Shown: positions 1 to 64,000 of the stretch, one piece after another
Layout of the letters: each line of letters starts with the position of its first letter
How positions within the stretch are numbered: position 1 is the first letter of the stretch
Assembly (NCBI GenBank): GCA_002724315.1
Contig: PBOJ01000102.1
Location: 10,925 to 74,924, forward strand
Reading direction: 5' to 3'
DNA: 64,000 bases
Source: Planctomycetaceae bacterium
Lineage (GTDB): Bacteria > Planctomycetota > Planctomycetia > Planctomycetales > Planctomycetaceae
The notes under the pieces: generated by a model
What the model was told of the DNA's origin: nothing
Databases searched by the model: none
What the model saw: the letters and a program-made list of their open reading frames with translations, nothing else
Position numbers and translations under genes: made by a program

Positions 1-639
1 AGACTCCTCACTACTCGCGTATGTGCCGTGGTGGATCCAGACCTTCACCCCAATCACTCCTTGGGCGGTCTGGGCCACTGCCAATCCGTAATCAATGTGT
101 CTTTGCAGGGTCGAAAGCGGGATCGAGCCACGACTGGCTTTTTCGGTCCGGGACATCTCGGCACCGCCGAGCCGCCCGGAAACCTGAATCTTGACTCCCT
201 GGACACCCGATTCCATGACCTGGTCAAGTGTCCGCTTGATCGCCCGCCGAAAACTGCCCCGCTTCGAGAGCTGAGCCGCCACGTCCTCGGCCACCAGGAC
301 CGCGTTCCGCTGCGGATCGTTGATCTCGACAATCTTCAATTCCATCCGTCGCCCGGTCAGCTTCTCGAGTTCCGCCTCAAGACGCTCGACCTCCTGCCCC
401 TTACGACCGATGATGATTCCCGGCCGGGCGGTGTGCAGGTGGACAACCACGAAGTCCCGTGTCCGCTCGATCTCGATCCGAGAGATCAGCGCGAAGTTGT
501 ACTTCTCCTTGACGAACGACCGAATCTTGTGGTCTTCGATGAGCAGGTCACCGAATTCCCTCTTCGAGGCGTACCAGCGGCTGCGCCAGTCCTCGACGAC
601 ACCCACCCGAAATCCGGTCGGTCGAACCTTTTGTCCCAT
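1..639 (-). CDS. rpsC: 30S ribosomal protein S3, C-terminal part truncated by window edge
   Basis: Manual minus-strand translation from ATG (plus 637-639 = cat): MGQKVRPTGFRVGVVEDWRSRWYASKREFGDLLIEDHKIRSF...GRKGQEVERL...GVKVWIHHG. No stop within window, so absent from ORF track. Position after rplV fits S10-operon order. Confidence 0.9.
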   Translation of the reverse strand, partial: MGQKVRPTGFRVGVVEDWRSRWYASKREFGDLLIEDHKIRSFVKEKYNFALISRIEIERTRDFVVVHLHTARPGIIIGRKGQEVERLEAELEKLTGRRMELKIVEINDPQRNAVLVAEDVAAQLSKRGSFRRAIKRTLDQVMESGVQGVKIQVSGRLGGAEMSRTEKASRGSIPLSTLQRHIDYGLAVAQTAQGVIGVKVWIHHGTYASSEES

Positions 640-730
640 GCCGCTGTCCTTCGTCCCTTTCGGGCCCCGTCCTGTGTTCTGACGAACGTTTGCCTGCCCC
701 TGGGCAGGCCGTATTTGAATCGTTGCTAAC

Positions 731-1072
731 CTAACCCGCCTCGGGGACATCGATCCCCACGTGAATGTGACACTGCCTCTTGCGAATCATGAAGGCCATG
801 CCCCTGGCCCTCGGCTGGATCCTCTTGAACATCGGCCCACCGTCCACCCGCGCCTCGGTGATCTTCAATCGACCGACATGAGCGGTCATTTCCGCGGCAT
901 TGGACTGGGCACTGAGGATGACCTGTTCGAGCATCCTGGCACCACGATTGGGCAGATACTTGAGTGCATCCAGCGCGTCCTCGACGGTCTGGTGGCGGAC
1001 CAGATCGGCCAGAGGACGGACCTTCGTCGCCGAGATCCGTGCGTAGCGATGTGATGCCTTGATAAGGGCCAT
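731..1072 (-). CDS. rplV: 50S ribosomal protein L22
   Basis: ORF 731..1213 trimmed to internal ATG (plus 1070-1072 = cat) giving MALIKASHRYARISATKVRPLADLVRH..., typical L22 N-terminus. Avoids overlap with rpsS. Confidence 0.9.
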   Translation of the reverse strand: MALIKASHRYARISATKVRPLADLVRHQTVEDALDALKYLPNRGARMLEQVILSAQSNAAEMTAHVGRLKITEARVDGGPMFKRIQPRARGMAFMIRKRQCHIHVGIDVPEAG

Positions 1073-1142
1073 TTCGGCCAATCCTTGTTGTGTTGTGTTG
1101 TGTGTTGTGTCTGCTCTTGGTCTGGTGTTCCCGGACAGCCCT

Positions 1143-1412
1143 CTAACGACTGCCCCTGGCCCCGTGTCCCCGAAAGGTTCGAGTCGGAGCGAATTCGCCC
1201 AGCTTGTGGCCAACCATCTCTTCGGTCACGTAGACGCTGATGTGAGCTCGCCCGTTGTGCACCAGAAACGTGTGGCCGATAAACTCCGGCGCAATCGTAC
1301 TCCGCCGCGCCCAGGTCCGGATCGGCTCCTTCCGCTGGTCAACGTCCAACTGCTCAATTTTCTTGAGCAGCTTTTCGTCAACGTAGGGCCCCTTCTTGAG
1401 TGAGCGTCCCAT
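1143..1412 (-). CDS. rpsS: 30S ribosomal protein S19
   Basis: [20 protein letters not shown]...[32 protein letters not shown], canonical S19. Confidence 0.93.
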
Positions 1413-1473
1413 GAAGTCGTCTCTCGCTGTGTTCTCTATTGTGCCCGGGTTGGCCTGTCCGGATGGCCCGGAA

Positions 1474-2331
1474 TCAGATCTTCAATTGTCCATAACGACG
1501 TGACCGGCGGCGACGAACGATGGCCCGTGACGACGCCTTCCTCCGCTTCCGGGTCGAGCCACCCTTGGCCAGAACACCGGTCGGACTGCAGGGGTGGCGA
1601 CCACCGGAGTTGCGGCCTTCGCCTCCCCCCATCGGATGAGCCACCGGGTTCATGGCCGTGCCGCGAACGTGAGGCCGCCGTCCCATCCACCGTTTGCGGC
1701 CGGCCTTGCCGAGCACGATGAGGCTGTGTTCCAGGTTGCCAATTTGACCGATCGTGGCACGACACGCGACCGGCAGTCGGCGGACTTCTCCGGAGGGCAG
1801 CGTGATCTGGGCCCACTTCTCCTCGCGGGCATTGAGTACTCCGGCGGCACCGGCACTGCGACACAACTGGCCACCACGCCCCGGCTGCATCTCGATGTTG
1901 TGGATCGTTGTCCCCAGCGGAATTCTCGACAGGGGCATACAGTTGCCGACCTTCGGCTCGGCCCCAGGACCACTCATCACTTCGTCACCGGCCACCATCC
2001 CTTCGGGGGCCAGGATGTACCGCTTCTCACCGTCGACATAGTGCAGCAGCGCGATCCGAGCCGTCCGGCACGGGTCATACTCGATAAACGCCACCTTCGC
2101 CGGCACGCCATCCTTGGTCCGCTTGAAATCGATGACGCGGTATTTCTGTTTGTGTCCACCACCACGGTGCCGCGTGGTGATCTTGCCCTGGTTGTTTCGC
2201 CCACCGGTCTTCTTCCGCCGCCTGGTCAACCGTCGCTCGGGCTTCTTCCGGCGATCGGTCAACTCGGTGAAATCGCTCACCGTCGCGCCGCGGCGGCCGG
2301 GCGTTACCGGCTTGTATTTGCGAATCCCCAT
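1474..2331 (-). CDS. rplB: 50S ribosomal protein L2
   Basis: [15 protein letters not shown]...[20 protein letters not shown]...[18 protein letters not shown], canonical L2. Confidence 0.95.
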
Positions 2332-2464
2332 CGTTGCTGGCTTTCCTGGCTGATCGGGGCTCCGTGATGGAACGCCCGAGCGAGTCCGTGGTTTGTCCTG
2401 GTCTGGCGGTTGTTATCGGCTGATGTGTCTTGTGTGTCTTATCACGGCCACGTGGCACAGCGGC

Positions 2465-2809
2465 TCAGAAGAACGTGATATGGTCTTCTTCATGCAGCTT
2501 GACGACGGCCTTCTTCCAACTCTTGGTGTGCCCCTGGCGGTTCTTGTGACGACGGGGCTTGCCCTGCCGCTTCTGGGTCCTCACCGCCACGACACGGACC
2601 TCAAAGAGTTCCTCGACGGCGGCCCGGATCTGATCCTTGGTCGCCTGCTTGTGCACCTCAAAGGTGTACGCATTCAATTCGTTGTCCTGGGACTGCTCCA
2701 TGCTCTTCTCGGTCACCACCGGGCGAAGGATCACCTGATAGGCTTCGAGATCCAACCCGGCCTTGCGGCCGGCGGTCCCGTTCGACGTTGAAGGAGATGT
2801 CTGATTCAT
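2465..2809 (-). CDS. rplW: 50S ribosomal protein L23
   Basis: YQVILRPVVTEKSM...NAYTFEVHKQATKDQIRAAVEELFEVRVVAVRTQ, L23 family. Positioned between rplD and rplB. N-terminal start uncertain. Confidence 0.85.
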   Translation of the reverse strand: MNQTSPSTSNGTAGRKAGLDLEAYQVILRPVVTEKSMEQSQDNELNAYTFEVHKQATKDQIRAAVEELFEVRVVAVRTQKRQGKPRRHKNRQGHTKSWKKAVVKLHEEDHITFF

Positions 2810-2829
2810 CGTTTGTGCTCCCGGCCGAC

Positions 2830-3519
2830 TCAGTCGGCCTCCTCCTCACCCGACGACGCCTCGTCCGAATCGTCAGCTCCAACCGGCACCGCCTTGGGCG
2901 GCCCTTCACGGAGCAAGTCCAGAGTCTCGGTCGTCAGCACCAACTGCTTCTGGTGGAGCAACTTGTAGGCGTTGAGATCGGCGGCGGGCGAGACCCACAG
3001 GTTGGGAATATTTCGAGCGGCCCGCCAGATGTCGCTGTCGTGAGCAGGAATCGCCAGCAGGCTGGAGGTCTCGGTGAGTTCCAGGGCTGCCAGCACGGCG
3101 GCGACGTGTCGAGTGCGAGGCTCGGAAATCACGAAATCCTGCAGCAACGTCACCTCGTCATCGCGAAATTTACTGAGCAACGCCTGTCGTGTCGCCGTGC
3201 GGATCGCCTTCTTGGGCAACCGGTACGACCAGTCCTTGGGACGCTTGGCGAAGGTGTGTCCGCCACCACGACGAACCGGCGACCGCCTCATACCGGCCCT
3301 TGCCCGTCCGGTCCCCTTCTGGCGATAAAGCTTGCGGGTGGAGCCGCGGACTTCGCCCCGCGACTTGGTCCTGGAAGCCCCCTGCCTCTGGTTGGCTTCG
3401 TACATCACCACCACGTCGTGCAGCAACTGCTTGTTGACATGCAAGGCAAAATCATCGGGATCGAGCTTGTACGACCCGACCTCGTCGCCATTCGTGTCTT
3501 TGACCGGCAAGGTAATCAT
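2830..3519 (-). CDS. rplD: 50S ribosomal protein L4
   Basis: RKLYRQKGTGRARAGMRRSPVRRGGGHTFAKRPKDWSYRLPKK, L4 signature. Confidence 0.9.
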   Translation of the reverse strand: MITLPVKDTNGDEVGSYKLDPDDFALHVNKQLLHDVVVMYEANQRQGASRTKSRGEVRGSTRKLYRQKGTGRARAGMRRSPVRRGGGHTFAKRPKDWSYRLPKKAIRTATRQALLSKFRDDEVTLLQDFVISEPRTRHVAAVLAALELTETSSLLAIPAHDSDIWRAARNIPNLWVSPAADLNAYKLLHQKQLVLTTETLDLLREGPPKAVPVGADDSDEASSGEEEAD

Positions 3520-3575
3520 GTCGAGGAATCCACTTCAGCATCCCGGCCCGATCGACCGGGATTTCAATTCGTATT

Positions 3576-4307
3576 TCAACCCAGCTTGTTGGTTGGACGG
3601 ATCAGCACATAGCCCCCGGGGGGACCGGGCACGCCACCCTTGATCAGCATGGAGTTGGTCTCCGCATCGATCCGGACCACCTGCATGTGGCGGACCGTAC
3701 TCCGGGCATTCCCGTAACGGCCAGGCATTCGCGTCCCCTTGAGGACCCTTGCGGGATCGGCACTCATGCCGATTCCGCCACCGTGCCTGTGCACCCGCTT
3801 CACGCCGTGGCTGGCTCGCTGGCCGGCAAAGTTGTGTCGTTTCATCACTCCGGCGAAGCCGCGTCCCTTGCTGGTCCCCACGACGTCGACGTGCGACATC
3901 TCGGCGAACAATTCCACCGTCAGGGTCTGCCCCACCTCCAGGTCGACGTTTTCCCCGTCGACGCGGAATTCGCGGACGAATTTTTTCGGCTCGCAGTTGG
4001 CCTTCTCAACCGGCTCAACCCCTGCCTCGGCTCTCGCCTTGGACCGCTTGCTGGACAATCCGACCACGTGGCCACGTTCACTGCGACTCGCCTGGCTGCC
4101 CCGGGTACGACGCCCCCCGACGGGCCGTTTCTTGTCCAGGAAACCCAGTTGGACCGCCTCGTACCCATCCCGCTCGACGGTCTTCAACTGCAACACAACG
4201 CACGGACCGGCCTCAACCACGGTGACCGGGATCAAGTCCCCGTCATCGGTGTAGACCTGCGTCATTCCGACCTTGCGGCCCAGAAGTCCGACCGGCATGA
4301 AACCCAT
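3576..4307 (-). CDS. rplC: 50S ribosomal protein L3
   Basis: GLLGRKVGMTQVYTDDGDLIPVTVVEAGPCVVLQLKT...; L3 signature. Confidence 0.92.
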   Translation of the reverse strand: MGFMPVGLLGRKVGMTQVYTDDGDLIPVTVVEAGPCVVLQLKTVERDGYEAVQLGFLDKKRPVGGRRTRGSQASRSERGHVVGLSSKRSKARAEAGVEPVEKANCEPKKFVREFRVDGENVDLEVGQTLTVELFAEMSHVDVVGTSKGRGFAGVMKRHNFAGQRASHGVKRVHRHGGGIGMSADPARVLKGTRMPGRYGNARSTVRHMQVVRIDAETNSMLIKGGVPGPPGGYVLIRPTNKLG

Positions 4308-4357
4308 TTCCTTGTTGTGGTGACCTGCCGGAAAGTTCCGGCCCGCGGAGGGCCGGG

Positions 4358-4681
4358 TCAGCCGGAGGCCTTAATCTTGATGTCAACTCCGGCCGGCAAC
4401 GACAGCTTGTTGAGAGCGTCGATCGTCTTGGGTCCCGGCTGGACAATGTCAATCAGCCGCTTGTGAGTCCGAATCTCGAACTGCTCCCGCGACTTCTTGT
4501 CGATGTGAGGACTCCTCAGCACCGTGTAACGTTCAATACGTGTCGGCAGGGGAATCGGACCATGCACCTCGGCCCCGGTCCGCTTGGCCGTATCCACGAT
4601 TTCCAGCGCGGACTGGTCCAGGACCGAATGGTCGAAGGCCTCCATACGGATTCGGAACCGCTTTTGACTGGCGTCGGCCAC
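4358..4681 (-). CDS. rpsJ: 30S ribosomal protein S10 (GTG start)
   Basis: (M)[78 protein letters not shown]; start codon is GTG (plus 4679-4681 = cac) with GGGGGAG RBS upstream. Confidence 0.93.
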
Positions 4682-4707
4682 TCAGGCTCCCCCTAATCTT
4701 CAATCCG

Positions 4708-4726
4708 TTCGCGACCGGTTCGCGAA
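4708..4726 (-). promoter_or_regulatory. Hairpin (7-bp stem TTCGCGA/TCGCGAA, loop CCGGT) in the 380-nt fusA-rpsJ spacer, about 25 nt upstream of rpsJ start; possible S10-operon leader element
   Basis: Directly read inverted repeat ttcgcgaCCGGTtcgcgaa; flanked on minus strand by a T7 run upstream. Function inferred only. Confidence 0.25.
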
Positions 4727-5061
4727 CACCCAAAAAAACATTTCCCGACGGGCCGAGACCACGGGCGAGTGCACGGAACCAAGTCGACCAACCGACTCGC
4801 TTGGCCCCTCACGTTCCGCTGCCCTTCTCGGACCGTTTTCCTGTTCAACTGCCACCGCCGATCCCTTCGCAATTCGCTGACAACGTCAGCCGAGCGCAAA
4901 GCGGTCTCCGACGGTGGAAAACGGGCCATATTAGAGACGCTCGTGGGCTTTGTCAACGAAACCGAACCGGCTGCAGGACGAGAAAACCCCTCGGAAAACC
5001 GGGCAAGACGATCCCCGGATCATCCGATTCTCCGAGCTCGCAAATCGACCGATTCGAGCGT

Positions 5062-7284
5062 TCAGCCCAACATGGTCTCGAGCACATCTCGCGGAGCCTC
5101 GTCGTACTTGAGAGGTTCCATCGAATAGGTGGCACGGCCCTGTGAGAGACTGCGGGCCTGTGTCGAATAGCCGAACATCCGGGCCAGAGCGACCTCGGCA
5201 TTGAGTACCGCGAGATCGCCACGACGTTGAGAATTGACGATGACGGCGTGACGAGCGTTCAGATCGGCCTGGATTGGACCGAGAAACTCATCTGGAGTGA
5301 CGACTTCCAGTTGCATCACCGGCTCCAGCAGCAACACTCCCGCCTCGGTCAACAACCTGTGCATCGCGTCGCTGGCAGCCGCCTGCAATGCCACCTCGGT
5401 CGTCTCTTCCTCCCTCATCTCCACCTCCAGCAACTGCACTCGCACGTTCATCAACGGATACCCCAGCGTGCCACCGCCGGCCAGTTCCTCGTGAAGCGAC
5501 TGGACCAGGGACTCGGCGAGCACCGGCGAGAGAGCAAACGGATCAAGGTGACTTTCGAGTTCGGCAGCACACTCCTCGGCAGTCGGAGTGATCGACAACC
5601 GCACGCGGGCAAACTGTGAGGCACCTGCCGAGGTTCTCTGGAATTCCCCCGTCGCCTCGGCCGCTTTCTGGATCGACTCGCGGTAACTCACCCGCGGCTT
5701 GTGGACCCGTACGGTCAACCCGAAATCTCGCTGCATCCTTTCGCGGATCACCTCCAGGTGCAGTTCTCCCATTCCGCTGATGATCGTCTGACCGGTTTCC
5801 TCTGAAACGCGGGCGGTGAAGGTCGGGTCCTGCCGAGCCAGCCGTTCGAGCACCTCAGCCAATTTCTTCCGCTCGGCACTGGTGTCCGGTTCAACGGCCA
5901 TCGAGATCACCGTTTCCGGAAAATCGATCGACTCCAGCAACACCGGCTCACTGGCGTCGCAAAGGGTGTCACCGGTGACGGCGACCTTGGGGCCGATCAC
6001 ACCCACGATATCTCCGGCAATCGCCTGATCGGTCTCGATCTTCTCCCGATCATCGGCCTGCACACGCCAGATCTGGTTGACCAGTTCCTTGTCCCCGGTG
6101 CGAGCATTGACCACACGGGTTCCACCGATGAGCGTTCCGGAATAGATCCGCACGAAGCACAGATCCCCGTGAACATCCGATTGCACCTTGAAGACCAGTC
6201 CACAGAAAGCCGCGTCGGGATCACAGGAACGCTCGATCCCGACCACCCCCTCGCTCTCATCACCTTCCAACGCCTTCTTTCGAGCCTGGCGACGCGCCTG
6301 TTTCCCGGTGAGTTTCACGGCATCGGCGGGAATCCCGACAACGGGAGGGCGGTCCAGTGGGCTGGGAAGATAGGCGGTGACCGCATCCATCAACGGCTGC
6401 ACTCCGATGCAATCGAGCGCCGAGCCGCAGACGGTTGGCTGGAACACGCCGGCCAACGTCCCCTGGCGGAGCAGCCGATGGATGTCCTCAACGGGCACAT
6501 CATCCGTCTCGACGTAGGTCTCCAGCACATCGTCATCGAGAAGCACAACGGCCTCGAGCAATCTCCGTCGCCAGACTTCAACCTCCTGGTTCAGTTCCTC
6601 GGGCACCTCCTCAACGGTGACCTTCGAACCATCTTCGCGGCCATCGAATCTCAGCACCCGGCGGCCAACCAGGTCGATCACCGCGCGAAATCCTTCCCGG
6701 GCATCTCCCAGGGGGCCCTCTCCCAGTGGGATTTGAAGAGCCAGTGGCTGTCCACCCAGCCGGTCAACGATCTCGTCGAAAGTCCGCTCGAAACTTGCTC
6801 CGATTCGGTCGAGCTTGTTGATGAAGCAGATCCGGGGCACGTCATAGCGATTGGCCTGCCTCCAGACGGTTTCACTTTGGGCCTCAACACCTTCGACGGA
6901 ACTGAATATCATCACCGCGCCGTCGAGCACCCTCAGGCTGCGTTCGACCTCTGCCGTAAAGTCCACGTGGCCCGGAGTGTCGATGATGTTGATCGTCGAG
7001 TCCTGCCACTGGCAGGTGATGGCGGCCGAATAGATCGTGATGCCGCGGCGGGCCTCGTCCGGATCGAAGTCGGTGATCGTCGTCCCGTCGTCAACACTGC
7101 CGAGCCGGTGCGATTGTCCACTGTAGAAGAGGATTCGCTCGGTCGTGGTCGTCTTGCCCGCATCGATGTGAGCAACGATGCCGATGTTGCGGACTCGCCC
7201 AATCGCGGCCGCATCGCCGCCGGCAGCCGACTTACCAGGCAAAATGCGCGAAGGCTTTGTTCGCGTCGGCCATCCGGTGGACAT
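5062..7284 (-). CDS. fusA: Elongation factor G
   Basis: [28 protein letters not shown]... through C-terminus. ATG at 7284 overlaps rpsG 3-prime end by 52 nt. An in-frame TTG at 7242 is an alternative start. Confidence 0.95.
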
Positions 7285-7705
7285 TCTCCCGGGTGGTCAT
7301 CGCGGTACCTTCCCTGTTGAAGGCCGAAATCAATTCTTCAGCCAGTCGCAGATGAATCGGCCGCCCCTTCTTCTCCCGGATCGCCGCCAGAATCCACCGG
7401 ATCGCCAAGGTCTGGCGTCGCTTCGGATTGACCGGTGTCGGCACCTGGTAGGTCGCTCCCCCGACTCGCTTGGAGCGAACCTCGATCATCGGCTTGATGT
7501 TCTCCACAGCCTGTGTGAAGACCTCAATGGGCTCCTCGCCCGAGACCCGTTCGCCGATCACATCCAACGCGTTGTAGAAGACCCGCTGCGCGATGCTCTT
7601 CTTCCCATCGTGCATCAGGCAGTTGACGAACTTCGAGGCCAGCACCGAATCGAACCGAGGATCGGGCTTCAACTGGGCGGCACTGGCAGTAAAACGCTTG
7701 GGCAT
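7232..7705 (-). CDS. rpsG: 30S ribosomal protein S7
   Basis: ORF 7232..7759 trimmed to [31 protein letters not shown]...; S7 family (…[22 protein letters not shown]…). Confidence 0.92.
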
Positions 7706-7768
7706 CGGGAAGAACCGGGCGAATCGGAATGGGAGGACCGGGGAGGCAACGAACAGCACACCCAGGAG

Positions 7769-8140
7769 TTATTGAGGTTTCTTGGCTCCGTAACGGCTAC
7801 GGGCTTGGCGACGATCTTCGACGCCCAGCGTATCGAGTACCCCACGGATGATCTTGTATCGGACACCGGGCAAGTCACGCACTCGGCCACCACGAACCAG
7901 CACAATCGAGTGCTCTTGCAGGTTGTGGCCTTCACCGGGAATGTAAGCGGTGACTTCCTTGCCGTTGGAGAGTCGGACACGGGCGACCTTCCGCAAAGCC
8001 GAGTTGGGCTTCTTGGGAGTCACCGTCTTCACCTGAAGGCACACTCCCCGCTTCTGCGGGCAGCCTTCCAGCAATGGCGTGTTGCTCTTGGAACGCTTGC
8101 GCTTCCGCGGCTTGCGTACCAGTTGGTTAATCGTCGGCAC
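7769..8140 (-). CDS. rpsL: 30S ribosomal protein S12 (probable GTG start)
   Basis: (V/M)[33 protein letters not shown]...; canonical S12. GTG at plus 8138-8140 preceded by AGGCGGA RBS. ORF-track start 8167 (TTG) would add 9 residues. Confidence 0.92.
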
Positions 8141-8260
8141 AGGGTCCGCCTGAAAAAAACGGGTCAACTAACGTGAATCGCCCACTCTATTGCGCCCCCG
8201 GGGCGCCGTCAAGCGACGGGATTCAAAGAGCCACAGGGCCTCTCGTCCCCCGATCGCAGG

Positions 8261-12676
<4,416 letters not shown>

Positions 12677-12766
12677 GTGACTTGCTCCTGGCTATGATGC
12701 CGTTTGGATGCCTGTTGTCTCACCTGCAATCGTCGGACCGCAGTCCCTCTCGGGAGTCCTTCCGGG

Positions 12767-16579
<3,813 letters not shown>

Positions 16580-17110
16580 GTCAGGCTCTCTTTTTCCTGT
16601 TCTCTCCGGCCCTTGGGGCTCGGGTCACGCACGAGCCAGACCACGGGGGCCCGGCGAGGCGATCGTTTGGGAACCGGTCAGAAATTCGGAAGGGAAACGC
16701 CGCGAAGCCCTGGTTCGGGCACGCACGCCAACGAAAACTTGAGGGTTGTCGGCTTTCGCACTCGGGGGTCGCAGGGACGAACTCGAAGCAGTCCCTCGTC
16801 CTCCCCTTGACACTCGAGGTGCCAGGGCTGGATTTGGGTTTTGCGAATTTTCGGGGGCCGGCAACGAGAAACACAACGGGTTCGCAGGCTCCATGTCTCG
16901 GCTACGATCCGCGGGTGGGTTCCGATGACCACGGGTAGTCATCGGAGTCAGGGCTGGCAGCGGGGCAGTCGGAGTCAGCAACGGGGTTCGACGTAAAAAA
17001 CGCTTGGCCGCGGGCAACTCGTGACCAGCCGCACGGAAAGCGGCACAGTTACGAGCAGGACACCTGGAGCCGGACGATCCGGATCCAAGGGTCCCGCGTG
17101 ACGACGCGAG

Positions 17111-17533
17111 TCACTTGATCTCGCACGCCCCGCCAGCCGCCTCGATTTCCTCCTTGAGCTGGTTAGCCTCGTCCTCAGAGACTCCTTCCTTGAGTGCTGC
17201 CGGGGCGCTTTCGACCAATTCCTTGGCCTCTTTCAACCCCAGACCAGTTGCGGCGCGAACAGCCTTGATCACCGGGATCTTGCTGTCGCCGAAGCCAGTC
17301 AGCATGACATCGAACTCGGTCTGCTCCGCGGCCGCGTCGCCACCACCGTCACCACCTCCAGGACCCATGGCCATGACCACGCCACCACCGGCGGGTTCAA
17401 TTCCGTGGACTTCCTTGAGGTAGTCGGCTAGCGACTTGGCCTCCAATAGGGTCAGGCCGACCAATTGGTCACCAAGCGTCTTGGTGCCATCGTCGAATTC
17501 AGTCTCGGTCACGGTTGCTTCGTCGGTCGCCAT
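17111..17533 (-). CDS. rplL: 50S ribosomal protein L7/L12
   Basis: …[50 protein letters not shown]…; Gly/Ala-rich hinge; canonical L7/L12. Confidence 0.93.
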
Positions 17534-17604
17534 CGCTTCATGTCCTCTCGATACGCTCTCGCGTTAGATGGTACTGTACCCGGTTTTCGCCTGATCGCCA
17601 CCGG

Positions 17605-18288
17605 TCAGGCGTCTGATTCCTCGGATTCTGTCTCTGTCGCGGCCTCGGCGTCATCGCCAGAGTCGGCTTCTTCGGCCCCAGCCTCTTCGGCTTCTTCGGC
17701 CCCAGCCTCTTCGGCTTCCTCGGCACCAGCCTCTTCGGCCGATTCGTCAACAGTTGTTTCGTCAGCCGCCCCTTCACCGTCGGCGATGGCCTCAACCTGA
17801 CCGGCCAACTTGCCACCGGGCCCAAGCAGCGCTGCAGCCAAGTTGGCCCCAGGAGCGAGTAGCAACCCGGCAATCTGGCCAATCAATTCCTCACGGCTGG
17901 GACTCTTGGAGAGCTCCTCGACATCGCCCTTGGAAAGTGTGGTGCCTTCGAGCACTCCACCCTTGATGGCGATCAGATCGGATCCAAGTTCATCGACCCA
18001 GCCGGCGATCTCCTTGCTCAGCGAGACGATGTCTTCACCACCGTAGACCAGGCTCGAGGGCCCCTCGAGAATCGGGTCCAGCTCAGTGATTTCCCGGGAG
18101 TGCAGAGCCCGCAGCGCCATCGAGTTCTTGACGGTCAGGACATTGATGTCCTTCTCTCGCAGTGCCAAGCGGAACCGGTTGTCGCTGATCGCGTCGAGCC
18201 GCGAACTGTCGACGACCAGGATCTCGGTCGTGTCACCGATCCGCTGTTGCAGATCGGTCACCAGCATTTCCTTGATCCGTTTACTCAT
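17605..18288 (-). CDS. rplJ: 50S ribosomal protein L10 with C-terminal acidic repeat tail
   Basis: L10 core (MSKRIKEMLVTDLQQRIGDTTEILVVD...). 227 aa versus about 170 typical; extra C-terminal AEEAGAEEAEEAGAEEAEEAGAEEADSGDDAEA encoded by 24-nt tandem repeats. Confidence 0.9.
   Translation of the reverse strand: MSKRIKEMLVTDLQQRIGDTTEILVVDSSRLDAISDNRFRLALREKDINVLTVKNSMALRALHSREITELDPILEGPSSLVYGGEDIVSLSKEIAGWVDELGSDLIAIKGGVLEGTTLSKGDVEELSKSPSREELIGQIAGLLLAPGANLAAALLGPGGKLAGQVEAIADGEGAADETTVDESAEEAGAEEAEEAGAEEAEEAGAEEADSGDDAEAATETESEESDA
17660..17740 (-). repeat. About 3 copies of a 24-nt in-frame tandem repeat (gcctcttcggcttcttcggcccca) encoding AEEAGAEE units in the rplJ 3-prime end
   Basis: Direct reading of sequence 17660-17740. 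Confidence 0.8.
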
Positions 18289-18354
18289 CGGTTCTGACTT
18301 CTTGTTGCCGGGACCACTCGATGGCCCCAGGGCGGTGTTGTGTTGAAAGTGTCT

Positions 18355-19059
18355 CTAGGCAGCCACCGCAATACCCGGCGTCATCGTCGCCGAGATCGTG
18401 AGTGACCTGACGTAGGTGCCTTTGGCCGAGGAAGGCCGCAGCCCCTCGATCATCCGCACCAACGCTCCGGCATTTTCGACCAGTTGCGTTTCATCGAAAC
18501 TCAGTTTGCCCACGACCGCATGGACGTTGCCGAACTTGTCGACGCGGAATTCAATCTTCCCCGCCTTGTACTCCTTGACAGTGGCAGCGACTTCGGTGGT
18601 CACCGTTCCGGCCTTCGGTGAGGGCATCAAGCCGCGAGGACCAAGCACTCGGCCGAGCGGACCCACCAAGCCCATCAGGTCGGGCGTAGCAATGGCCACA
18701 TCGAAGTCCATCCATCCGCCCTGGACCTTCTCGGCCAACTCCTTGGCCCCCACCTCGTCGGCACCCGCCTCCTCCGCTTCTGTCGCCTGGTCCCCCTGGG
18801 CAAAGACGACCACTCTTTGGGTCTTGCCGATTCCGTGGGGCAAAACAAGCGAACCGCGAACGACCTGATCTGCCTGCCGGGGATCGACCCCCAAGCGGAA
18901 GACCAATTCAACGGTCTGGTCAAAGGCGCACTTGCGGACCCCCTCGGGCAAAGACGCTTCCATCGCCTTCAACTCGTGGACCGCCGTGGCCAAGTCGACC
19001 GAACCGACTTCAGCGACTCGCTCCCTAAGGAACGCCATCCGCCGCGATTGTTTTTTCAT
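18355..19059 (-). CDS. rplA: 50S ribosomal protein L1
   Basis: [18 protein letters not shown]...[23 protein letters not shown]...; L1 family. Confidence 0.93.
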
Positions 19060-19119
19060 CGCTCCTCACCCCCCAACCCGCGCGCCGGGAAACCCTCTGT
19101 TTTAGGCCCCCGCGAGCCG

Positions 19120-19545
19120 TCAGTCAACCACCTCGATCCCCATGTTTCGTGCCGTCCCGGCGATGATCAGCGCCGCCTGGTCGATGTTGGGTGCGTTCAG
19201 GTCCTCGTACTTGACCCGTGCAATCTCTTTGAGTTGCTCGGTGGTCACCGAACCGACTTTCTCCAACTTCGGGTTTCCCGAACCCTTGGCAATCTGTGCT
19301 GCCTGTTTGAGCAACACGGCCGCCGGAGGACTCTTGGTGATGAACTCGAATGACCGATCGCTGAACACGGTGATCACGACCGGGATGGTCGTTCCTGCCA
19401 TGTCCTTGGTGCGATCGTTGAACTGCTGAACGAACTGGCCGATGTTCACACCATGCGGCCCCAAGGCCGTTCCGACCGGGGGGGCCGGAGTGGCTTGACC
19501 ACCAGGCACCTGGACTTTGATCTTTGCGATTTCCTGCTTGGCCAT
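19120..19545 (-). CDS. rplK: 50S ribosomal protein L11
   Basis: [47 protein letters not shown]...; canonical L11. Confidence 0.95.
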
Positions 19546-19552
19546 CTGACCC

Positions 19553-20518
19553 TCAGACCTTCTCTACCTGCCAATATTCCAGTTCCGCCGGTGTATGCCG
19601 ACCAAAGATTTCGATCAGGACCGAAATCTTGCCGCTCGCTTCGTCGATCTCGTCGATCTCGCCCTCGAAACTCTCGAAGGGACCATCTTTGATCTTGACC
19701 ACATCTCCGGCCGAAAAATCGATCTTGATCCTCGCCGGTTCGGCCTCCTTCTCCTCTTCCTTGCCCAACATCCGCGAGACCTCCTCGTCGGACATCGCTA
19801 CCGGCTTACCACCCGCGCCCGTGAAATCACCAATTCCACTGGTGCCGCGGACCAGATACCAGGTCTCGTCGTTGAGCACCATTTGCACAAAGAGGTAACC
19901 GGGAAACAATTTCTGCTCTGAAACCCGTTTCTTGCCGGATTTCGTCTCGACGACGTTCTCGGTCGGAATAATCACCTCGGTGAAGAACTCATCCAGACCC
20001 TCACGAGCAATCCGCCGCAAAAGTGACTGACGAATCGACTTCTCACGATTCGTCGTGACCTTCAAAACAAACCACTGCAACCGCGATTCCTCGTCCTCTT
20101 CGGCTTCAGGCTCTTCGGCTTCGGGCTCTTCGGCTCCAGACTCTTCGGCTCCAGACTCTTCGGCTTCGGGCTCTTCGGCTTCGGGCTCTTCGGCTTCAGG
20201 CTCTTCGGCTTCAGGCTCCTGACCGACGTCCGCAGAGGCGTCCGAATCGTTCATCACGTCATCAACCGGCTGGTCGGACGCGTCGTCATCGGGAGTCGTG
20301 GCATCGTCGAACATCGGGTCGTACCGCTTGACTTCTTGTTCCCAATGCGCCACCAGCCCACGATCGGCTCTCCTTGCACTCAGCCGTGCCCACGACGGTC
20401 CCCGCCGTTTTCTGGTCACGCCTGGCCGCGATCGGCAACGCCCCCCAAACACTGTTTCAAAATCCCTCGCACTCGTGCGAGGCTTGTCGGTGGAGGTCAA
20501 TTGCAACCCCACCGTCAT
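19553..20518 (-). CDS. nusG: Transcription termination/antitermination factor NusG with long acidic N-terminal extension
   Basis: C-terminal NGN+KOW ([13 protein letters not shown]...[22 protein letters not shown]). N-terminal about 140 aa are D/E/P-rich including an (EPEAE)n tandem repeat. An alternative ATG (MFDD…) at 20314 is possible. Confidence 0.85.
20096..20218 (-). repeat. Eight copies of a 15-nt in-frame tandem repeat (ctcttcggcttcggg / ...cagg / ...ccaga) encoding [10 protein letters not shown] in the nusG 5-prime region
   Basis: Direct reading of 20096-20218. Shares the core ctcttcggcttc with the rplJ repeat. Confidence 0.85.
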
Positions 20519-20553
20519 GTCTGCCCGGTTTCAGGCCCCCCGAAACCAAACCC

Positions 20554-21018
20554 TCAGAATAAGACCCCGGTACTGGTGAAAACTCTCTGCCAGAAGACAT
20601 CGAACACAAACAGTACCAACGTCAAAAACACCATGGCGAACAACACCACGGCCGTAGATCGTTTCAATTCAGCCCAATCGCTCCAGGTCACCTTGTCCAT
20701 TTCCGCCTCGACCGAGATCAGGAAGTCGGCAAAGCGAGGCCAATGGATGATTCGGAAGGTGGCCCACAAACCAACCACGGTCATCGACGCGGCAACCACC
20801 ACTGGCAACCGTTCCCACCCGTCCTCGGACGGAAAACCGGTCAGCAGCTTTTGATACAGGGTATAGACCCCAAAGAGAACGATCAACGACAGCGACGCAG
20901 CAGTCAACTGGCGAGTGACCCGCCCCTGTGACCGTTTGTAACGAGCCAAGGCAAAGTTGTTTGCCAAGGCGCTACCTAGACCGTCTGAGGTTACTGCTGT
21001 GGTTTTCTGCTTGGCCAT
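20554..21018 (-). CDS. secE: Preprotein translocase subunit SecE (3-TM form)
   Basis: C-terminal FLISVEAEMDKVTWSDWAELKRSTAVVLFAMVFLTLVLFVFDVFWQRVF matches SecE core. Start at MAKQKTT (21018) preferred over 21039 to avoid abutting tRNA-Trp. Confidence 0.8.
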   Translation of the reverse strand: MAKQKTTAVTSDGLGSALANNFALARYKRSQGRVTRQLTAASLSLIVLFGVYTLYQKLLTGFPSEDGWERLPVVVAASMTVVGLWATFRIIHWPRFADFLISVEAEMDKVTWSDWAELKRSTAVVLFAMVFLTLVLFVFDVFWQRVFTSTGVLF

Positions 21019-21041
21019 GTCACTTCCGCGGTCGATCACAA

Positions 21042-21116
21042 GGCACGGGCGGAGGGATTTGAACCCCCAACCGCCGGATTTGGAATCCGGTGCTCTGCCA
21101 ATTGAGCTACGCCCGT
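21042..21116 (-). tRNA. tRNA-Trp (anticodon CCA)
   Basis: Manual cloverleaf: ACGGGCG-TA-GCTC-AATTGGCA-GAGC-A-CCGGA-TTCCAAA-TCCGG-CGGTT-GGGGG-TTCAAAT-CCCTC-CGCCCGT-G-CC. The canonical secE-upstream position. Confidence 0.85.
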
Positions 21117-21158
21117 ACAGAACACCGGCGTTCCGGCCCTAGGCCGGACCCGATGATC

Positions 21159-21314
21159 CTACTTCTTTCGTGACTCCTTGTGCAGCGTATGCCGGCGAGT
21201 CTTGGGACAATATTTCTTCAATTCGAGGCGCTCGGTCCCCCGGGTCTCCTTCTCGACCCGGTAATTCCGCGAGCCACAATCGGTGCATTCCAGCCAGATA
21301 TATTCTCTGGGCAT
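21159..21314 (-). CDS. rpmG: 50S ribosomal protein L33
   Basis: MPREYIWLECTDCGSRNYRVEKETRGTERLELKKYCPKTRRHTLHKESRKK; ORF trimmed to internal ATG. Confidence 0.85.
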   Translation of the reverse strand: MPREYIWLECTDCGSRNYRVEKETRGTERLELKKYCPKTRRHTLHKESRKK

Positions 21315-21464
21315 CACGAATCTCCCCGAGTGACGGAACCTATCGGCCTCAAGCATTCCACTTGTGGAACACGTGAGAAGCCCAATTACGCCCGCCGCTG
21401 ATCATTTCCCAGGCACACCAAGAGCCCGGAAACGAATGTCCTGTGCCGACCGTCGGGCCGACTG

Positions 21465-22661
21465 CTACTCGATAATCTCCACGACACGACCCGAACCGAC
21501 CGTTTTGCCACCTTCGCGGATGGCGAACCGGCTGCCTTCGTCCATCGCAATCGGCTTGCCAAGTTCGATATCCATCGTAACGTTGTCGCCGGGCATGCAC
21601 ATTTCCACGCCCTCGGGCAGGTGTGCTGCGCCGGTGACATCGGTCGTCCGGAAATAGAACTGGGGTCGGTACCCGGTGAAGAACGGCGTGTGCCGCCCAC
21701 CCTCGTCCTTGGAGAGCACGTAGACTTCGCCCTTGAACTTGGTGTGAGGCATGATCGATCCGGGAGCAGCCAACACCTGGCCCCGCTGGATCTCATCCTT
21801 CTTGACACCCCGCAGCAGGATACCGACGTTGTCGCCGGCCTCACCGGTCGGCAACGTCTTGTTGAACATCTCGACACCGGTGCAGGTCGTCTCGGTCGTT
21901 TCCTTCAAACCGATGATCTCGACCTTCTCACCTATGTTCACCACACCCTGCTCGATCCGGCCGGTGGCAACCGTTCCACGACCTTCGATCGAGAACACGT
22001 CCTCGACGGCCATCATGAAAGGCTTTTCGTTGTCACGGACGGGCTCGGGAATGTAGCTGTCCAACGCATCCATCAACTCGCCGATGCAGGCGTTGGCCCC
22101 CTCGTCATCCGGGGAATCCAGGGCTGGCTTGCTCGCCCCGTGAATGATGGGGATTTCTTCACCGGGGAAGTCGTGCTTGGTCAGCAGGTCCCGGATTTCC
22201 TCTTCGACCAGCATCAACAATTCTTCGTCGTCGACCAGGTCGACCTTGTTGAGGAACACGACCAACGCGGGAACGTTGACCTGCCGAGCCAGCAAAATGT
22301 GTTCACGAGTCTGAGGCATCGGACCAGTACCCGCCTCGACCACCAGGATGGCACCATCCATCTGGGCGGCACCGGTAATCATGTTCTTGATGTAGTCGGC
22401 GTGACCGGGGCAGTCGATGTGAGCATAGTGTCGCGTGTCGGATTCGTACTCGACGTGACTCACGGCAATGGTCACCGTCTTGTTCTCGTCGCGGACGGTC
22501 CCGCCCTTGGCGATATCGGCGTAGCTCTTGAACTCCGCGAATCCCTTGGTCTGCTGCACCGCCAGAATCGCCGCCGTCAATGTCGTTTTGCCGTGGTCGA
22601 TGTGACCAATCGTCCCGACGTTGACGTGCGGCTTTGTTCGTTCAAATGTTTCCTTGGCCAT
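21465..22661 (-). CDS. tuf: Elongation factor Tu
   Basis: [32 protein letters not shown]... 398 aa, canonical EF-Tu. Confidence 0.97.
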
Positions 22662-22779
22662 CGTTCCGGTTTCTCCCGATCCTGCTTTCGTTTGAGGATG
22701 CGTGTGTGGGTTGTCGTCTCGCGTTGATCTCGGCGTGTGCCGTTTTTCGAAGGTCTCGTTGTTGATTGTTCTGACAAGG

Positions 22780-22852
<73 letters not shown>

Positions 22853-22938
22853 CTGGTGCGGCCTTGAGCCACTTGGAGCCGCCGGGGCCCGTTGTTTCAG
22901 TTGCCCACTCGACCGGGACAGGCCCTGAACCGGCCAAG

Positions 22939-23009
<71 letters not shown>

Positions 23010-23242
23010 GTCTGGCCCGCACCCGGTCTGCCCGTCGCAAAGCGAACGTCTGGCTCCGGCGAGTTCGAGGTCTCCTTGAATTGTGTTGTGTGAGTTGGGC
23101 AAACGGTCTTGCCGGTTGCTGAATCGTGTCGAATTCAGTCGATGAAAACAATCGGCGTGTCAGGCTTCAGGTTGAATCACTCGCAAACGTGTCAATGAAT
23201 CCCGGCCAGCATACACGACACGACCGGCAGGGGTTGGGGAAG

Positions 23243-23324
<82 letters not shown>

Positions 23325-23362
23325 CTCGATCTCGTCTTGCTAGCGAGTTGACCGGCGCGGGA

Positions 23363-23435
23363 AGCTAGCGGTGGGACTCGAACCCACAACCTCCGGTTTA
23401 CAAAACCGGGGCTCTGCCGATTGAGCTACGCTAGC
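23363..23435 (-). tRNA. tRNA-Thr (anticodon UGU)
   Basis: GCTAGCG-TA-GCTC-AATCGGCA-GAGC-C-CCGGT-TTTGTAA-ACCGG-AGGTT-GTGGG-TTCGAGT-CCCAC-CGCTAGC-T. Confidence 0.85.
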
Positions 23436-23466
23436 CCATAAATCCTTGTGGGACAACTGGCTGGTA

Positions 23467-23494
23467 AATATAGCAACCCGATTAGGGCTTGCAA
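23467..23494 (-). promoter_or_regulatory. Candidate sigma-70-type promoter for the tRNA-Thr-Tyr-Gly-Thr-tuf transcript: TTGCAA-N16-TATATT
   Basis: Read on minus strand: -35 TTGCAA (plus 23489-23494), 16-nt spacer, -10 TATATT (plus 23467-23472), about 30 nt upstream of tRNA-Thr(UGU) 5-prime end. Pattern match only. Confidence 0.35.
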
Positions 23495-23586
23495 GGCAGA
23501 ATGAGCGGTTTCGAGCTGGCTGAGCCCAGCCAGCCCCACCGCAGACGCCTCCCCGAACGGTCCCCAACCGCCCCAGGTGGACAATC

Positions 23587-25263
23587 TCATTCGAGTCCGG
23601 GAATCTCGAGACTCTCGGTGCTCGCCACCCGCTGGAGTTTCTTCAGCGCGCGGCTCTCGAGTTGACGGATCCGTTCCTTGGTCACGCCGAACCGTCGACC
23701 AACCTGCTCGAGCGTCTGAGGCTCGCTGCCCTCGGTCAACCCGTACCTCCGGGTGATCACCTCACGTTCACGAGGATCGAGGTGCTCGAGAATCTCGTTG
23801 ATCACCACCCGGTGCTGCAATTGGTGCCGTTGCTCGAGAAACGGGTTGGAACGTTCTTCGGACCGTCCCAGGAACAGTTCGTCATGTCCGGTACGAAAAC
23901 GATCCTGCTGGCGATGCTCGCGCGGCACGGACCTGGCAAAGTTCCGCATGACTGCCCAGGTGGCGTATGTCGAAAACTTGTTGCCGCGAGTGTAATCGAA
24001 CTTCTCGATCGCACGGATCAGCGACAGGTTCCCGTCGCTGACCATCTCGAAGAAGTTCATCCCGGGGCGAAGGTGCTTCTTCGCAATCGAGACCACCAGC
24101 CGGAGATTGCTGCGAATCAGGAAGTTTTTCACCGCCTGGCTCTCCTCCAGCAACGTCTCGACTTGATCCATGGCCGATCGCCCCTCACGACCTGTGCACC
24201 GCCCACCCAGCAGCGTCGCTCGCACGTCGACGGCCTGCCACCTCAAGAAATTCATTTTCCGGAAGTGATACTGCTCCTGCTCACGAGTCAGGATCGGCAA
24301 TTGGTACAACGCGGCCAGGTAAGCTGGCAATCCGGGTGGCGACTTGGTCAGCCTGGCTTTCGGGTTCTCCGGCGGCTCGCACAGAATCCACTCCTCGGCC
24401 CCCGGCTCGGAAAACTCGTCGCTGTCCATGAACTCGATGGGCTGTTCGAGGAGGATCTCGCCACGGGTCTCCGTAGCGATTCGGTAGATCGAGTTCCGCG
24501 ACCGCCCAAAGCGTCTGGCGAGCAGATCGACCGATGTCCCCTGCCGAACCAGCCGATAGATCTCGAGCCGATCCCCTTCTCCGAGCTTTGTCGTCGCATC
24601 AGGAAAAACCGCAGCGGCCGGGTGATCGCGATCGTGGTCGCGCAACAGCGTGCGAACCGTTTCGGACGATCTCCCCATCCTTCGAGCCAACAGCCGGCAG
24701 ATACCGGTTGACGTCTCGCCATCTCGAACCAGTTGCCGAGCCGCCTGTACGATCTCCTCTCGCTCACGTTCTCCGACGTGCGAAAATCTCGTACCCCGGT
24801 CGATTTCGGCAGCGTGCCGCCTCGCAAATCGATCAACGGCCGACTGGAGGAAGCCCACGCGCTTCCGTCCATCAACCAGAAATCTTCGTGACACCAGACC
24901 TCGGTCACGCCAGCGATCGACGGTCTTGGTCGAGACGTTGTACCGCTGGGACACTTCGTCAATGGTCAACACCGGCTCCCCGACATCGGAGACGGAGAGA
25001 TCCAGACTGTCCGAGAGGTCCTCGACCAGGCATCTCAGGTCGCGGATGGCCTCGTGGCCGGAGAACTGCAGGTCCGGATATTTCTCGGACCGGTAACCGG
25101 TCAACTCCTCGCAAACATCCTGGTAAGCATAGAACCGTTCGGGGTGAAGCCGATCGACGAACCGCTCGGCTCTCTCGATCTGCTTCAACCGTACGCTCCG
25201 CGGAGCATACCGCACTTGCTGGCGACTCAACTGGGCCATCGCCGGGTTGTTGTATCGTGCCAT
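23587..25263 (-). CDS. RNA polymerase sigma-70 family factor (group 1/2-like regions 2-4) with about 270-aa N-terminal extension containing repeated HTH-like modules
   Basis: Region 2 LIRSNLRLVVSIAKKH...FSTYATWAVMRNFARSV. Region 4 LDPREREVITRRYGL...TLEQVGRRFGVTKERIRQLESRALKKLQ. Whether this is the primary sigma (RpoD/SigA) cannot be decided from sequence alone. Confidence 0.85.
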   Translation of the reverse strand: MARYNNPAMAQLSRQQVRYAPRSVRLKQIERAERFVDRLHPERFYAYQDVCEELTGYRSEKYPDLQFSGHEAIRDLRCLVEDLSDSLDLSVSDVGEPVLTIDEVSQRYNVSTKTVDRWRDRGLVSRRFLVDGRKRVGFLQSAVDRFARRHAAEIDRGTRFSHVGEREREEIVQAARQLVRDGETSTGICRLLARRMGRSSETVRTLLRDHDRDHPAAAVFPDATTKLGEGDRLEIYRLVRQGTSVDLLARRFGRSRNSIYRIATETRGEILLEQPIEFMDSDEFSEPGAEEWILCEPPENPKARLTKSPPGLPAYLAALYQLPILTREQEQYHFRKMNFLRWQAVDVRATLLGGRCTGREGRSAMDQVETLLEESQAVKNFLIRSNLRLVVSIAKKHLRPGMNFFEMVSDGNLSLIRAIEKFDYTRGNKFSTYATWAVMRNFARSVPREHRQQDRFRTGHDELFLGRSEERSNPFLEQRHQLQHRVVINEILEHLDPREREVITRRYGLTEGSEPQTLEQVGRRFGVTKERIRQLESRALKKLQRVASTESLEIPGLE

Positions 25264-25447
25264 CCGTTGCGTCCTGCCTTTCTGCCCGCAAGGGGAAACG
25301 CGTCGGTTCTCGCTTCCTTTCTTAGTGGATGCCGGGGAATGAACTGCAATAACGAAAAAAAATACCGGTGGTGGAAGGAGACCCTGTCTCCGACCGCTTC
25401 ATTCTACGCGATATGAGACGCTTTGCGTGGGAGAAAAGTTCCCGCGT

Positions 25448-25960
25448 TTACGCAACTCGGTCCCAAAAACCGATCACCATCGCCGTTTCCGCCTCTCCGG
25501 AAGTCCGCGGAACAGAACCAATTTTCAGGTACCCGGAGATCGCCACGATCAGAGCTGCCAGGGCAATCATCACCACCAGCGTTCGACGGGCCTTGTCACG
25601 GAGCCCCTTGAGAGCCTGGGAACGGCCGACGAGTGCGGAGGCGAGAAAGAACAGCACCAGGGCCAACAACATCTTGATGCCGACCAGCATGTGGTACGGG
25701 CCGTCGCCCTGGTGAGCCGGACGCATCACGGCCAGGTAATTGTACAGCCCGCTGAGCAGCAACAGCGCGATTCCGCCATGGACAAAACGCCGCCAGCGAC
25801 CCAGCACCCGCTCGCGCAGTCCATCGTGTTCGGCCTGGCCCAGTTCTTCAGCGGCCGGCATCAAGGCAAACCTCATGAAGACACTGCCGCCGACCAGGAC
25901 GATCGCCGTCGCCACATGCACGACCCGCGAGATCAACGGCAACAGTTGTTCATTCTCCAT
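25448..25960 (-). CDS. Hypothetical 4-TM membrane protein
   Basis: ORF 25448..26041 trimmed to MENEQLLPL...; four hydrophobic helices, no recognisable motif. Divergent from the PSCyt gene. Confidence 0.5.
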   Translation of the reverse strand: MENEQLLPLISRVVHVATAIVLVGGSVFMRFALMPAAEELGQAEHDGLRERVLGRWRRFVHGGIALLLLSGLYNYLAVMRPAHQGDGPYHMLVGIKMLLALVLFFLASALVGRSQALKGLRDKARRTLVVMIALAALIVAISGYLKIGSVPRTSGEAETAMVIGFWDRVA

Positions 25961-26118
25961 TCCGACCGCCTCCGGCAATTTCCACTTGGTTCGGTTCAGC
26001 CTAGCAACCCCTGCCCGGGGACACCATGAAGCCGAAGTCACGATCGATGCGGCTCCGCCACCGTGAACTCCGGCGACTTCCGCTACACCACGCCGGTGCT
26101 TCCCCGTAGAATCAAGCG

Positions 26119-28548
26119 ATGTCCCGCTTGATCACCCTGACCCTGTTGCTGCTGGTCTCGGCGCGCGCTCCGGCCGCCGACAAGCCAGCCGAAATCGCCT
26201 ATTTCGAGAAACACGTCCGTCCGTTGCTGATACGCCGCTGTTACTCGTGCCACTCGGCACGCAGCAAGCCGATCCGTGGCGAGCTGAGTCTCGACACTCG
26301 ACGCGGCTGGCAAACCGGGGGAGAAAGCGGACCGGCAATCCGGCCAGGACGTCCCGACGACAGCCTGCTGATCCAGGCCATTCGCCATGGAGACGATGGC
26401 CTGAAGATGCCACCCAAGAAAAAACTGCCGATCGAGGAGATCCGGATCCTGGAACGCTGGGTTGCCCGCGGAGCGGTCGACCCCCGGACCGGTGATCCAA
26501 CTTCGGGCCGCAAACGTGGCGGGGCCGACCACTGGGCTTTCCAGCCCGTTCGGCCGGGCAAGGTTCCCATCGCCGCCAAGAGCCACACGAGCTGGATCCG
26601 CACACCAATTGACAGTTTTGTGCTCTCGCGGCTGTCCGACGCCGGCCTGGCCCCCTCACCACCGGCAGATCGCCGGGTGCTGCTCCGCCGGGTCACCTTC
26701 GACCTCACCGGACTGCCTCCCACACCCGAACAGGTGGCATCATTCCTGGCAGACAACCGGCCGGGGGCCTGGGGACGACTGGTCGACCGGCTACTGGGCA
26801 GCCCCCACTACGGTGCTCGCTGGGGCCGGCACTGGCTCGACGTCGCCCGCTACGCCGATTCGAACGGGCTAGACGAAAACGTTGCCCACGGCAACGCCTG
26901 GCGGTACCGAGACTGGGTGATCGACTCACTGAACGCCGACCGTCCGTTTGATTCCTTCGTGAGAGATCAACTGGCCGGGGACCTGGGACCAGGGCGGTCC
27001 AGAGAATCTGAGCAGCAGCGACACCGGCGAATGATTGCCACCGGGTTCCTGTCACTGGGCCCCAAGGTGCTGGCCGAGGTCGATGCCAAGAAGATGGAGA
27101 TGGACATCGTCGACGAACAGGTCGACACCGTCGGCCGGGCCTTCATGGGCCTCACGCTTGGATGTGCACGGTGCCATGACCACAAGTTCGACCCGGTCTC
27201 CACTCGCGACTACTACGCCCTGGCCGGGGTGTTCCAGAGCACCCGAACGATGGAGCACTTCAACAAGGTGGCCCGCTGGTGGGAGAACCCCATCGCCACC
27301 GCTGCCGACCAGCAGCGGCTCGAGACGCACAAGACACGGATCGCCGAAAAGAAAGCCGCAATCGACGCGATCGTCGAGGCGGCCACCAAGGTGGTCGGCG
27401 ACGCCCCTTCCACCGGAGACAAGGGGAAACCGAAGCCGGGCAACATCGAGAAGCAATTCTCAGACGAAACCCGCACTACGCTCAAGCGTCTCCGCCAGGA
27501 ACTCGAGACGCTGCGGGGAGCCACCCCGGAACTGCCCACCGCAATGGGAGTCACCGACGGCACGGTGACCAACCTGGCCGTCCACATCCGCGGGAGCCAC
27601 CTGGACCTGGGCGAAACGGTACCGCGAGGTGTCCCCGAAGTGATTGCCGGCCCCGGCGCGAAACCGTTCCCGGCCAAGCAGAGCGGTCGGCGGGAACTGG
27701 CCGACTGGCTGACCCGGCCGGACAATCCTCTGACGGCCCGCGTCTTCGTCAATCGTCTCTGGCGGTGGCACTTCGGCCGCGGACTGGTCGTCTCAACTGA
27801 CAACTTCGGTCAACTGGGCCGACGCCCCAGCCACCCCCGGCTGCTCGACTTTCTCGCCGCCGAACTTGTCCGCGGAAACTGGTCGATCAAACGCCTGCAC
27901 CGACTGATCGTGCTCTCGGCCACCTACCGCATGCAGAGCAGTCCTCGGAAAGACGCCATGGCCGTCGACCCCGAAAACCGGCTCTGGTGGCGGAGTCCGC
28001 TGCGGCGACTCGAGGCCGAAGCCCTGCGGGACGCGATGCTGGCCGTCGCCGGACAACTCGACCCGCAGATGGGAGGTTCGCTGCTGCACGTGAAGAACCG
28101 GGGTTACTTCTTCGACCACACCTCAAAAGACGAGACCCGGTACAACGTGCCCCGTCGCTCGGTCTACCTGCCGGTCGTCCGCAATCATCTCTACGACGTC
28201 TTCACCCTGTTCGATTACACCGACGCCAGCGTGATGACCGGCGACCGTGCCAGCACCACCGTCGCTCCGCAGGCCCTGTTCCTGCTCAACAGCGATCTGG
28301 TCGAACAGGCCAGCCGCCGGCTGGCCCGGACGGTCCTGGCCAGCCAGGCCACCGATGACTCCGAACGAATTGACCGGCTCTGCGAGCACGTGCTTGGTCG
28401 CCCGGCCACCGCCTCGGACCTTCGCCGCTGCTCGAGATTCCTCGAACGGATCCGCGGAGCCCTGCCCGAGAACTCCCAGCCCACCGACGCCTGGTCGGCA
28501 CTTTGCCATGTGCTGCTGGCCAGCAATGAGTTCATCTACCTGAAGTGA
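26119..28548 (+). CDS. Secreted PSCyt1 (CxxCH) + PSCyt2 (DUF1549) + PSD1 (DUF1553) protein
   Basis: Signal peptide. CYSCH heme-c motif at residues 41-45. DUF1553 signature LGCARCHDHKFDP. 809 aa. Planctomycete-specific family. Confidence 0.85.
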   Translation: MSRLITLTLLLLVSARAPAADKPAEIAYFEKHVRPLLIRRCYSCHSARSKPIRGELSLDTRRGWQTGGESGPAIRPGRPDDSLLIQAIRHGDDGLKMPPKKKLPIEEIRILERWVARGAVDPRTGDPTSGRKRGGADHWAFQPVRPGKVPIAAKSHTSWIRTPIDSFVLSRLSDAGLAPSPPADRRVLLRRVTFDLTGLPPTPEQVASFLADNRPGAWGRLVDRLLGSPHYGARWGRHWLDVARYADSNGLDENVAHGNAWRYRDWVIDSLNADRPFDSFVRDQLAGDLGPGRSRESEQQRHRRMIATGFLSLGPKVLAEVDAKKMEMDIVDEQVDTVGRAFMGLTLGCARCHDHKFDPVSTRDYYALAGVFQSTRTMEHFNKVARWWENPIATAADQQRLETHKTRIAEKKAAIDAIVEAATKVVGDAPSTGDKGKPKPGNIEKQFSDETRTTLKRLRQELETLRGATPELPTAMGVTDGTVTNLAVHIRGSHLDLGETVPRGVPEVIAGPGAKPFPAKQSGRRELADWLTRPDNPLTARVFVNRLWRWHFGRGLVVSTDNFGQLGRRPSHPRLLDFLAAELVRGNWSIKRLHRLIVLSATYRMQSSPRKDAMAVDPENRLWWRSPLRRLEAEALRDAMLAVAGQLDPQMGGSLLHVKNRGYFFDHTSKDETRYNVPRRSVYLPVVRNHLYDVFTLFDYTDASVMTGDRASTTVAPQALFLLNSDLVEQASRRLARTVLASQATDDSERIDRLCEHVLGRPATASDLRRCSRFLERIRGALPENSQPTDAWSALCHVLLASNEFIYLK

Positions 28549-28569
28549 TCCACCGAAGTCGCATTCCAC

Positions 28570-29964
28570 ATGTTCACCCGCCGTCATCTCCTGCAGTCCT
28601 CGGCCGTCGGCTTCCCGATGCTGGCCCTGCGAAGCCTTCTCGAGGCCGACACCTTCGGCCAGGGACCGAACCCGCTTGCATCGCGCTTGGCCCATCACGC
28701 CCCGCGGGCCAAGCGGATCCTGTTTTTGTTCATGAAGGGAGGCCCCTCGCAGGTCGACACCTTCGACCACAAGCCCCGGCTGCAGAAGGACCACGGGAAG
28801 CCATTGCCCTTCGACAAGCCTCGGGTGCAATTCGCCGACACCGGCAAGCTCCTGGGCTCCCCCTGGACCTTCAGCCGGCACGGCGAGTGTGGCCTGCCCG
28901 TCAGCGAGTTGTTCCCCCACACCGCCCGCCACGCTGACGACCTCTGTGTGATCAACTCCGTCCACGGAACCAATGCCGCTCACGGCGGAGCCCTGCTGAA
29001 ACTGCATACCGGCAGCGACAACTTCGTCCGTCCGAGCATCGGATCGTGGGTCAGCTACGGACTGGGAACCGAAAACGGTGACCTGCCGGCGTTCGTCACC
29101 ATCTGCCCGACACTGGCTCACGGGGGAGTCAAAAACTGGGGCAGCGCATTTTTGCCCGCTCCCTTCCAGGGCACACCCATCGGCAATGCCAGCCTCTCGT
29201 CGGCCGATGCCCGCGTCCCCTACCTGGACAACCCGCGTCACTCGAGACAACTCCAGCGTCTCAAGCTCGACCTGCTGGGTCGATTCAACCGACAGCACCT
29301 CGACGACTTCGGCGAGGACGGGCGACTGGAGGCCAGGATCAACTCGTTCGAACTCGCCTTCCGCATGCAGGGAGAAATTCCCGGCATCCAGGACCTCTCA
29401 CAGGAATCCTCGGCAACACACAAGCTGTACGGACTCGACGAAAAGATCACCGAGGACTTCGGTCGACAGTGCCTGCTGGCCCGCAGGTTCCTGGAACGGG
29501 GTGTCCGATTTGTCCAGGTCACTCATAGCGACACCATGGTCCAGTGGGACCAGCACTCCAACCTGCTGAGTGGACACACCAAGAACGCCAAGGAGGTCGA
29601 TCGCCCGATTGGCGGACTGCTGAGCGATCTCAAGGCCCGTGGATTGCTCGAAGACACCCTGGTCTGGTGGGGTGGAGAATTCGGACGCACCCCGTGCGTG
29701 CAAGGGTCCAACGGCCGGGATCACAACCCGGACGGATTCACGATGTGGCTGGCCGGTGGCGGTGCAAAACCGGGACTCCGATACGGTTCGACCGACGAGT
29801 TCGGTTACTACGCCGCCGAGGACAAGGTCCATATCCACGACCTGCACGCCACCATCCTGCATCTGCTCGGACTCGACCACGAGCAGTTGACCTACCGCTA
29901 CGCTGGCCGCGATTTCCGCCTGACCGACGTCTACGGTGACGTGGTCCAGGACGTGATCGCCTGA
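28570..29964 (+). CDS. DUF1501 (sulfatase/alkaline-phosphatase-fold) Tat-signal protein, partner of preceding PSCyt/PSD1 gene
   Basis: [20 protein letters not shown] twin-arginine-like leader. DUF1501 blocks (…[18 protein letters not shown]…, …GGEFGRTP…, …[17 protein letters not shown]…). 22-nt gap after upstream gene. Confidence 0.85.
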
Positions 29965-30293
29965 ATCTCACTCCGCCTGATCGGAGCCGATGAGCCGGTT
30001 CTCGTCGTTCCGGAGCACCTCCACAGCCGTCGAGAGCCAGATCCGGATTTTCCGAGGGGACTTGGTGCCACTGCGGGCAAGAAATCGGGTTCCCCAGCGA
30101 ACACCCGGTACTGAAGCACTGTAATCCCACGAGTTCGGTCACGAAAAATCCGTGAATTCGTCACAATCTGCCCCAATTGACTGATCCCCAACCCCTTTGT
30201 TCTCGTTTTTACTTAGCAGGCTTACCTCTTTTACCCCATAGTGGGTTAGTGGGCTCGATCTCCTGTTGAGGGGTGGCCTGGCTGGAGTCGCTG

Positions 30294-30923
30294 ATGAGTT
30301 TCGACCTCTCCGGATTCTATTACCGATGTTTCGCCGAACCTGCACTACAACCTGCCGGCCTGGTGATCGCCATATTGGCGGTGTACTGGTCGTTGGTGAT
30401 GTTCGGCGCAGTCGACCTCGAGCTCCTCGACTGGAACTTCGAGATCAGCCTCGACGGCGACAGCGGAGCACTGGATTTCGGACTGGTCCCACTGCGGTAC
30501 CTCAATCTCGGCACCATTCCGGTCATGCTCTGGATGACCGTCTTCGGGTTCTCGGCCTGGATGCTTTCACTACTGATCCACTACGTCTGGGCTCCCGATC
30601 AGCCCGACGGGGTGGTGATTGCCGAGGCGTTTGGCCTGGCAACCCTGGCCACCAAGCTCGCCACCAATCCGTTTCGATCGGTCTTCGAGATCGTCGAACC
30701 CCATCGTCCCGATACACTGATCGGCCAAACCTGCACAATCTCCACGCTCACGGCCACAGACGCGAGCGGCGAGGCACATTTTTCCAGCGAGGGGGCACCG
30801 TTGATCCTCTCGGTTCGCACTTCAGACGGCGATCTGACCAAGGGGCAGACGGCCAAAATTATTGAATACAACCGGTCTGACAACACGTACATCGTGAGCG
30901 GCACAATTGGGGGAGACGAGTAA
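30294..30923 (+). CDS. NfeD/YqiJ-like inner-membrane protein (4 TM + C-terminal soluble beta domain), first gene of flotillin cassette
   Basis: ORF 30273(GTG)..30923; ATG at 30294. Hydrophobic N-terminal helices then C-terminal soluble segment (TCTISTLTATDASGEAHFSSEGAPLILSVRTSDGDLTKGQTAKIIEYNRSDNTYIVSG) resembling NfeD OB-fold. Stop TAA overlaps flotillin ATG (TAATG). Family assignment is inferred, not searched. Confidence 0.6.
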   Translation: MSFDLSGFYYRCFAEPALQPAGLVIAILAVYWSLVMFGAVDLELLDWNFEISLDGDSGALDFGLVPLRYLNLGTIPVMLWMTVFGFSAWMLSLLIHYVWAPDQPDGVVIAEAFGLATLATKLATNPFRSVFEIVEPHRPDTLIGQTCTISTLTATDASGEAHFSSEGAPLILSVRTSDGDLTKGQTAKIIEYNRSDNTYIVSGTIGGDE

Positions 30924-33079
30924 TGGGTTACGTGGAAATTGCACTCTATGGCATCGGTGGATTGGTCGCGCTTGCGATCGTCTCCTTCTTCATTCTCAGT
31001 GCCTTCTACCGCAAGCCAGGACCTGAGGAGGCGATTGTTCGGACCGGCGTCGGCGGACTGAAGGTCCAGACCGGCAAGGGGATGATCATCGTCCCGGTCG
31101 CCCACTCGGCCGACAAAATGGACCTCTCGGTCAAGCGGATCGAGATCGCACGTGAAGGCGAAGACGGTCTGATTTGCCAGGACAACATCCGGGCCGACAT
31201 CCGGGTGGCGTTCTACGTCCGGGTCAACAACCAGCAGAGCGACATCATGCAGGTCGCCGAGATGCTCAACCCGAAACGAGCCTCGGAGATCAACCAGCTC
31301 CGCGAACTCTTCGAAGCCAAGTTCTCCGAAGCACTCAAGACCGTCGGCAAACAGTTCGACTTCGTCAGTCTCTACACCGACCGCGACAACTTCCGTGAAC
31401 AGATCCTCAACGTGATCGGAACCGACCTCAACGGTTATCGGCTCGACAACTGCCACATCGATTACCTCGAGCAGACTCCCGTGGAGAGTCTCAACCCGCA
31501 GAACATCCTGGACGCCGAAGGGATCAAGAAGATCACCGAGTTGACAACCCAGGAGAACATGAAGCGGAATTCCTTCGAGGTCGAAGAATCCAAGGTCATC
31601 AAGCAGCAGAACGTCGACCGTGACCAGGCGTTGTATGAACTCGAACGACAACGGGTCGATGCCGAGGAGAAGCAGAAGCGGGAGATCGCCGAGATCACTG
31701 CGAGGAACCAGGCGGCTGCCGCCCAGGTCCAGGAAGAGGAGCGTCAGCGGGCCGAGTCGGCTCGGATCGTTGCCGAGGAACAGATCCAGGTGGCCGAACA
31801 GAACAAGGACCGCCAGATCATCGTGGCCCTGCGCAACAAGGAACGGACCGACCAGGTCGAGATCGAGCGGGTCGAGAAGGACCGGATGCTGGAAGTGACC
31901 GAACGGGAACGCGTGGTCGGTCTTGCCGACATCGAGAAGGACAAGGCGATCGAGATCGAGAAGCGGAATATCCAGGAAGTGATCCGCGAACGCGTGATGG
32001 TCGAACGCGGCGTGGTCGAAGAACAGGAAAACATCAAGAACACCCAGGAAATCATGACCGCCGACCGGGCCAAGACCGTCGCGGTCACCATGGCCGAGAA
32101 AGACGCCCAGGAGTCGTTGGTCATCCAGGTCAAGGCGGCCGAGGCCGAGAAGCAGTCGGCCGAATTCGGTGCCCAGCAGGTGGTCATCGAGGCCGACGCC
32201 CAGCGGGATGCGGCCGAACGCGAAATGCAGGCCACCAAGATGTTGGCCGAAGCCAAGACCGCCGACAAGGCGGCCGAGGGACTCGCCGAAGCCCAGGTCA
32301 CCATGGCCAAGGCCGATGCCCTGGAGAAAGAGGGCACCGCTGAAGCGTCGGTGATCCAGAGGAAGGGTGAGGCCGAGGCGGTCGTGATCGACCAGACCGG
32401 CAGTGCCGAGGCCACCATCGTGCAGAAGAAGGCTGTCGCCGAAGCCAAGGGCGACGAGGCCATGGCGGTCGCGACCGAGAAGGTCGGAACGGCCGAAGCC
32501 AGCGTGATGGGACTGAAATTCAACGCCGAAGCGACCGGCATCAAGGAGAAAGCCGAGTCAATGAAACTGTTCCATGCCGCGGGCAAGGAACACGAGGAAT
32601 TCAAGCTGCAACTCAACAAGGACAAGGACATCGAGATCGCCGCGATCGACGCACAGCAAAATATCGCGGAGGCCCAGGCCGAGATCGTCGGCGAGGCCTT
32701 GAAGAACTCGACCATCGACATCGTCGGCGGCGAGACAACCTTCTTCGACAAGATCGTCGACTCGATCAAGGCCGGAAAGAGTGTCGACCGGTTCGTCGGC
32801 AACAGCGACGTGCTCACCGACGTCAAGAACACGTTCTTCAACGGCGACAACGAGTACTTCGCCGCCCAGCTGAGACAGTTCACCGGCCAGTTCGGTGTCA
32901 GTTTCGAAGACGTCAAGGACCTCTCGGTCGCAGCACTGGTTGGACGGCTGATCACGATGGCCGACAACGAGGACGACAAGTCGCGGCTGGAGGACCTGTT
33001 GCGAGTCTTCCGCGGGGCGGGAGTCGCCAGCCAGAAGGTCGCTACGCTGGGCCTGACCGACGGGAAGCAAGCCAAGTAA
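30923..33079 (+). CDS. Flotillin-like SPFH/Band-7 protein (YqiK/FloT-like) with about 330-aa A/E/K-rich coiled-coil extension
   Basis: N-terminal TM anchor (IALYGIGGLVALAIVSFFIL) then SPFH core (EAIVRTGVGGLKVQTGKGMIIVPVAHSADKMDLSVKRIEIAREGEDGLICQDNIRADIRVAFYVRV). Long EA-rich heptad-like region typical of flotillins but extended (718 aa). Confidence 0.88.
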   Translation: MGYVEIALYGIGGLVALAIVSFFILSAFYRKPGPEEAIVRTGVGGLKVQTGKGMIIVPVAHSADKMDLSVKRIEIAREGEDGLICQDNIRADIRVAFYVRVNNQQSDIMQVAEMLNPKRASEINQLRELFEAKFSEALKTVGKQFDFVSLYTDRDNFREQILNVIGTDLNGYRLDNCHIDYLEQTPVESLNPQNILDAEGIKKITELTTQENMKRNSFEVEESKVIKQQNVDRDQALYELERQRVDAEEKQKREIAEITARNQAAAAQVQEEERQRAESARIVAEEQIQVAEQNKDRQIIVALRNKERTDQVEIERVEKDRMLEVTERERVVGLADIEKDKAIEIEKRNIQEVIRERVMVERGVVEEQENIKNTQEIMTADRAKTVAVTMAEKDAQESLVIQVKAAEAEKQSAEFGAQQVVIEADAQRDAAEREMQATKMLAEAKTADKAAEGLAEAQVTMAKADALEKEGTAEASVIQRKGEAEAVVIDQTGSAEATIVQKKAVAEAKGDEAMAVATEKVGTAEASVMGLKFNAEATGIKEKAESMKLFHAAGKEHEEFKLQLNKDKDIEIAAIDAQQNIAEAQAEIVGEALKNSTIDIVGGETTFFDKIVDSIKAGKSVDRFVGNSDVLTDVKNTFFNGDNEYFAAQLRQFTGQFGVSFEDVKDLSVAALVGRLITMADNEDDKSRLEDLLRVFRGAGVASQKVATLGLTDGKQAK

Positions 33080-33115
33080 TTGGCACCCGGCAACCATTCG
33101 CCAGGAATTCCCGTG

Positions 33116-36100
33116 ATGGCCGACGAAGAACGTCTCCAGAACGAGGCCGCAGCGGCTGACTCAACAGCCGATGCCGCCTCCCAGACCACCGACAACGCCC
33201 CCGGTGCACCCGCAACCGGTGACGGGCCGCAGTTGGAGAGTGGGACGTACGAGATCATTCGGGGACGGCTGGTCTCCCACGGCCAGGACCTCCGCAAGAG
33301 GCTTGGCACGCTCAACGACGCCCGCAAGGACGCATTCGGGTCGATCGAGACGACGTTGCTGGGAACCGAGAGGATCACGACCGAGCACAACTGCGTGCCG
33401 CGGGACATGGTCTCGATCGGCTCGCACCTGCTGTTTGGCTACAACGTCACCTTCGGGTTGAAGTCCGAGATCAACATCGAGGACGTTTTCGCCGTGCACG
33501 GTTTTGCCGACGGGAAGTTCTCCCCCGGCACGCTGGACCTGATTTCCGACGACCGATTCCGCAAGGACTTCGAAGACGTCTACAAGTACTACAAGCACGC
33601 CACCTTCGCGAGGTTCTTCCAGACCGACGTGTACCTGTTCATGGTCTTCCGCGTCGGTGCCTCGGTCAACGACATCAAGTCGTTCAAGTGGGCGATCTCC
33701 GACGACGGCCTGACCTACATCGACAACCGCTCGGACCACGAGGTGGTCTTTCCGCCGCAGCACGGATTCGAGTGGACACTGGCCACGCGGGACATGCAGC
33801 AGTCCGGCACGCACCCTCATATCTCGATTGCCGACCGTGTCTTCGTCGAGACTGTCGGCGGGGACCTGACGGTCAAGATCGAGGACAACACCGCCAGTGG
33901 CGAGGGCATCTACTCCGAACCCGTCGAACACGTCGACCAGACCCTCGACGACGCACGCGTCGACTACTCGATCCTGGGCAACATCATCCTGATGAAGGTT
34001 CGGCCCTACCAGGAGAATGCCGACCGGTACCTGGTCTACAACGAGAAGGCCCAACAGGTGGTGCGACTCGACTCGATCGAGCACGCCTGCGTCATGCTGC
34101 CCGACGACCACGGACTGATCTTCTCCAACGGCTACTACCTGCAGACCGGCGAAAACAAGACCTTCGAGAGCGATCTGCAGGACATGCAGTTCGCCGGCCG
34201 CATCGACTCGCCCAACGGCGAAGACTTCCTCTACGTCTTCCACAATCGCGATTCGGGCGTCTACATCCTGCTCAACTACAACCTGATCGAGCAGAAGGTC
34301 GAGACCCCCCTGATCTGTCACGGCTTCTCGTTGTTCGACGGCGGCGAACTGGTCTGCTTCCGCTCGCAGGAAGCCGCGGCCAAACACCATGCGATCCAGG
34401 TCTGGCAAACCCCCTACACGGGAGAGGGTTACGAGCCACCGGGGCAGGAGGAGACGTTCCTGCACAAGGTGGGCAACAAGGACATCGTGCGGGGCATGGC
34501 CGAGTGCCACGAGGTGCTCGGACTGATCAACAAGGAGGACACCTACGCCAACCTCTACGTCGACATCGTCAAGCAGTCGACCGACATCCTCGACAGCTTC
34601 TTCTGGATCACCAACGAGGAAACCGGCAGCCTGGCCACCCCGCTCGGGGAGATCCGGAACGCAGCCGCCTCTGCGATCGACGAGTTCGAGAAGGTGGTGC
34701 GGGTCAAGCGGAACACCGCCAGCGAGACGTCGCGGGTCGAGGGTGAGACTCGCGAGATCATCGCCGACGTCAGCCGGCGGCGGTTCGAAACGATCCAGGA
34801 CTTCGTCGACTCCCTCGCCGCACTCCGACGCATCCGCGGTGACATCATCACCCTGCGAGACCTCCGCTACGTCGACACCGCACTGGTCGACCAACTCGAG
34901 CAGGAAGTCTCCGAGCAGAATGACACCCTGTCGCACCGCTGTGTCGAGTTCCTGCTCCGACCCGAGTCGCTGGCTCCCTATGAGAAGAAGGTGGCCGAGG
35001 AACTCGCCGGGATCGAGGAGCTGACGAAGGTCAGTGACGCCAAGACACTGCAGGAAGCCATCGACCAGAGCGCTGCTGACCTCGAGATGCTCATCGACAT
35101 CGTCAGCAACCTCGAGATCGACGACGCCACTCAGCGAACCGCGATCATCGACAACATCTCCAACATCTTCTCGACGGTCAACCAGGCCCGTGCCGCGCTC
35201 AAGAAGAAGTCCCGCGACCTGATGTCGGTCGAGGGTGTTGCCGAATTCAACTCGCAGCTGAAACTGCTCGATCAGTCGATCGTCAACTACCTCGATGTCT
35301 GCGATTCGCCGGAGAAATGCGACGAGTTCCTCACCAAGGTGATGATCGGTATCGAAGAACTCGAAGGCAGATTCGCCGAGTTCGACGAGTTCGTCGTGCA
35401 GTTGTCCGAGAAACGTGACGAGGTCTACAACGCGTTCGAATCCCGGAAGCTGCAACTGGTCGAAGCCCGCAACAAGCGGGCCAATGCCCTGATGTCAGCG
35501 GCCGAGCGAATCCTGGGCGGAATCCAGAGCCGAGTCGGAACCCTCGAAAGCGTCAACGACATCAACGGCTATTTCGCCTCGGACCTGATGATCGACAAGG
35601 TCCGCGACATCGTCGACCAGCTCAAGGAACTCGAGGACAGCGTCAAGGTCGACGACATCCAGAGTCGACTGAAGACGATCCGCGAGGACGCCGTCCGTCA
35701 ACTCAAGGATCGCCAGGACCTGTTCGTCGGCGGTGACAACGTCATCAAGATGGGCAACCATCACTTCTCGGTCAACGTCCAGCAACTGGATCTGACGACC
35801 GTCTTCCGTGATGACGAAATGGCCCTGCACCTGACCGGCACCGACTTCTTCGAACCGATCGGAGACGAGGACTTCCTGGCAACCAGGGAGTTGTGGCGAC
35901 AGGACATCGTCAGCGAAACGGCCGAGGTGTACCGGGGCGAGTACCTGGCATACCGGCTGTTCCAGGGCCTGGGAAGCGGGGAACTGCCGGAACGGGACGA
36001 GGTGTTGGCGATGGAGCCCGACGCCCGACTGGCGGTGGTGCAGGAGTTCATGGGGCCACGGTATGCCGAGAGCTACGTCAAGGGCGTTCACGACCGTGAC

Positions 36101-38776
36101 GCCAGCCAGATCCTCGGTGCCCTGCTCCAGATGAACTCGCGGATCGGACTGCTCCGTTACCACGCTCGCTCGCGAGCGATGGCCAAGGTCTTCTGGTCCC
36201 GCTTCGGGGACAAACCGTCCAAGGACCGTATCGCCGCACAGCTCCGGGGTTTCGGCAACGTCAGCCGCGCCTTTCCCGGCACCGGCGCACAGGCCGCCTA
36301 CGTCGCCTCGCTGACCGGGATGCTCGAACAGTTCGTCACCGACGAGGGGCTGTTCCACAACAACCTCGTCGGGGAAGCCGCCGAGTATCTCTTCGCCGAA
36401 CTCACCGACCCCGACTCGGGATTCGTCATCAGTCGCACCGCAGCCGAATTGCACGATTCGTTCACCGCCCATCTCAAGAGTTCCGGGCACGACAGCCAGT
36501 TCACCCAGAGCCTGTCCGGGGTCAAGAAGGACTCGGCCGGCGGACTCCACGTGGCCCGGGATTGGGTCGAGGCCTTTCTCGAAAGCCGTGCCGACGCCGA
36601 GACGGCCGACTACATCGACGAGGTGGCGGTCTTGCTGCTGGAGGGATCCATCGATCGCAAGGCCGTCGTCGACGCTTCGGCCGTCGCCGAGCTCGACGAC
36701 CTAGCCGGTGACCACTCCGTCATCGACGGCAGCCACTACCACCTGCACTACAACCGCTTCATGCAGAGGCTGGCACGCTTCCACCAGAATCGCGTGCCGC
36801 GGTTCCTGGCCTACCAGGAGCAGAAGAAAGAACTGGTCGAAACGGCGCGGGAGGGAATGCGACTCGAGGAGTTCCGGCCCCGCGTCCTGACCTCGTTCGT
36901 ACGCAACAAGCTGATCGACCAGGTCTATCTCCCTGTCGTCGGTGACAACCTGGCCAAACAGATGGGTGTTGTCGGCGAGGAGAAGCGAACCGACCTGATG
37001 GGGCTGCTGCTGCTGGTCTCACCGCCAGGTTACGGCAAAACCACGTTGATGGAGTACATCGCCAACCGGCTGGGCATCATCTTCATGAAGATCAACGGCC
37101 CGGCCATCGGTCACCACGTCACCTCGCTGGACCCATCCGAGGCACCCAATGCAGCCGCCCGCGAGGAAGTCGAGAAACTGAACCTCGCCCTGGAAATGGG
37201 CGACAACGTGATGATCTATCTCGACGACATCCAGCACACCAACCCGGAGTTCCTCCAGAAGTTCATCTCGCTGTGCGACGCCCAGCGAAAGATCGAGGGT
37301 GTCTACAAGGGCCGCACACGCACCTACGACCTGCGGGGACGCAAGGTCTGCGTCGTGATGGCCGGCAACCCGTACACCGAGAGCGGTGAAAAGTTCCAGA
37401 TCCCCGACATGCTCACCAACCGGGCCGACATCTACAACCTCGGCGAGATGATCGGTGAGAGTGCCGAGGCGTTCGAGATGAGTTACCTCGAGAACTGCCT
37501 CACCTCCAATTCCGCCCTCAACCAGCTGGCCACCCGCAGCCAGGACGATGTCTACGCTGTGATCCGCATGGCCGAGGGCGAGACGCCCGACGGCATCGAA
37601 CTCGAAGGCAACTACTCGGCCGAAGAACTCTCCGAATTCGTCGTCGTGATGAAGAAGCTGATGCGGGTCCGCGACGTGATCCTGGCGGTCAATCGCGAGT
37701 ACATCCGCTCGGCGGCCATGTCCGATGACTACCGCACCGAGCCGGCCTTCAAGCTGCAGGGATCCTACCGCAACATGAACCGGATCGCCGAAAAGGTGGT
37801 CCCGATCATGAACGATGACGAACTCCAGTCGCTGATCGTCTCCAACTACGAGAACGACTCACAGACGCTGACCTCCGATACCGAGGCCAACCTGCTGAAG
37901 TTCAAGGAACTGATCAACGCCCTGACCGAGGACGAAGTCGCCCGGTGGGAGACAATCAAGAAGACCTTCCAGCAGAACGTGAAGATGCGAGGTGTCGGCG
38001 CCGACGACAAGGTCGGACAGGTGGTCGTCCAGTTGAGCAGCTTCAGCGAGGGACTCGAGTCGATACGTGACGCGATGGCCGACGGACTTGAACAACTCGC
38101 CGCCGGAAACGGCGAACCGGCTGCAGTGGTTGAGGACCAGGAGCAGACGGACCCAGAACCCGCCGCCCTCGAGCAGCTGCTCACCGGACAACTCGACGGC
38201 GTCACCTCCGGGCTGGACCAGATTCGCCAGGCCATGGCCGATGGACTCGACCGACTCGTTTCGAGCGATTCCTCCGACGCCGCGTCGCCGGCCGCCAACG
38301 CGGACATCGCCGGACACGTTGCCGGTCTCCGGGAAAGTCTCGATGCCATTCGCGACGCGTTGTCCGAAGCGGCCGCCCGCCCGGTCACCGTTGCCGCGGC
38401 CGAACCGGAAGCGGAAGAACAGCCGGACGAAACCGAAGACGAATCATCCCAGACGGACGTTCTGCCGGTGACGGTCGTCGAACCCGACGACCCCGAGGAC
38501 GAAGACGGAGAAGAAGAACTCGAGCGACTTGCCGGTGCGAACACGATCACCGTCGTCAACAAGATCCCGCCCAGCCTGCTGAAGGTACTCCGGCAGCAGT
38601 TTCGTCTGATGGAAGGCTGGATGGAACCACTGTTGAAGAGCAGCCAGACGCAACAGAAGGAGCTCAGGGAGCTCCGCGAGCATCTCGACACGACCCTCGA
38701 TGACTACGAACGCCTGATCGGGCAAGTCTCGGGCAGAAAATCCAAGCGAGGCCGAGCCCGTCGGGCCGACAGCTAG
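33116..38776 (+). CDS. Giant (about 1,886 aa) multidomain protein: unassigned N-terminal globular region, long alpha-helical middle, MoxR/AAA_5-like ATPase module, repeat-bearing acidic C-terminal tail
   Basis: Continuous ORF 33080(TTG)..38776; ATG at 33116 preferred. Walker A LLLLVSPPGYGKTTL (about nt 37009-37053). Walker B NVMIYLDDIQH (about nt 37198-37233). AAA_5-like VCVVMAGNPYTESGEKFQIPDMLTNRADIYNL. Only 36 nt after flotillin stop. Confidence 0.8.
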   Translation: MADEERLQNEAAAADSTADAASQTTDNAPGAPATGDGPQLESGTYEIIRGRLVSHGQDLRKRLGTLNDARKDAFGSIETTLLGTERITTEHNCVPRDMVSIGSHLLFGYNVTFGLKSEINIEDVFAVHGFADGKFSPGTLDLISDDRFRKDFEDVYKYYKHATFARFFQTDVYLFMVFRVGASVNDIKSFKWAISDDGLTYIDNRSDHEVVFPPQHGFEWTLATRDMQQSGTHPHISIADRVFVETVGGDLTVKIEDNTASGEGIYSEPVEHVDQTLDDARVDYSILGNIILMKVRPYQENADRYLVYNEKAQQVVRLDSIEHACVMLPDDHGLIFSNGYYLQTGENKTFESDLQDMQFAGRIDSPNGEDFLYVFHNRDSGVYILLNYNLIEQKVETPLICHGFSLFDGGELVCFRSQEAAAKHHAIQVWQTPYTGEGYEPPGQEETFLHKVGNKDIVRGMAECHEVLGLINKEDTYANLYVDIVKQSTDILDSFFWITNEETGSLATPLGEIRNAAASAIDEFEKVVRVKRNTASETSRVEGETREIIADVSRRRFETIQDFVDSLAALRRIRGDIITLRDLRYVDTALVDQLEQEVSEQNDTLSHRCVEFLLRPESLAPYEKKVAEELAGIEELTKVSDAKTLQEAIDQSAADLEMLIDIVSNLEIDDATQRTAIIDNISNIFSTVNQARAALKKKSRDLMSVEGVAEFNSQLKLLDQSIVNYLDVCDSPEKCDEFLTKVMIGIEELEGRFAEFDEFVVQLSEKRDEVYNAFESRKLQLVEARNKRANALMSAAERILGGIQSRVGTLESVNDINGYFASDLMIDKVRDIVDQLKELEDSVKVDDIQSRLKTIREDAVRQLKDRQDLFVGGDNVIKMGNHHFSVNVQQLDLTTVFRDDEMALHLTGTDFFEPIGDEDFLATRELWRQDIVSETAEVYRGEYLAYRLFQGLGSGELPERDEVLAMEPDARLAVVQEFMGPRYAESYVKGVHDRDASQILGALLQMNSRIGLLRYHARSRAMAKVFWSRFGDKPSKDRIAAQLRGFGNVSRAFPGTGAQAAYVASLTGMLEQFVTDEGLFHNNLVGEAAEYLFAELTDPDSGFVISRTAAELHDSFTAHLKSSGHDSQFTQSLSGVKKDSAGGLHVARDWVEAFLESRADAETADYIDEVAVLLLEGSIDRKAVVDASAVAELDDLAGDHSVIDGSHYHLHYNRFMQRLARFHQNRVPRFLAYQEQKKELVETAREGMRLEEFRPRVLTSFVRNKLIDQVYLPVVGDNLAKQMGVVGEEKRTDLMGLLLLVSPPGYGKTTLMEYIANRLGIIFMKINGPAIGHHVTSLDPSEAPNAAAREEVEKLNLALEMGDNVMIYLDDIQHTNPEFLQKFISLCDAQRKIEGVYKGRTRTYDLRGRKVCVVMAGNPYTESGEKFQIPDMLTNRADIYNLGEMIGESAEAFEMSYLENCLTSNSALNQLATRSQDDVYAVIRMAEGETPDGIELEGNYSAEELSEFVVVMKKLMRVRDVILAVNREYIRSAAMSDDYRTEPAFKLQGSYRNMNRIAEKVVPIMNDDELQSLIVSNYENDSQTLTSDTEANLLKFKELINALTEDEVARWETIKKTFQQNVKMRGVGADDKVGQVVVQLSSFSEGLESIRDAMADGLEQLAAGNGEPAAVVEDQEQTDPEPAALEQLLTGQLDGVTSGLDQIRQAMADGLDRLVSSDSSDAASPAANADIAGHVAGLRESLDAIRDALSEAAARPVTVAAAEPEAEEQPDETEDESSQTDVLPVTVVEPDDPEDEDGEEELERLAGANTITVVNKIPPSLLKVLRQQFRLMEGWMEPLLKSSQTQQKELRELREHLDTTLDDYERLIGQVSGRKSKRGRARRADS

Positions 38777-38807
38777 GGGCGGCTCTTGCCCCCTGCCGAC
38801 GCCGGCA
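38776..38807. terminator. Two adjacent short GC hairpins between convergent genes (GGGGC-ggctctt-GCCCC and TGCCG-acgc-CGGCA); weak candidate bidirectional terminator
   Basis: Inverted repeats read directly. No strong U-tract, so low confidence. Confidence 0.3.
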
Positions 38808-38860
38808 AACATCTTCAGCCCGCCTCGCAGAACGCCCCCACGCGGAGCCACGACCTCCGC

Positions 38861-39220
38861 TCACCCTCCCCGCCTCCAGTGCAGGCGGTTCTTGCTGAGC
38901 ACGCCACGGCGACGCGCACACTCCAGGCAAAATTTCTCGTCGTCGTACTGGACATACAGTTCGCCGGCCATCAGCAGGTGATAGAACTCCTCGCCGGGGT
39001 TCTTGGCGAAACAGTACTCACGCTCCCAGGTCGTCTTGAGTTTCACCGTCCAGCCGTCCTCCCAGCCGGGCAGGTAGAGCCGCGAATCGTCGTCCGTTTC
39101 CGGCGATTGACTGGTGTCCTCGTCGGCCAAGTTGTCGGAATCACCCGAAATCGGCTGCGACGGTGGCCCGTCCCACAGGTCATCGAGATTCGAAAACCCC
39201 TCGGGAAGTTCTCCGCTCAT
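38861..39220 (-). CDS. Hypothetical small acidic protein with C-terminal Cys/His-containing domain
   Basis: 119 aa. Acidic N-terminal half (DSDNLADEDTSQSPETDDDS). C-terminal WTVKLKTTWEREYCFAKNPGEEFYHLLMAGELYVQYDDEKFCLECARRRG (C-x16-H-x19-C-x2-C). Convergent with giant ATPase gene. Confidence 0.5.
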   Translation of the reverse strand: MSGELPEGFSNLDDLWDGPPSQPISGDSDNLADEDTSQSPETDDDSRLYLPGWEDGWTVKLKTTWEREYCFAKNPGEEFYHLLMAGELYVQYDDEKFCLECARRRGVLSKNRLHWRRGG

Positions 39221-39499
39221 CGATCACTCCCATTGGATAACGGCCGACCATTAATACGCGGGTCATGCGATCGGTGCAATACGCCACATCGGTACCCCGC
39301 GCAATCGTCAACTCCAGTCAAATGAGCAAATTCGTCCGCGCGACCATTCCGGTCGGTCCGGTCACACACACCGTAACGATGTGAACGCCGTCCGCCGCGT
39401 TCCCACATTTGGTGTCAAACTATCGCCGATAGGTAAGCTGGACAGGTCGGCCAAACTGTCCCGCTCCCAACACCTTGACGCACCAGGAAGACTCTACTG

Positions 39500-39802
39500 A
39501 TGAGCGACACCCTTGCTGAGATCCGGACGCTGGACGATCTGCAAAACTTCGTACGCAACACACTCTGTGACAAAGAGAACCTGCTGGCCGAAATCACCTC
39601 GATGACTCAGCGGGCCCTGTCACGACGCGGCCGCAATTGTGGGCTGCAGTTTTCCGTCCAGGGACCCCGGAACGTTCGCCTGGGCGCTATCTGGGAAAGC
39701 GACCACAACCAGATCTACTTCTATGACGCCCGGGGCAATCGCTACCTCAAGCTCCCGCTCCCGCATCGCATCGAGATCGACTCGCTCGCCGGAGCCTGCT
39801 AG
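39500..39802 (+). CDS. Hypothetical protein (100 aa)
   Basis: MSDTLAEIRTLDDLQNFVRNTLCDKENLLAEITSMTQRALSRRGRNCGLQFSV...; no recognisable motif. Clean ATG. Stop overlaps nadB stop region. Confidence 0.45.
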   Translation: MSDTLAEIRTLDDLQNFVRNTLCDKENLLAEITSMTQRALSRRGRNCGLQFSVQGPRNVRLGAIWESDHNQIYFYDARGNRYLKLPLPHRIEIDSLAGAC

Positions 39803-41421
39803 CTCGTCGCGATGATGTCGAGGTGCCTCGCCTGCGCAGCGTCGGTCCGGGGGAAGTCGCTCCGCAGGTGGACGCCCCGGCTTTCGGTGCGGGCTCTGGC
39901 CGAGGCAATCATCAGCTGAGCGACCAACAGCAGATTCTGCAGTTCCCATCCCGCCATCTCGCTCAGCTCGCGGTTCGACACGAACCCGTCCCAGAACTCG
40001 ACCCTTTCGGCCGCTTCCTGCATCGACGTCTCGGTTCGCTCGATGCCGACCTGCCGCCACATCAGGCTCGACAGCGAGTTCCTCAGGTCCGTGATGTTCA
40101 ATTCGTCGTCATCTCTCTCGAAGAGGTCTGAGTCCGACGAAAATGTGGGCACTGCGAAATCGTCGGGAATCAATTTCGCTGCCTTCGAAGCGGCCTCCCC
40201 GGCCCGGGCTCCATAGACCAGCCCTTCGACGAGGCTGTTGGATGCCAGACGGTTAGCCCCGTGCAATCCGGTCGAAGTCACCTCACCCGCAGCCCACAGA
40301 CCTGGCAGGGTCGTTCGCCCCTGGTCGTCGACGGTGACCCCTCCGATCATGTAGTGCGCCCCGGGCCGAACCGGAATCTGGTCACAGGTGACATCCAGTC
40401 CGAAATCCGCACAGACACTGGCAATGTGAGGAAACCGGGAGCGGACGAAATCGGCATCCAGGTGCGAAAGATCCAGGTACACACAGGGGTGATTGGTCTT
40501 GGCCATCTGTTGGGTGATCGCCTGGCTGACCACGTCTCGAGGCGCCAACTCGGCTGCCTGGTCAAAATCCGGCATGAAGCGGTGACCGTGGCAATCCCGC
40601 AGCCAGGCTCCTTCACCCCGGATTGCCTCGGTGATCAGATGACGCGAACTGCCGGCGATGTAGAGCACCGTGGGGTGAAACTGCATGAACTCCATGTCCC
40701 GCAAGCTGGCACCGGCACGGAAGGCAATCGCATGTCCGTCTGCGGTGGCAATCTCGGGATTGGTCGTCTCGCGGAACAACTGTCCCGCTCCGCCGGTGGC
40801 CAGGATCGTCTGCTTGGCCCACACGCAGGTCGTCGGCCTTGCGGGATCATGTACGATCGCCCCACGGCAGTGGCCGTCGACGGTCAGCAGATCGATCGTG
40901 AACGTATTCTGCCATACTTGGACCCCATCCCGCTGGACTGCCGCCTCCTGCAATGCCCTCATCACCTCACGTCCGGTCGCGTCTCCATTGGCATGGACGA
41001 CCCGACGGTGACTGTGCCCCCCCTCACGAGTCAGATCAATCAGTCCGTCGGTCTCGTCGAAGCGGGTACCGATCCCGATCAACTCGCGGATTCGTTCCGG
41101 GGCCTCTCGCACCACCATTTCGACCACGTCGTGATCGCACAGCCCCTTGCCCGCAGCGATCGTATCGGCAGTGTGGTTGGCGAAGTCATCGAGCGGATCA
41201 AGTACGCCGGCAATGCCGCCCTGGGCCTCGGCACTGTTGGAGAGTGTCAGCAGATCCTTGGTGACCACGACGGCCGTGAGCCCCGGCTCGAGTCCCAACG
41301 CGGCTCGCAATCCGGCGATCCCTCCACCGATCACCAGAACGTCGGTGAACACATGCGACACCTCCGTCGGCACGATGCTGACCAGGTGGCGACGGCGAAG
41401 TGAAAACTCGATCGATGTCAC
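39799..41421 (-). CDS. nadB: L-aspartate oxidase
   Basis: FAD-binding VLVIGGGIAGLRAAL. Fumarate reductase/succinate dehydrogenase flavoprotein family blocks. C-terminal …GLHGANRLASNSLVEGLVYGARAG…; about 540 aa matches NadB length. Confidence 0.85.
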   Translation of the reverse strand: MTSIEFSLRRRHLVSIVPTEVSHVFTDVLVIGGGIAGLRAALGLEPGLTAVVVTKDLLTLSNSAEAQGGIAGVLDPLDDFANHTADTIAAGKGLCDHDVVEMVVREAPERIRELIGIGTRFDETDGLIDLTREGGHSHRRVVHANGDATGREVMRALQEAAVQRDGVQVWQNTFTIDLLTVDGHCRGAIVHDPARPTTCVWAKQTILATGGAGQLFRETTNPEIATADGHAIAFRAGASLRDMEFMQFHPTVLYIAGSSRHLITEAIRGEGAWLRDCHGHRFMPDFDQAAELAPRDVVSQAITQQMAKTNHPCVYLDLSHLDADFVRSRFPHIASVCADFGLDVTCDQIPVRPGAHYMIGGVTVDDQGRTTLPGLWAAGEVTSTGLHGANRLASNSLVEGLVYGARAGEAASKAAKLIPDDFAVPTFSSDSDLFERDDDELNITDLRNSLSSLMWRQVGIERTETSMQEAAERVEFWDGFVSNRELSEMAGWELQNLLLVAQLMIASARARTESRGVHLRSDFPRTDAAQARHLDIIATS

Positions 41422-41481
41422 TCGAACAGGCCCTCGTCCGATCCACCCGGGATGCTTCGGGTACGAACCGGCAACGGACGA

Positions 41482-42276
41482 CTAGATCGTGGTGGCCATG
41501 AAACCGCCGTCGACCACCACGTTTTCTCCCGTCAGAAAACTGCCCGCCCTGGGACTGGCCAACAACAGAATCGCTCCGGCCAATTCGTGCGGTTCACCGA
41601 ACCGATCAATCGGCGTGTGCCCCATGATGCTGGCCACACGTTCTTCGGTCAGAACCTTCCGGTTCTGCTCGGCGGGGAAGAACCCGGGAGAGAGCGCGTT
41701 GACGCGGATACCGACCGCGGCCCACTCACGGGCCAGGTTCTGGGTCAGATTGATCACCGCGGCCTTGGTTGCCGAGTAGGTGAAGACCCGCGAGAGCGCG
41801 GTGATACCCGAGAGGGAGGCGATGTTGACAATCGAACCGCCCTGGCCGTCGGCCAGCATCGCGCCGCCGAAGACCTGACAGCCCAGCCGTACCCCGGTGA
41901 GGTTGATCGCCAGGATCCGCTCCCATTCATCCTCATCGATCTCCAGGAACGGGGTGGCCGAGTTGATGCCGGCTCCGTTGATCACGATGTCGGGACGACG
42001 TCCGGACTCCGAGAGGTGCGAGACAATCGCCTGGAAATCCTCCCGCGACGTGTTGTCCACCGGCTGAAATTCGGCTGATCCCCCGCCGGCAACAATCGCC
42101 TCAGCCCGGGCTTCGCCCCGTTCGGCACTCCTTCCGGCCACAACCACGTGAGCACCCGCGGCTCCCAGCGCGTCGCAGAAAGCACCACCCAACACTCCGG
42201 TGCCACCGATCACGACGGCCGTCAGTCCGTCCAGGCCAAAGAGTTCCTGTAGGTAATCCTGCGTTGAAATCGTCAT
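41482..42276 (-). CDS. Short-chain dehydrogenase/reductase (SDR) family oxidoreductase
   Basis: VIGGTGVLGGAF Rossmann motif. YSATKAAV catalytic YxxxK. 264 aa. Confidence 0.85.
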   Translation of the reverse strand: MTISTQDYLQELFGLDGLTAVVIGGTGVLGGAFCDALGAAGAHVVVAGRSAERGEARAEAIVAGGGSAEFQPVDNTSREDFQAIVSHLSESGRRPDIVINGAGINSATPFLEIDEDEWERILAINLTGVRLGCQVFGGAMLADGQGGSIVNIASLSGITALSRVFTYSATKAAVINLTQNLAREWAAVGIRVNALSPGFFPAEQNRKVLTEERVASIMGHTPIDRFGEPHELAGAILLLASPRAGSFLTGENVVVDGGFMATTI

Positions 42277-42347
42277 CGCTGTACTTGCTCCCCGGAAAGA
42301 TCGCCGCCGGACGGCTCGAATCGAATGTGGTCACCAGCAGCAAGCAT

Positions 42348-43196
42348 CTAGCCGTCGATGAACTCGGGCTCAATCCGCTCCGGGATCACACCCGCCTCGT
42401 GGCCGCGAGCCAACAGCACCCGTACCGCCTCCCGGCCTCGTTCGCCGAAATCCAGCGTCCAGTCGTTGACGTACATGCCCACGAAAGTGTCCGCTTTCTG
42501 GTGATCAAGATCCCGGCCATACTGCAGGGCGTAAGCCAGCGCCTCGTCGCGATGCTCCAGCCCGTACTCGATGCTTCGCTTCAGGTGCGTCGTCACCTCC
42601 TGCATCACCGCCAACCCCAGGTCCTTGCGGATCGCGTTGGCCCCCAGCGGCAGCGGCAAACCGGTTTCCTGCATCCACCACTTGCCCATATCGACAACAA
42701 GGTGCAGTCCCTGCTCTCCGTAGGTCAACTGTCCTTCATGGATGATCAACCCCGCATCGGCCTCGCCCGCTTCGACGATGTCCAGCAATTTATCAAACGG
42801 GTGCACCTCGTACTCGAAGTCGTCCCCGAGCAGCAATTTCAGCGACAGGAAGGCGGTCGTCAGCGTTCCCGGCACCGCGATTTTCTTGCCTCGCAGATCA
42901 TCGATCGACCAAGGCTCCCGTGCGACGACCATCGGGCCGTAATCGTCTCCCATGCTCGCACCACAACTGCAGATCGCGTAGATGTCCGTCAGGTGCGCGT
43001 ATCCGTGCAGGCTGACGGCGGTCAGTTCCAGTTCTCCCTTGAACGCCCGGTGATTGAGCGTTTCGATGTCGACCAGTTCGTGGGTGAACCGGTAACGACC
43101 GGTGTCAATACAGTTGTTGGCCAACGCGTGGAACATGAAGGCGTCGTCGGGGTCGGGACTGTGTCCAACCTGGATCGTGATCGTCTCGTCGCTCAT
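42348..43196 (-). CDS. Menaquinone-biosynthesis (futalosine pathway) MqnA/MqnD-family protein
   Basis: ORF trimmed to MSDETITIQVGHSPDPDDAFMFHALANNCIDTG...; periplasmic-binding-protein-like fold family (PF02621-like). I cannot discriminate MqnA from MqnD by eye. Confidence 0.55.
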   Translation of the reverse strand: MSDETITIQVGHSPDPDDAFMFHALANNCIDTGRYRFTHELVDIETLNHRAFKGELELTAVSLHGYAHLTDIYAICSCGASMGDDYGPMVVAREPWSIDDLRGKKIAVPGTLTTAFLSLKLLLGDDFEYEVHPFDKLLDIVEAGEADAGLIIHEGQLTYGEQGLHLVVDMGKWWMQETGLPLPLGANAIRKDLGLAVMQEVTTHLKRSIEYGLEHRDEALAYALQYGRDLDHQKADTFVGMYVNDWTLDFGERGREAVRVLLARGHEAGVIPERIEPEFIDG

Positions 43197-43363
43197 CTTC
43201 TCGCCGTAATTCTGCACAGGGAAACTGCCGCGGGTGCTACTGGAACACCCACTCGGATCGAGCCGAAACCACCATTTCCGGCGGCCTGGCAAAGCCGTTT
43301 GCCATGGTAGGCCAATGCACTACCATTGGCCACCTTCCCCCCGCCCAGGGTCAATTGACACTG

Positions 43364-45265
43364 ATGATCCTGCTCTCCGCCAGAGATCTGACGCGCCAGT
43401 TCGATTCCGAACCGGTCTTTGCCGGGCTCGGCCTGGAGATTCGTGCCGGCGACCGCGTCGGCCTGGTCGGACCCAACGGCAGCGGCAAGACAACCCTGTT
43501 GAACATTCTCGCCGGACTCGATGAGCCCGACACCGGGGCGATCGATACTCCACGCACGGTCCGAGTCGGGCTGCTGGAACAACAGCCCAACCTCGCCGCC
43601 GACCGTACCCTGTGGGATGAAGCTGCCGACGGGCTCCAGTGGCTCTACGAACTGCAGCGCGAGGCCGAAACGCTGGCCGAACAGATCAGCCAAGAGTCCT
43701 CCGACACATTGCTCAGGCGTTACGACACCGTGCACGCCACGCTTGAACAGCACTCCGGATTCCAGATCGACCACCGTGTCGCCGAGGTTCTCGAAGGGCT
43801 GGGGTTCGAAGCCGACGAGTTCCACCGTCCGTTGACGACGTTCAGCGGAGGCCAGCAGGCCCGGGCCTCCCTGGCCCGATTGCTGCTGACCGATCCCGAC
43901 GTGATGCTGCTCGACGAACCGACCAACCATCTCGACATCGCCGCCACCGAGTGGCTCGAGTCATTCCTGGTGCGGGCACGTCCGGCCATGATCCTGGTCA
44001 GCCACGACCGCTTCTTTCTCGACAAGGTCGTCACACGCGTCCTCGAACTCCGTCCCGACCGGCTCGATTCCTACTCGGGAAATTTCAGCGCCTACCGCCG
44101 TCAACGGTCCGAACGCCAGGAACGACTCGGCAAACAGGCCCGGAAGCAACAGGCGTTCGTCGCACGGACCGAGGACTTCATTCGTCGGAACCAGTACGGG
44201 CAGAAGCACAAGCAGGCAGCAGACCGTGTGCGGAAACTCGAACGTCTCGGCGACATCGAACAGATCGACAATTTCTCCGTACCGCCAATGACCTTCGGTG
44301 AACCGGCCCGCAGCGGCGAAATCGTGATCGAGGCGATCGAGATCTCCAAGGGTTTTGCCGAACCCCTGTTCGAGGACCTGACGCTGAGAGTCGAACGGGG
44401 ACAGCGGTTGGGGATCCTCGGACCCAACGGCAGTGGCAAGACTACGCTCCTGAAAACTCTGCTGGGCGATCTTCAGCCGGACCAGGGCAACGTGCGACTG
44501 GGCCACAATGTCGAGTTGGCCTATTTTGACCAGGGGATTGACCAGATCCCCGATGACCTGGACCTGGTCGAGGCGATCCGGCCACCGAACAACCCCGACG
44601 TCAACCCCGGCCAACTCCGCAGTCTGCTGGCCCGCTTCGGACTCACCGGCGACATCGTTCTGCAGAATTTCGGCCACTGCAGTGGAGGAGAGCAAAGCAA
44701 GACCGCACTGGCCCGACTGTCAGCACTCAATGCCAACCTGCTGATTCTTGACGAACCCACCAATCACCTCGACCTGTGGGCCCGGGACGGTCTGGAACGG
44801 GCGTTGTGCGAATTTGCCGGTACCGTGCTGTTCGTCACGCACGACCGTTTCTTCATCGACCAGATCGCCACACACGTTCTCGTGATTGAGGAAGACCGAT
44901 GCCGGATCTACGACGGAAACTATTCGCAGTATCTCGCGTTCCGTGAAAACAACGAATCCGACACCTCACCACCGCATCCCGTGTCATCCAGCCAGGCTGC
45001 TCCCAAAGCACGTTCGGTTCCCGAACCCGTCGAAAACGACTCCTCTCAACGCACCCGCCAGTTTCCGTATCGAAAGGCCGTCGAGATCGAGGCGGAAATC
45101 GCTGAGGCGGAACTCCGTAAGGAAGAACTCGAAGAACAAATGGCCGACCCCGAGATCCACCGCGACACCGACCGGATGACCCGGTTGGTGGGCGACTACG
45201 AGATCGTCCAGGACGAACTGGAAATGCTGATGGCACACTGGGAGGAGTCCATCGAGCTGAATTGA
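43364..45265 (+). CDS. ABC-F family ATPase (tandem ABC cassettes with linker; EttA/Uup-like)
   Basis: Two Walker A sites (GLVGPNGSGKTT, GILGPNGSGKTT), two LSGGQ signatures, C-terminal coiled coil. ORF 43304.. trimmed to MILLSARDL. Confidence 0.88.
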   Translation: MILLSARDLTRQFDSEPVFAGLGLEIRAGDRVGLVGPNGSGKTTLLNILAGLDEPDTGAIDTPRTVRVGLLEQQPNLAADRTLWDEAADGLQWLYELQREAETLAEQISQESSDTLLRRYDTVHATLEQHSGFQIDHRVAEVLEGLGFEADEFHRPLTTFSGGQQARASLARLLLTDPDVMLLDEPTNHLDIAATEWLESFLVRARPAMILVSHDRFFLDKVVTRVLELRPDRLDSYSGNFSAYRRQRSERQERLGKQARKQQAFVARTEDFIRRNQYGQKHKQAADRVRKLERLGDIEQIDNFSVPPMTFGEPARSGEIVIEAIEISKGFAEPLFEDLTLRVERGQRLGILGPNGSGKTTLLKTLLGDLQPDQGNVRLGHNVELAYFDQGIDQIPDDLDLVEAIRPPNNPDVNPGQLRSLLARFGLTGDIVLQNFGHCSGGEQSKTALARLSALNANLLILDEPTNHLDLWARDGLERALCEFAGTVLFVTHDRFFIDQIATHVLVIEEDRCRIYDGNYSQYLAFRENNESDTSPPHPVSSSQAAPKARSVPEPVENDSSQRTRQFPYRKAVEIEAEIAEAELRKEELEEQMADPEIHRDTDRMTRLVGDYEIVQDELEMLMAHWEESIELN

Positions 45266-45468
45266 CCAGGCCGTGAACAGCCCGGCAATCCCTCCCTGGA
45301 TCACCGGGCTGCCTACGGTCGGGGGCTGGGTGGGCTGTCGGGGCCATCGATGAACTGGCCGCGTGACCCGGAACGGTCCTGGAACCGGCCACCGGCCTCC
45401 GGGGAGTTCCTCCATCCTCCAGCCCCGTCCCGACAGCCACACCCGAATCGATACCGCGAACCGGAGGT

Positions 45469-45969
45469 TCAGGAGGCCATCCGTTCAGCGGGTGGTCTCG
45501 GCGTTGTGAACATCAGGCAGATTCGGGTCCGCCGGGGGAACTTCGGATCGCACGTCGCGACAACGAACAACTGACCGCCGAGTGCCGGCTGTCGGTTGTC
45601 CGAGGCTCGGCCGAACACCACAACGACCGGCACCTGTCCGACCCGATGGGCAACCTGACCAGAGACTCGCCAGATGGCCTCGCCTGACCGTCGCACCACC
45701 ATCGGTCGCATCCGTAACGGCAACTGGAACGCCAGCACGTCGGTCCCGACGCACTCGCGCTGCATCCTCTTCAACAACGGATCGTCGGTCTTTCGAGTCA
45801 TTTTCTGACGTACTGCCCGACGCACCGCCAGGACCTCGCGCGGCAATGTGTTGGCCCCGGCGGCTTCAGCCGGAACTCCGGCCAACCGGTCGGCAATGAT
45901 CCAGCACGCCACCATCGCGATCCCGAACATCCACCACCGCGATCGACTTGTCCGTCCCTGATTGCTCAT
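45469..45969 (-). CDS. Hypothetical protein with N-terminal membrane anchor
   Basis: MSNQGRTSRSRWWMFGIAMVACWIIADRLAG...; no motif recognised. Confidence 0.4.
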   Translation of the reverse strand: MSNQGRTSRSRWWMFGIAMVACWIIADRLAGVPAEAAGANTLPREVLAVRRAVRQKMTRKTDDPLLKRMQRECVGTDVLAFQLPLRMRPMVVRRSGEAIWRVSGQVAHRVGQVPVVVVFGRASDNRQPALGGQLFVVATCDPKFPRRTRICLMFTTPRPPAERMAS

Positions 45970-46025
45970 CGGTCGTTCCTCCTTGTACTCCGGCCCGCGA
46001 ACCGCCTGTTCCGGCCCCATGTGCG

Positions 46026-47069
46026 TCACGACACCGATCGATCGCGGAACAATTCGGAGCCACTCGACGATTCCACGTCTCGGGGCAGATCGTCACCGCT
46101 TCGGCCCCGATTCCGACCGTCATCGGGCACCCCGGCAACCGTTCGGCCAGTCCGACCACCGCCGCGACCACCACGCCCGTCGATGGACTTCGAACTCGAC
46201 CCGCCGGCGGAAGTGGCCCCCGACGGATTCCCCGACGAGACGCCCCGAGTGGGCGCCTTGTTCTGCACCGAGTCGAACAGGGACGAACCCGTGGGAACGG
46301 CGCCGAGATAGCCGGCTTCCCGGTGCGTCCATCGTCGATCATCACGGATGAAGTCGTTGTAGAGATCCCCCTCGGGGAACTGGAAATCATCGTCGTTGAT
46401 CACGTTGGGTCCCCCCGACCACTTGCTGAGCAAATCCCACTTCTTCAGGACATAACCGACGTTTTGCGAGCAGTTGTCGTCGAAGAGACTGAAGTCGTCG
46501 TCATTCTGCCACTTGTGGTCCAGGTACCGTTGGATTTCGCCGAACTGTTGCTCGGTCACCGGAACCCTGGAAACATAAACCCGGAAACCCGCATGAGCCT
46601 CCTCTCGGAGGTAAACGTCCAACGATCGACGCTGGAAAGCCGAGTCGTCGAATCCTCCGTTACCGGCCCCCACGGCGTGCTGCCCGTATACGGTCGTGCC
46701 ACTGCCATCGGTCACCGCGATGTCAGCATGACCGATTTTGAAGGGGCCCGAATCGATGAATACCAGGACCTCGACATACCTCTGTTGCTGGGCAGTCGCG
46801 GCACCACCACGCACCGGACTGGCCTGTTTCGCCTCCCGGTCAACCGTGCCCCGTGATTCGTCCCGGGCAGTCGGCGAGTCAGCCGGATCAGCCATGCCGC
46901 CAACTTCGACAGTCGCCATAGCCGAAAGCAGTGTTCGGCACTCAAGCGTTTCGCCGTTTCCGGACCACCGCTTGCGACGTCGCGGCCGCCGGACACGTTT
47001 CCAGGGTGCCGAGGTGAACCACCTGGTGGAAGGCATTCGTGTCGACCTGTTGCGAGTTCTCCGTCCCAT
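46026..47069 (-). CDS. Hypothetical protein; possible permuted papain-like (LRAT/NlpC-P60-like) hydrolase core with Gly/Ser/Arg-rich C-terminus
   Basis: His-then-Cys arrangement (…FKIGHADIAVTDGSGTTVYG… then …FSLFDDNCSQNVGYVLKKW…) reminiscent of LRAT-type NCEHF motif. Inference only. Start uncertain. Confidence 0.4.
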   Translation of the reverse strand: MGRRTRNRSTRMPSTRWFTSAPWKRVRRPRRRKRWSGNGETLECRTLLSAMATVEVGGMADPADSPTARDESRGTVDREAKQASPVRGGAATAQQQRYVEVLVFIDSGPFKIGHADIAVTDGSGTTVYGQHAVGAGNGGFDDSAFQRRSLDVYLREEAHAGFRVYVSRVPVTEQQFGEIQRYLDHKWQNDDDFSLFDDNCSQNVGYVLKKWDLLSKWSGGPNVINDDDFQFPEGDLYNDFIRDDRRWTHREAGYLGAVPTGSSLFDSVQNKAPTRGVSSGNPSGATSAGGSSSKSIDGRGGRGGGRTGRTVAGVPDDGRNRGRSGDDLPRDVESSSGSELFRDRSVS

Positions 47070-47324
47070 CGTTATCCCCCTTTTCCATCACGGGGCCATG
47101 TGATGGCGGGCCACGGACGGACTGGAGGATCTCTCGCCGGGTCAAGCGGATGTCGCGAAGCTGTGGAGAGAGTCTCTGGCTCGTTCGCGGCCCGCCGTGT
47201 CAAATCGGGTCCTTCTCAATCCCGATGTGAACGACACTAGAAACCCGAAGGGAGGGGGCACAAGAACTTAACACCCCCTCGTCAGAAAAAAGACGACATT
47301 GGGGATCGGTCAAGAATGCACGCT

Positions 47325-47741
47325 CTAGCTGGCAGTGTGAGACGACTCGGGCGGCGTCCCAGGTTCAACGGGAACATCTACCGTTGTCGCATCACCTTGT
47401 GGCAAAGGGATTTGCGGAGCCGTTTCGAGTGAGCCCCGAGGCGGATCGGACCGCATCGCCAGTTGCCGGTCGAGCCGGCGACCCCAGACCACGTAGTGGA
47501 AGGACAGGTACCCCCCCCCCAACACAATCGCAGCCAGGAACGCGAAGATCAGCAACTGGTTGAAAACCAGGGCCAGGATCGCCATCAGTCCGCCCGCAAC
47601 CAGCACCAGTCCCAGCAACGCGACCATGGTAGCCATGTCACGGGCCCGCTTCTCACGCGGACCGACAGGCCCGGCTGCCTCCGGCGGGGGCAAAAGATCT
47701 TCGGGCTTCAGGCGATCGGGCGATTGTCCCTCGGACATCAC
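47325..47741 (-). CDS. Small membrane protein (2 TM) containing a G9 homopolymer in its coding sequence
   Basis: …MATMVALLGLVLVAGGLMAILALVFNQLLIFAFLAAIVLGGGYLSFHYVVWGRR…; GGG-Gly run encoded by 9 consecutive G on the coding strand. Confidence 0.45.
   Translation of the reverse strand: MMSEGQSPDRLKPEDLLPPPEAAGPVGPREKRARDMATMVALLGLVLVAGGLMAILALVFNQLLIFAFLAAIVLGGGYLSFHYVVWGRRLDRQLAMRSDPPRGSLETAPQIPLPQGDATTVDVPVEPGTPPESSHTAS
47512..47520 (-). repeat. Homopolymeric tract (C)9 on plus strand = (G)9 on coding strand of ORF 47325..47741
   Basis: Direct reading: ggtaCCCCCCCCCaacac. Confidence 0.9.
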
Positions 47742-48187
47742 TTCGCCTCCAAAAGTTCCCGCAGCCGGCGGTGCCTGTGAGCGAATCCGCTGGTGAGCGA
47801 GGCTTCGATTCGCGGGGCGGTCAACAGCAAGCCGGCGAGGCCGGACGGTGGTTCGAAATTCACTTCCTCGACCAACTCGACCAACTCCTCCCCTGGAATG
47901 ATCCGTCGCTGGTGCACCCAGGCACCCAGTGGTCCGCTGATCATCGTCTCGGTGAACGACACGGGCTCTTCGAAAGCGGTGACCTCGTAGGTCAGCCTCT
48001 GCGTGGGGCCGAACCCGTCAAGATCGACGACCAGTTGGCTACCCAGTTCGAGTCGCTCGGGACTTTCGATCACCTCCAGGGGCGTCTCCGGCGGCATGAT
48101 GCCGGCCAGGTGAGCCGGGTGAACGATGTAGTCGAAAAGTTTTTCGGCTGTTGTGGCCAGGGCGACTCGAGCTTCGAACGTGGGCAT
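47738..48187 (-). CDS. SRPBCC (START/Bet v1-like polyketide-cyclase/dehydrase fold) family protein
   Basis: ORF trimmed to MPTFEARVALATTAEKLFDYIVHPAHLAGIMPP...; typical SRPBCC N-terminal pattern. 149 aa. Confidence 0.6.
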   Translation of the reverse strand: MPTFEARVALATTAEKLFDYIVHPAHLAGIMPPETPLEVIESPERLELGSQLVVDLDGFGPTQRLTYEVTAFEEPVSFTETMISGPLGAWVHQRRIIPGEELVELVEEVNFEPPSGLAGLLLTAPRIEASLTSGFAHRHRRLRELLEAK

Positions 48188-48308
48188 GCCAATTCTGGTC
48201 GGCTGGGGCAGGGATCGCCGCCGATGGTCAACCGACGTCGGCGCTGCGAACATGGTAGGAGGAACACCGACCCGGTGAAAGGCGCTGCAGCCGACGACGG
48301 AACTCGCG

Positions 48309-49250
48309 ATGACGACCTGCATTCCCCCCGATGTGCTGAGGCGGTGCCTGGTCCTGGCCGGGCCGACGGCCTGTGGCAAGACGGGACTGTCGCTTGAATG
48401 GTCCGAGGTGGTCGGCGGTGAGATCGTTGCGATGGACTCGATGTCGCTTTTCCGCGGCATGGACATCGGCACGGCCAAGGCGACAGCAGCCGAACGGGCC
48501 CGCATCCCTCATCACCTGCTCGACATTCTCGACCCGCACCAGGACTTCAGCCTGGCCGATTACGTCTCCACCGCGGCGAAGGCGTGCCGGCAGATCATCG
48601 ACAACGGCCGGGTGCCACTGTTCGTCGGCGGCACGGGACTCTATCTCCGTGGAATTCTGCGTGGTGTTTTCGACGGCCCTCCCGCCGACTGGACAATCCG
48701 GGAACGTCTCGAGGCCGACGCGGCCAAACAACCGGAAGGATGGCTGCTCGCGGAACTCGAGAAAGTCGACCCGGACACCGCGGCGCGACTCCATGCCCAC
48801 GACACCCGTCGATTGGTGAGGGCGCTGGAGGTCTTCGAGTTGACCGGTCAGCCTCTGTCGGCACAGCAAGACGAGGGACCGACCGACAACGACGTGCGAC
48901 CACGACAGGTCACGTGGTTGTCACCCCCCAGGGAGTGGCTCTACGAGCGGATCAATCGGCGGGTGGACCAGATGCTCGCGGACGGCCTGGTCGAGGAGGT
49001 CCGTGGACTGCTCGACAGCGAACCGCCACCGGGCCGTACCGCACGACAGGCCCTGGGATACAAGGAGATCATCGATCACCTCGAAGGACGTGCCTCACTG
49101 GAAGAGGCCGTCGATACGATCAAACGGCACACGAGACGATTCGCCCGCAAACAGACCACGTGGTTCCGCAACCTCGAGGAATGCCGGGAAATGGAGATCC
49201 ACGGGACGGAAAGGCCGGGAGAACTGGTCGAGCGTCTGGCGGCAGGCTGA
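48309..49250 (+). CDS. miaA: tRNA dimethylallyltransferase
   Basis: P-loop LAGPTACGKTGLSLEW. MDSMSLFRGMDIGTAK, LFVGGTGLYLRGILRG blocks characteristic of MiaA. Confidence 0.9.
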   Translation: MTTCIPPDVLRRCLVLAGPTACGKTGLSLEWSEVVGGEIVAMDSMSLFRGMDIGTAKATAAERARIPHHLLDILDPHQDFSLADYVSTAAKACRQIIDNGRVPLFVGGTGLYLRGILRGVFDGPPADWTIRERLEADAAKQPEGWLLAELEKVDPDTAARLHAHDTRRLVRALEVFELTGQPLSAQQDEGPTDNDVRPRQVTWLSPPREWLYERINRRVDQMLADGLVEEVRGLLDSEPPPGRTARQALGYKEIIDHLEGRASLEEAVDTIKRHTRRFARKQTTWFRNLEECREMEIHGTERPGELVERLAAG

Positions 49251-49316
49251 CACCCCAAAAAAAAGGGCCGGCCCCACACCATCGGTGGAACCGGCCCTCG
49301 TACGCTCAAACGCCAA

Positions 49317-49820
49317 TCAGGCGTCCTTTTTCTTCTTCTTCTTCTTGCCCTTCTTCTTGGGCAATTTGGCCTTCTGCTCTGCGGTCAGAATCTCGACGAA
49401 CTTGGCCCTGGCAGCTTTCTGGACATCCTGCCGCTTCTTGGTCAGTTCCTTCATCTTTGCCTTCTGGTCGTCGGTAAGGTTCAAAGCAGCCTGGATCGCT
49501 GCGTTCCTCGCCTTACCCTTCACGCCATCGGCCTTCGCCTTCTTGTTCGCGGCAGTACGAGCTTGCCGCTGTTCCTTGGTGATCACTCCGTTGATCGCCT
49601 TCTGGACCTCGGCCAACTTCGGACCGAATTCCTTGTTGATCGCAGCAACCTGCTTCTTCTGATCGTCGGTCAACGTGATGCCCTTGGGCACCCTGACCGC
49701 GACAGGCGCCTTGCGGCCCTTCTTCTTTTTCTTCTTCTTCTTTTCCTCGGCGGCCATGGCCGGCATTGCCAGCACAACAGCGAGTGTCAGGACCAAAAGT
49801 CCTTGCAGTGTCCGCTTCAT
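49317..49820 (-). CDS. Secreted Lys-rich LTXXQ-motif (Spy/CpxP-like) protein with poly-Lys tracts at both ends
   Basis: Signal peptide MKRTLQGLLVLTLAVVLAMPAMA. Three LTxxQ motifs (LTDDQKKQ, LTDDQKAKM, LTAEQKAKL). EEKKKKKKKKGRK after signal and KKKGKKKKKKKDA at C-terminus. Confidence 0.6.
   Translation of the reverse strand: MKRTLQGLLVLTLAVVLAMPAMAAEEKKKKKKKKGRKAPVAVRVPKGITLTDDQKKQVAAINKEFGPKLAEVQKAINGVITKEQRQARTAANKKAKADGVKGKARNAAIQAALNLTDDQKAKMKELTKKRQDVQKAARAKFVEILTAEQKAKLPKKKGKKKKKKKDA
49327..49360 (-). repeat. (CTT)n / AAG-codon simple sequence tract encoding the C-terminal poly-Lys; a second tract lies at 49718-49746
   Basis: tttttcttcttcttcttcttgcccttcttctt read directly; in-frame trinucleotide repeat. 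Confidence 0.85.
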
Positions 49821-49898
49821 GATCAGTTCCTCTCGGTGTGAATCGGGCCGTGCGACCCTACTGGAAAAAATCGAGCCGCCCCAATGGCTCGGAATCCG

Positions 49899-51203
49899 CT
49901 ACGCAAACAACTTGTCGATCACCGCTCCGTCGCGAACGATCATAACCGGTCGTCCGGTCTTGGTGTGATACTCCTTGGTGTGGTCGATGCCGAGGTTGTG
50001 ATAGAACGACGCGGCGGCGTCCGAGGGTGAAATGGCCTCGTTCGCCGGACCGGTTGCCTTGTCATCGCTCGCACCGATCACCTGGCCGCCCTTGACGCCT
50101 CCGCCGGCCATCAACATGGTCATGCACCGCGGATAGTGGTCGCGGCCGCCCGGTGTGGTTCTATTGTTGATCTTCGGCGTCCGCCCGAACTCGCCGGTCA
50201 CGAACACCGCAGTCCGTTCGAGCAGTCCCCGCTGTTCCAGGTCTCCGAGCATCGCGGCCACGGCCTGGTCGAAGGGGGGCAGCAACTTGTCCTTCAGTTT
50301 CGGGAAGTTGTCGCGGTGAGTGTCCCATCCGCCGGTCGAAACGGTGACGAAACGCACGCCGCTTTCGACGAGCCGGGTGGCCAACAGGCAGCTCTGTCCG
50401 AACGGCGATTCGCCGTAGGTCTCGGACCGGGCAGCCGGCTCCTTGCCGATGTCGAACGCCTCGCGGGCTTTCTTCGATGTGATCATCGAGTAGGCCTGCC
50501 GGCTGAACTTGTCGAGACCATCCAGCAGTTGGTTGTCCTTTTCGATGCTCGAGAAAGTGGTATCGAGATCCTTCAGAAGCCCCTGCCGCTTCTCGACGTC
50601 GGTGATCGTCAGGCCGTTGGCCAGGGCAATCCCACGGACGGTGAACGGCCGCCCCTTCTTCGGAGTCTCCCCGGTGTTCAGCGGAGCGTACTTGACACCC
50701 AGGAACCCGGCCTTCTGGCGGGTGTTGGGAATCGCCACGAACCCGGGCATGTCAATCGAGCCGGGACGCTCCTTGGTCACCACCGCTCCGTAACCCGGAT
50801 ACTCCAGTGACGCCAACGGCCGCGTGCCGGTGTTGATGTACTCCTGCCCCAGGCGATGAGCCCCCAGGGTGTGGCTGACGCCTCGCAGAATCGTGTACTT
50901 GTCGGCACACGCGGCCAGTTTCGGCAGGTGTTCACTGATCTCGATCCCCTCGACGTTGGTCTGGATCGGGTTGAACAGGCCGCGGTATTCCTCGGGCGCG
51001 TTCGGCTTCAGGTCGAACGTGTCCATGTGCGAGGGACCGCCCGGCAGGTTGACGAAGATCGCCGAGGTCGCCCGACCGGCCTGAACGGCGCCGGCCGAGG
51101 CCAGGCGGAGATAGCTCGAGAGACCGAGACCGGTCGTGCCCAGCACGCCGACCTTCAGGAAATCTCGCCGTTTCACGCCGTCGCAGGTTGTGTGCAAAGC
51201 CAT
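49899..51203 (-). CDS. DUF1501 Tat-signal protein
   Basis: ORF trimmed to MALHTTCDGVKRRDFLKVGVLGTTGLGLSS... (RRxFLK). DUF1501 blocks. Confidence 0.85.
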   Translation of the reverse strand: MALHTTCDGVKRRDFLKVGVLGTTGLGLSSYLRLASAGAVQAGRATSAIFVNLPGGPSHMDTFDLKPNAPEEYRGLFNPIQTNVEGIEISEHLPKLAACADKYTILRGVSHTLGAHRLGQEYINTGTRPLASLEYPGYGAVVTKERPGSIDMPGFVAIPNTRQKAGFLGVKYAPLNTGETPKKGRPFTVRGIALANGLTITDVEKRQGLLKDLDTTFSSIEKDNQLLDGLDKFSRQAYSMITSKKAREAFDIGKEPAARSETYGESPFGQSCLLATRLVESGVRFVTVSTGGWDTHRDNFPKLKDKLLPPFDQAVAAMLGDLEQRGLLERTAVFVTGEFGRTPKINNRTTPGGRDHYPRCMTMLMAGGGVKGGQVIGASDDKATGPANEAISPSDAAASFYHNLGIDHTKEYHTKTGRPVMIVRDGAVIDKLFA

Positions 51204-51291
51204 CGTTGTCGTCCTTTCCGTTCCCGGAGTCCCGGGATGATTTCCGTTGGTGATCCTGGTTGCCGTCGTGGGCCAATCGGCCTCGCGGCGG

Positions 51292-54177
51292 CTAATGGTT
51301 GACGATGAATTCCTTGGTGTTGAGCAGTGCCCAGAGCAGATCCCGCAGCCCCTGGGTGGTGTCCTCGGCACCCTCGATGTAACCCCGCGAACGGGACAAT
51401 TCCCGATCGTCGGGATATCGACTGAGTGTTCTCAGGAACGCCTGCTTGACGATGGCGGTCGAATCCAGGTCGGCCACCTTTTCGCCGGCCGTCTTGGCCA
51501 CCGGACGATTGCGGGTCAGACGGGCCAGGTCCGACTGCATGTCACGGATCCGCTCGCCCAGGATCTGGATCTTCTTCCGGTCCTTGGCCTTGCGGGCCGC
51601 GGCCTGCTCCCGGCGAAGCCCCTGCAGCTTCTTGCTCAGCTTCTGCATCTGGGGAGTCGCCTTCCTGCGTGATTGACGCACCGGCTTGATCCCCAGTTGC
51701 CCGGTGACCTGGTTGATCCAACCCTCGCGGTTGGAAGTGATCAACTGCAGCGTGTCGCTGTCATTCTGCAAGAAGACGGTCTGTAACAGGCTCGGCTCGT
51801 TCGAGCGATCACAGTCGCAGTTGCTTTCCCGTGTCGAGCGGCCGAAGACCGACAGGGCATAGCCGGGTCCCTTGCGAGCGTTGAGTCGCCGACCGGACCC
51901 GGCAATCGCGATCGCCCGTCCCTCGAGTTCCAGCTTCATCTCCTGGCCACGTTCGTCCGAAGCGGTCGCCTGCTGGATCGCGTCGTAGGCCACCTCGGCA
52001 GGCATGCGTCGAGGGATCGAATGGCTGAAGTTGCGGTCGTCGTGCCGATTGGTCTCGTTGGGTTTCCAACTGAGCTGGTAAGTGCGGCTCGAAATGATCT
52101 CGCGGTGCAGCCACTTCATGTCGTAGCCGTTCTCGATGAAGGCCGTCGCCAGGTAGTCCAGCAACGGTTTGTTGCTGGGTGGGTTGGCCAGGCTGTGATC
52201 ATCGGGAGGATCGACAATGCCGACGTTGAAGTAGCTGGCCCAGACTCGATTGACGAATGCCCGGGCGAACAGGCGGTTGTCCTTGCGACGCAGCCAGTCC
52301 ATCAACGGCGTGCGAACGTCGTCAAACTTTGTCAGGTCGACCTGTTCGTCTCCCAGCAGCCTGGCCGACGAAGCCACGCGTCCCGTGTTGCGACGCTTGC
52401 CATTCTGGGCGAGCCGTTTCTGACGCTTCTTCAGCCTGGCGATCGCCTCCTGAACCTGCTTGATCTGAGCGGGCTTGCCATTGTCGGCCTTGAGCACCTT
52501 GAGCCTCTGCTGCTGCTTGGCGATCTGCTGCCTGATCTGCCTGGCTGCCTTGCCACCGGCGTTCTTGTTCTTCTTGTTCTTGGAAGAGGCCTGCTTGGGC
52601 GAAATGACATAGACCTCCTGGAACGGCACCGTCTTGCCTTCGAGCAGGGCCTCGCCGACTGCCTTCCGCGCCTGGCCGCCCTTCTTGTCACCAAGGTTCA
52701 GCGCCGCCATCAGCTCGTTGTACTCGGTCCGCGTCTTCGGGTTGGTCCCGAAATTGACGCCGGTGAAGAAGCCCTGGAACTGGGCAAAGTCGTCCTTGGT
52801 CCACTGGTCGAAGGGATGCTTGTGGCACTGGGCACACTGGATACGGATACCCAGGAACGTGTAGGCAAAGCCGATCGCCCGTTCCTGTGGCTGCCGGAAC
52901 GTGCGACGAGCCCAGTAGTGCGACATCCCCTGTCGATCGATGAACGTCTGGGGCCCCTCCTCCCGATACACCCCACTCATCGTCTTGCTGAACTGCTTGA
53001 ACGACTCCCCGGGGTTCCGGCTCGTGGCCATCACCAGTCCCTCGACCAGCTTGTCGTAGGGCACGTTTTTGGTGATACGATCTTGGAGCCAGTCATACCA
53101 GTCCTGGCTGGCGCGCCGGGTTTTCTGGGGAGTCACGTTGTTCAACGCGTCGTCGTTGTTTCCGGTGAAGTCCGAGAGACGGGTCGCCCACCAGGCGGCG
53201 TAGGCCGGCCGCGCCAGCAGTTCCTCGACCTTCTTGGTCCGTTTCTCTGGATCGGTGTTTTCCAGGAACGACGTGATTTCGGGAACCGTCGGCAGGGTGC
53301 CAACCAGGTCCAGCGAGACACGGCGGAGAAACTCGGCGTCGGTGCTGAGATCGGAAGGAACGATGCCAAGTTTTCGCAGCTTGTCGACGACCAGCCGGTC
53401 GATTTCCGTCGGCGTTTCGACCTTCGGATACTTCTTGCCCACCTTGTCGCTGACAGGCCTCACCACCGGAACCGGTACCACGCCGTTGTCGTAAAAAGCG
53501 ACGACGTGTGTGTCACCGGGTTGGCCGCTGGTCAACAGGCCACCGGAACTAACATCCGCGACCAGGTCGTCGTTGCTCTTGAAACGTGTCAGAGGCGTCA
53601 CATCCTCACGGGTCCCATCGCTCCAGACAGCCACCGCTTTCAGCTGGATCTTCTCGCCCTTCACGCCAATCACCAGTTCCGCCGGAGTGATCTCGAGTTT
53701 CACCAACCGGGCGGCATCCTTGGACACCGCAGGCGCTCCGGCCGCGATCCAGCTGCGGAGCAGGCGATACTGCCAACTGCCGACCTTCATCCGCAGCCCC
53801 CCCTCATGAGGCACCGTCTCGGTCGGTTTCTGCAGCATCAGGCTCTTGGTCGGCTTCGAGACGTTGGCCCGAGGCCCCTCGCCGTCGGCCGCCTTCAGCA
53901 ATGCGTCGTGATCGAACTTGAAGTCGTAACCGAACAGGGACAGTCGAAATCCCCCGCGTCCCTGGAACGACCCGTGACAGGCCCGCCCGCTACAGCCGAG
54001 TTTCCCGAACAACGGCACCACGTGGCGTTGGAAATCGGGCACCTCGTCAGTCGATTCAGCGGCAAACCGCTCGGGGACCGGAGCGGCCACTTTCGAGGGC
54101 ACCACCTTGGCATCGTTGGCCTGGGCCGAAACGGCCAGCGCACCAAAAACCAGCGAGGAAATCAAATACCGTGTCAT
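51292..54177 (-). CDS. Secreted PSCyt-like (Cx4CH) + Big_2 (Ig-like) + PSCyt2 (DUF1549) + PSD1 (DUF1553) protein
   Basis: Signal peptide. LGCSGRACHG. Big_2-like segment (VKLEITPAELVIGVKGEKIQLKAVAVWSDGTREDVT). IQCAQCHKHPFDQW DUF1553 signature. 961 aa. Confidence 0.85.
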   Translation of the reverse strand: MTRYLISSLVFGALAVSAQANDAKVVPSKVAAPVPERFAAESTDEVPDFQRHVVPLFGKLGCSGRACHGSFQGRGGFRLSLFGYDFKFDHDALLKAADGEGPRANVSKPTKSLMLQKPTETVPHEGGLRMKVGSWQYRLLRSWIAAGAPAVSKDAARLVKLEITPAELVIGVKGEKIQLKAVAVWSDGTREDVTPLTRFKSNDDLVADVSSGGLLTSGQPGDTHVVAFYDNGVVPVPVVRPVSDKVGKKYPKVETPTEIDRLVVDKLRKLGIVPSDLSTDAEFLRRVSLDLVGTLPTVPEITSFLENTDPEKRTKKVEELLARPAYAAWWATRLSDFTGNNDDALNNVTPQKTRRASQDWYDWLQDRITKNVPYDKLVEGLVMATSRNPGESFKQFSKTMSGVYREEGPQTFIDRQGMSHYWARRTFRQPQERAIGFAYTFLGIRIQCAQCHKHPFDQWTKDDFAQFQGFFTGVNFGTNPKTRTEYNELMAALNLGDKKGGQARKAVGEALLEGKTVPFQEVYVISPKQASSKNKKNKNAGGKAARQIRQQIAKQQQRLKVLKADNGKPAQIKQVQEAIARLKKRQKRLAQNGKRRNTGRVASSARLLGDEQVDLTKFDDVRTPLMDWLRRKDNRLFARAFVNRVWASYFNVGIVDPPDDHSLANPPSNKPLLDYLATAFIENGYDMKWLHREIISSRTYQLSWKPNETNRHDDRNFSHSIPRRMPAEVAYDAIQQATASDERGQEMKLELEGRAIAIAGSGRRLNARKGPGYALSVFGRSTRESNCDCDRSNEPSLLQTVFLQNDSDTLQLITSNREGWINQVTGQLGIKPVRQSRRKATPQMQKLSKKLQGLRREQAAARKAKDRKKIQILGERIRDMQSDLARLTRNRPVAKTAGEKVADLDSTAIVKQAFLRTLSRYPDDRELSRSRGYIEGAEDTTQGLRDLLWALLNTKEFIVNH

Positions 54178-54902
54178 GGCTTCGACTTGTCCTTGGTTCT
54201 GACGGTCGTCTTGACCGCCTGTTTTCCCTGTTTTCCCGCTCGACGACCGGCTTCGGCCGAGACCGCCTTGCGGTCCCGCTTGCCACTTCGGCCCTTCGAA
54301 CGGCTCACCGTCATTTTCGCTGCCCGCTGTAATCGTCGCAACTCTCGATCCGCGGCAGCATCCAGGTTTTCCAGTGTCTTCAACTGCGTCTCGATTCGAC
54401 CGATCCGCTCCCGAGACCGCTTGATGTCAGCCGCCAGCATCTCCCGCCGCAGCTCGGCCCGCTTCCGCAACGTCCGCTTCAACCTCGCATCCCGGTCGTC
54501 ATCAGGCTTCATGGCCTGCTGGGCCACCATCAATCGGGCCTGGGACTCGAGTTTCCACAATTCCAGCATCAACTCGTATCGCTTCGGGTTGGCCACCTTC
54601 ACCCGCTCCAGCCTCTCCGCCGTCCGAAACAACTCCAGGACCGCCTCGTCGTAGGCCGGCCGGTTGCCCGCGTTCTTGAGTCGTGAAATCAACTTGGCGA
54701 GCTCCGGATGATGGGTCCGCGCAAACGCCAGCGACTGCTTGGCCTCTCGCTTATTCAGCCGGCGGGTCCGTTGCTTGGCCACGGATGACTTGGTTCGGGC
54801 AGCCCGGCCCACCTTCGCCTTGGGCTTCGACGGATCCGACTGTCCCCGGCCGACACCGGCCAGGGTGATCACCAGGCAGACACAGAGAAACAACCGGTTC
54901 AT
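54174..54902 (-). CDS. Secreted basic coiled-coil protein (hypothetical) in ECF-sigma operon
   Basis: Signal peptide MNRLFLCVCLVITLAGVGRG. R/K/E-rich heptad-like sequence. Stop/start overlaps with neighbours. Confidence 0.5.
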   Translation of the reverse strand: MNRLFLCVCLVITLAGVGRGQSDPSKPKAKVGRAARTKSSVAKQRTRRLNKREAKQSLAFARTHHPELAKLISRLKNAGNRPAYDEAVLELFRTAERLERVKVANPKRYELMLELWKLESQARLMVAQQAMKPDDDRDARLKRTLRKRAELRREMLAADIKRSRERIGRIETQLKTLENLDAAADRELRRLQRAAKMTVSRSKGRSGKRDRKAVSAEAGRRAGKQGKQAVKTTVRTKDKSKP

Positions 54903-55396
54903 TCGTCGCCCCCCGCATCCATTTCCGCCGGCAACGCCACCGCCGCGATCATCCAGTCGGGCACCACCAGTTCGGGCTCGATCACTTCTGCATCCGTCTC
55001 GACTACCTCACCATCGGCACCTTCGGCCCACGTCGAAATCAGCATGTCCACATCCGGACCGGCCACAGTCACCGGATCACTCGTCCGCAACGGCAGGCCG
55101 ATAATCAGCCCCAGGCAAACCGCGGCCGCCGCCACGACCACGGATCTCAAGCCGCCCACGGCATACGATTCTCCGGCAACGGTCGCGACCACCGCATCAA
55201 CCCGGCCCGATTCGGCAACAACCCCGACCAGTCCGACCGCCCGTGCCACCGCCTCGCAGGCCTCGACGTCGCCTTCGGCCAGGCGAGCCTCCCACGTGGC
55301 CAACTCGGCTTCATCCAGTTCTCCGGCCACGTAGGCAAACGCCGACCAGTCGGCGTCACCGAAATCATCCGCCGGATTGTCGTGTTCGAATGTCAT
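54899..55396 (-). CDS. Putative anti-sigma factor (single TM)
   Basis: Immediately downstream of and overlapping ECF sigma gene. Acidic N-terminal cytoplasmic segment, central TM (VVVAAAAVCLGLIIGL), C-terminal periplasmic part. Inferred from context. Confidence 0.5.
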   Translation of the reverse strand: MTFEHDNPADDFGDADWSAFAYVAGELDEAELATWEARLAEGDVEACEAVARAVGLVGVVAESGRVDAVVATVAGESYAVGGLRSVVVAAAAVCLGLIIGLPLRTSDPVTVAGPDVDMLISTWAEGADGEVVETDAEVIEPELVVPDWMIAAVALPAEMDAGGDE

Positions 55397-55929
55397 CTCT
55401 CATTCACCTCGTCCCTCTCAGCCAGCCGCCGGTGCAGTTTCGCCAGGGCCGATCGCATTCGCGTCAGCACGGTCCCCAGCGGAGCATCCAGTTCCTCGGC
55501 AATCACCTTGAAGGTCTTGTCTTCGTAAATCCGCTTGCGAACGACGGCCTGCTGTTCAACAGGCAATTCCTCGATCAGTTCCCGCACGCCCCGGATCGAC
55601 TCGTCCAGGCTGGCCAATTCTTCCGGCGTGGCGGTTTCGGTTCGAGGTCTCTCGGCCAGACGCTTCAGGCTGCGATCCCGCAACTGACGCTTTCGTCCGG
55701 CCAGCATCGCCTCGTTGTACGCCACCCGGAAGAGCCACCCTTTGAGTGTCTCAGCCCGAGCCGTGTGTCCTGCCTCCATCGCCCTTGTGAAAGTTGCCTG
55801 CAACACCTCGTCGGCCGCTTCCGGATCGGATGTCACACCCAACAGAAACGACCTCAGTGGCCCACCGTACTGGTGAAACCACCGCTCGACTTCCGAGGGG
55901 TCAATTCGTCCTCCATCTTCCGACGTCAA
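55393..55929 (-). CDS. ECF (group 4) RNA polymerase sigma factor
   Basis: Region 2 (…GWLFRVAYNEAMLAGRK…) and region 4 HTH (…FKVIAEELDAPLGTVLTRMRSALAKLHRRL…). Confidence 0.88.
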   Translation of the reverse strand: MTSEDGGRIDPSEVERWFHQYGGPLRSFLLGVTSDPEAADEVLQATFTRAMEAGHTARAETLKGWLFRVAYNEAMLAGRKRQLRDRSLKRLAERPRTETATPEELASLDESIRGVRELIEELPVEQQAVVRKRIYEDKTFKVIAEELDAPLGTVLTRMRSALAKLHRRLAERDEVNER

Positions 55930-56016
55930 ACGTGTTCACCCCGATTCCGTCGCGCTGTACTCCCTTGATGCGCCCAGCACCCCGATTATTGGGTGTGGAG
56001 AGAACTTTTTTTGGTC

Positions 56017-56907
56017 TCAGGGCACATCCCGCAACCACAAGTCAAACCGCCCCTTGCGCTCCGAGACGTAGACGATTCGCTTTCCGTCGGGATGCCACGC
56101 CGGGTAATCATCCCGCTCGGGATGTTCGGTGATGCGTTTGACGTTCGATCCATCGGCATCCATCACGTAGATCTCACGGTTGCCGTCACGGTTCGAGACG
56201 AACACCACTCGGCGACCATCCGGCGAGAACCTCGGCCGCACGTCCTGGGCCCGGTGCCGGGTCAGTCTCTGGATTTCGCTCCCGTCGTTGGCCCTGGCCC
56301 GATAGATCTCGTAGTTGCCGTCACGAGTCGATCCGAACAGCAGGTAACGTCCGTCGGCCGAGACGCTCGGCCAGTTGCAGATCCCGGCGACATCCACCAG
56401 CACCTTACGGTCACCGGCCTGGATGTTGCACGAGAAGACCTTCTGGCGACCGCCTTCGGCAAAGACATACAGCACCCGCTTCCCGCCGGGTGTGAAAGCC
56501 GGGCTCCGCATCCCGGAGAATCCCGACGCCGGCGGAATCTCGGCGGTTTTCTGCTCACGGGTGTCCTCGATCACCATCCCCACGCTGGCCGCCGTGCGAC
56601 TCTGCAGGAACGCCAGGTAACGACCATCTCGCGAAACAGCCGGTTCGAGTTCCGAACGGGTCTCGTCCTTGTGGACCGGCTGCTGTTTCCCACTGACCAA
56701 CTTGAGTCTCACCAGTTGCAGCTGCTCGGGTCTCGCCTGCAACACGAAGATCAGCGTTCCGGCATCGACGAAGACCGGGTCCCGCTTGTACCGGTGATCG
56801 TCGGTCAACGGCCGCTCAGCAGCCAGTGCCGTCCCCCAACCAAACGCGGCACAGACCAGTCCGGCAGTCACCCACCGGCAACAGGCCAAACGGCTAGACG
56901 AATTCAT
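56017..56907 (-). CDS. TolB-like periplasmic beta-propeller (PD40/WD40-like repeats) protein
   Basis: Signal peptide. Repeated DG(R/K)(Y/R)(L/V)(A/V)F.S.R.G..EI(Y/F) PD40 motifs (SRDGRYLAFLQSR, SADGRYLLFGSTRDGNYEIY, SPDGRRVVFVSNRDGNREIY, HPDGKRIVYVSERKG). Start overlaps stop of upstream DUF1501 gene by 14 nt. Confidence 0.8.
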   Translation of the reverse strand: MNSSSRLACCRWVTAGLVCAAFGWGTALAAERPLTDDHRYKRDPVFVDAGTLIFVLQARPEQLQLVRLKLVSGKQQPVHKDETRSELEPAVSRDGRYLAFLQSRTAASVGMVIEDTREQKTAEIPPASGFSGMRSPAFTPGGKRVLYVFAEGGRQKVFSCNIQAGDRKVLVDVAGICNWPSVSADGRYLLFGSTRDGNYEIYRARANDGSEIQRLTRHRAQDVRPRFSPDGRRVVFVSNRDGNREIYVMDADGSNVKRITEHPERDDYPAWHPDGKRIVYVSERKGRFDLWLRDVP

Positions 56908-58231
56908 CGATCACCGTCCCGCCGGACAACACGTTCACCTCGGCCCGGTCCTGGGTGGTCAACCCTGCCAGTTCGGTGATCGTGGTCCCAACCATCAGGG
57001 GTGTGATCGGCGTCGTCAACGGGTGCTCACCCAGCTTGTCACTCTGTCCGATTGCCCCCCCGGTCGGTACGCCCGCACCCGACCACAGAGAAAAGTAACA
57101 CTGTGGCCAGTGGTCCCGGGCGGCCCGTGGATTGATCTTTGGGGTCCGTCCAAATTCACTGATCACCACCACCAGCGTGTCCTCGAGCAAACCGCGATCC
57201 TGGAGATCGGTCATCAACTCGGGCAACACCCGATCCAGCAACGGGCAATGCCGGTCCATCAGCATCTCGAAGTTGTAGATGTGCGTGTCCCAGCCGAAAT
57301 CGTAGTTCGGCGTGATCGCCTCGACCGTCTGGCTCCAGTTCAACTGCACGTAGGGAACCCGGGCCTCTACCAGCCGACGTGCCACCAGGGCACTCTGTCC
57401 GAAGTGCGTGTGCCCGTATCTCTGCCGTGTCGCCTCCGACTCGCGGGTCACGTCAAACGCATCCCGTGCCGAGGGATTCGACAGCAAGCCGTAGGCCATC
57501 TGGTAGGCCCGTTCCCAATCGTCGATGCCGGCGGCCTCCAGTCGACGGCGGGCCACGTCCAGTTGACCCAGCAGGTGTCGGCGATCGGAGATACGAGCGG
57601 GAGTGATGCCGTCCAGCAAATCCAGCGCCGGCAAGTCAACGGATCCGTCGTTCTTGACGACCACCTGGAACGGATCCCACGCCTTGCCGAAGGTCCCCCC
57701 TCCGTAGCCCTCGACAATCCGCACGCTGTCCTGGATGACCCCCCGGCCCACCGAGAGAAACGGGGGCAGGTCGCCGGTGCGGCCCCGGTGCCGGGCAACG
57801 ATCGCTCCGAAGTTGGGCTGCACCGGCCCGGGCTTCTCGTGGAAGCCGGTCAACGCCACGGTGCCCGCATCCGGATGTCCCGGCTGGGAACTCACGTGCG
57901 TCCGGGCCAGGGCAAAGCGGTCGCTGATCGAGGCCATTCGCGGCAGCAGGTCGGTGAACCGGACACCGGGAGTCCGGGTGGCGATCGTCGAAAACGGGCC
58001 GCGGTATTCGCTGGGGGCATCCGGCTTGGGGTCGAAGGTGTCCAGGTGTGACGGGGCCCCCCACAGCCAGACCAGCAGTACCGTCTTGGCCCGCGGGCCG
58101 CGGTCGGCCTGGGCTCCGGAGGACAGGTCCGGTCGTCCCATCACCAACGGCAGCGACGCGCCCATTTTCAGGAACGACCGCCGGGAAGGACCGCCACAGG
58201 TGCGGGATCGGAACTGGCCCACGTTGATCAT
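56894..58231 (-). CDS. DUF1501 Tat-signal protein
   Basis: ORF trimmed to MINVGQFRSRTCGGPSRRSFLKMGASLPLVMG. DUF1501 blocks (…GEFGRTP…, …RDHWPQCYFSLWSGAGV…). Confidence 0.85.
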   Translation of the reverse strand: MINVGQFRSRTCGGPSRRSFLKMGASLPLVMGRPDLSSGAQADRGPRAKTVLLVWLWGAPSHLDTFDPKPDAPSEYRGPFSTIATRTPGVRFTDLLPRMASISDRFALARTHVSSQPGHPDAGTVALTGFHEKPGPVQPNFGAIVARHRGRTGDLPPFLSVGRGVIQDSVRIVEGYGGGTFGKAWDPFQVVVKNDGSVDLPALDLLDGITPARISDRRHLLGQLDVARRRLEAAGIDDWERAYQMAYGLLSNPSARDAFDVTRESEATRQRYGHTHFGQSALVARRLVEARVPYVQLNWSQTVEAITPNYDFGWDTHIYNFEMLMDRHCPLLDRVLPELMTDLQDRGLLEDTLVVVISEFGRTPKINPRAARDHWPQCYFSLWSGAGVPTGGAIGQSDKLGEHPLTTPITPLMVGTTITELAGLTTQDRAEVNVLSGGTVIDEFV

Positions 58232-58404
58232 GACAGACAGTCTCCCACAGAGACCGACCCCGCTCAAGCGGTTCCCGAGCCATCCCCGATCGGACCACTC
58301 CAAACCCACAGTTGAGTGCTCCGTGCGAACACCGATATAGTGGAGACCGCGGCGGGTCCCCAACGGCCCGTCCACACCACTTCGAATCCACCAGAGAACA
58401 GTTC

Positions 58405-60825
58405 GTGCGCGTTTTGCCGACCATCCTGCTCGGACTGCTGATGACTCCGGCCGTCACCGCCGCCCCCCCGCGGCCGGCCCGCTCACTGGAAGTGGCCCCC
58501 AATCCCATCGTGCTGGGCGGCACCAACCGCGTTCAACAGATACAGGTTACCGCCAGCGGACCCGACGGCCGCCAATTCGACGTCACCCACCGGGCCACGC
58601 TGGAGATCACCGGCACCGAGCGAGCCGCCGTCGATGGCAGCACCGTCCGGGGCGTCTCCGACGGTGACGCCTCACTGAAGGTTTCCTACGGCGGCCGCGT
58701 GGTCGAGATTCCCATCCGTGTCCGCAACCGGACCACTTTCCCACCGGTGCACTTCAACAACGACATCATGCCGATCCTCTCGAAGCTCGGCTGCAACAGT
58801 GGAGGTTGCCACGGCAAACAGAGTGGCCAGAACGGGTTCAAACTGAGCGTCTTCGGGTTCGACCCCAGGGCCGACTTCAACGCACTGGTCAAGGAAGCCC
58901 GGGGCCGCCGCGTGTCCCTGGCCTCTCCCGGCGGCAGCCTGCTGGTGGCCAAGGCCAGCAACGCCATTGCCCACGGTGGTGGAGCCCGCACCAGCACCGG
59001 ATCACCGGACCACTTCCTGCTCTCCCAGTGGGTCGCCCAGGGGGCTCCCTGGGGCAGCGACCGTGCCCCGCAAGTCCGCTCGATCCGCGTGTCTCCGGCC
59101 CAACGCGTTCTGCGGGCCACCGATGAACAGCAACTGCTGGTCACGGCGGTTTACTCCGACGGCACAACCCGTGACGTCACCGGTGCGTCCGAGTACACCA
59201 GCAACGCGACACTGGTGGCCGACATCGAAGAGGCGGGCCACGTGCACACCGGACGGGTGCCCGGCGAAGCCGCGATCACGATCAACTACATGGGTCACGT
59301 CACCGCCTCACGGATCACTGTGCCCCGCGACGGGGGACCCGAAAACTACCCCAAGCTGCCGACCAACAACCGCATCGACGAGCTGGTCTGGGCCAAGCTC
59401 CGACGGATGGGCATTCTGCCCTCCGGACTCGCCTCCGACGCGGTCTTTCTGCGTCGCCTTCATCTCGACACGCTCGGCGGACTGCCGTCGCCGGCCGAGG
59501 TCCGTGCCTTCGCCGCCGACAAGCGATCCGACCGCCGTCAACGTGCCATCAACGACGTGTTGGGTCGGCCTGAACTGGTCGACTACTGGACCCAGAAGTG
59601 GGGCGACGTGCTGCTGGCCGACCGGGAAGTGCTGGGCGAGCGAGGAGCGTTCGAGTTCCATCGCTGGCTTCGAGTGCAACTGGCAACCAACCGCCCCTAC
59701 GACGAATGGGTCCGGGAGCTGCTGACGGCCACGGGCAACTCAGGCCGCTACGGTCCGGTCAACTTCTTCCGGGCCGCGCGAACCCCCAACGAACTGACGC
59801 GCAGCGTCAGCCAGGCATTCCTGGGCATTCGCATGGATTGTGCCCAATGCCATCACCACCCGTTCGAGAAGTGGGGGCAGGACGATTTCTACGGCATGGC
59901 GGGTTTCTTCAACGGGCTGAAGCACACCTCCCTCGGACCCGGTCGCGAACTGGTCTACCACGGCGGCTACCAGCCGACACGGATCCCGCTGGTCAACCAA
60001 CTGGTCCTGCCTCGTCCACCGGGAGGCCGCGGCATCGAGAACTTCGGCGAGTCCGATCCGCGGGTGCGGTTGGCCGAATGGGTCACCCGCCCGGACAACC
60101 CTTACTTCGCTCGCCTGGTGGCCAATCGGATCTGGAAACAGTTCCTCGGACGCGGACTGGTCGAACCCGAAGACGACTTCCGGTCCACCAACCCGCCAAC
60201 CAACCCCGCCCTGCTGGACCACCTTGCCGAACAACTCGTCGCCGACCGCTTCGACCTCAGAAAGTTGATGCGGCACATCCTCTCGTCGCGGGTCTACCAG
60301 CTCTCGAGCATTCCCAACCAGACCAATGCCGATGACGAACAGAGCTACTCACACCACCTGGTCAAGAGACTTCCGGCGGCGGTACTGCTGGATGCGATCA
60401 GCGAGGTGACCGGTACCCCCGAGTCGTTCACCGGGATGCCGCGGGGCACCCGCGCCATCCAGCTGTGGGACAACCGGTTGCCGAGCTACTTCCTGGACAC
60501 CTTCGGCCGGTCCGAGCGTCAGTCCCCGTGCGAGTGCGGCAGTTCCACCGAGCCGACGATGGCCCAGACGCTGCACCTGATGAATGCCCCGGAGATCGAC
60601 GCCAAGATCACCGCCGCCGGCAGCCGGATCGACCGCTTGACCGCCGGCAAGGCCACCCCCCGACAGATCGTCAACGAGCTCTGCCTGTCGGCGCTCGGCC
60701 GACCCCCCAACGACCGCGAGGTCCGCGCTGCCGAGAAGCTATTTGCCGGGAGTCCACCACGCCAGGCTGCCGAAGATTTTCTGTGGGCACTGTTGAACTC
60801 CTACGACTTCCTGTTTGTCCACTGA
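58405..60825 (+). CDS. Secreted PSCyt-like (Cx4CH) + Big_2 + PSCyt2 (DUF1549) + PSD1 (DUF1553) protein (GTG start)
   Basis: GTG 58405 gives signal peptide (M)RVLPTILLGLLMTPAVTAA. LGCNSGGCHG. MDCAQCHHHPFEKW. Upstream ATG 58312 would overlap the divergent DUF1501 gene. Confidence 0.85.
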   Translation: MRVLPTILLGLLMTPAVTAAPPRPARSLEVAPNPIVLGGTNRVQQIQVTASGPDGRQFDVTHRATLEITGTERAAVDGSTVRGVSDGDASLKVSYGGRVVEIPIRVRNRTTFPPVHFNNDIMPILSKLGCNSGGCHGKQSGQNGFKLSVFGFDPRADFNALVKEARGRRVSLASPGGSLLVAKASNAIAHGGGARTSTGSPDHFLLSQWVAQGAPWGSDRAPQVRSIRVSPAQRVLRATDEQQLLVTAVYSDGTTRDVTGASEYTSNATLVADIEEAGHVHTGRVPGEAAITINYMGHVTASRITVPRDGGPENYPKLPTNNRIDELVWAKLRRMGILPSGLASDAVFLRRLHLDTLGGLPSPAEVRAFAADKRSDRRQRAINDVLGRPELVDYWTQKWGDVLLADREVLGERGAFEFHRWLRVQLATNRPYDEWVRELLTATGNSGRYGPVNFFRAARTPNELTRSVSQAFLGIRMDCAQCHHHPFEKWGQDDFYGMAGFFNGLKHTSLGPGRELVYHGGYQPTRIPLVNQLVLPRPPGGRGIENFGESDPRVRLAEWVTRPDNPYFARLVANRIWKQFLGRGLVEPEDDFRSTNPPTNPALLDHLAEQLVADRFDLRKLMRHILSSRVYQLSSIPNQTNADDEQSYSHHLVKRLPAAVLLDAISEVTGTPESFTGMPRGTRAIQLWDNRLPSYFLDTFGRSERQSPCECGSSTEPTMAQTLHLMNAPEIDAKITAAGSRIDRLTAGKATPRQIVNELCLSALGRPPNDREVRAAEKLFAGSPPRQAAEDFLWALLNSYDFLFVH

Positions 60826-60909
60826 AACGGGCACCTCAAGACACTCTCCAACCAGTACAATTCCGACACGGCCGCGAACCGGCACGTTTGTCTCCAGAGG
60901 ATCCAGGCA

Positions 60910-62256
60910 ATGACCCATTCCTCCGCTCGCACCACCTCCCGGCTCTCGTCCTACTGCGACGGCCTGAACCGGCGAGAAATGCTTTCCGTCGGCAGCCTGG
61001 GCGGCCTCGGCCTGGCCGAGTTGCTGTGGATGCAGGAGTCGTTCGCCAAGGCGAAGGGCAAACCGGTCCGGGACATCAACTGCATCTTCCTGTTCGCTCT
61101 GGGCGGTCAACCTCATCAGGACATGTGGGACGTCAAGCCCGACGCGCCCTCGGAAATCCGTGGCGACTTCAACCCCATCTCGACCAAGGCCTCCGGCATC
61201 CAGATCTCCGATGTCCTGCCACGCATCTCGACCATCACCGACAAGCTGGCGATCATGCGCAGTGTCACTCACGTCGACAGTGACCACGGCCGTGGTTACC
61301 ACGTGATGATGACCGGCAAGCGACCCGGGGCGGGCGATTTCAACGGCAACCAGAACAACAACCATCACCCCTGCCTGGGCTCGATGGTCTCCCGGCTGGG
61401 AACCCCGGGGGAACTGCCCCCCTACATCAGCGTCCCCAACTTCCTCAACAGCGGCGGCCCCTCGTTCCTGGGCCCCAGCTACGGTCCGTTCGTGATCGAG
61501 GCCGACCCGGCCGCCCCCGACTTCTCGGTCCGCGACATCACCCTGCCCACGGCCATCTCGACCAACCGCAACGCCCGCCGCCAGGCGGTGCTCCGCGAGA
61601 TCAACCGGTTCGAACGGCAGGCCGAAACCGTCGGCCGAAGCGTCCGATCGCTGGACACCTTCTACCAGAAGGCCGCGGGGCTGATGACGTCGAAGAAAGC
61701 CAAGGAAGCGTTCGACATTCATCGTGAGTCCGACAAGACCAGGGCCGAGTACGGCATGACGTCGGTCGGCCAGTGCTGCCTGCTGTCCCGACGACTGGTC
61801 GAGGCCGGATGCCGGTTCGTGGCCATCGAGAACGGTCACTGGGACACGCACCGGAAGAACACCTACAGCCTCAAGGACCTGCTCTGCCCATCGTTCGACC
61901 GTGCCGTCCCCGCCTTGCTCAACGACCTCGAACAACGCGGCATGCTCGACGACACGCTGGTGGTCATCTCGACCGAATTCGGCCGCACACCACAGATCAA
62001 CCAGTTGGCCGGTCGCGACCACTGGCCCAACGTCTTCTCGATCGCGATGGCCGGTGGAGGTGTCAAGGGGGGACAGGTGATCGGGGCCAGTGACCGGCGG
62101 GCCGCCGGTGTGGCCGATCGACCGATCACACCCGGCGACATGACCGCCACGGTGCTCGACCTGATGGGCATCGATCCCCGCCAGATCCTTCACACCCCGC
62201 TTGGACGCCCGATCCCGCTGGTCGACGACGGTCGTCCCATCACCGAGTTGACCTAG
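60910..62256 (+). CDS. DUF1501 protein
   Basis: …GGQPHQDMWDVKP…, …TEFGRTPQINQLAGRDHWPNVFSIAMAGGG… DUF1501 blocks. Confidence 0.85.
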   Translation: MTHSSARTTSRLSSYCDGLNRREMLSVGSLGGLGLAELLWMQESFAKAKGKPVRDINCIFLFALGGQPHQDMWDVKPDAPSEIRGDFNPISTKASGIQISDVLPRISTITDKLAIMRSVTHVDSDHGRGYHVMMTGKRPGAGDFNGNQNNNHHPCLGSMVSRLGTPGELPPYISVPNFLNSGGPSFLGPSYGPFVIEADPAAPDFSVRDITLPTAISTNRNARRQAVLREINRFERQAETVGRSVRSLDTFYQKAAGLMTSKKAKEAFDIHRESDKTRAEYGMTSVGQCCLLSRRLVEAGCRFVAIENGHWDTHRKNTYSLKDLLCPSFDRAVPALLNDLEQRGMLDDTLVVISTEFGRTPQINQLAGRDHWPNVFSIAMAGGGVKGGQVIGASDRRAAGVADRPITPGDMTATVLDLMGIDPRQILHTPLGRPIPLVDDGRPITELT

Positions 62257-62277
62257 CGGCCCCCGGAGTCCTCACCC

Positions 62278-64000
62278 GTGATCAGCCGACTTGCTCCTGC
62301 CAGCCTCAGTGTCATCGCCGCCGCAATGTTCGCGGTGCTGTCTGTTCCGGCCCCCGTCGTGGCCCAGCCCAAGCCCGGCTACAGCCCTTCCAGCACACAC
62401 ATCTTCCCCGCCGGAGGCCGCCGCGGAACGACGGTTCGTGTGCGGATCGGAACCGAGTGCACCCCGCGGGATACCGATTTCCTGGTTTACGGCCAGGGTG
62501 TCACCGCCGGAAAACAACTCAACAAGCGACTCCCACGCAGCCTCGGTGAACCGGATCCCAGACGGAAGCCGACAGAAGTCCCCATCACCTATCCCCGTGA
62601 ATGGGACCAGCAAATCGTGATCGCCAGCGACGCCCCGCTGGGACAGGCGCTGTGGCGGATCAGTTGTGCCCAGGGTGGCACCGGCACCCGGCCCTTCCTG
62701 GTCGGAGATCTGCCCGAACACATCGAGACCGAATCGAACTCGGTCCCGGGCCGCGCCGAACAACTCACATTGCCGGTCACTCTCAACGGACAGGTCTACG
62801 GCGAACGGGACATCGATTTCTTCCGCCTGAAGCTCAAAAAAGGCCAGGTACTGGTCTGTGACATCCTGGCCGGACGTATTGGTAGTCGGCTCGATCCGAT
62901 GGTCCAGTTGCTCGACGCCGACGGACGGGTGCTTGATGTCCAGGAGATCCGAATCGGACGCGATCCGGTGATCGCTCTCGAGGCTCCGCACGACGGCGAC
63001 TACCTGCTGCGGGTCGCCAACATCACCTTCCACGGCAACGCCGCCTGCGTTTATCGCATCACGCTCTCGACTCGCCCCCTGGTCGTCTCGGCCTTTCCTT
63101 CCGGAGGGAAAGCGGGCACCAGTTCGGTTGTCGAATTCCACAGCATGACCGGTCGGCCCGGCCCCCTGGCTGTCGAGCAGAAGAAGATCACGTTTCCGGT
63201 CGGCGAAGCGGTGCTGCGTCCGTGGGGAGCACGAGGCCCCGCGCTGTCGGTCAATGGCTACCGCCACGCAACCGAAACCGAACCCAACAACGGGTCCGAT
63301 TCGGCCGGGGAGACGGCACCCGGCACCACCATGTACGGCCGCCTGTCGGATGCCCGCGACCTCGACCGGTTCACTTTCACCGCCAAGAAAGGGCGGAGTT
63401 ATTCCCTGTCCGCGCGCGCCGCGATTCCCGGGGCGCCCATCCTGCCGGTATTGACGCTCACCGACACACAAGGAAAGCGACTGGGGCGGGCCACCGCGGT
63501 GGGCAACCCCGACGGTGAGGCGAGAATCGAATGGTCTGCTGCGGCCGACGGGAAATGCCAGATCGAACTCCGCGACCTGAGGTTCGGCTCGCGCGGCGGA
63601 AGTGATTTCCTCTACCGGATGACACTCGAGGAATCCGCCCTCGGATTCAGCCTGCATTCCGGTGCCGACGCCATCAACCTGATGCAGGACAAGGACGCCA
63701 CACTGACTCTGAGAATCAAGCGAACCGGTGGATTCCAGGGACCAATCGACCTCGCACTCGAGGGACTTCCCAAGGGGGTCACATTCACTCCCAAGCAGAT
63801 CGCCGCCAAGGCGAGCACCACCAAGCTGGTCTTCAAGGCCACCGCCGACGTCGCATCTCTCAGCTATCCCCTGTCGATCTCCGGAACCGCCAGCATCAAC
63901 GGCAAGACCGTCAGCAGCCGGCTGGCATCCCGGCACCTCGGTGTCGACGGCGAGGGCCTCTCGGCCGACTCGCCCGATGACGATCGCTTCCACCTGACCG
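62278..64000 (+). CDS. Secreted repeat protein with pre-peptidase C-terminal (PPC)-like beta domains; GTG start, continues past window end
   Basis: Frame-1 reading from GTG 62278 is open to nt 64000: VISRLAPASLSVIAAAMFAVLSVPAPVVAQP (signal), then PPC-like units (…GERDIDFFRLKLKKGQVLVCDILAG…DGDYLLRVANITFHG…; …ETEPNNGSDSAGETAPGTTMYGRLSDARDLDRFTFTAKKGRSYSLS…). Not in ORF track (no stop in window). Confidence 0.65.
   Translation, partial: MISRLAPASLSVIAAAMFAVLSVPAPVVAQPKPGYSPSSTHIFPAGGRRGTTVRVRIGTECTPRDTDFLVYGQGVTAGKQLNKRLPRSLGEPDPRRKPTEVPITYPREWDQQIVIASDAPLGQALWRISCAQGGTGTRPFLVGDLPEHIETESNSVPGRAEQLTLPVTLNGQVYGERDIDFFRLKLKKGQVLVCDILAGRIGSRLDPMVQLLDADGRVLDVQEIRIGRDPVIALEAPHDGDYLLRVANITFHGNAACVYRITLSTRPLVVSAFPSGGKAGTSSVVEFHSMTGRPGPLAVEQKKITFPVGEAVLRPWGARGPALSVNGYRHATETEPNNGSDSAGETAPGTTMYGRLSDARDLDRFTFTAKKGRSYSLSARAAIPGAPILPVLTLTDTQGKRLGRATAVGNPDGEARIEWSAAADGKCQIELRDLRFGSRGGSDFLYRMTLEESALGFSLHSGADAINLMQDKDATLTLRIKRTGGFQGPIDLALEGLPKGVTFTPKQIAAKASTTKLVFKATADVASLSYPLSISGTASINGKTVSSRLASRHLGVDGEGLSADSPDDDRFHLT

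Follow-up and report, generated by a model that had tools for sequence, protein, structure and literature searches.

The DNA analyzed here carries the planctomycete version of a three-gene membrane module that is widespread in bacteria and consists of a YqiJ/NfeD-type membrane protein, a YqiK-type flotillin and a giant AAA+ protein of the DUF3686 family. Comparison of related loci revealed that the trio is inherited together, in fixed order, in at least nine phyla and that the linkage of the three genes is not accidental. Among the roles proposed in an earlier note on this DNA, membrane remodelling and membrane-stress response appear to give the best reading of the module.

Arrangement of the three genes

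In the window (the whole stretch of 64,000 nucleotides that was analyzed), three genes lie head to tail on the forward strand, as the earlier note had described. The genes and the regions on either side of them are as follows.

30273-30923, + strand: gene 1, YqiJ/NfeD-type small membrane protein, 216 aa, GTG start
30923-33079, + strand: gene 2, YqiK-type flotillin, 718 aa, ATG start
33116-38776, + strand: gene 3, AAA+ protein of the DUF3686 family, 1,886 aa, ATG start
29965-30272, no strand: upstream intergenic region, presumed promoter region of the operon
38870-38888, + strand: possible terminator hairpin 3' of gene 3

The junctions between the genes are exactly as the note had read them. 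Genes 1 and 2 overlap in the sequence TAATG (30921-30925), with GGGGAG located 8 nt 5' of the gene 2 ATG, and the stop codon of gene 2 (33077-33079) is followed by a spacer of 36 nt before the ATG of gene 3. The open reading frame of gene 3 opens upstream at TTG 33080, and ATG 33116 matches the 'MA..E' N-terminus of the homologues. For gene 1, the GTG and an alternative in-frame start, ATG 30294, agree about equally well with where the homologous proteins begin. The low GC content of the upstream gap was also found (0.55-0.59 versus 0.61-0.67 in the flanks), and no sigma-70-like consensus was found in 29965-30272. Downstream, the note had claimed two hairpins and a convergent gene. Small GC stems and a convergent ORF of 119 aa, the nearest (38861-39220, - strand), do exist, but only the hairpin at 38870-38888 fits a terminator-like pattern, as the sole such match downstream of gene 3 on the + strand in the scan, and terminator-like sites in the region are not enriched over shuffled sequences (7 found, 8.3 expected). 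The fold z-score downstream is -1.85. The genes upstream of the operon (PSCyt/PSD1 and DUF1501) are unrelated to the trio and are not kept beside it at other loci; the neighbours of the trio in the window are housekeeping genes.

Gene 1 and gene 2 encode a YqiJ/NfeD-type protein and a flotillin

Pfam searches gave no NfeD match for gene 1 and no Band_7 match for gene 2, which escapes both the Band_7 and the Flot models, and profile comparison was therefore needed to identify the two proteins. The family profile of gene 1 matched E. coli YqiJ with 95% probability (E 3e-8, 179 columns; hhalign), and Pfam YqiJ_N was matched by 16 of the 20 family members. The top PDB profile match was the soluble domain of B. 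subtilis YuaF (E 0.11). Hydrophobic segments occur at residues 19-52 and 82-102, accompanied by an acidic D-rich loop and a C-terminal OB-like domain at about residues 145-205. By its sequence, the product of gene 1 is a membrane protein of the YqiJ/NfeD type, with several predicted membrane-spanning segments.

Gene 2 encodes a flotillin of the YqiK type that has a single anchor at its N-terminus. Its regions on the + strand are listed below.

30923-31015: residues 1-31, N-terminal transmembrane helix
31028-31492: about residues 36-190, SPFH region
31514-32707: about residues 198-595, long A/E/K-rich coiled coil
32708-33076: residues 596-718, conserved C-terminal domain

The gene 2 family profile matched E. 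coli YqiK with 100% probability (E 3.5e-40) over 406 columns that include the Band_7 region of YqiK (hhalign). When the gene 2 model, a weak one (pLDDT 59), was compared with the PDB using Foldseek, the top 28 matches were all SPFH cage proteins, the best being flotillin 9bq2 (probability 0.99). Relatives are named 'flotillin family protein' or 'YqiK' by NCBI and JGI. The NfeD/YqiJ and flotillin identities given in the earlier note are thus borne out by the hhalign results and the SPFH fold matches.

Architecture of the giant AAA+ protein

Analysis of gene 3 revealed the following regions, all on the + strand.

33287-34603: residues 58-496, DUF3686, an N-terminal helix and a beta domain of about 27 strands (Pfam, AF2, Foldseek)
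34457-35707: residues 448-864, long helical rod
34967-35215: residues 618-700, DUF7902, within the rod (Pfam)
35744-36643: residues 877-1176, small beta domain (877-914) followed by a helical domain (941-1176) (AF2 model)
36866-38035: residues 1251-1640, AAA+ module and lid
37019-37045: residues 1302-1310, Walker A SPPGYGKTT
37214-37237: residues 1367-1374, Walker B IYLDDIQH, with DD instead of DE
37361-37435: residues 1416-1440, sensor-1 and arginine region AGNPYTESGEKFQIPDMLTNRADIY (AGNP...NRAD)
38066-38773: residues 1651-1885, variable tail

The AAA+ ATPase had been taken as the only recognizable module of this protein, behind about 480 aa of unassigned globular sequence. Neither statement holds, since Pfam assigns DUF3686 (E 1.6e-191) to that globular region and DUF7902 (E 9.9e-28) to part of the rod, in addition to AAA (E 2.4e-6). 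In the AF2 model of residues 1-1200 (pLDDT 72.6) strands occur at residues 80-431, and Foldseek matched the beta domain to Kelch, WD40, Sec12, Vps18 and IFT-A propellers. The predicted fold is a beta-propeller of about seven blades, and the same description was given by Ravi et al. (mSystems 2024; PMC11237479). Gene 3, in which no hydrophobic segments were found, is a soluble, cytoplasmic protein that runs from the predicted beta-propeller through a helical rod to the AAA+ ATPase.

DUF3686 is always N-terminal among 756 clusters at 50% identity, in which full-length proteins have about 1,600-1,930 aa. Alignment of 22 gene 3 sequences is free of gaps over residues 51-1650. Within this core, residues 877-1176 are the least conserved part (33-43% cross-phylum identity), and residues 1251-1450 show 78-87% identity among 21 sequences from about 9 phyla. 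The tail contains three 'GL..IR.AMADGL' helices, an acidic low-complexity stretch and a C-terminal peptide (ITVVNKIP...GWMEPL) that is conserved among Planctomycetota; it is missing or gapped in relatives from Bacteroidota, Proteobacteria and Actinobacteria (1,620-1,680 aa).

The Walker A, Walker B and sensor-1 motifs quoted in the earlier note are all present and are invariant across the family. The DD at Walker B could mean that ATP is hydrolysed slowly, or that the protein works more like a switch than like a processive motor. Similarity of the AAA+ module to PDB and Pfam entries is limited to the stretch from the P-loop to Walker B. Comparison by hhalign gave probabilities of 95% for RuvB, 90% for FtsH and 15% for E. 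coli RavA. The AAA+ clade is not fixed by these matches, and a threading or unfoldase mechanism therefore cannot be assumed.

Distribution and linkage of the trio

Gene 3 is encoded in at least 581 species genomes, and its relatives form more than 5,500 clusters at 90% identity. Genes 1, 2 and 3 occur in the same order and on the same strand in 57 of 60 related loci (those with more than 3.6 kb of DNA upstream of gene 3), with gene 2 homologues of 48-69% identity immediately 5' of gene 3. Fortuitous adjacency, under which gene 3 would usually occur without SPFH and NfeD neighbours, is therefore not what was found. No other neighbour is conserved: among 80 loci drawn from Planctomycetota, Verrucomicrobiota, Desulfobacterota, Bacteroidota, Calditrichia and Hydrogenedentota, no further gene family is shared by more than 12, in keeping with the single self-contained operon that had been proposed. 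The trio is also present on Pseudomonas pQBR103 and in Streptomyces, Deinococcus, Hymenobacter, Proteus and Vibrio.

Some lineages carry additional genes. In five Bacteroidota loci the trio is immediately preceded by CesT_Tir_1 and PspA, and on pQBR103 it has PspA together with YjfK/L/M/C-like genes upstream. Seven loci have a PLD-like gene near the trio, and TelA follows gene 3 in Vibrio. None of PspA, CesT, PLD and TelA was found within the 64-kb window, which holds the short form of the operon. A link to stress in the host organism thus rests on other lineages.

The earlier note had presented the cassette as a candidate undescribed system. The arrangement, including the shorter form seen here, was in fact already described by Ravi et al. 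(PMC11237479), who reported an operon beside CesT/Tir-PspA as well as shorter operons without that pair. Their long operon (CesT/Tir-PspA-YqiJ/YuaF-Band-7/flotillin-(beta-propeller+coiled-coil+AAA+)) shares with the window the same three core genes, domain architectures and order, whereas the window is without CesT/Tir, PspA and PLD. Their Table S3 row for Dokdonia ANH61663.1 agrees with the Bacteroidota loci of our scan. Their study consists of computational work only and proposes no mechanism; the Pfam DUF3686/DUF7902 identity, the DD at Walker B and the indel-free conservation are not part of it. In the literature, no paper that mentions DUF3686 or PF12458 and no experiment on any member were found.

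Proposed role and alternative explanations

Overall, our analysis favours, at a probability of roughly 55%, a module in which a cytoplasm-facing flotillin scaffold or its clients are remodelled by ATP, with cage assembly, docking of gene 3 and a PspA-linked role in membrane stress. Gene 2, aided by gene 1, would form an SPFH cage or microdomain that sits on the inner membrane and faces the cytoplasm, comparable to the solved SPFH-NfeD complexes. Gene 3 would oligomerize through its AAA+ module and dock on the scaffold by its propeller or rod, and its use of ATP may drive assembly, disassembly or reshaping of the flotillin scaffold, or the loading or extraction of client proteins. The module would serve membrane maintenance and the handling of envelope stress, with a functional link to PspA encoded elsewhere in the genome. 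Ravi et al. (2024; PMC11237479) independently reached the same contextual reading.

Gene 3 might instead be mainly a remodeller of the ESCRT-III-like PspA polymer, a Vps4 analogue for which flotillin and YqiJ only provide a recruiting membrane platform. The position of CesT/Tir-PspA in Bacteroidota and of PspA on pQBR103 agrees with this, as do a 2025 review according to which bacteria appear to lack a Vps4-like ATPase for PspA and the cited literature on a B. subtilis SPFH protein that links PspA to the membrane. We consider it unlikely, given that gene 3 accompanies genes 1 and 2 far more regularly than PspA, which was found in only 5 of 80 loci (all Bacteroidota) and in two plasmid records (Hymenobacter, pQBR103), that the 30 kb to each side of the trio in the window contain no PspA gene and that an MIT-like domain was not identified. 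An anti-phage or conflict system at the membrane, with a flotillin-scaffolded effector triggered by the ATPase, is quite improbable and the defence hypothesis of the earlier note found no support. The patchy distribution of the family, its occurrence on large plasmids, the nearby PLD-like genes and the toxin or defence-like genes inserted just 5' of gene 3 in a few loci, namely an AbiEii fragment, a STAND NTPase, DUF4258 and DUF3800, would fit such a system. However, PADLOC returned no match for genes 1 and 2 and only faint P-loop matches for gene 3, no relative was found among 50,697 phage records or IMG/VR contigs, the conserved core is without an effector domain, the neighbours in the window are housekeeping genes, and the very strong, indel-free conservation across phyla is unlike that of fast-diversifying defence genes.

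Two further explanations concern the class of the ATPase. The MoxR/AAA_5 label of the earlier note would make gene 3 a chaperone ATPase that matures or inserts a cofactor-bearing complex, which we regard as very improbable. AAA_5 does align weakly with the segment that runs from Walker A to sensor-1, some of the relatives carry AAA_5 as a precomputed annotation, and the 'NP...NRAD' segment is reminiscent of MoxR-like motifs; the AAA_5 score, however, is 20.1 bits against a Pfam cut-off of 22 bits, RavA scores far below RuvB and the conserved neighbours include no vWA partner. Pfam and NCBI use the names 'ATPase involved in DNA repair' and 'DNA repair ATPase', which would imply a repair function and an adjacency to flotillin without functional meaning. 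RuvB is indeed the closest match of the P-loop-Walker B segment, but this likeness is confined to some 74 columns of the generic AAA+ core, searches of gene 3 revealed no domain of a DNA-binding, nuclease or helicase type, the conserved neighbours are two membrane genes and no repair gene, and the name is backed by no publication; a repair role is scarcely credible.

Comparison with known systems

The remodelling module proposed here has partial counterparts. Genes 1 and 2 are homologous to YqiJ and YqiK of E. coli, and both the YqiJ-YqiK pair and the YuaF(NfeD2)-FloT pair of B. subtilis have the NfeD-type gene first and tight spacing, as in the window. Unlike the trio, these pairs are without an AAA+ gene, and no relatives of gene 3 were found in E. 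coli genomes. Gene 2 is longer than YqiK (718 versus 553 aa), and its last 200 or so residues have no detectable similarity to the YqiK C-terminus.

HflK/C-FtsH resembles the proposed pairing of genes 2 and 3 in that an SPFH cage at the inner membrane works together with an AAA+ machine, and HflK/C is among the fold matches of gene 2. FtsH is a protease with a membrane anchor, and the cage formed by HflK/C is on the periplasmic side. Gene 3, by contrast, has no membrane segment or protease domain and resembles FtsH at the P-loop only. ESCRT-III/Vps4, a membrane-bound polymer with a dedicated AAA+ protein, serves as a working analogy, and PspA, of the ESCRT-III superfamily, adjoins the trio in some lineages; flotillin is nevertheless unrelated to ESCRT-III, and gene 3 showed no homology to Vps4 beyond generic P-loop similarity to classical AAA proteins (p97/Cdc48, FtsH). 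Structural precedents for the probable assembly of genes 1 and 2 are the QmcA-YbbJ SPFH-NfeD cage (PDB 8z5g) and the eukaryotic flotillin-1/2 dome (PDB 9bq2), which, unlike the trio, have no dedicated ATPase partner. Both structures are among the sequence or fold matches.

Organization of the operon and its flanks

Analysis of the ORF list and the nucleotide sequence revealed three consecutive plus-strand genes in the window: g1, for a YqiJ/NfeD-type membrane protein; g2, for a YqiK-type flotillin; and g3, for a giant AAA+ protein. Together they are referred to as the trio.

Genes of the operon and its flanks in the window, with coordinates, strand and product.
26119-29964, directly upstream of the operon, PSCyt1/PSCyt2/PSD1 (809 aa) and DUF1501 (464 aa) pair
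30273-30923, plus strand, g1, 216 aa, GTG start
30923-33079, plus strand, g2, 718 aa, ATG start
33080-38776, plus strand, ORF of g3, 1,886 aa from the ATG at 33116
38861-39220, minus strand, small ORF of 119 aa between g3 and the flavoprotein gene
39500-39802, plus strand, small ORF of 100 aa between g3 and the flavoprotein gene
39799-41421, minus strand, flavoprotein gene, convergent to g3

The stop of g1 overlaps the start of g2 (TAATG, 30921-30925), with GGGGAG 8 nt 5' of the ATG, and a spacer of 36 nt separates g2 from g3, whose start at ATG 33116 agrees with the 'MA..E' N-terminus of its homologues. The intergenic gap 5' of g1 measures 308 nt and is reduced in GC. These features confirm the layout described in the earlier note. 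Its downstream boundary of two hairpins and a convergent gene stands in part: the convergent gene is present, but the stems are weak (fold z-score -1.85) and terminator-like sites are not commoner there than in shuffled sequences. The neighbours in the window are ordinary planctomycete genes, i.e. PSCyt/PSD1 and DUF1501, the flavoprotein, a short-chain dehydrogenase, ABC-F, a sigma factor, EF-Tu and NusG, and the flanking genes are common to two close relatives only. The PSCyt1/PSCyt2/PSD1 and DUF1501 pair, likewise common only to the two closest relatives (loci L001 and L002), is a typical planctomycete pair and lies outside the module.

Linkage and distribution of the trio

A scan using one genome per species found relatives of g3 in at least 581 genomes, and neighbours were analysed in the best 80 of at least 581 loci. 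These 80 loci come from Planctomycetota (including Phycisphaerae), Verrucomicrobiota, Desulfobacterota, Hydrogenedentota, Calditrichia and Bacteroidota. Comparison of their surroundings by tblastn and ORF clustering revealed that only g3 (76 loci), g2 (64) and g1 (51) are conserved, the next family being present at 12. Of 60 loci whose sequence reaches beyond 3.6 kb 5' of g3, 57 show the order g1-g2-g3, and the median spacers are 38 nt and 123 nt. Fortuitous adjacency of g3 to g1-g2 is therefore rejected: the trio is one conserved unit, as first proposed from the window alone, and g3 does not usually occur without SPFH/NfeD neighbours.

The three exceptions (L050, L051 and L069) carry unrelated cargo 5' of g3 in place of g1-g2, and in L051 and L069 this cargo is toxin- or defence-like. 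The cargo (L051:9348-9860; L069:4330-6975, 8392-8715; L050:5553-8360) comprises an AbiEii fragment, a STAND NTPase with TPR, a DUF4258 toxin-like gene and a Ser/Thr kinase. These loci are probably insertions or rearrangements and not evidence of independent g3 function, and the DNA just 5' of g3 homologues looks like an insertion hotspot.

Plasmid or chromid records with g3 were found for Pseudomonas fluorescens SBW25 (pQBR103), Streptomyces, Nonomuraea, Deinococcus, Hymenobacter, Proteus, Vibrio, Photobacterium and Halomonas, and the trio is present in every such record inspected. Among them, the 'plasmid' records NZ_OL790812.1, NZ_OL790811.1 and NZ_LT559118.1 (Proteus mirabilis, Nonomuraea) are 4-12 Mb long and evidently chromosomes, so that 'on a plasmid' needs care for those matches. 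The cultured planctomycete Symmachiella dynata also carries the trio; Proteus g3 DNA used as query against complete E. coli genomes gave no match. In Pontibacter (L055:8675-9838), a DUF3800 gene sits between g2 and g3.

Identity of g1 and g2

Pfam and NCBIfam gave nothing usable for g1 and g2, so their identities were resolved by profile comparison with E. coli YqiJ and YqiK. The g1 of the window has no Pfam match; among 20 g1 relatives from other loci, 16 match YqiJ_N (PF21001) and two match NfeD. The g1 family profile aligned with YqiJ at 95% probability (hhalign, E 3e-8, 179 columns), the alignment reaching across the YqiJ OB region, and the best profile match among solved structures is a weak one to the YuaF soluble domain (E 0.11). 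Hydrophobic segments occupy residues 19-52 and 82-102 of the protein, which also contains a D-rich acidic loop. These results uphold the assignment of g1 to the NfeD/YqiJ family (DUF1449), with a predicted YqiJ_N membrane domain. A C-terminal OB-fold domain for partner binding is a possibility.

Neither g2 nor any of 20 relatives matched the Band_7 and Flot Pfam models; E. coli YqiK itself matches both, Band_7 at residues 39-192. The g2 family profile aligned with YqiK residues 10-422 at 100% probability (hhalign, E 3.5e-40, 406 columns). A PDB search with the single g2 sequence gave no match, and the sole match of the profile search was the QmcA coiled coil (E 0.0019). Confidence in the g2 model from AF2 is low (pLDDT 59), and the fold matches of that model are accordingly weighed as supporting evidence only: the top 28 Foldseek matches in the PDB are all SPFH proteins (flotillin, stomatin, HflK/C, prohibitin, erlin, QmcA). 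NCBI and JGI name relatives of g2 'flotillin family protein' or 'YqiK'. Taken together, the YqiK profile match and the fold matches point to an SPFH (Band_7) domain in g2, in line with its original reading as a flotillin. Behind an N-terminal membrane anchor (hydrophobic segment, residues 1-31) comes a long coiled coil rich in A/E, with helices at residues 198-595 in the AF2 model. The resemblance to YqiK does not extend to the C-terminus: the last ~200 residues of g2 are conserved inside the g2 family but differ from YqiK, with no real similarity to the YqiK C-terminus in hhalign. In two Bacteroidota loci (L042:7041-7592 and L079:6201-6770), g1 and g2 are separated by an extra ORF of ~185 aa akin to the g2 N-terminus, perhaps an SPFH piece that was duplicated or split off, or else the product of a frameshift.

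Domain architecture of g3

Apart from its ATPase, g3 had been regarded as unassigned, a view that Pfam overturns: residues 58-496 match DUF3686 (PF12458, E 1.6e-191), residues 618-700 match DUF7902 (PF25472, E 9.9e-28) and an AAA match is present (PF00004, E 2.4e-6). The order DUF3686, DUF7902 and C-terminal AAA+ in a protein of ~1,600-1,900 aa is the same in g3 and its relatives. DUF3686 forms 756 clusters at 50% identity and is always N-terminal in full-length proteins, which measure ~1,600-1,930 aa. A hydrophobic segment is absent from g3.

Regions of g3 in the AF2 model of residues 1-1200 (pLDDT 72.6).
42-74, helix
80-431, beta domain of ~27 strands
448-864, long helical region
877-914, small beta domain
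941-1176, helical domain

Foldseek comparison revealed a resemblance of the large beta domain to the Kelch, WD40, Sec12 and Vps18 propellers. Residues 51-1650 (window 33266-38065) align without a single gap among 22 g3 sequences from ~9 phyla, an unusually rigid length constraint for so large a protein. The tail beyond residue 1650 is variable and is missing in most non-planctomycete relatives. Three close relatives of planctomycete g3 or g2 (P0097, P0058 and P0202) carry eukaryotic (eukprot g33011.t1) or Porticoccaceae MAG labels, most likely through contamination or mis-binning and not by real transfer.

The AAA+ module

The AAA+ module spans approximately residues 1251-1640, with a cross-phylum identity of 78-87%. 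The ATPase motifs quoted in the earlier note are present and invariant across the family, including Walker A (GYGKT), the sensor-1 N1418 and R1436. Walker B is invariably DD (YLDDIQH, residues 1367-1374, window 37214-37237) and not the usual AAA+ DE in 21 of 21 sequences from ~9 phyla, a form reminiscent of the DnaA-type 'IDDIQ' motif. PDB searches with the AAA+ region, as single sequence and as profile, matched only the stretch from P-loop to Walker B, in p97/Cdc48/RuvB.

The MoxR/AAA_5-like label initially given to g3 does not survive. AAA_5 scored 20.1 bits, under the Pfam cut-off of 22 bits, and hhalign probabilities were 95% for RuvB and 90% for FtsH versus 15% for E. coli RavA (MoxR); the label is thus unsupported. 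Recurrent neighbour families in the best 80 loci, scanned with Pfam through representatives, comprise PspA, CesT/Tir, PLD-like, HTH, short-chain dehydrogenase and other metabolic enzymes, with no vWA partner gene among them. The MoxR subfamily is rejected on these counts.

PspA neighbours and comparison with published operons

CesT_Tir_1 and PspA are encoded immediately 5' of g1 in five loci of Bacteroidota, where a divergent HTH gene is also found. On pQBR103, PspA and YjfK/L/M/C-like genes precede the trio. A PLD-like gene adjoins the trio in seven loci, and in Vibrio TelA follows g3. In Vibrio campbellii, on chromosome 2 (L087:12834-14612; the record is filed as a plasmid), g3 is followed by a PLD-like gene with a start/stop overlap and then by TelA, an order that suggests a longer operon than the trio in Vibrionaceae.

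Ravi et al. (mSystems 2024; preprint 2020; PMC11237479) described an operon of CesT/Tir-PspA and three further genes, as well as more widely spread shorter operons of a flotillin, a YqiJ/YuaF protein and sometimes the ATPase, which may act with PspA encoded elsewhere. The Dokdonia row of their Table S3 agrees with the Bacteroidota loci found here. The window trio has the YqiJ/YuaF, Band-7/flotillin and beta-propeller/coiled-coil/AAA+ composition of that operon; unlike the long form, it lacks the adjoining CesT/Tir-PspA pair. Since tblastn across the whole 64 kb of the window found neither PspA nor CesT, PLD or TelA, the window carries the short form, also described by these authors. The same arrangement being present in their text and Table S3, the trio is not an undescribed system, as had been proposed, and the association of g1-g2-g3 is not a discovery: it has been in print since 2024 from comparative genomics, as a genomic association only. 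Our literature search found no paper naming DUF3686 or PF12458, linking 'DNA repair ATPase' with flotillin, or testing any member. Overall, the initial interpretation of this DNA was partly supported: the operon and the g1 and g2 family assignments hold, and the claim of novelty and the MoxR label fail.

Proposed role of g3 and alternative explanations

As QmcA-YbbJ and the flotillin dome suggest by analogy, g1 and g2 may build a cytoplasm-facing SPFH scaffold. The g3 protein would oligomerise through its AAA+ module, with its propeller and rod engaging the scaffold or its clients, and, at the expense of ATP, would put the scaffold together, take it apart or reshape it in membrane maintenance. 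We give a probability of roughly one in four to the reading that g3 is a dedicated ATP-driven assembly/disassembly machine for bacterial flotillin (SPFH) cages, possibly also for neighbouring PspA polymers. Given the DD Walker B and an AAA+ clade placement that is not fixed, the sequence makes a switch-like role as plausible as a processive one. If the dedicated-machine reading is true, g3 would play, for bacterial membrane scaffolds, the part of Vps4 or NSF. To our knowledge, no SPFH-specific remodelling ATPase has been described in any domain of life, and a 2025 review states that bacteria seem to lack a Vps4-like ATPase acting on PspA.

Alternative explanations, ranked by likelihood, begin with g3 as a PspA-directed remodeller for which the flotillin serves as platform; the PspA genes adjoining the trio in Bacteroidota and on pQBR103 are consistent with it, the window operon has none beside it, and we regard it as a tentative possibility. 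A defence system, as the earlier note also suggested, is improbable. Toxin- or defence-like cargo is seen 5' of g3 in two loci; against this reading, PADLOC found no match for g1 and g2 and only faint P-loop matches for g3, to mad8 (E 5.8e-4) and IetA (E 2.9e-3), and no relative was found among phage records and IMG/VR contigs, for which reason the defence reading is set aside. That g3 acts as a MoxR-type chaperone is very unlikely, the sub-threshold AAA_5 score, the low RavA probability and the absence of a vWA neighbour all standing against it. A true DNA-repair ATPase, to which the database name of DUF3686 ('DNA repair ATPase') would point, is hardly credible; nothing supports that name, which is probably misleading.

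Returning to g3 as a remodeller of flotillin cages, the trio touches two questions, the function of bacterial flotillins and the building and dismantling of SPFH cages and PspA polymers. In hundreds of species a YqiK-type flotillin is tied to a very large ATPase of extreme conservation, which provides a concrete handle on these questions and a direct route into that of flotillin function; g3 can be mutated at its invariant Walker residues. Cultured hosts of the trio include Symmachiella, Gimesia, Pontibacter, Pseudomonas fluorescens SBW25 with pQBR103, Proteus mirabilis and Vibrio campbellii.

Follow-up and report, generated by a model that had tools for sequence, protein, structure and literature searches.

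Results

A three-gene module with a giant ATPase gene

The 64-kb stretch of DNA analysed here (the window) carries rpoB, rpoC and fusA and belongs to the core chromosome. Three tightly packed genes within it encode an NfeD/YqiJ-like small membrane protein, a flotillin-like SPFH protein and a giant DUF3686-DUF7902-AAA+ protein (Table 1). The NfeD-like stop codon overlaps the ATG of the flotillin-like gene by 1 nt (TAATG), and a gap of 36 nt separates the flotillin-like gene from the giant gene. Scanning around the operon for promoters and terminators gave nothing above chance.

The giant protein is encoded by a single ORF spanning 33080 (TTG) to 38776. A preliminary description of this DNA had called the start ambiguous between this TTG and ATG 33116, and the ambiguity is real in the sequence. 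In two close relatives (L001 and L002), the ATG is kept together with an AGGA 9 nt upstream of it, whereas neither the TTG nor a GTG at 33113 is. This pattern of conservation favours ATG 33116 as the likely start codon; counted from there, 1,886 aa are encoded.

Table 1. Genes of the module and predicted parts of the giant protein; nucleotide positions are those of the window.
Feature	Residues (aa)	Position (nt)	Strand	Basis or remarks
First gene of the module, for a small NfeD/YqiJ-like membrane protein of 216 aa		30273..30923	+	2-3 hydrophobic segments
Flotillin-like SPFH protein, 718 aa		30923..33079	+	N-terminal membrane anchor, Band_7, extended helical region rich in E/A/K/Q
Giant DUF3686-DUF7902-AAA+ protein		33116..38776	+	1,886 aa plus stop; favoured start ATG 33116
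Disordered N-terminal 39 residues, poorly conserved		33116..33232	+	pLDDT 31-42
All-beta propeller-like domain, core of DUF3686	80-431	33353..34408	+	AF2, Foldseek, Pfam
Helical rod, helices of 20-58 residues	448-869	34457..35722	+	Contains DUF7902 (nt 34967-35215)
Orphan region: beta unit and all-alpha domain	877-914; 941-1176	35744..36643	+	AF2, conservation
AAA+ alpha/beta core	1297-1445	37004..37450	+	Pfam AAA 28.5 bits, AF2, Foldseek
Putative pre-sensor-1 beta-hairpin	1393-1404	37292-37327	+	AF2 model, before the sensor-1 strand
Helical lid region	1450-1625	37463..37990	+	AF2 helices, pLDDT 84-95
Lineage-specific C-terminal tail	1632-1886	38009..38773	+	Occupancy 0.2-0.4 in the diverse alignment

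An intact member of a widespread family

Pfam assigned DUF3686 (PF12458) to aa 58-496 of the giant protein (E 1.6e-191, covering the full profile, 1-448 of 448) and DUF7902 (PF25472) to aa 618-700 (E 1e-27), while its AAA match at aa 1298-1379 was weak. Both DUF3686 and DUF7902 are domains of unknown function in Pfam, but to call the approximately 1,300 aa before the ATPase 'unassigned', as had been done, was an overstatement. The same architecture was found in all of the best 120 of at least 5,500 homologue matches. Among 29 diverse family members (29-51% identity), every one carried both DUF3686 and DUF7902, and AAA or AAA_5 was present in 28.

Colinear full-length homologues of about 1,600-1,900 aa occur in at least 581 species genomes, closed chromosomes such as those of Stieleria marina, Symmachiella dynata and Gimesia aquarii among them. 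Relatives align across residues 1-1885, with an alignment occupancy of approximately 1.0 for aa 40-1640 in 65 diverse sequences. The family motifs SPPGYGKTT, YLDDIQH, MAGNPYTESG and IPDMLxNRAD, conserved among these 65 sequences, are all found in the window protein, and identity between phyla is 51-67%. The ORF is thus an intact orthologue of the DUF3686-DUF7902-AAA+ family. This family is widespread, and the window gene adds no new kind of system.

A computational description of both the operon and the architecture was given by Ravi et al. (mSystems 2024; PMC11237479), where the family appears as the 'Beta-propeller + coiled-coil + AAA+ ATPase' of YqiJ/YuaF-Band-7/flotillin operons. The window protein has the same domain order and is an orthologue, and the window holds the 'abbreviated' three-gene form, which is widespread according to that study. 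In the literature, this comparative-genomics paper on the PSP system was the only description of the operon that we found. Searches for DUF3686, PF12458, DUF7902, PF25472 and 'DNA repair ATPase' combined with flotillin returned no match, PMC2636767, PMC9239133 and PMC13086221 held nothing bearing on the family, and neither experimental studies nor solved structures were found for it. Beyond PMC11237479, the present analysis contributes domain limits from AF2, an orphan alpha domain and its motif, the Walker B DD, a predicted pre-sensor-1 hairpin, a lineage-specific tail and statistics on gene context. The preliminary description had missed that both the family and the operon were already catalogued.

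A propeller-like domain, a helical rod and an orphan domain precede the ATPase

In the AlphaFold2 (AF2) models, the giant protein begins with a disordered N-terminus, followed by one helix and then the beta domain. Conservation of the N-terminal 39 residues is low (0.38 in close relatives and 0.16 in diverse ones, with an occupancy of 0.53). About 27 strands were modelled in aa 80-431 at pLDDT 80-90, which can be grouped as about seven sets of four. The single-domain Foldseek neighbours of this region were nearly all 6- to 7-bladed beta-propellers or propeller domains, including Cdh1, Vps18, CyRPA, KLHDC3, EED, Cdc20 and YncE (E 7e-5 to 1e-3 over approximately 400 columns); these matches are weak, with TM scores of only 0.26-0.38. 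No blade repeats were detected at the sequence level by HHalign self-comparison. One residue of the domain, E300, is invariant in the 65 sequences. Ravi et al. likewise assign a beta-propeller to this N-terminal domain (PMC11237479). The modelling thus supports a folded, beta-rich N-terminal domain that may be a propeller, much as had been proposed from the sequence.

The middle of the protein had been described as charged, helical and heptad-like. It is nearly all helical in the AF2 model and acidic (18-21 D+E per 100 aa), but the heptad-like character was not borne out, since no window qualified as a canonical coiled coil in a strict heptad scan.

A second domain, at aa 872-1255, had escaped the preliminary description. 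Its all-alpha part was modelled at pLDDT 84-93, and the region contains seven invariant residues (E934, R940, Y987, G990, H992, D995 and R1020) and two near-invariant ones (D993 and E1169), with the motif YxKGVHDxDA. An 18-sequence profile of aa 872-1255 found no relative in the PDB or Pfam. The VHDxD motif prompted a search for an HD-phosphohydrolase-like signature in the domain, for which no support was found. Pfam and NCBIfam scans of the inter-domain regions and the tail returned only noise.

A single divergent AAA+ module with conserved nucleotide-binding residues

The P-loop reads SPPGYGKTT (aa 1302-1310, nt 37019-37045) and Walker B reads VMIYLDD (aa 1365-1371, nt 37208-37228); both were found where they had been placed, 60 residues apart inside one AAA+ fold. 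With 1,301 of the 1,886 residues (69%) before the P-loop, the earlier estimate that some 70% of the protein precedes the motor was accurate. The AAA+ fold was modelled at pLDDT 80-95, so that the structure prediction proposed earlier as a check gives both a folded N-terminal beta domain and an AAA+ fold around the Walker motifs. Foldseek matched the core to NorQ, CbbQ, MCM, Lon, RuvB and p97 (E 2e-6 to 7e-5). In the PDB, searches with the giant protein and with a 65-sequence profile gave only P-loop-level matches to classic AAA proteins and RuvB, and no solved relative.

N1418 is the candidate sensor-1 residue, R1436 the candidate Arg finger and R1552, in LQGSYRNMN, the candidate sensor 2. Conservation of K1308, D1370, D1371 and N1418 reached at least 90% in the 65 diverse sequences, in which R1436 and R1552 are invariant. 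In essentially all family members, Walker B reads DD instead of DE; hydrolysis may therefore be slow and switch-like, and not that of a processive remodeller. On inspection of the sequence, aromatic residues are absent from the loop at the pore-loop-1 position, GHHVTSLDPSEAPN, and this speaks against substrate threading of the classic kind. At the position of the helix-2 insert, the AF2 model has only an irregular loop (aa 1332-1345). The giant protein has one AAA module, which is divergent but retains the conserved nucleotide-binding residues.

The tail contains three repeats of the GL(E/D)xIRxAMADGLxxL type, followed by an acidic, disordered linker (approximately aa 1756-1817, pLDDT < 50), and is closed by a basic terminal helix; AF2 models a long helix at 1819-1885.

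In structure, the AAA+ module comes closest, if only weakly, to the MoxR-type proteins NorQ (9qh4/9qh8, E 2e-6) and CbbQ. The putative hairpin before the sensor-1 strand in the AF2 model would be a further MoxR likeness. The motif of MoxR proteins is ATQNPxExEG...LPEAQLDRF, and VVMAGNPxxESG...IPDMLxNR of the giant ATPase resembles it. However, as had been pointed out from the sequence, the protein is unlike the compact MoxR proteins: its single C-terminal AAA+ module sits in a far larger polypeptide, six times the size of NorQ, CbbQ or RavA. Its Walker B DD departs from the MoxR pattern hhhhDE. The window protein has no Pfam AAA_3 match, and its AAA_5 score is 20.1 bits against a cut-off of 22 bits, while AAA_5 was matched at E ≤ 0.01 by 28 of 29 relatives. 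No VWA/MIDAS partner gene is conserved in 80 loci, and annotated loci lack a VWA gene; the partner is instead an SPFH protein. Some family members are labelled 'MoxR-like ATPase' by JGI.

The operon is conserved across phyla

The assignment of the upstream gene as flotillin-like is supported by a Band_7 match (E 2.2e-8) on the N-terminal 259 aa of its product, which has a TM segment at aa 1-31. Band_7 was matched by 27 of 29 orthologues. Orthologues in Streptomyces and Pseudomonas are annotated 'flotillin family protein' or 'SPFH domain-containing protein'. Band_7 goes undetected when the whole protein is scanned with Pfam, presumably an effect of composition bias. The 216-aa protein gave sub-threshold Pfam matches to YqiJ_N (E 0.11) and NfeD (E 0.21) in the right order, and the record of a Hymenobacter counterpart names it a DUF1449 family protein. 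Both proteins have TM segments, whereas the giant protein has none. Neither gave a match in the PDB by phmmer or profile searches.

Enough upstream DNA to be counted was available for 61 loci, from Planctomycetota, Verrucomicrobiota, Bacteroidota, Desulfobacterota, Calditrichia and Hydrogenedentota. In 58 of them the gene immediately before the giant gene, on the same strand, is flotillin-like; loci L050, L051 and L069 lack an adjacent flotillin gene. A flotillin-like gene also precedes the giant gene in Streptomyces, Deinococcus, Pseudomonas (pQBR103), Proteus and Hymenobacter, where identity of the giant protein is 36-53%. By tblastn, 50 of 60 loci have an NfeD-like orthologue upstream of their flotillin gene; clustering gave 55 loci. 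Apart from these two genes, no neighbour is conserved in more than 13 of 80 loci, and unrelated small genes (DUF3800, DMP19-like) are now and then inserted in the operon. The giant gene is thus the last of a conserved module of NfeD/YqiJ-like, flotillin-like SPFH and giant ATPase genes.

In four Bacteroidota loci and in Hymenobacter, CesT_Tir_1 and PspA_IM30 genes lie directly upstream, which reproduces the CesT/Tir-PspA extension of PMC11237479, and pQBR103 has a YjfI-PspA...SPFH-ATPase operon. PspA is missing from most loci, including the window, where tblastn with Bacteroidota PspA queries found no PspA within the 64 kb.

Discussion

Because the giant gene nearly always lies behind a flotillin gene, its product probably acts on membrane microdomains and not on DNA. 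The reading we consider most likely, with a probability of roughly 55%, is that it is an ATP-driven remodeller of flotillin/NfeD assemblies (and, where encoded, PspA assemblies) at the membrane. The giant protein would form oligomers by means of its AAA+ module on the cytoplasmic side of the membrane. Its propeller and rod would dock on flotillin/NfeD assemblies, and also on PspA polymers where these are co-encoded. ATP would then be spent to assemble, disassemble or remodel these assemblies, or to hand over or extract clients, which would make the ATPase part of an envelope-stress or membrane-maintenance system.

Several known systems resemble such a remodeller in part. SPFH cages pair with AAA+ machines, as in HflK/C-FtsH, and NfeD-type partners are common within SPFH operons. 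In HflK/C-FtsH and in the prohibitin-m-AAA protease pair, an SPFH membrane scaffold is likewise coupled, genetically or physically, to an AAA+ ATPase. The giant ATPase differs in having neither a protease domain nor a TM anchor, and its coupling to an SPFH protein is one of gene order. Furthermore, FtsH is a classic-clade AAA protein with aromatic pore loops, which the giant ATPase lacks. The likeness to Vps4/ESCRT-III comes from the lineages in which the AAA+ ATPase is encoded beside a PspA/ESCRT-III-superfamily polymer. This arrangement suggests ATP-driven polymer remodelling, an idea raised in PMC11237479, although, compared with Vps4, the giant ATPase has no MIT domain and is not a classic-clade AAA protein by its motifs. 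The FloA-NfeD system of S. aureus (Ukleja et al. 2024, PMC11222466) also pairs a flotillin with NfeD at the membrane, and its role in stabilising unfolded proteins is experimentally supported. S. aureus FloA-NfeD keeps hold of unfolded proteins explicitly without ATP (PMC11222466). A giant ATPase is absent from that system; the module in the window adds one. The unfolded proteins held by FloA-NfeD would be a plausible client pool for the giant ATPase module. Flotillin is known to build a membrane-attached cage (PMC11260169).

A bolder form of the proposal, which we put forward tentatively and regard as possible at best, is that bacterial flotillin microdomains have been missing an ATP-dependent partner and that the giant protein is this partner. 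It would form an AAA+ ring whose several long rod-and-propeller arms dock on a flotillin/NfeD cage, and on any PspA polymers, loading, unloading or dismantling these assemblies. The ring would be, for SPFH/ESCRT-III assemblies, what segregases of the Vps4 or p97 type are outside bacteria. The orphan alpha domain with its YxKGVHDxDA motif would serve in addition as a new module for catalysis or for sensing a ligand.

The strongest competitor, itself unlikely, is that the protein is no remodelling motor but an ATP-regulated scaffold, switch or enzyme at flotillin microdomains, in which the nucleotide state, with hydrolysis slowed by the Walker B DD, gates the propeller or rod, or else a site for catalysis or ligand binding in the orphan domain. 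The conserved Walker B DD and the pore-loop-1 position without an aromatic residue are consistent with this, as is an alpha domain (aa 941-1176) that is confidently folded, has invariant polar residues and has no known relatives. However, no catalytic family matched the orphan alpha domain, and the invariant arginines resembling an Arg finger and sensor 2 are expected of an ATP-hydrolysing ring.

Somewhat less probable still is a membrane-shaping or cytoskeleton-like mechanoenzyme (coat-, dynamin- or dynein-like) that bends, tethers or moves membranes with flotillin only as its anchor. The layout had reminded the authors of the preliminary description of large mechanoenzymes, a comparison that holds only for the order of the parts: dynein and midasin have six concatenated AAA modules, the giant protein just one. 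Dynein Foldseek matches had a TM of approximately 0.1 or lower, multi-domain matches at a TM of approximately 0.1 represent no real global similarity, and those of the helical region were generic. Nor is the family confined to bacteria with internal membranes.

That the module belongs to an anti-phage or conflict system, with the NTPase sensing infection and the membrane partner as the effector, appears very unlikely. Large NTPases with propeller-type sensor domains are known from conflict systems (PMC7159879), and the occasional insertion of DUF3800 and DMP19-like genes in the operon could be read in the same way. PADLOC profiles gave very weak matches to mad8 (E 6e-4) and IetA (E 3e-3), limited to the P-loop region, but no significant match for any of the three proteins, and for the flotillin-like and NfeD-like proteins they gave none at all. 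Phage genomes yielded no match, and among 72,556 plasmid records there were just 13, mainly megaplasmids or chromids. The window itself is core chromosome. The 51-67% identity across phyla is unusually high and unlike that of fast-evolving defence genes, and the partners (flotillin, NfeD and PspA) are of housekeeping type.

A role as a DNA repair ATPase, as given in the NCBI annotation and the Pfam description of DUF3686, is highly improbable. It draws on two names, 'DNA repair ATPase' and 'ATPase involved in DNA repair', both inherited, and on a RuvB_N match confined to the P-loop (23 bits against a threshold of 27 bits). DNA-binding, nuclease and SMC/Rad50-type domains were not found, SMC_N and AAA_23 included, and the ATPase forms one uninterrupted AAA+ fold, unlike an ABC head, which a coiled coil divides. 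With SbcC, Rad50 and SMC it shares no more than its large size, its helical content and a name that it inherited. The neighbours are membrane proteins and never repair genes, no nuclease partner gene is among the conserved ones, and our literature search yielded no link between the family and repair. The name 'DNA repair ATPase' is probably a historical misnomer. Finally, an assembly or fusion artefact can be dismissed given the colinear full-length homologues in at least 581 genomes, closed chromosomes among them, and the occupancy of approximately 1.0 over aa 40-1640.

The function of bacterial flotillins is still under debate. Encoded nearly always right after flotillin, the giant ATPase is an obvious candidate for the energy-consuming component of the system, and some lineages also tie it to PspA membrane repair. 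The presence of the family in the tractable Proteus mirabilis, Pseudomonas fluorescens SBW25 (pQBR103), Streptomyces and Hymenobacter makes the hypothesis of an ATP-driven remodeller directly testable. Dropping the 'DNA repair ATPase' label would halt the spread of a misleading annotation.

Architecture and conservation of the giant protein

The reading frame of the giant gene is uninterrupted from a TTG codon at 33080 to the TAG stop at 38774-38776 on the + strand, and encodes 1,886 residues when counted from ATG 33116. A preliminary description, made from the sequence alone, had proposed a beta-rich N-terminal domain, a helical middle and a C-terminal ATPase, and Pfam and AlphaFold2 bear out this layout in its essentials (see table). 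The N-terminal peptides quoted there are found in the translation, both nucleotide-binding motifs lie inside the ranges given, and some 69% of the residues come before the ATPase, as against the 'about 70%' estimated. The roughly 1,300 residues called unassigned include two Pfam families that had been overlooked, DUF3686 and DUF7902. RuvB_N, AAA_5 and AAA_22 gave sub-threshold Pfam matches over the same stretch as AAA, and an NCBIfam scan of the protein added nothing beyond Pfam. Two AlphaFold2 predictions from 88-sequence alignments covered residues 1-1200 (mean pLDDT 79) and 1151-1886 (mean pLDDT 75). No membrane-spanning segment was found in the protein, the highest 19-residue Kyte-Doolittle mean being 1.15.

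Features of the giant protein, its gene neighbourhood and related loci
Feature	Residues	Nucleotides	Strand	Evidence
NfeD/YqiJ-like gene		30273-30923	+	
Flotillin-like SPFH gene		30923-33079	+	
Giant ATPase gene	1-1886	33116-38776	+	
P-loop SPPGYGKTT	1302-1310	37019-37045	+	
Walker B strand VMIYLDD	1365-1371	37208-37228	+	
DUF3686	58-496			Pfam E 1.6e-191
DUF7902	618-700			Pfam E 1e-27
AAA, partial match	1298-1379			Pfam 28.5 bits
Disordered	1-40			AlphaFold2
Single helix	42-74			AlphaFold2
All-beta domain, about 27 strands	80-431			AlphaFold2, pLDDT 80-90
Helices, 20-58 residues each	448-869			AlphaFold2
Small beta unit	877-914			AlphaFold2
All-alpha domain	941-1176			AlphaFold2, pLDDT 84-93
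AAA+ alpha/beta core	1297-1445			AlphaFold2, pLDDT 80-95
Helical lid	1450-1625			AlphaFold2
Three further helices	1632-1755			AlphaFold2
Acidic disordered linker	about 1756-1817			AlphaFold2
Long basic terminal helix	1819-1885			AlphaFold2
rpoB		12767-16579	-	
rpoC		8261-12676	-	
fusA		5062-7284	-	
Inserted gene, locus L055		8675-9838		
Inserted gene, locus L067		8612-9241		
Inserted genes, loci L062, L079, L057, L076				

A word-indexed search returned at least 5,500 homologues, the best 120 of which all have 1,669-1,899 residues and a single common Pfam architecture. When one genome per species was scanned, at least 581 genomes encoded a relative. A search of 1.84 billion cluster representatives with residues 1-520 gave 777 matching representatives at E <= 1e-3; DUF3686 is N-terminal in nearly all of the 150 matches listed, with intact members of about 1,550-2,040 residues. 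The architecture proved fixed among diverse members: all 29 carried both DUF3686 and DUF7902, AAA was present in 28 and so was AAA_5. The nearest relatives align across residues 1-1885, and the gene lies on closed chromosomes of Symmachiella dynata, Gimesia aquarii and Stieleria marina. A chance or artefactual ORF is ruled out by these full-length homologues, closed chromosomes and end-to-end alignments. One protein from a eukaryote set (P0097, eukprot g33011.t1) is 65% identical to the giant protein of the window and most likely reflects contamination from bacteria, not a homologue of eukaryotic origin.

Conservation was measured in 65 full-length relatives (29-51% identity). Occupancy is about 1.0 over residues 40-1640 and falls to 0.2-0.4 in a lineage-specific tail past about residue 1650. 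E300 is invariant, and we take it to be the 'single completely conserved E' of the Pfam DUF3686 entry. The tail (aa 1632-1886, nt 38009-38773) carries three GL(E/D)xIRxAMADGLxxL repeats (starting at residues 1646, 1699 and 1737), followed by the acidic linker and then the basic helix; the Bacteroidota proteins of the shorter type (about 1,640-1,660 residues) lack it.

The predicted beta-rich folded domain is as had been anticipated. In Foldseek searches against the PDB, beta-propellers and propeller domains made up nearly all of its single-domain matches of about 400 columns (Cdh1, Vps18, CyRPA, KLHDC3, EED, Cdc20, YncE and the prolyl oligopeptidase propeller), at E 7e-5 to 1e-3, 8-11% identity and low target-normalised TM scores of 0.26-0.38. 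The strand count is compatible with about seven four-stranded blades, and HHalign self-comparison found no sequence-level repeats in the domain. We regard residues 80-431 as propeller-like, in line with Ravi et al. (mSystems 2024, PMC11237479), though not as a proven propeller. The middle region is helical, as suggested, but the proposed heptads were not confirmed: no part of it qualified as a canonical coiled coil in a strict heptad test. A 'rod of helical bundles' fits better than a 'coiled-coil stalk', and the likeness drawn to coiled-coil mechanoenzymes is an analogy only.

An 18-sequence profile of residues 872-1255 (window 35729-36880), comprising the small beta unit and the confident all-alpha domain, found no Pfam or PDB relative. 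Across the family, E934, R940, Y987, G990, H992, D995 and R1020 of this orphan region are invariant and D993, E1169 and H1200 nearly so, with the motif YxKGVHDxDA. The region resembles a functional site more than a spacer. It had not been expected from the preliminary description.

Foldseek confirmed the AAA+ fold of the modelled ATPase (NorQ, CbbQ (MoxR type), MCM, Lon, RuvB and p97; E 2e-6 to 7e-5), with scores insufficient to fix the clade. AlphaFold2 places a beta-hairpin at residues 1393-1404, after helix 3 and before the sensor-1 strand; a hairpin in this place is typical of pre-sensor-1-hairpin AAA+ clades. Past the P-loop, no solved structure in the PDB was related by sequence, even with a 65-sequence profile. 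P1304, G1305, G1307, R1436 and R1552 are invariant in the 65 relatives, while K1308, T1309, D1370, D1371, I1372, Q1373, H1374 and N1418 are kept in at least 90%. Since these include both D1370 and D1371, the family Walker B reads YLDDIQH, with DD and not DE (aa 1365-1374, nt 37208-37237). No aromatic residue occurs in the loop that takes the pore-loop-1 position (aa 1332-1345), GHHVTSLDPSEAPN. Each of these two features is unusual for a substrate-threading AAA+ ATPase.

Translation start

The start had been left ambiguous between TTG 33080 and ATG 33116, and the frame offers four candidates (TTG 33080, GTG 33113, ATG 33116 and TTG 33233). In L001 and L002, the two closest loci, TTG 33080 is replaced by ACG and CCG, respectively, and GTG 33113 is GCG in L002; ATG 33116, with AGGA 9 bases upstream, is retained in both. 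Conservation is poor over residues 1-39, where disorder is predicted, the conserved part starts at LESGTYEI (aa 40), and most relatives have only 5-20 residues ahead of that position. The loss of the TTG and GTG codons, the retention of ATG and AGGA, and this short lead favour ATG 33116 as the start. Long ORFs lie opposite the giant and flotillin genes (33161-35455, -, 764 aa; 31744-33408, -, 554 aa) and are probably not genes but shadow ORFs that arise from high-GC coding sequence.

The flotillin/NfeD operon and its setting

The flotillin-like product has an N-terminal membrane anchor, and its first 259 residues match Band_7/SPFH above threshold (E 2.2e-8). The full-length protein gave no Pfam or NCBIfam match, probably owing to composition-bias filtering of its long E/A/K/Q-rich helix; such filtering could leave flotillin-like genes of this kind unannotated. 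Band_7 was matched in 27 of 29 flotillin orthologues. The preceding gene encodes 216 residues with two or three hydrophobic segments and sub-threshold YqiJ_N and NfeD matches in the correct order. Its TAA stop shares one base with the flotillin ATG (TAATG, 30921-30925), which suggests translational coupling.

Gene context was surveyed at 80 loci from different species. Where at least 2.6 kb of upstream DNA was available, a same-strand flotillin orthologue lay directly upstream of the giant gene in 58 of 61 loci. Ahead of the flotillin gene, tblastn placed an NfeD-like gene in 50 of 60 loci, and clustering did so in 55. No further neighbour family was conserved in more than 13 of the 80 loci. 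Planctomycetota, Verrucomicrobiota, Bacteroidota, Desulfobacterota, Calditrichia and Hydrogenedentota are represented among these loci (giant protein 51-67% identical). With giant proteins that are 36-53% identical, the same arrangement is also present in Streptomyces, Deinococcus, Hymenobacter, Proteus mirabilis and the Pseudomonas fluorescens SBW25 megaplasmid pQBR103. Immediately upstream, CesT_Tir_1 and PspA/IM30 genes are found in four Bacteroidota loci and Hymenobacter. Linkage of the giant gene to flotillin/NfeD is thus tight and conserved very widely, and linkage to PspA recurs. On pQBR103 (NC_009444.1 84437-97641; locus L081), the module is the tail of a YjfI-PspA-rhomboid protease-DUF2491-DUF350-DUF1190-glutathionylspermidine synthase operon, which links it to the polyamine/PspA gene set of Ravi et al. 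At three loci (L050, L051 and L069) no flotillin gene was found within the flanking DNA covered, and the homologues there may represent either second paralogues or some variant system; in L069 a TPR protein is encoded upstream. In Pontibacter and some other Bacteroidota, small unrelated genes lie between the flotillin and giant ATPase genes (see table); one encodes a DUF3800 protein, another is DMP19-like, and the rest have no assignment.

Exactly the same operon has already been described, with CesT/Tir-PspA and phospholipase D as occasional members and widely distributed abbreviated forms (Ravi et al. 2024, PMC11237479), and no experimental study or solved structure of the family was found in the literature or PDB. 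As an orthologue, the window gene thus belongs to a family that is bioinformatically catalogued but uncharacterised.

The window is core planctomycete chromosome. It contains three PSCyt2/PSD1 genes (one within 26119-29964, at 26119-28548; 51292-54177; 58312-60825), the first followed by a DUF1501 gene (28570-29964), a pair that is syntenic upstream of the module in L001 and L002. With rpoB, rpoC and fusA, these genes are planctomycete hallmarks on a core chromosome. The family had no match in phage genomes and only 13 plasmid or chromid records.

Possible function

AAA+ machines are known to partner SPFH cages, for example in HflK/C-FtsH. The giant protein would sit at the cytoplasmic membrane face and act on flotillin/NfeD assemblies, with PspA polymers as an additional target where PspA is present. 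It would probably work as an AAA+ oligomer, spending ATP to assemble, dismantle or remodel these assemblies, or to process clients. Flotillin forms a membrane-attached cage (PMC11260169), and FloA-NfeD of S. aureus holds unfolded proteins without ATP (PMC11222466), which would allow for an energy-dependent partner where a lineage encodes one. This background, together with the HflK/C-FtsH case, makes such a role plausible.

The DD Walker B and non-aromatic pore loop caution against a classic threading unfoldase, and they keep alive a model in which the orphan alpha domain is central and the protein serves as a switch, scaffold or enzyme. High conservation, a chromosomal setting and the absence of PADLOC matches make a role of the module in anti-phage defence unlikely. 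DNA repair finds no support beyond the inherited name 'DNA repair ATPase'. As a large, highly conserved and unstudied ATPase, the protein could make bacterial flotillin function testable.
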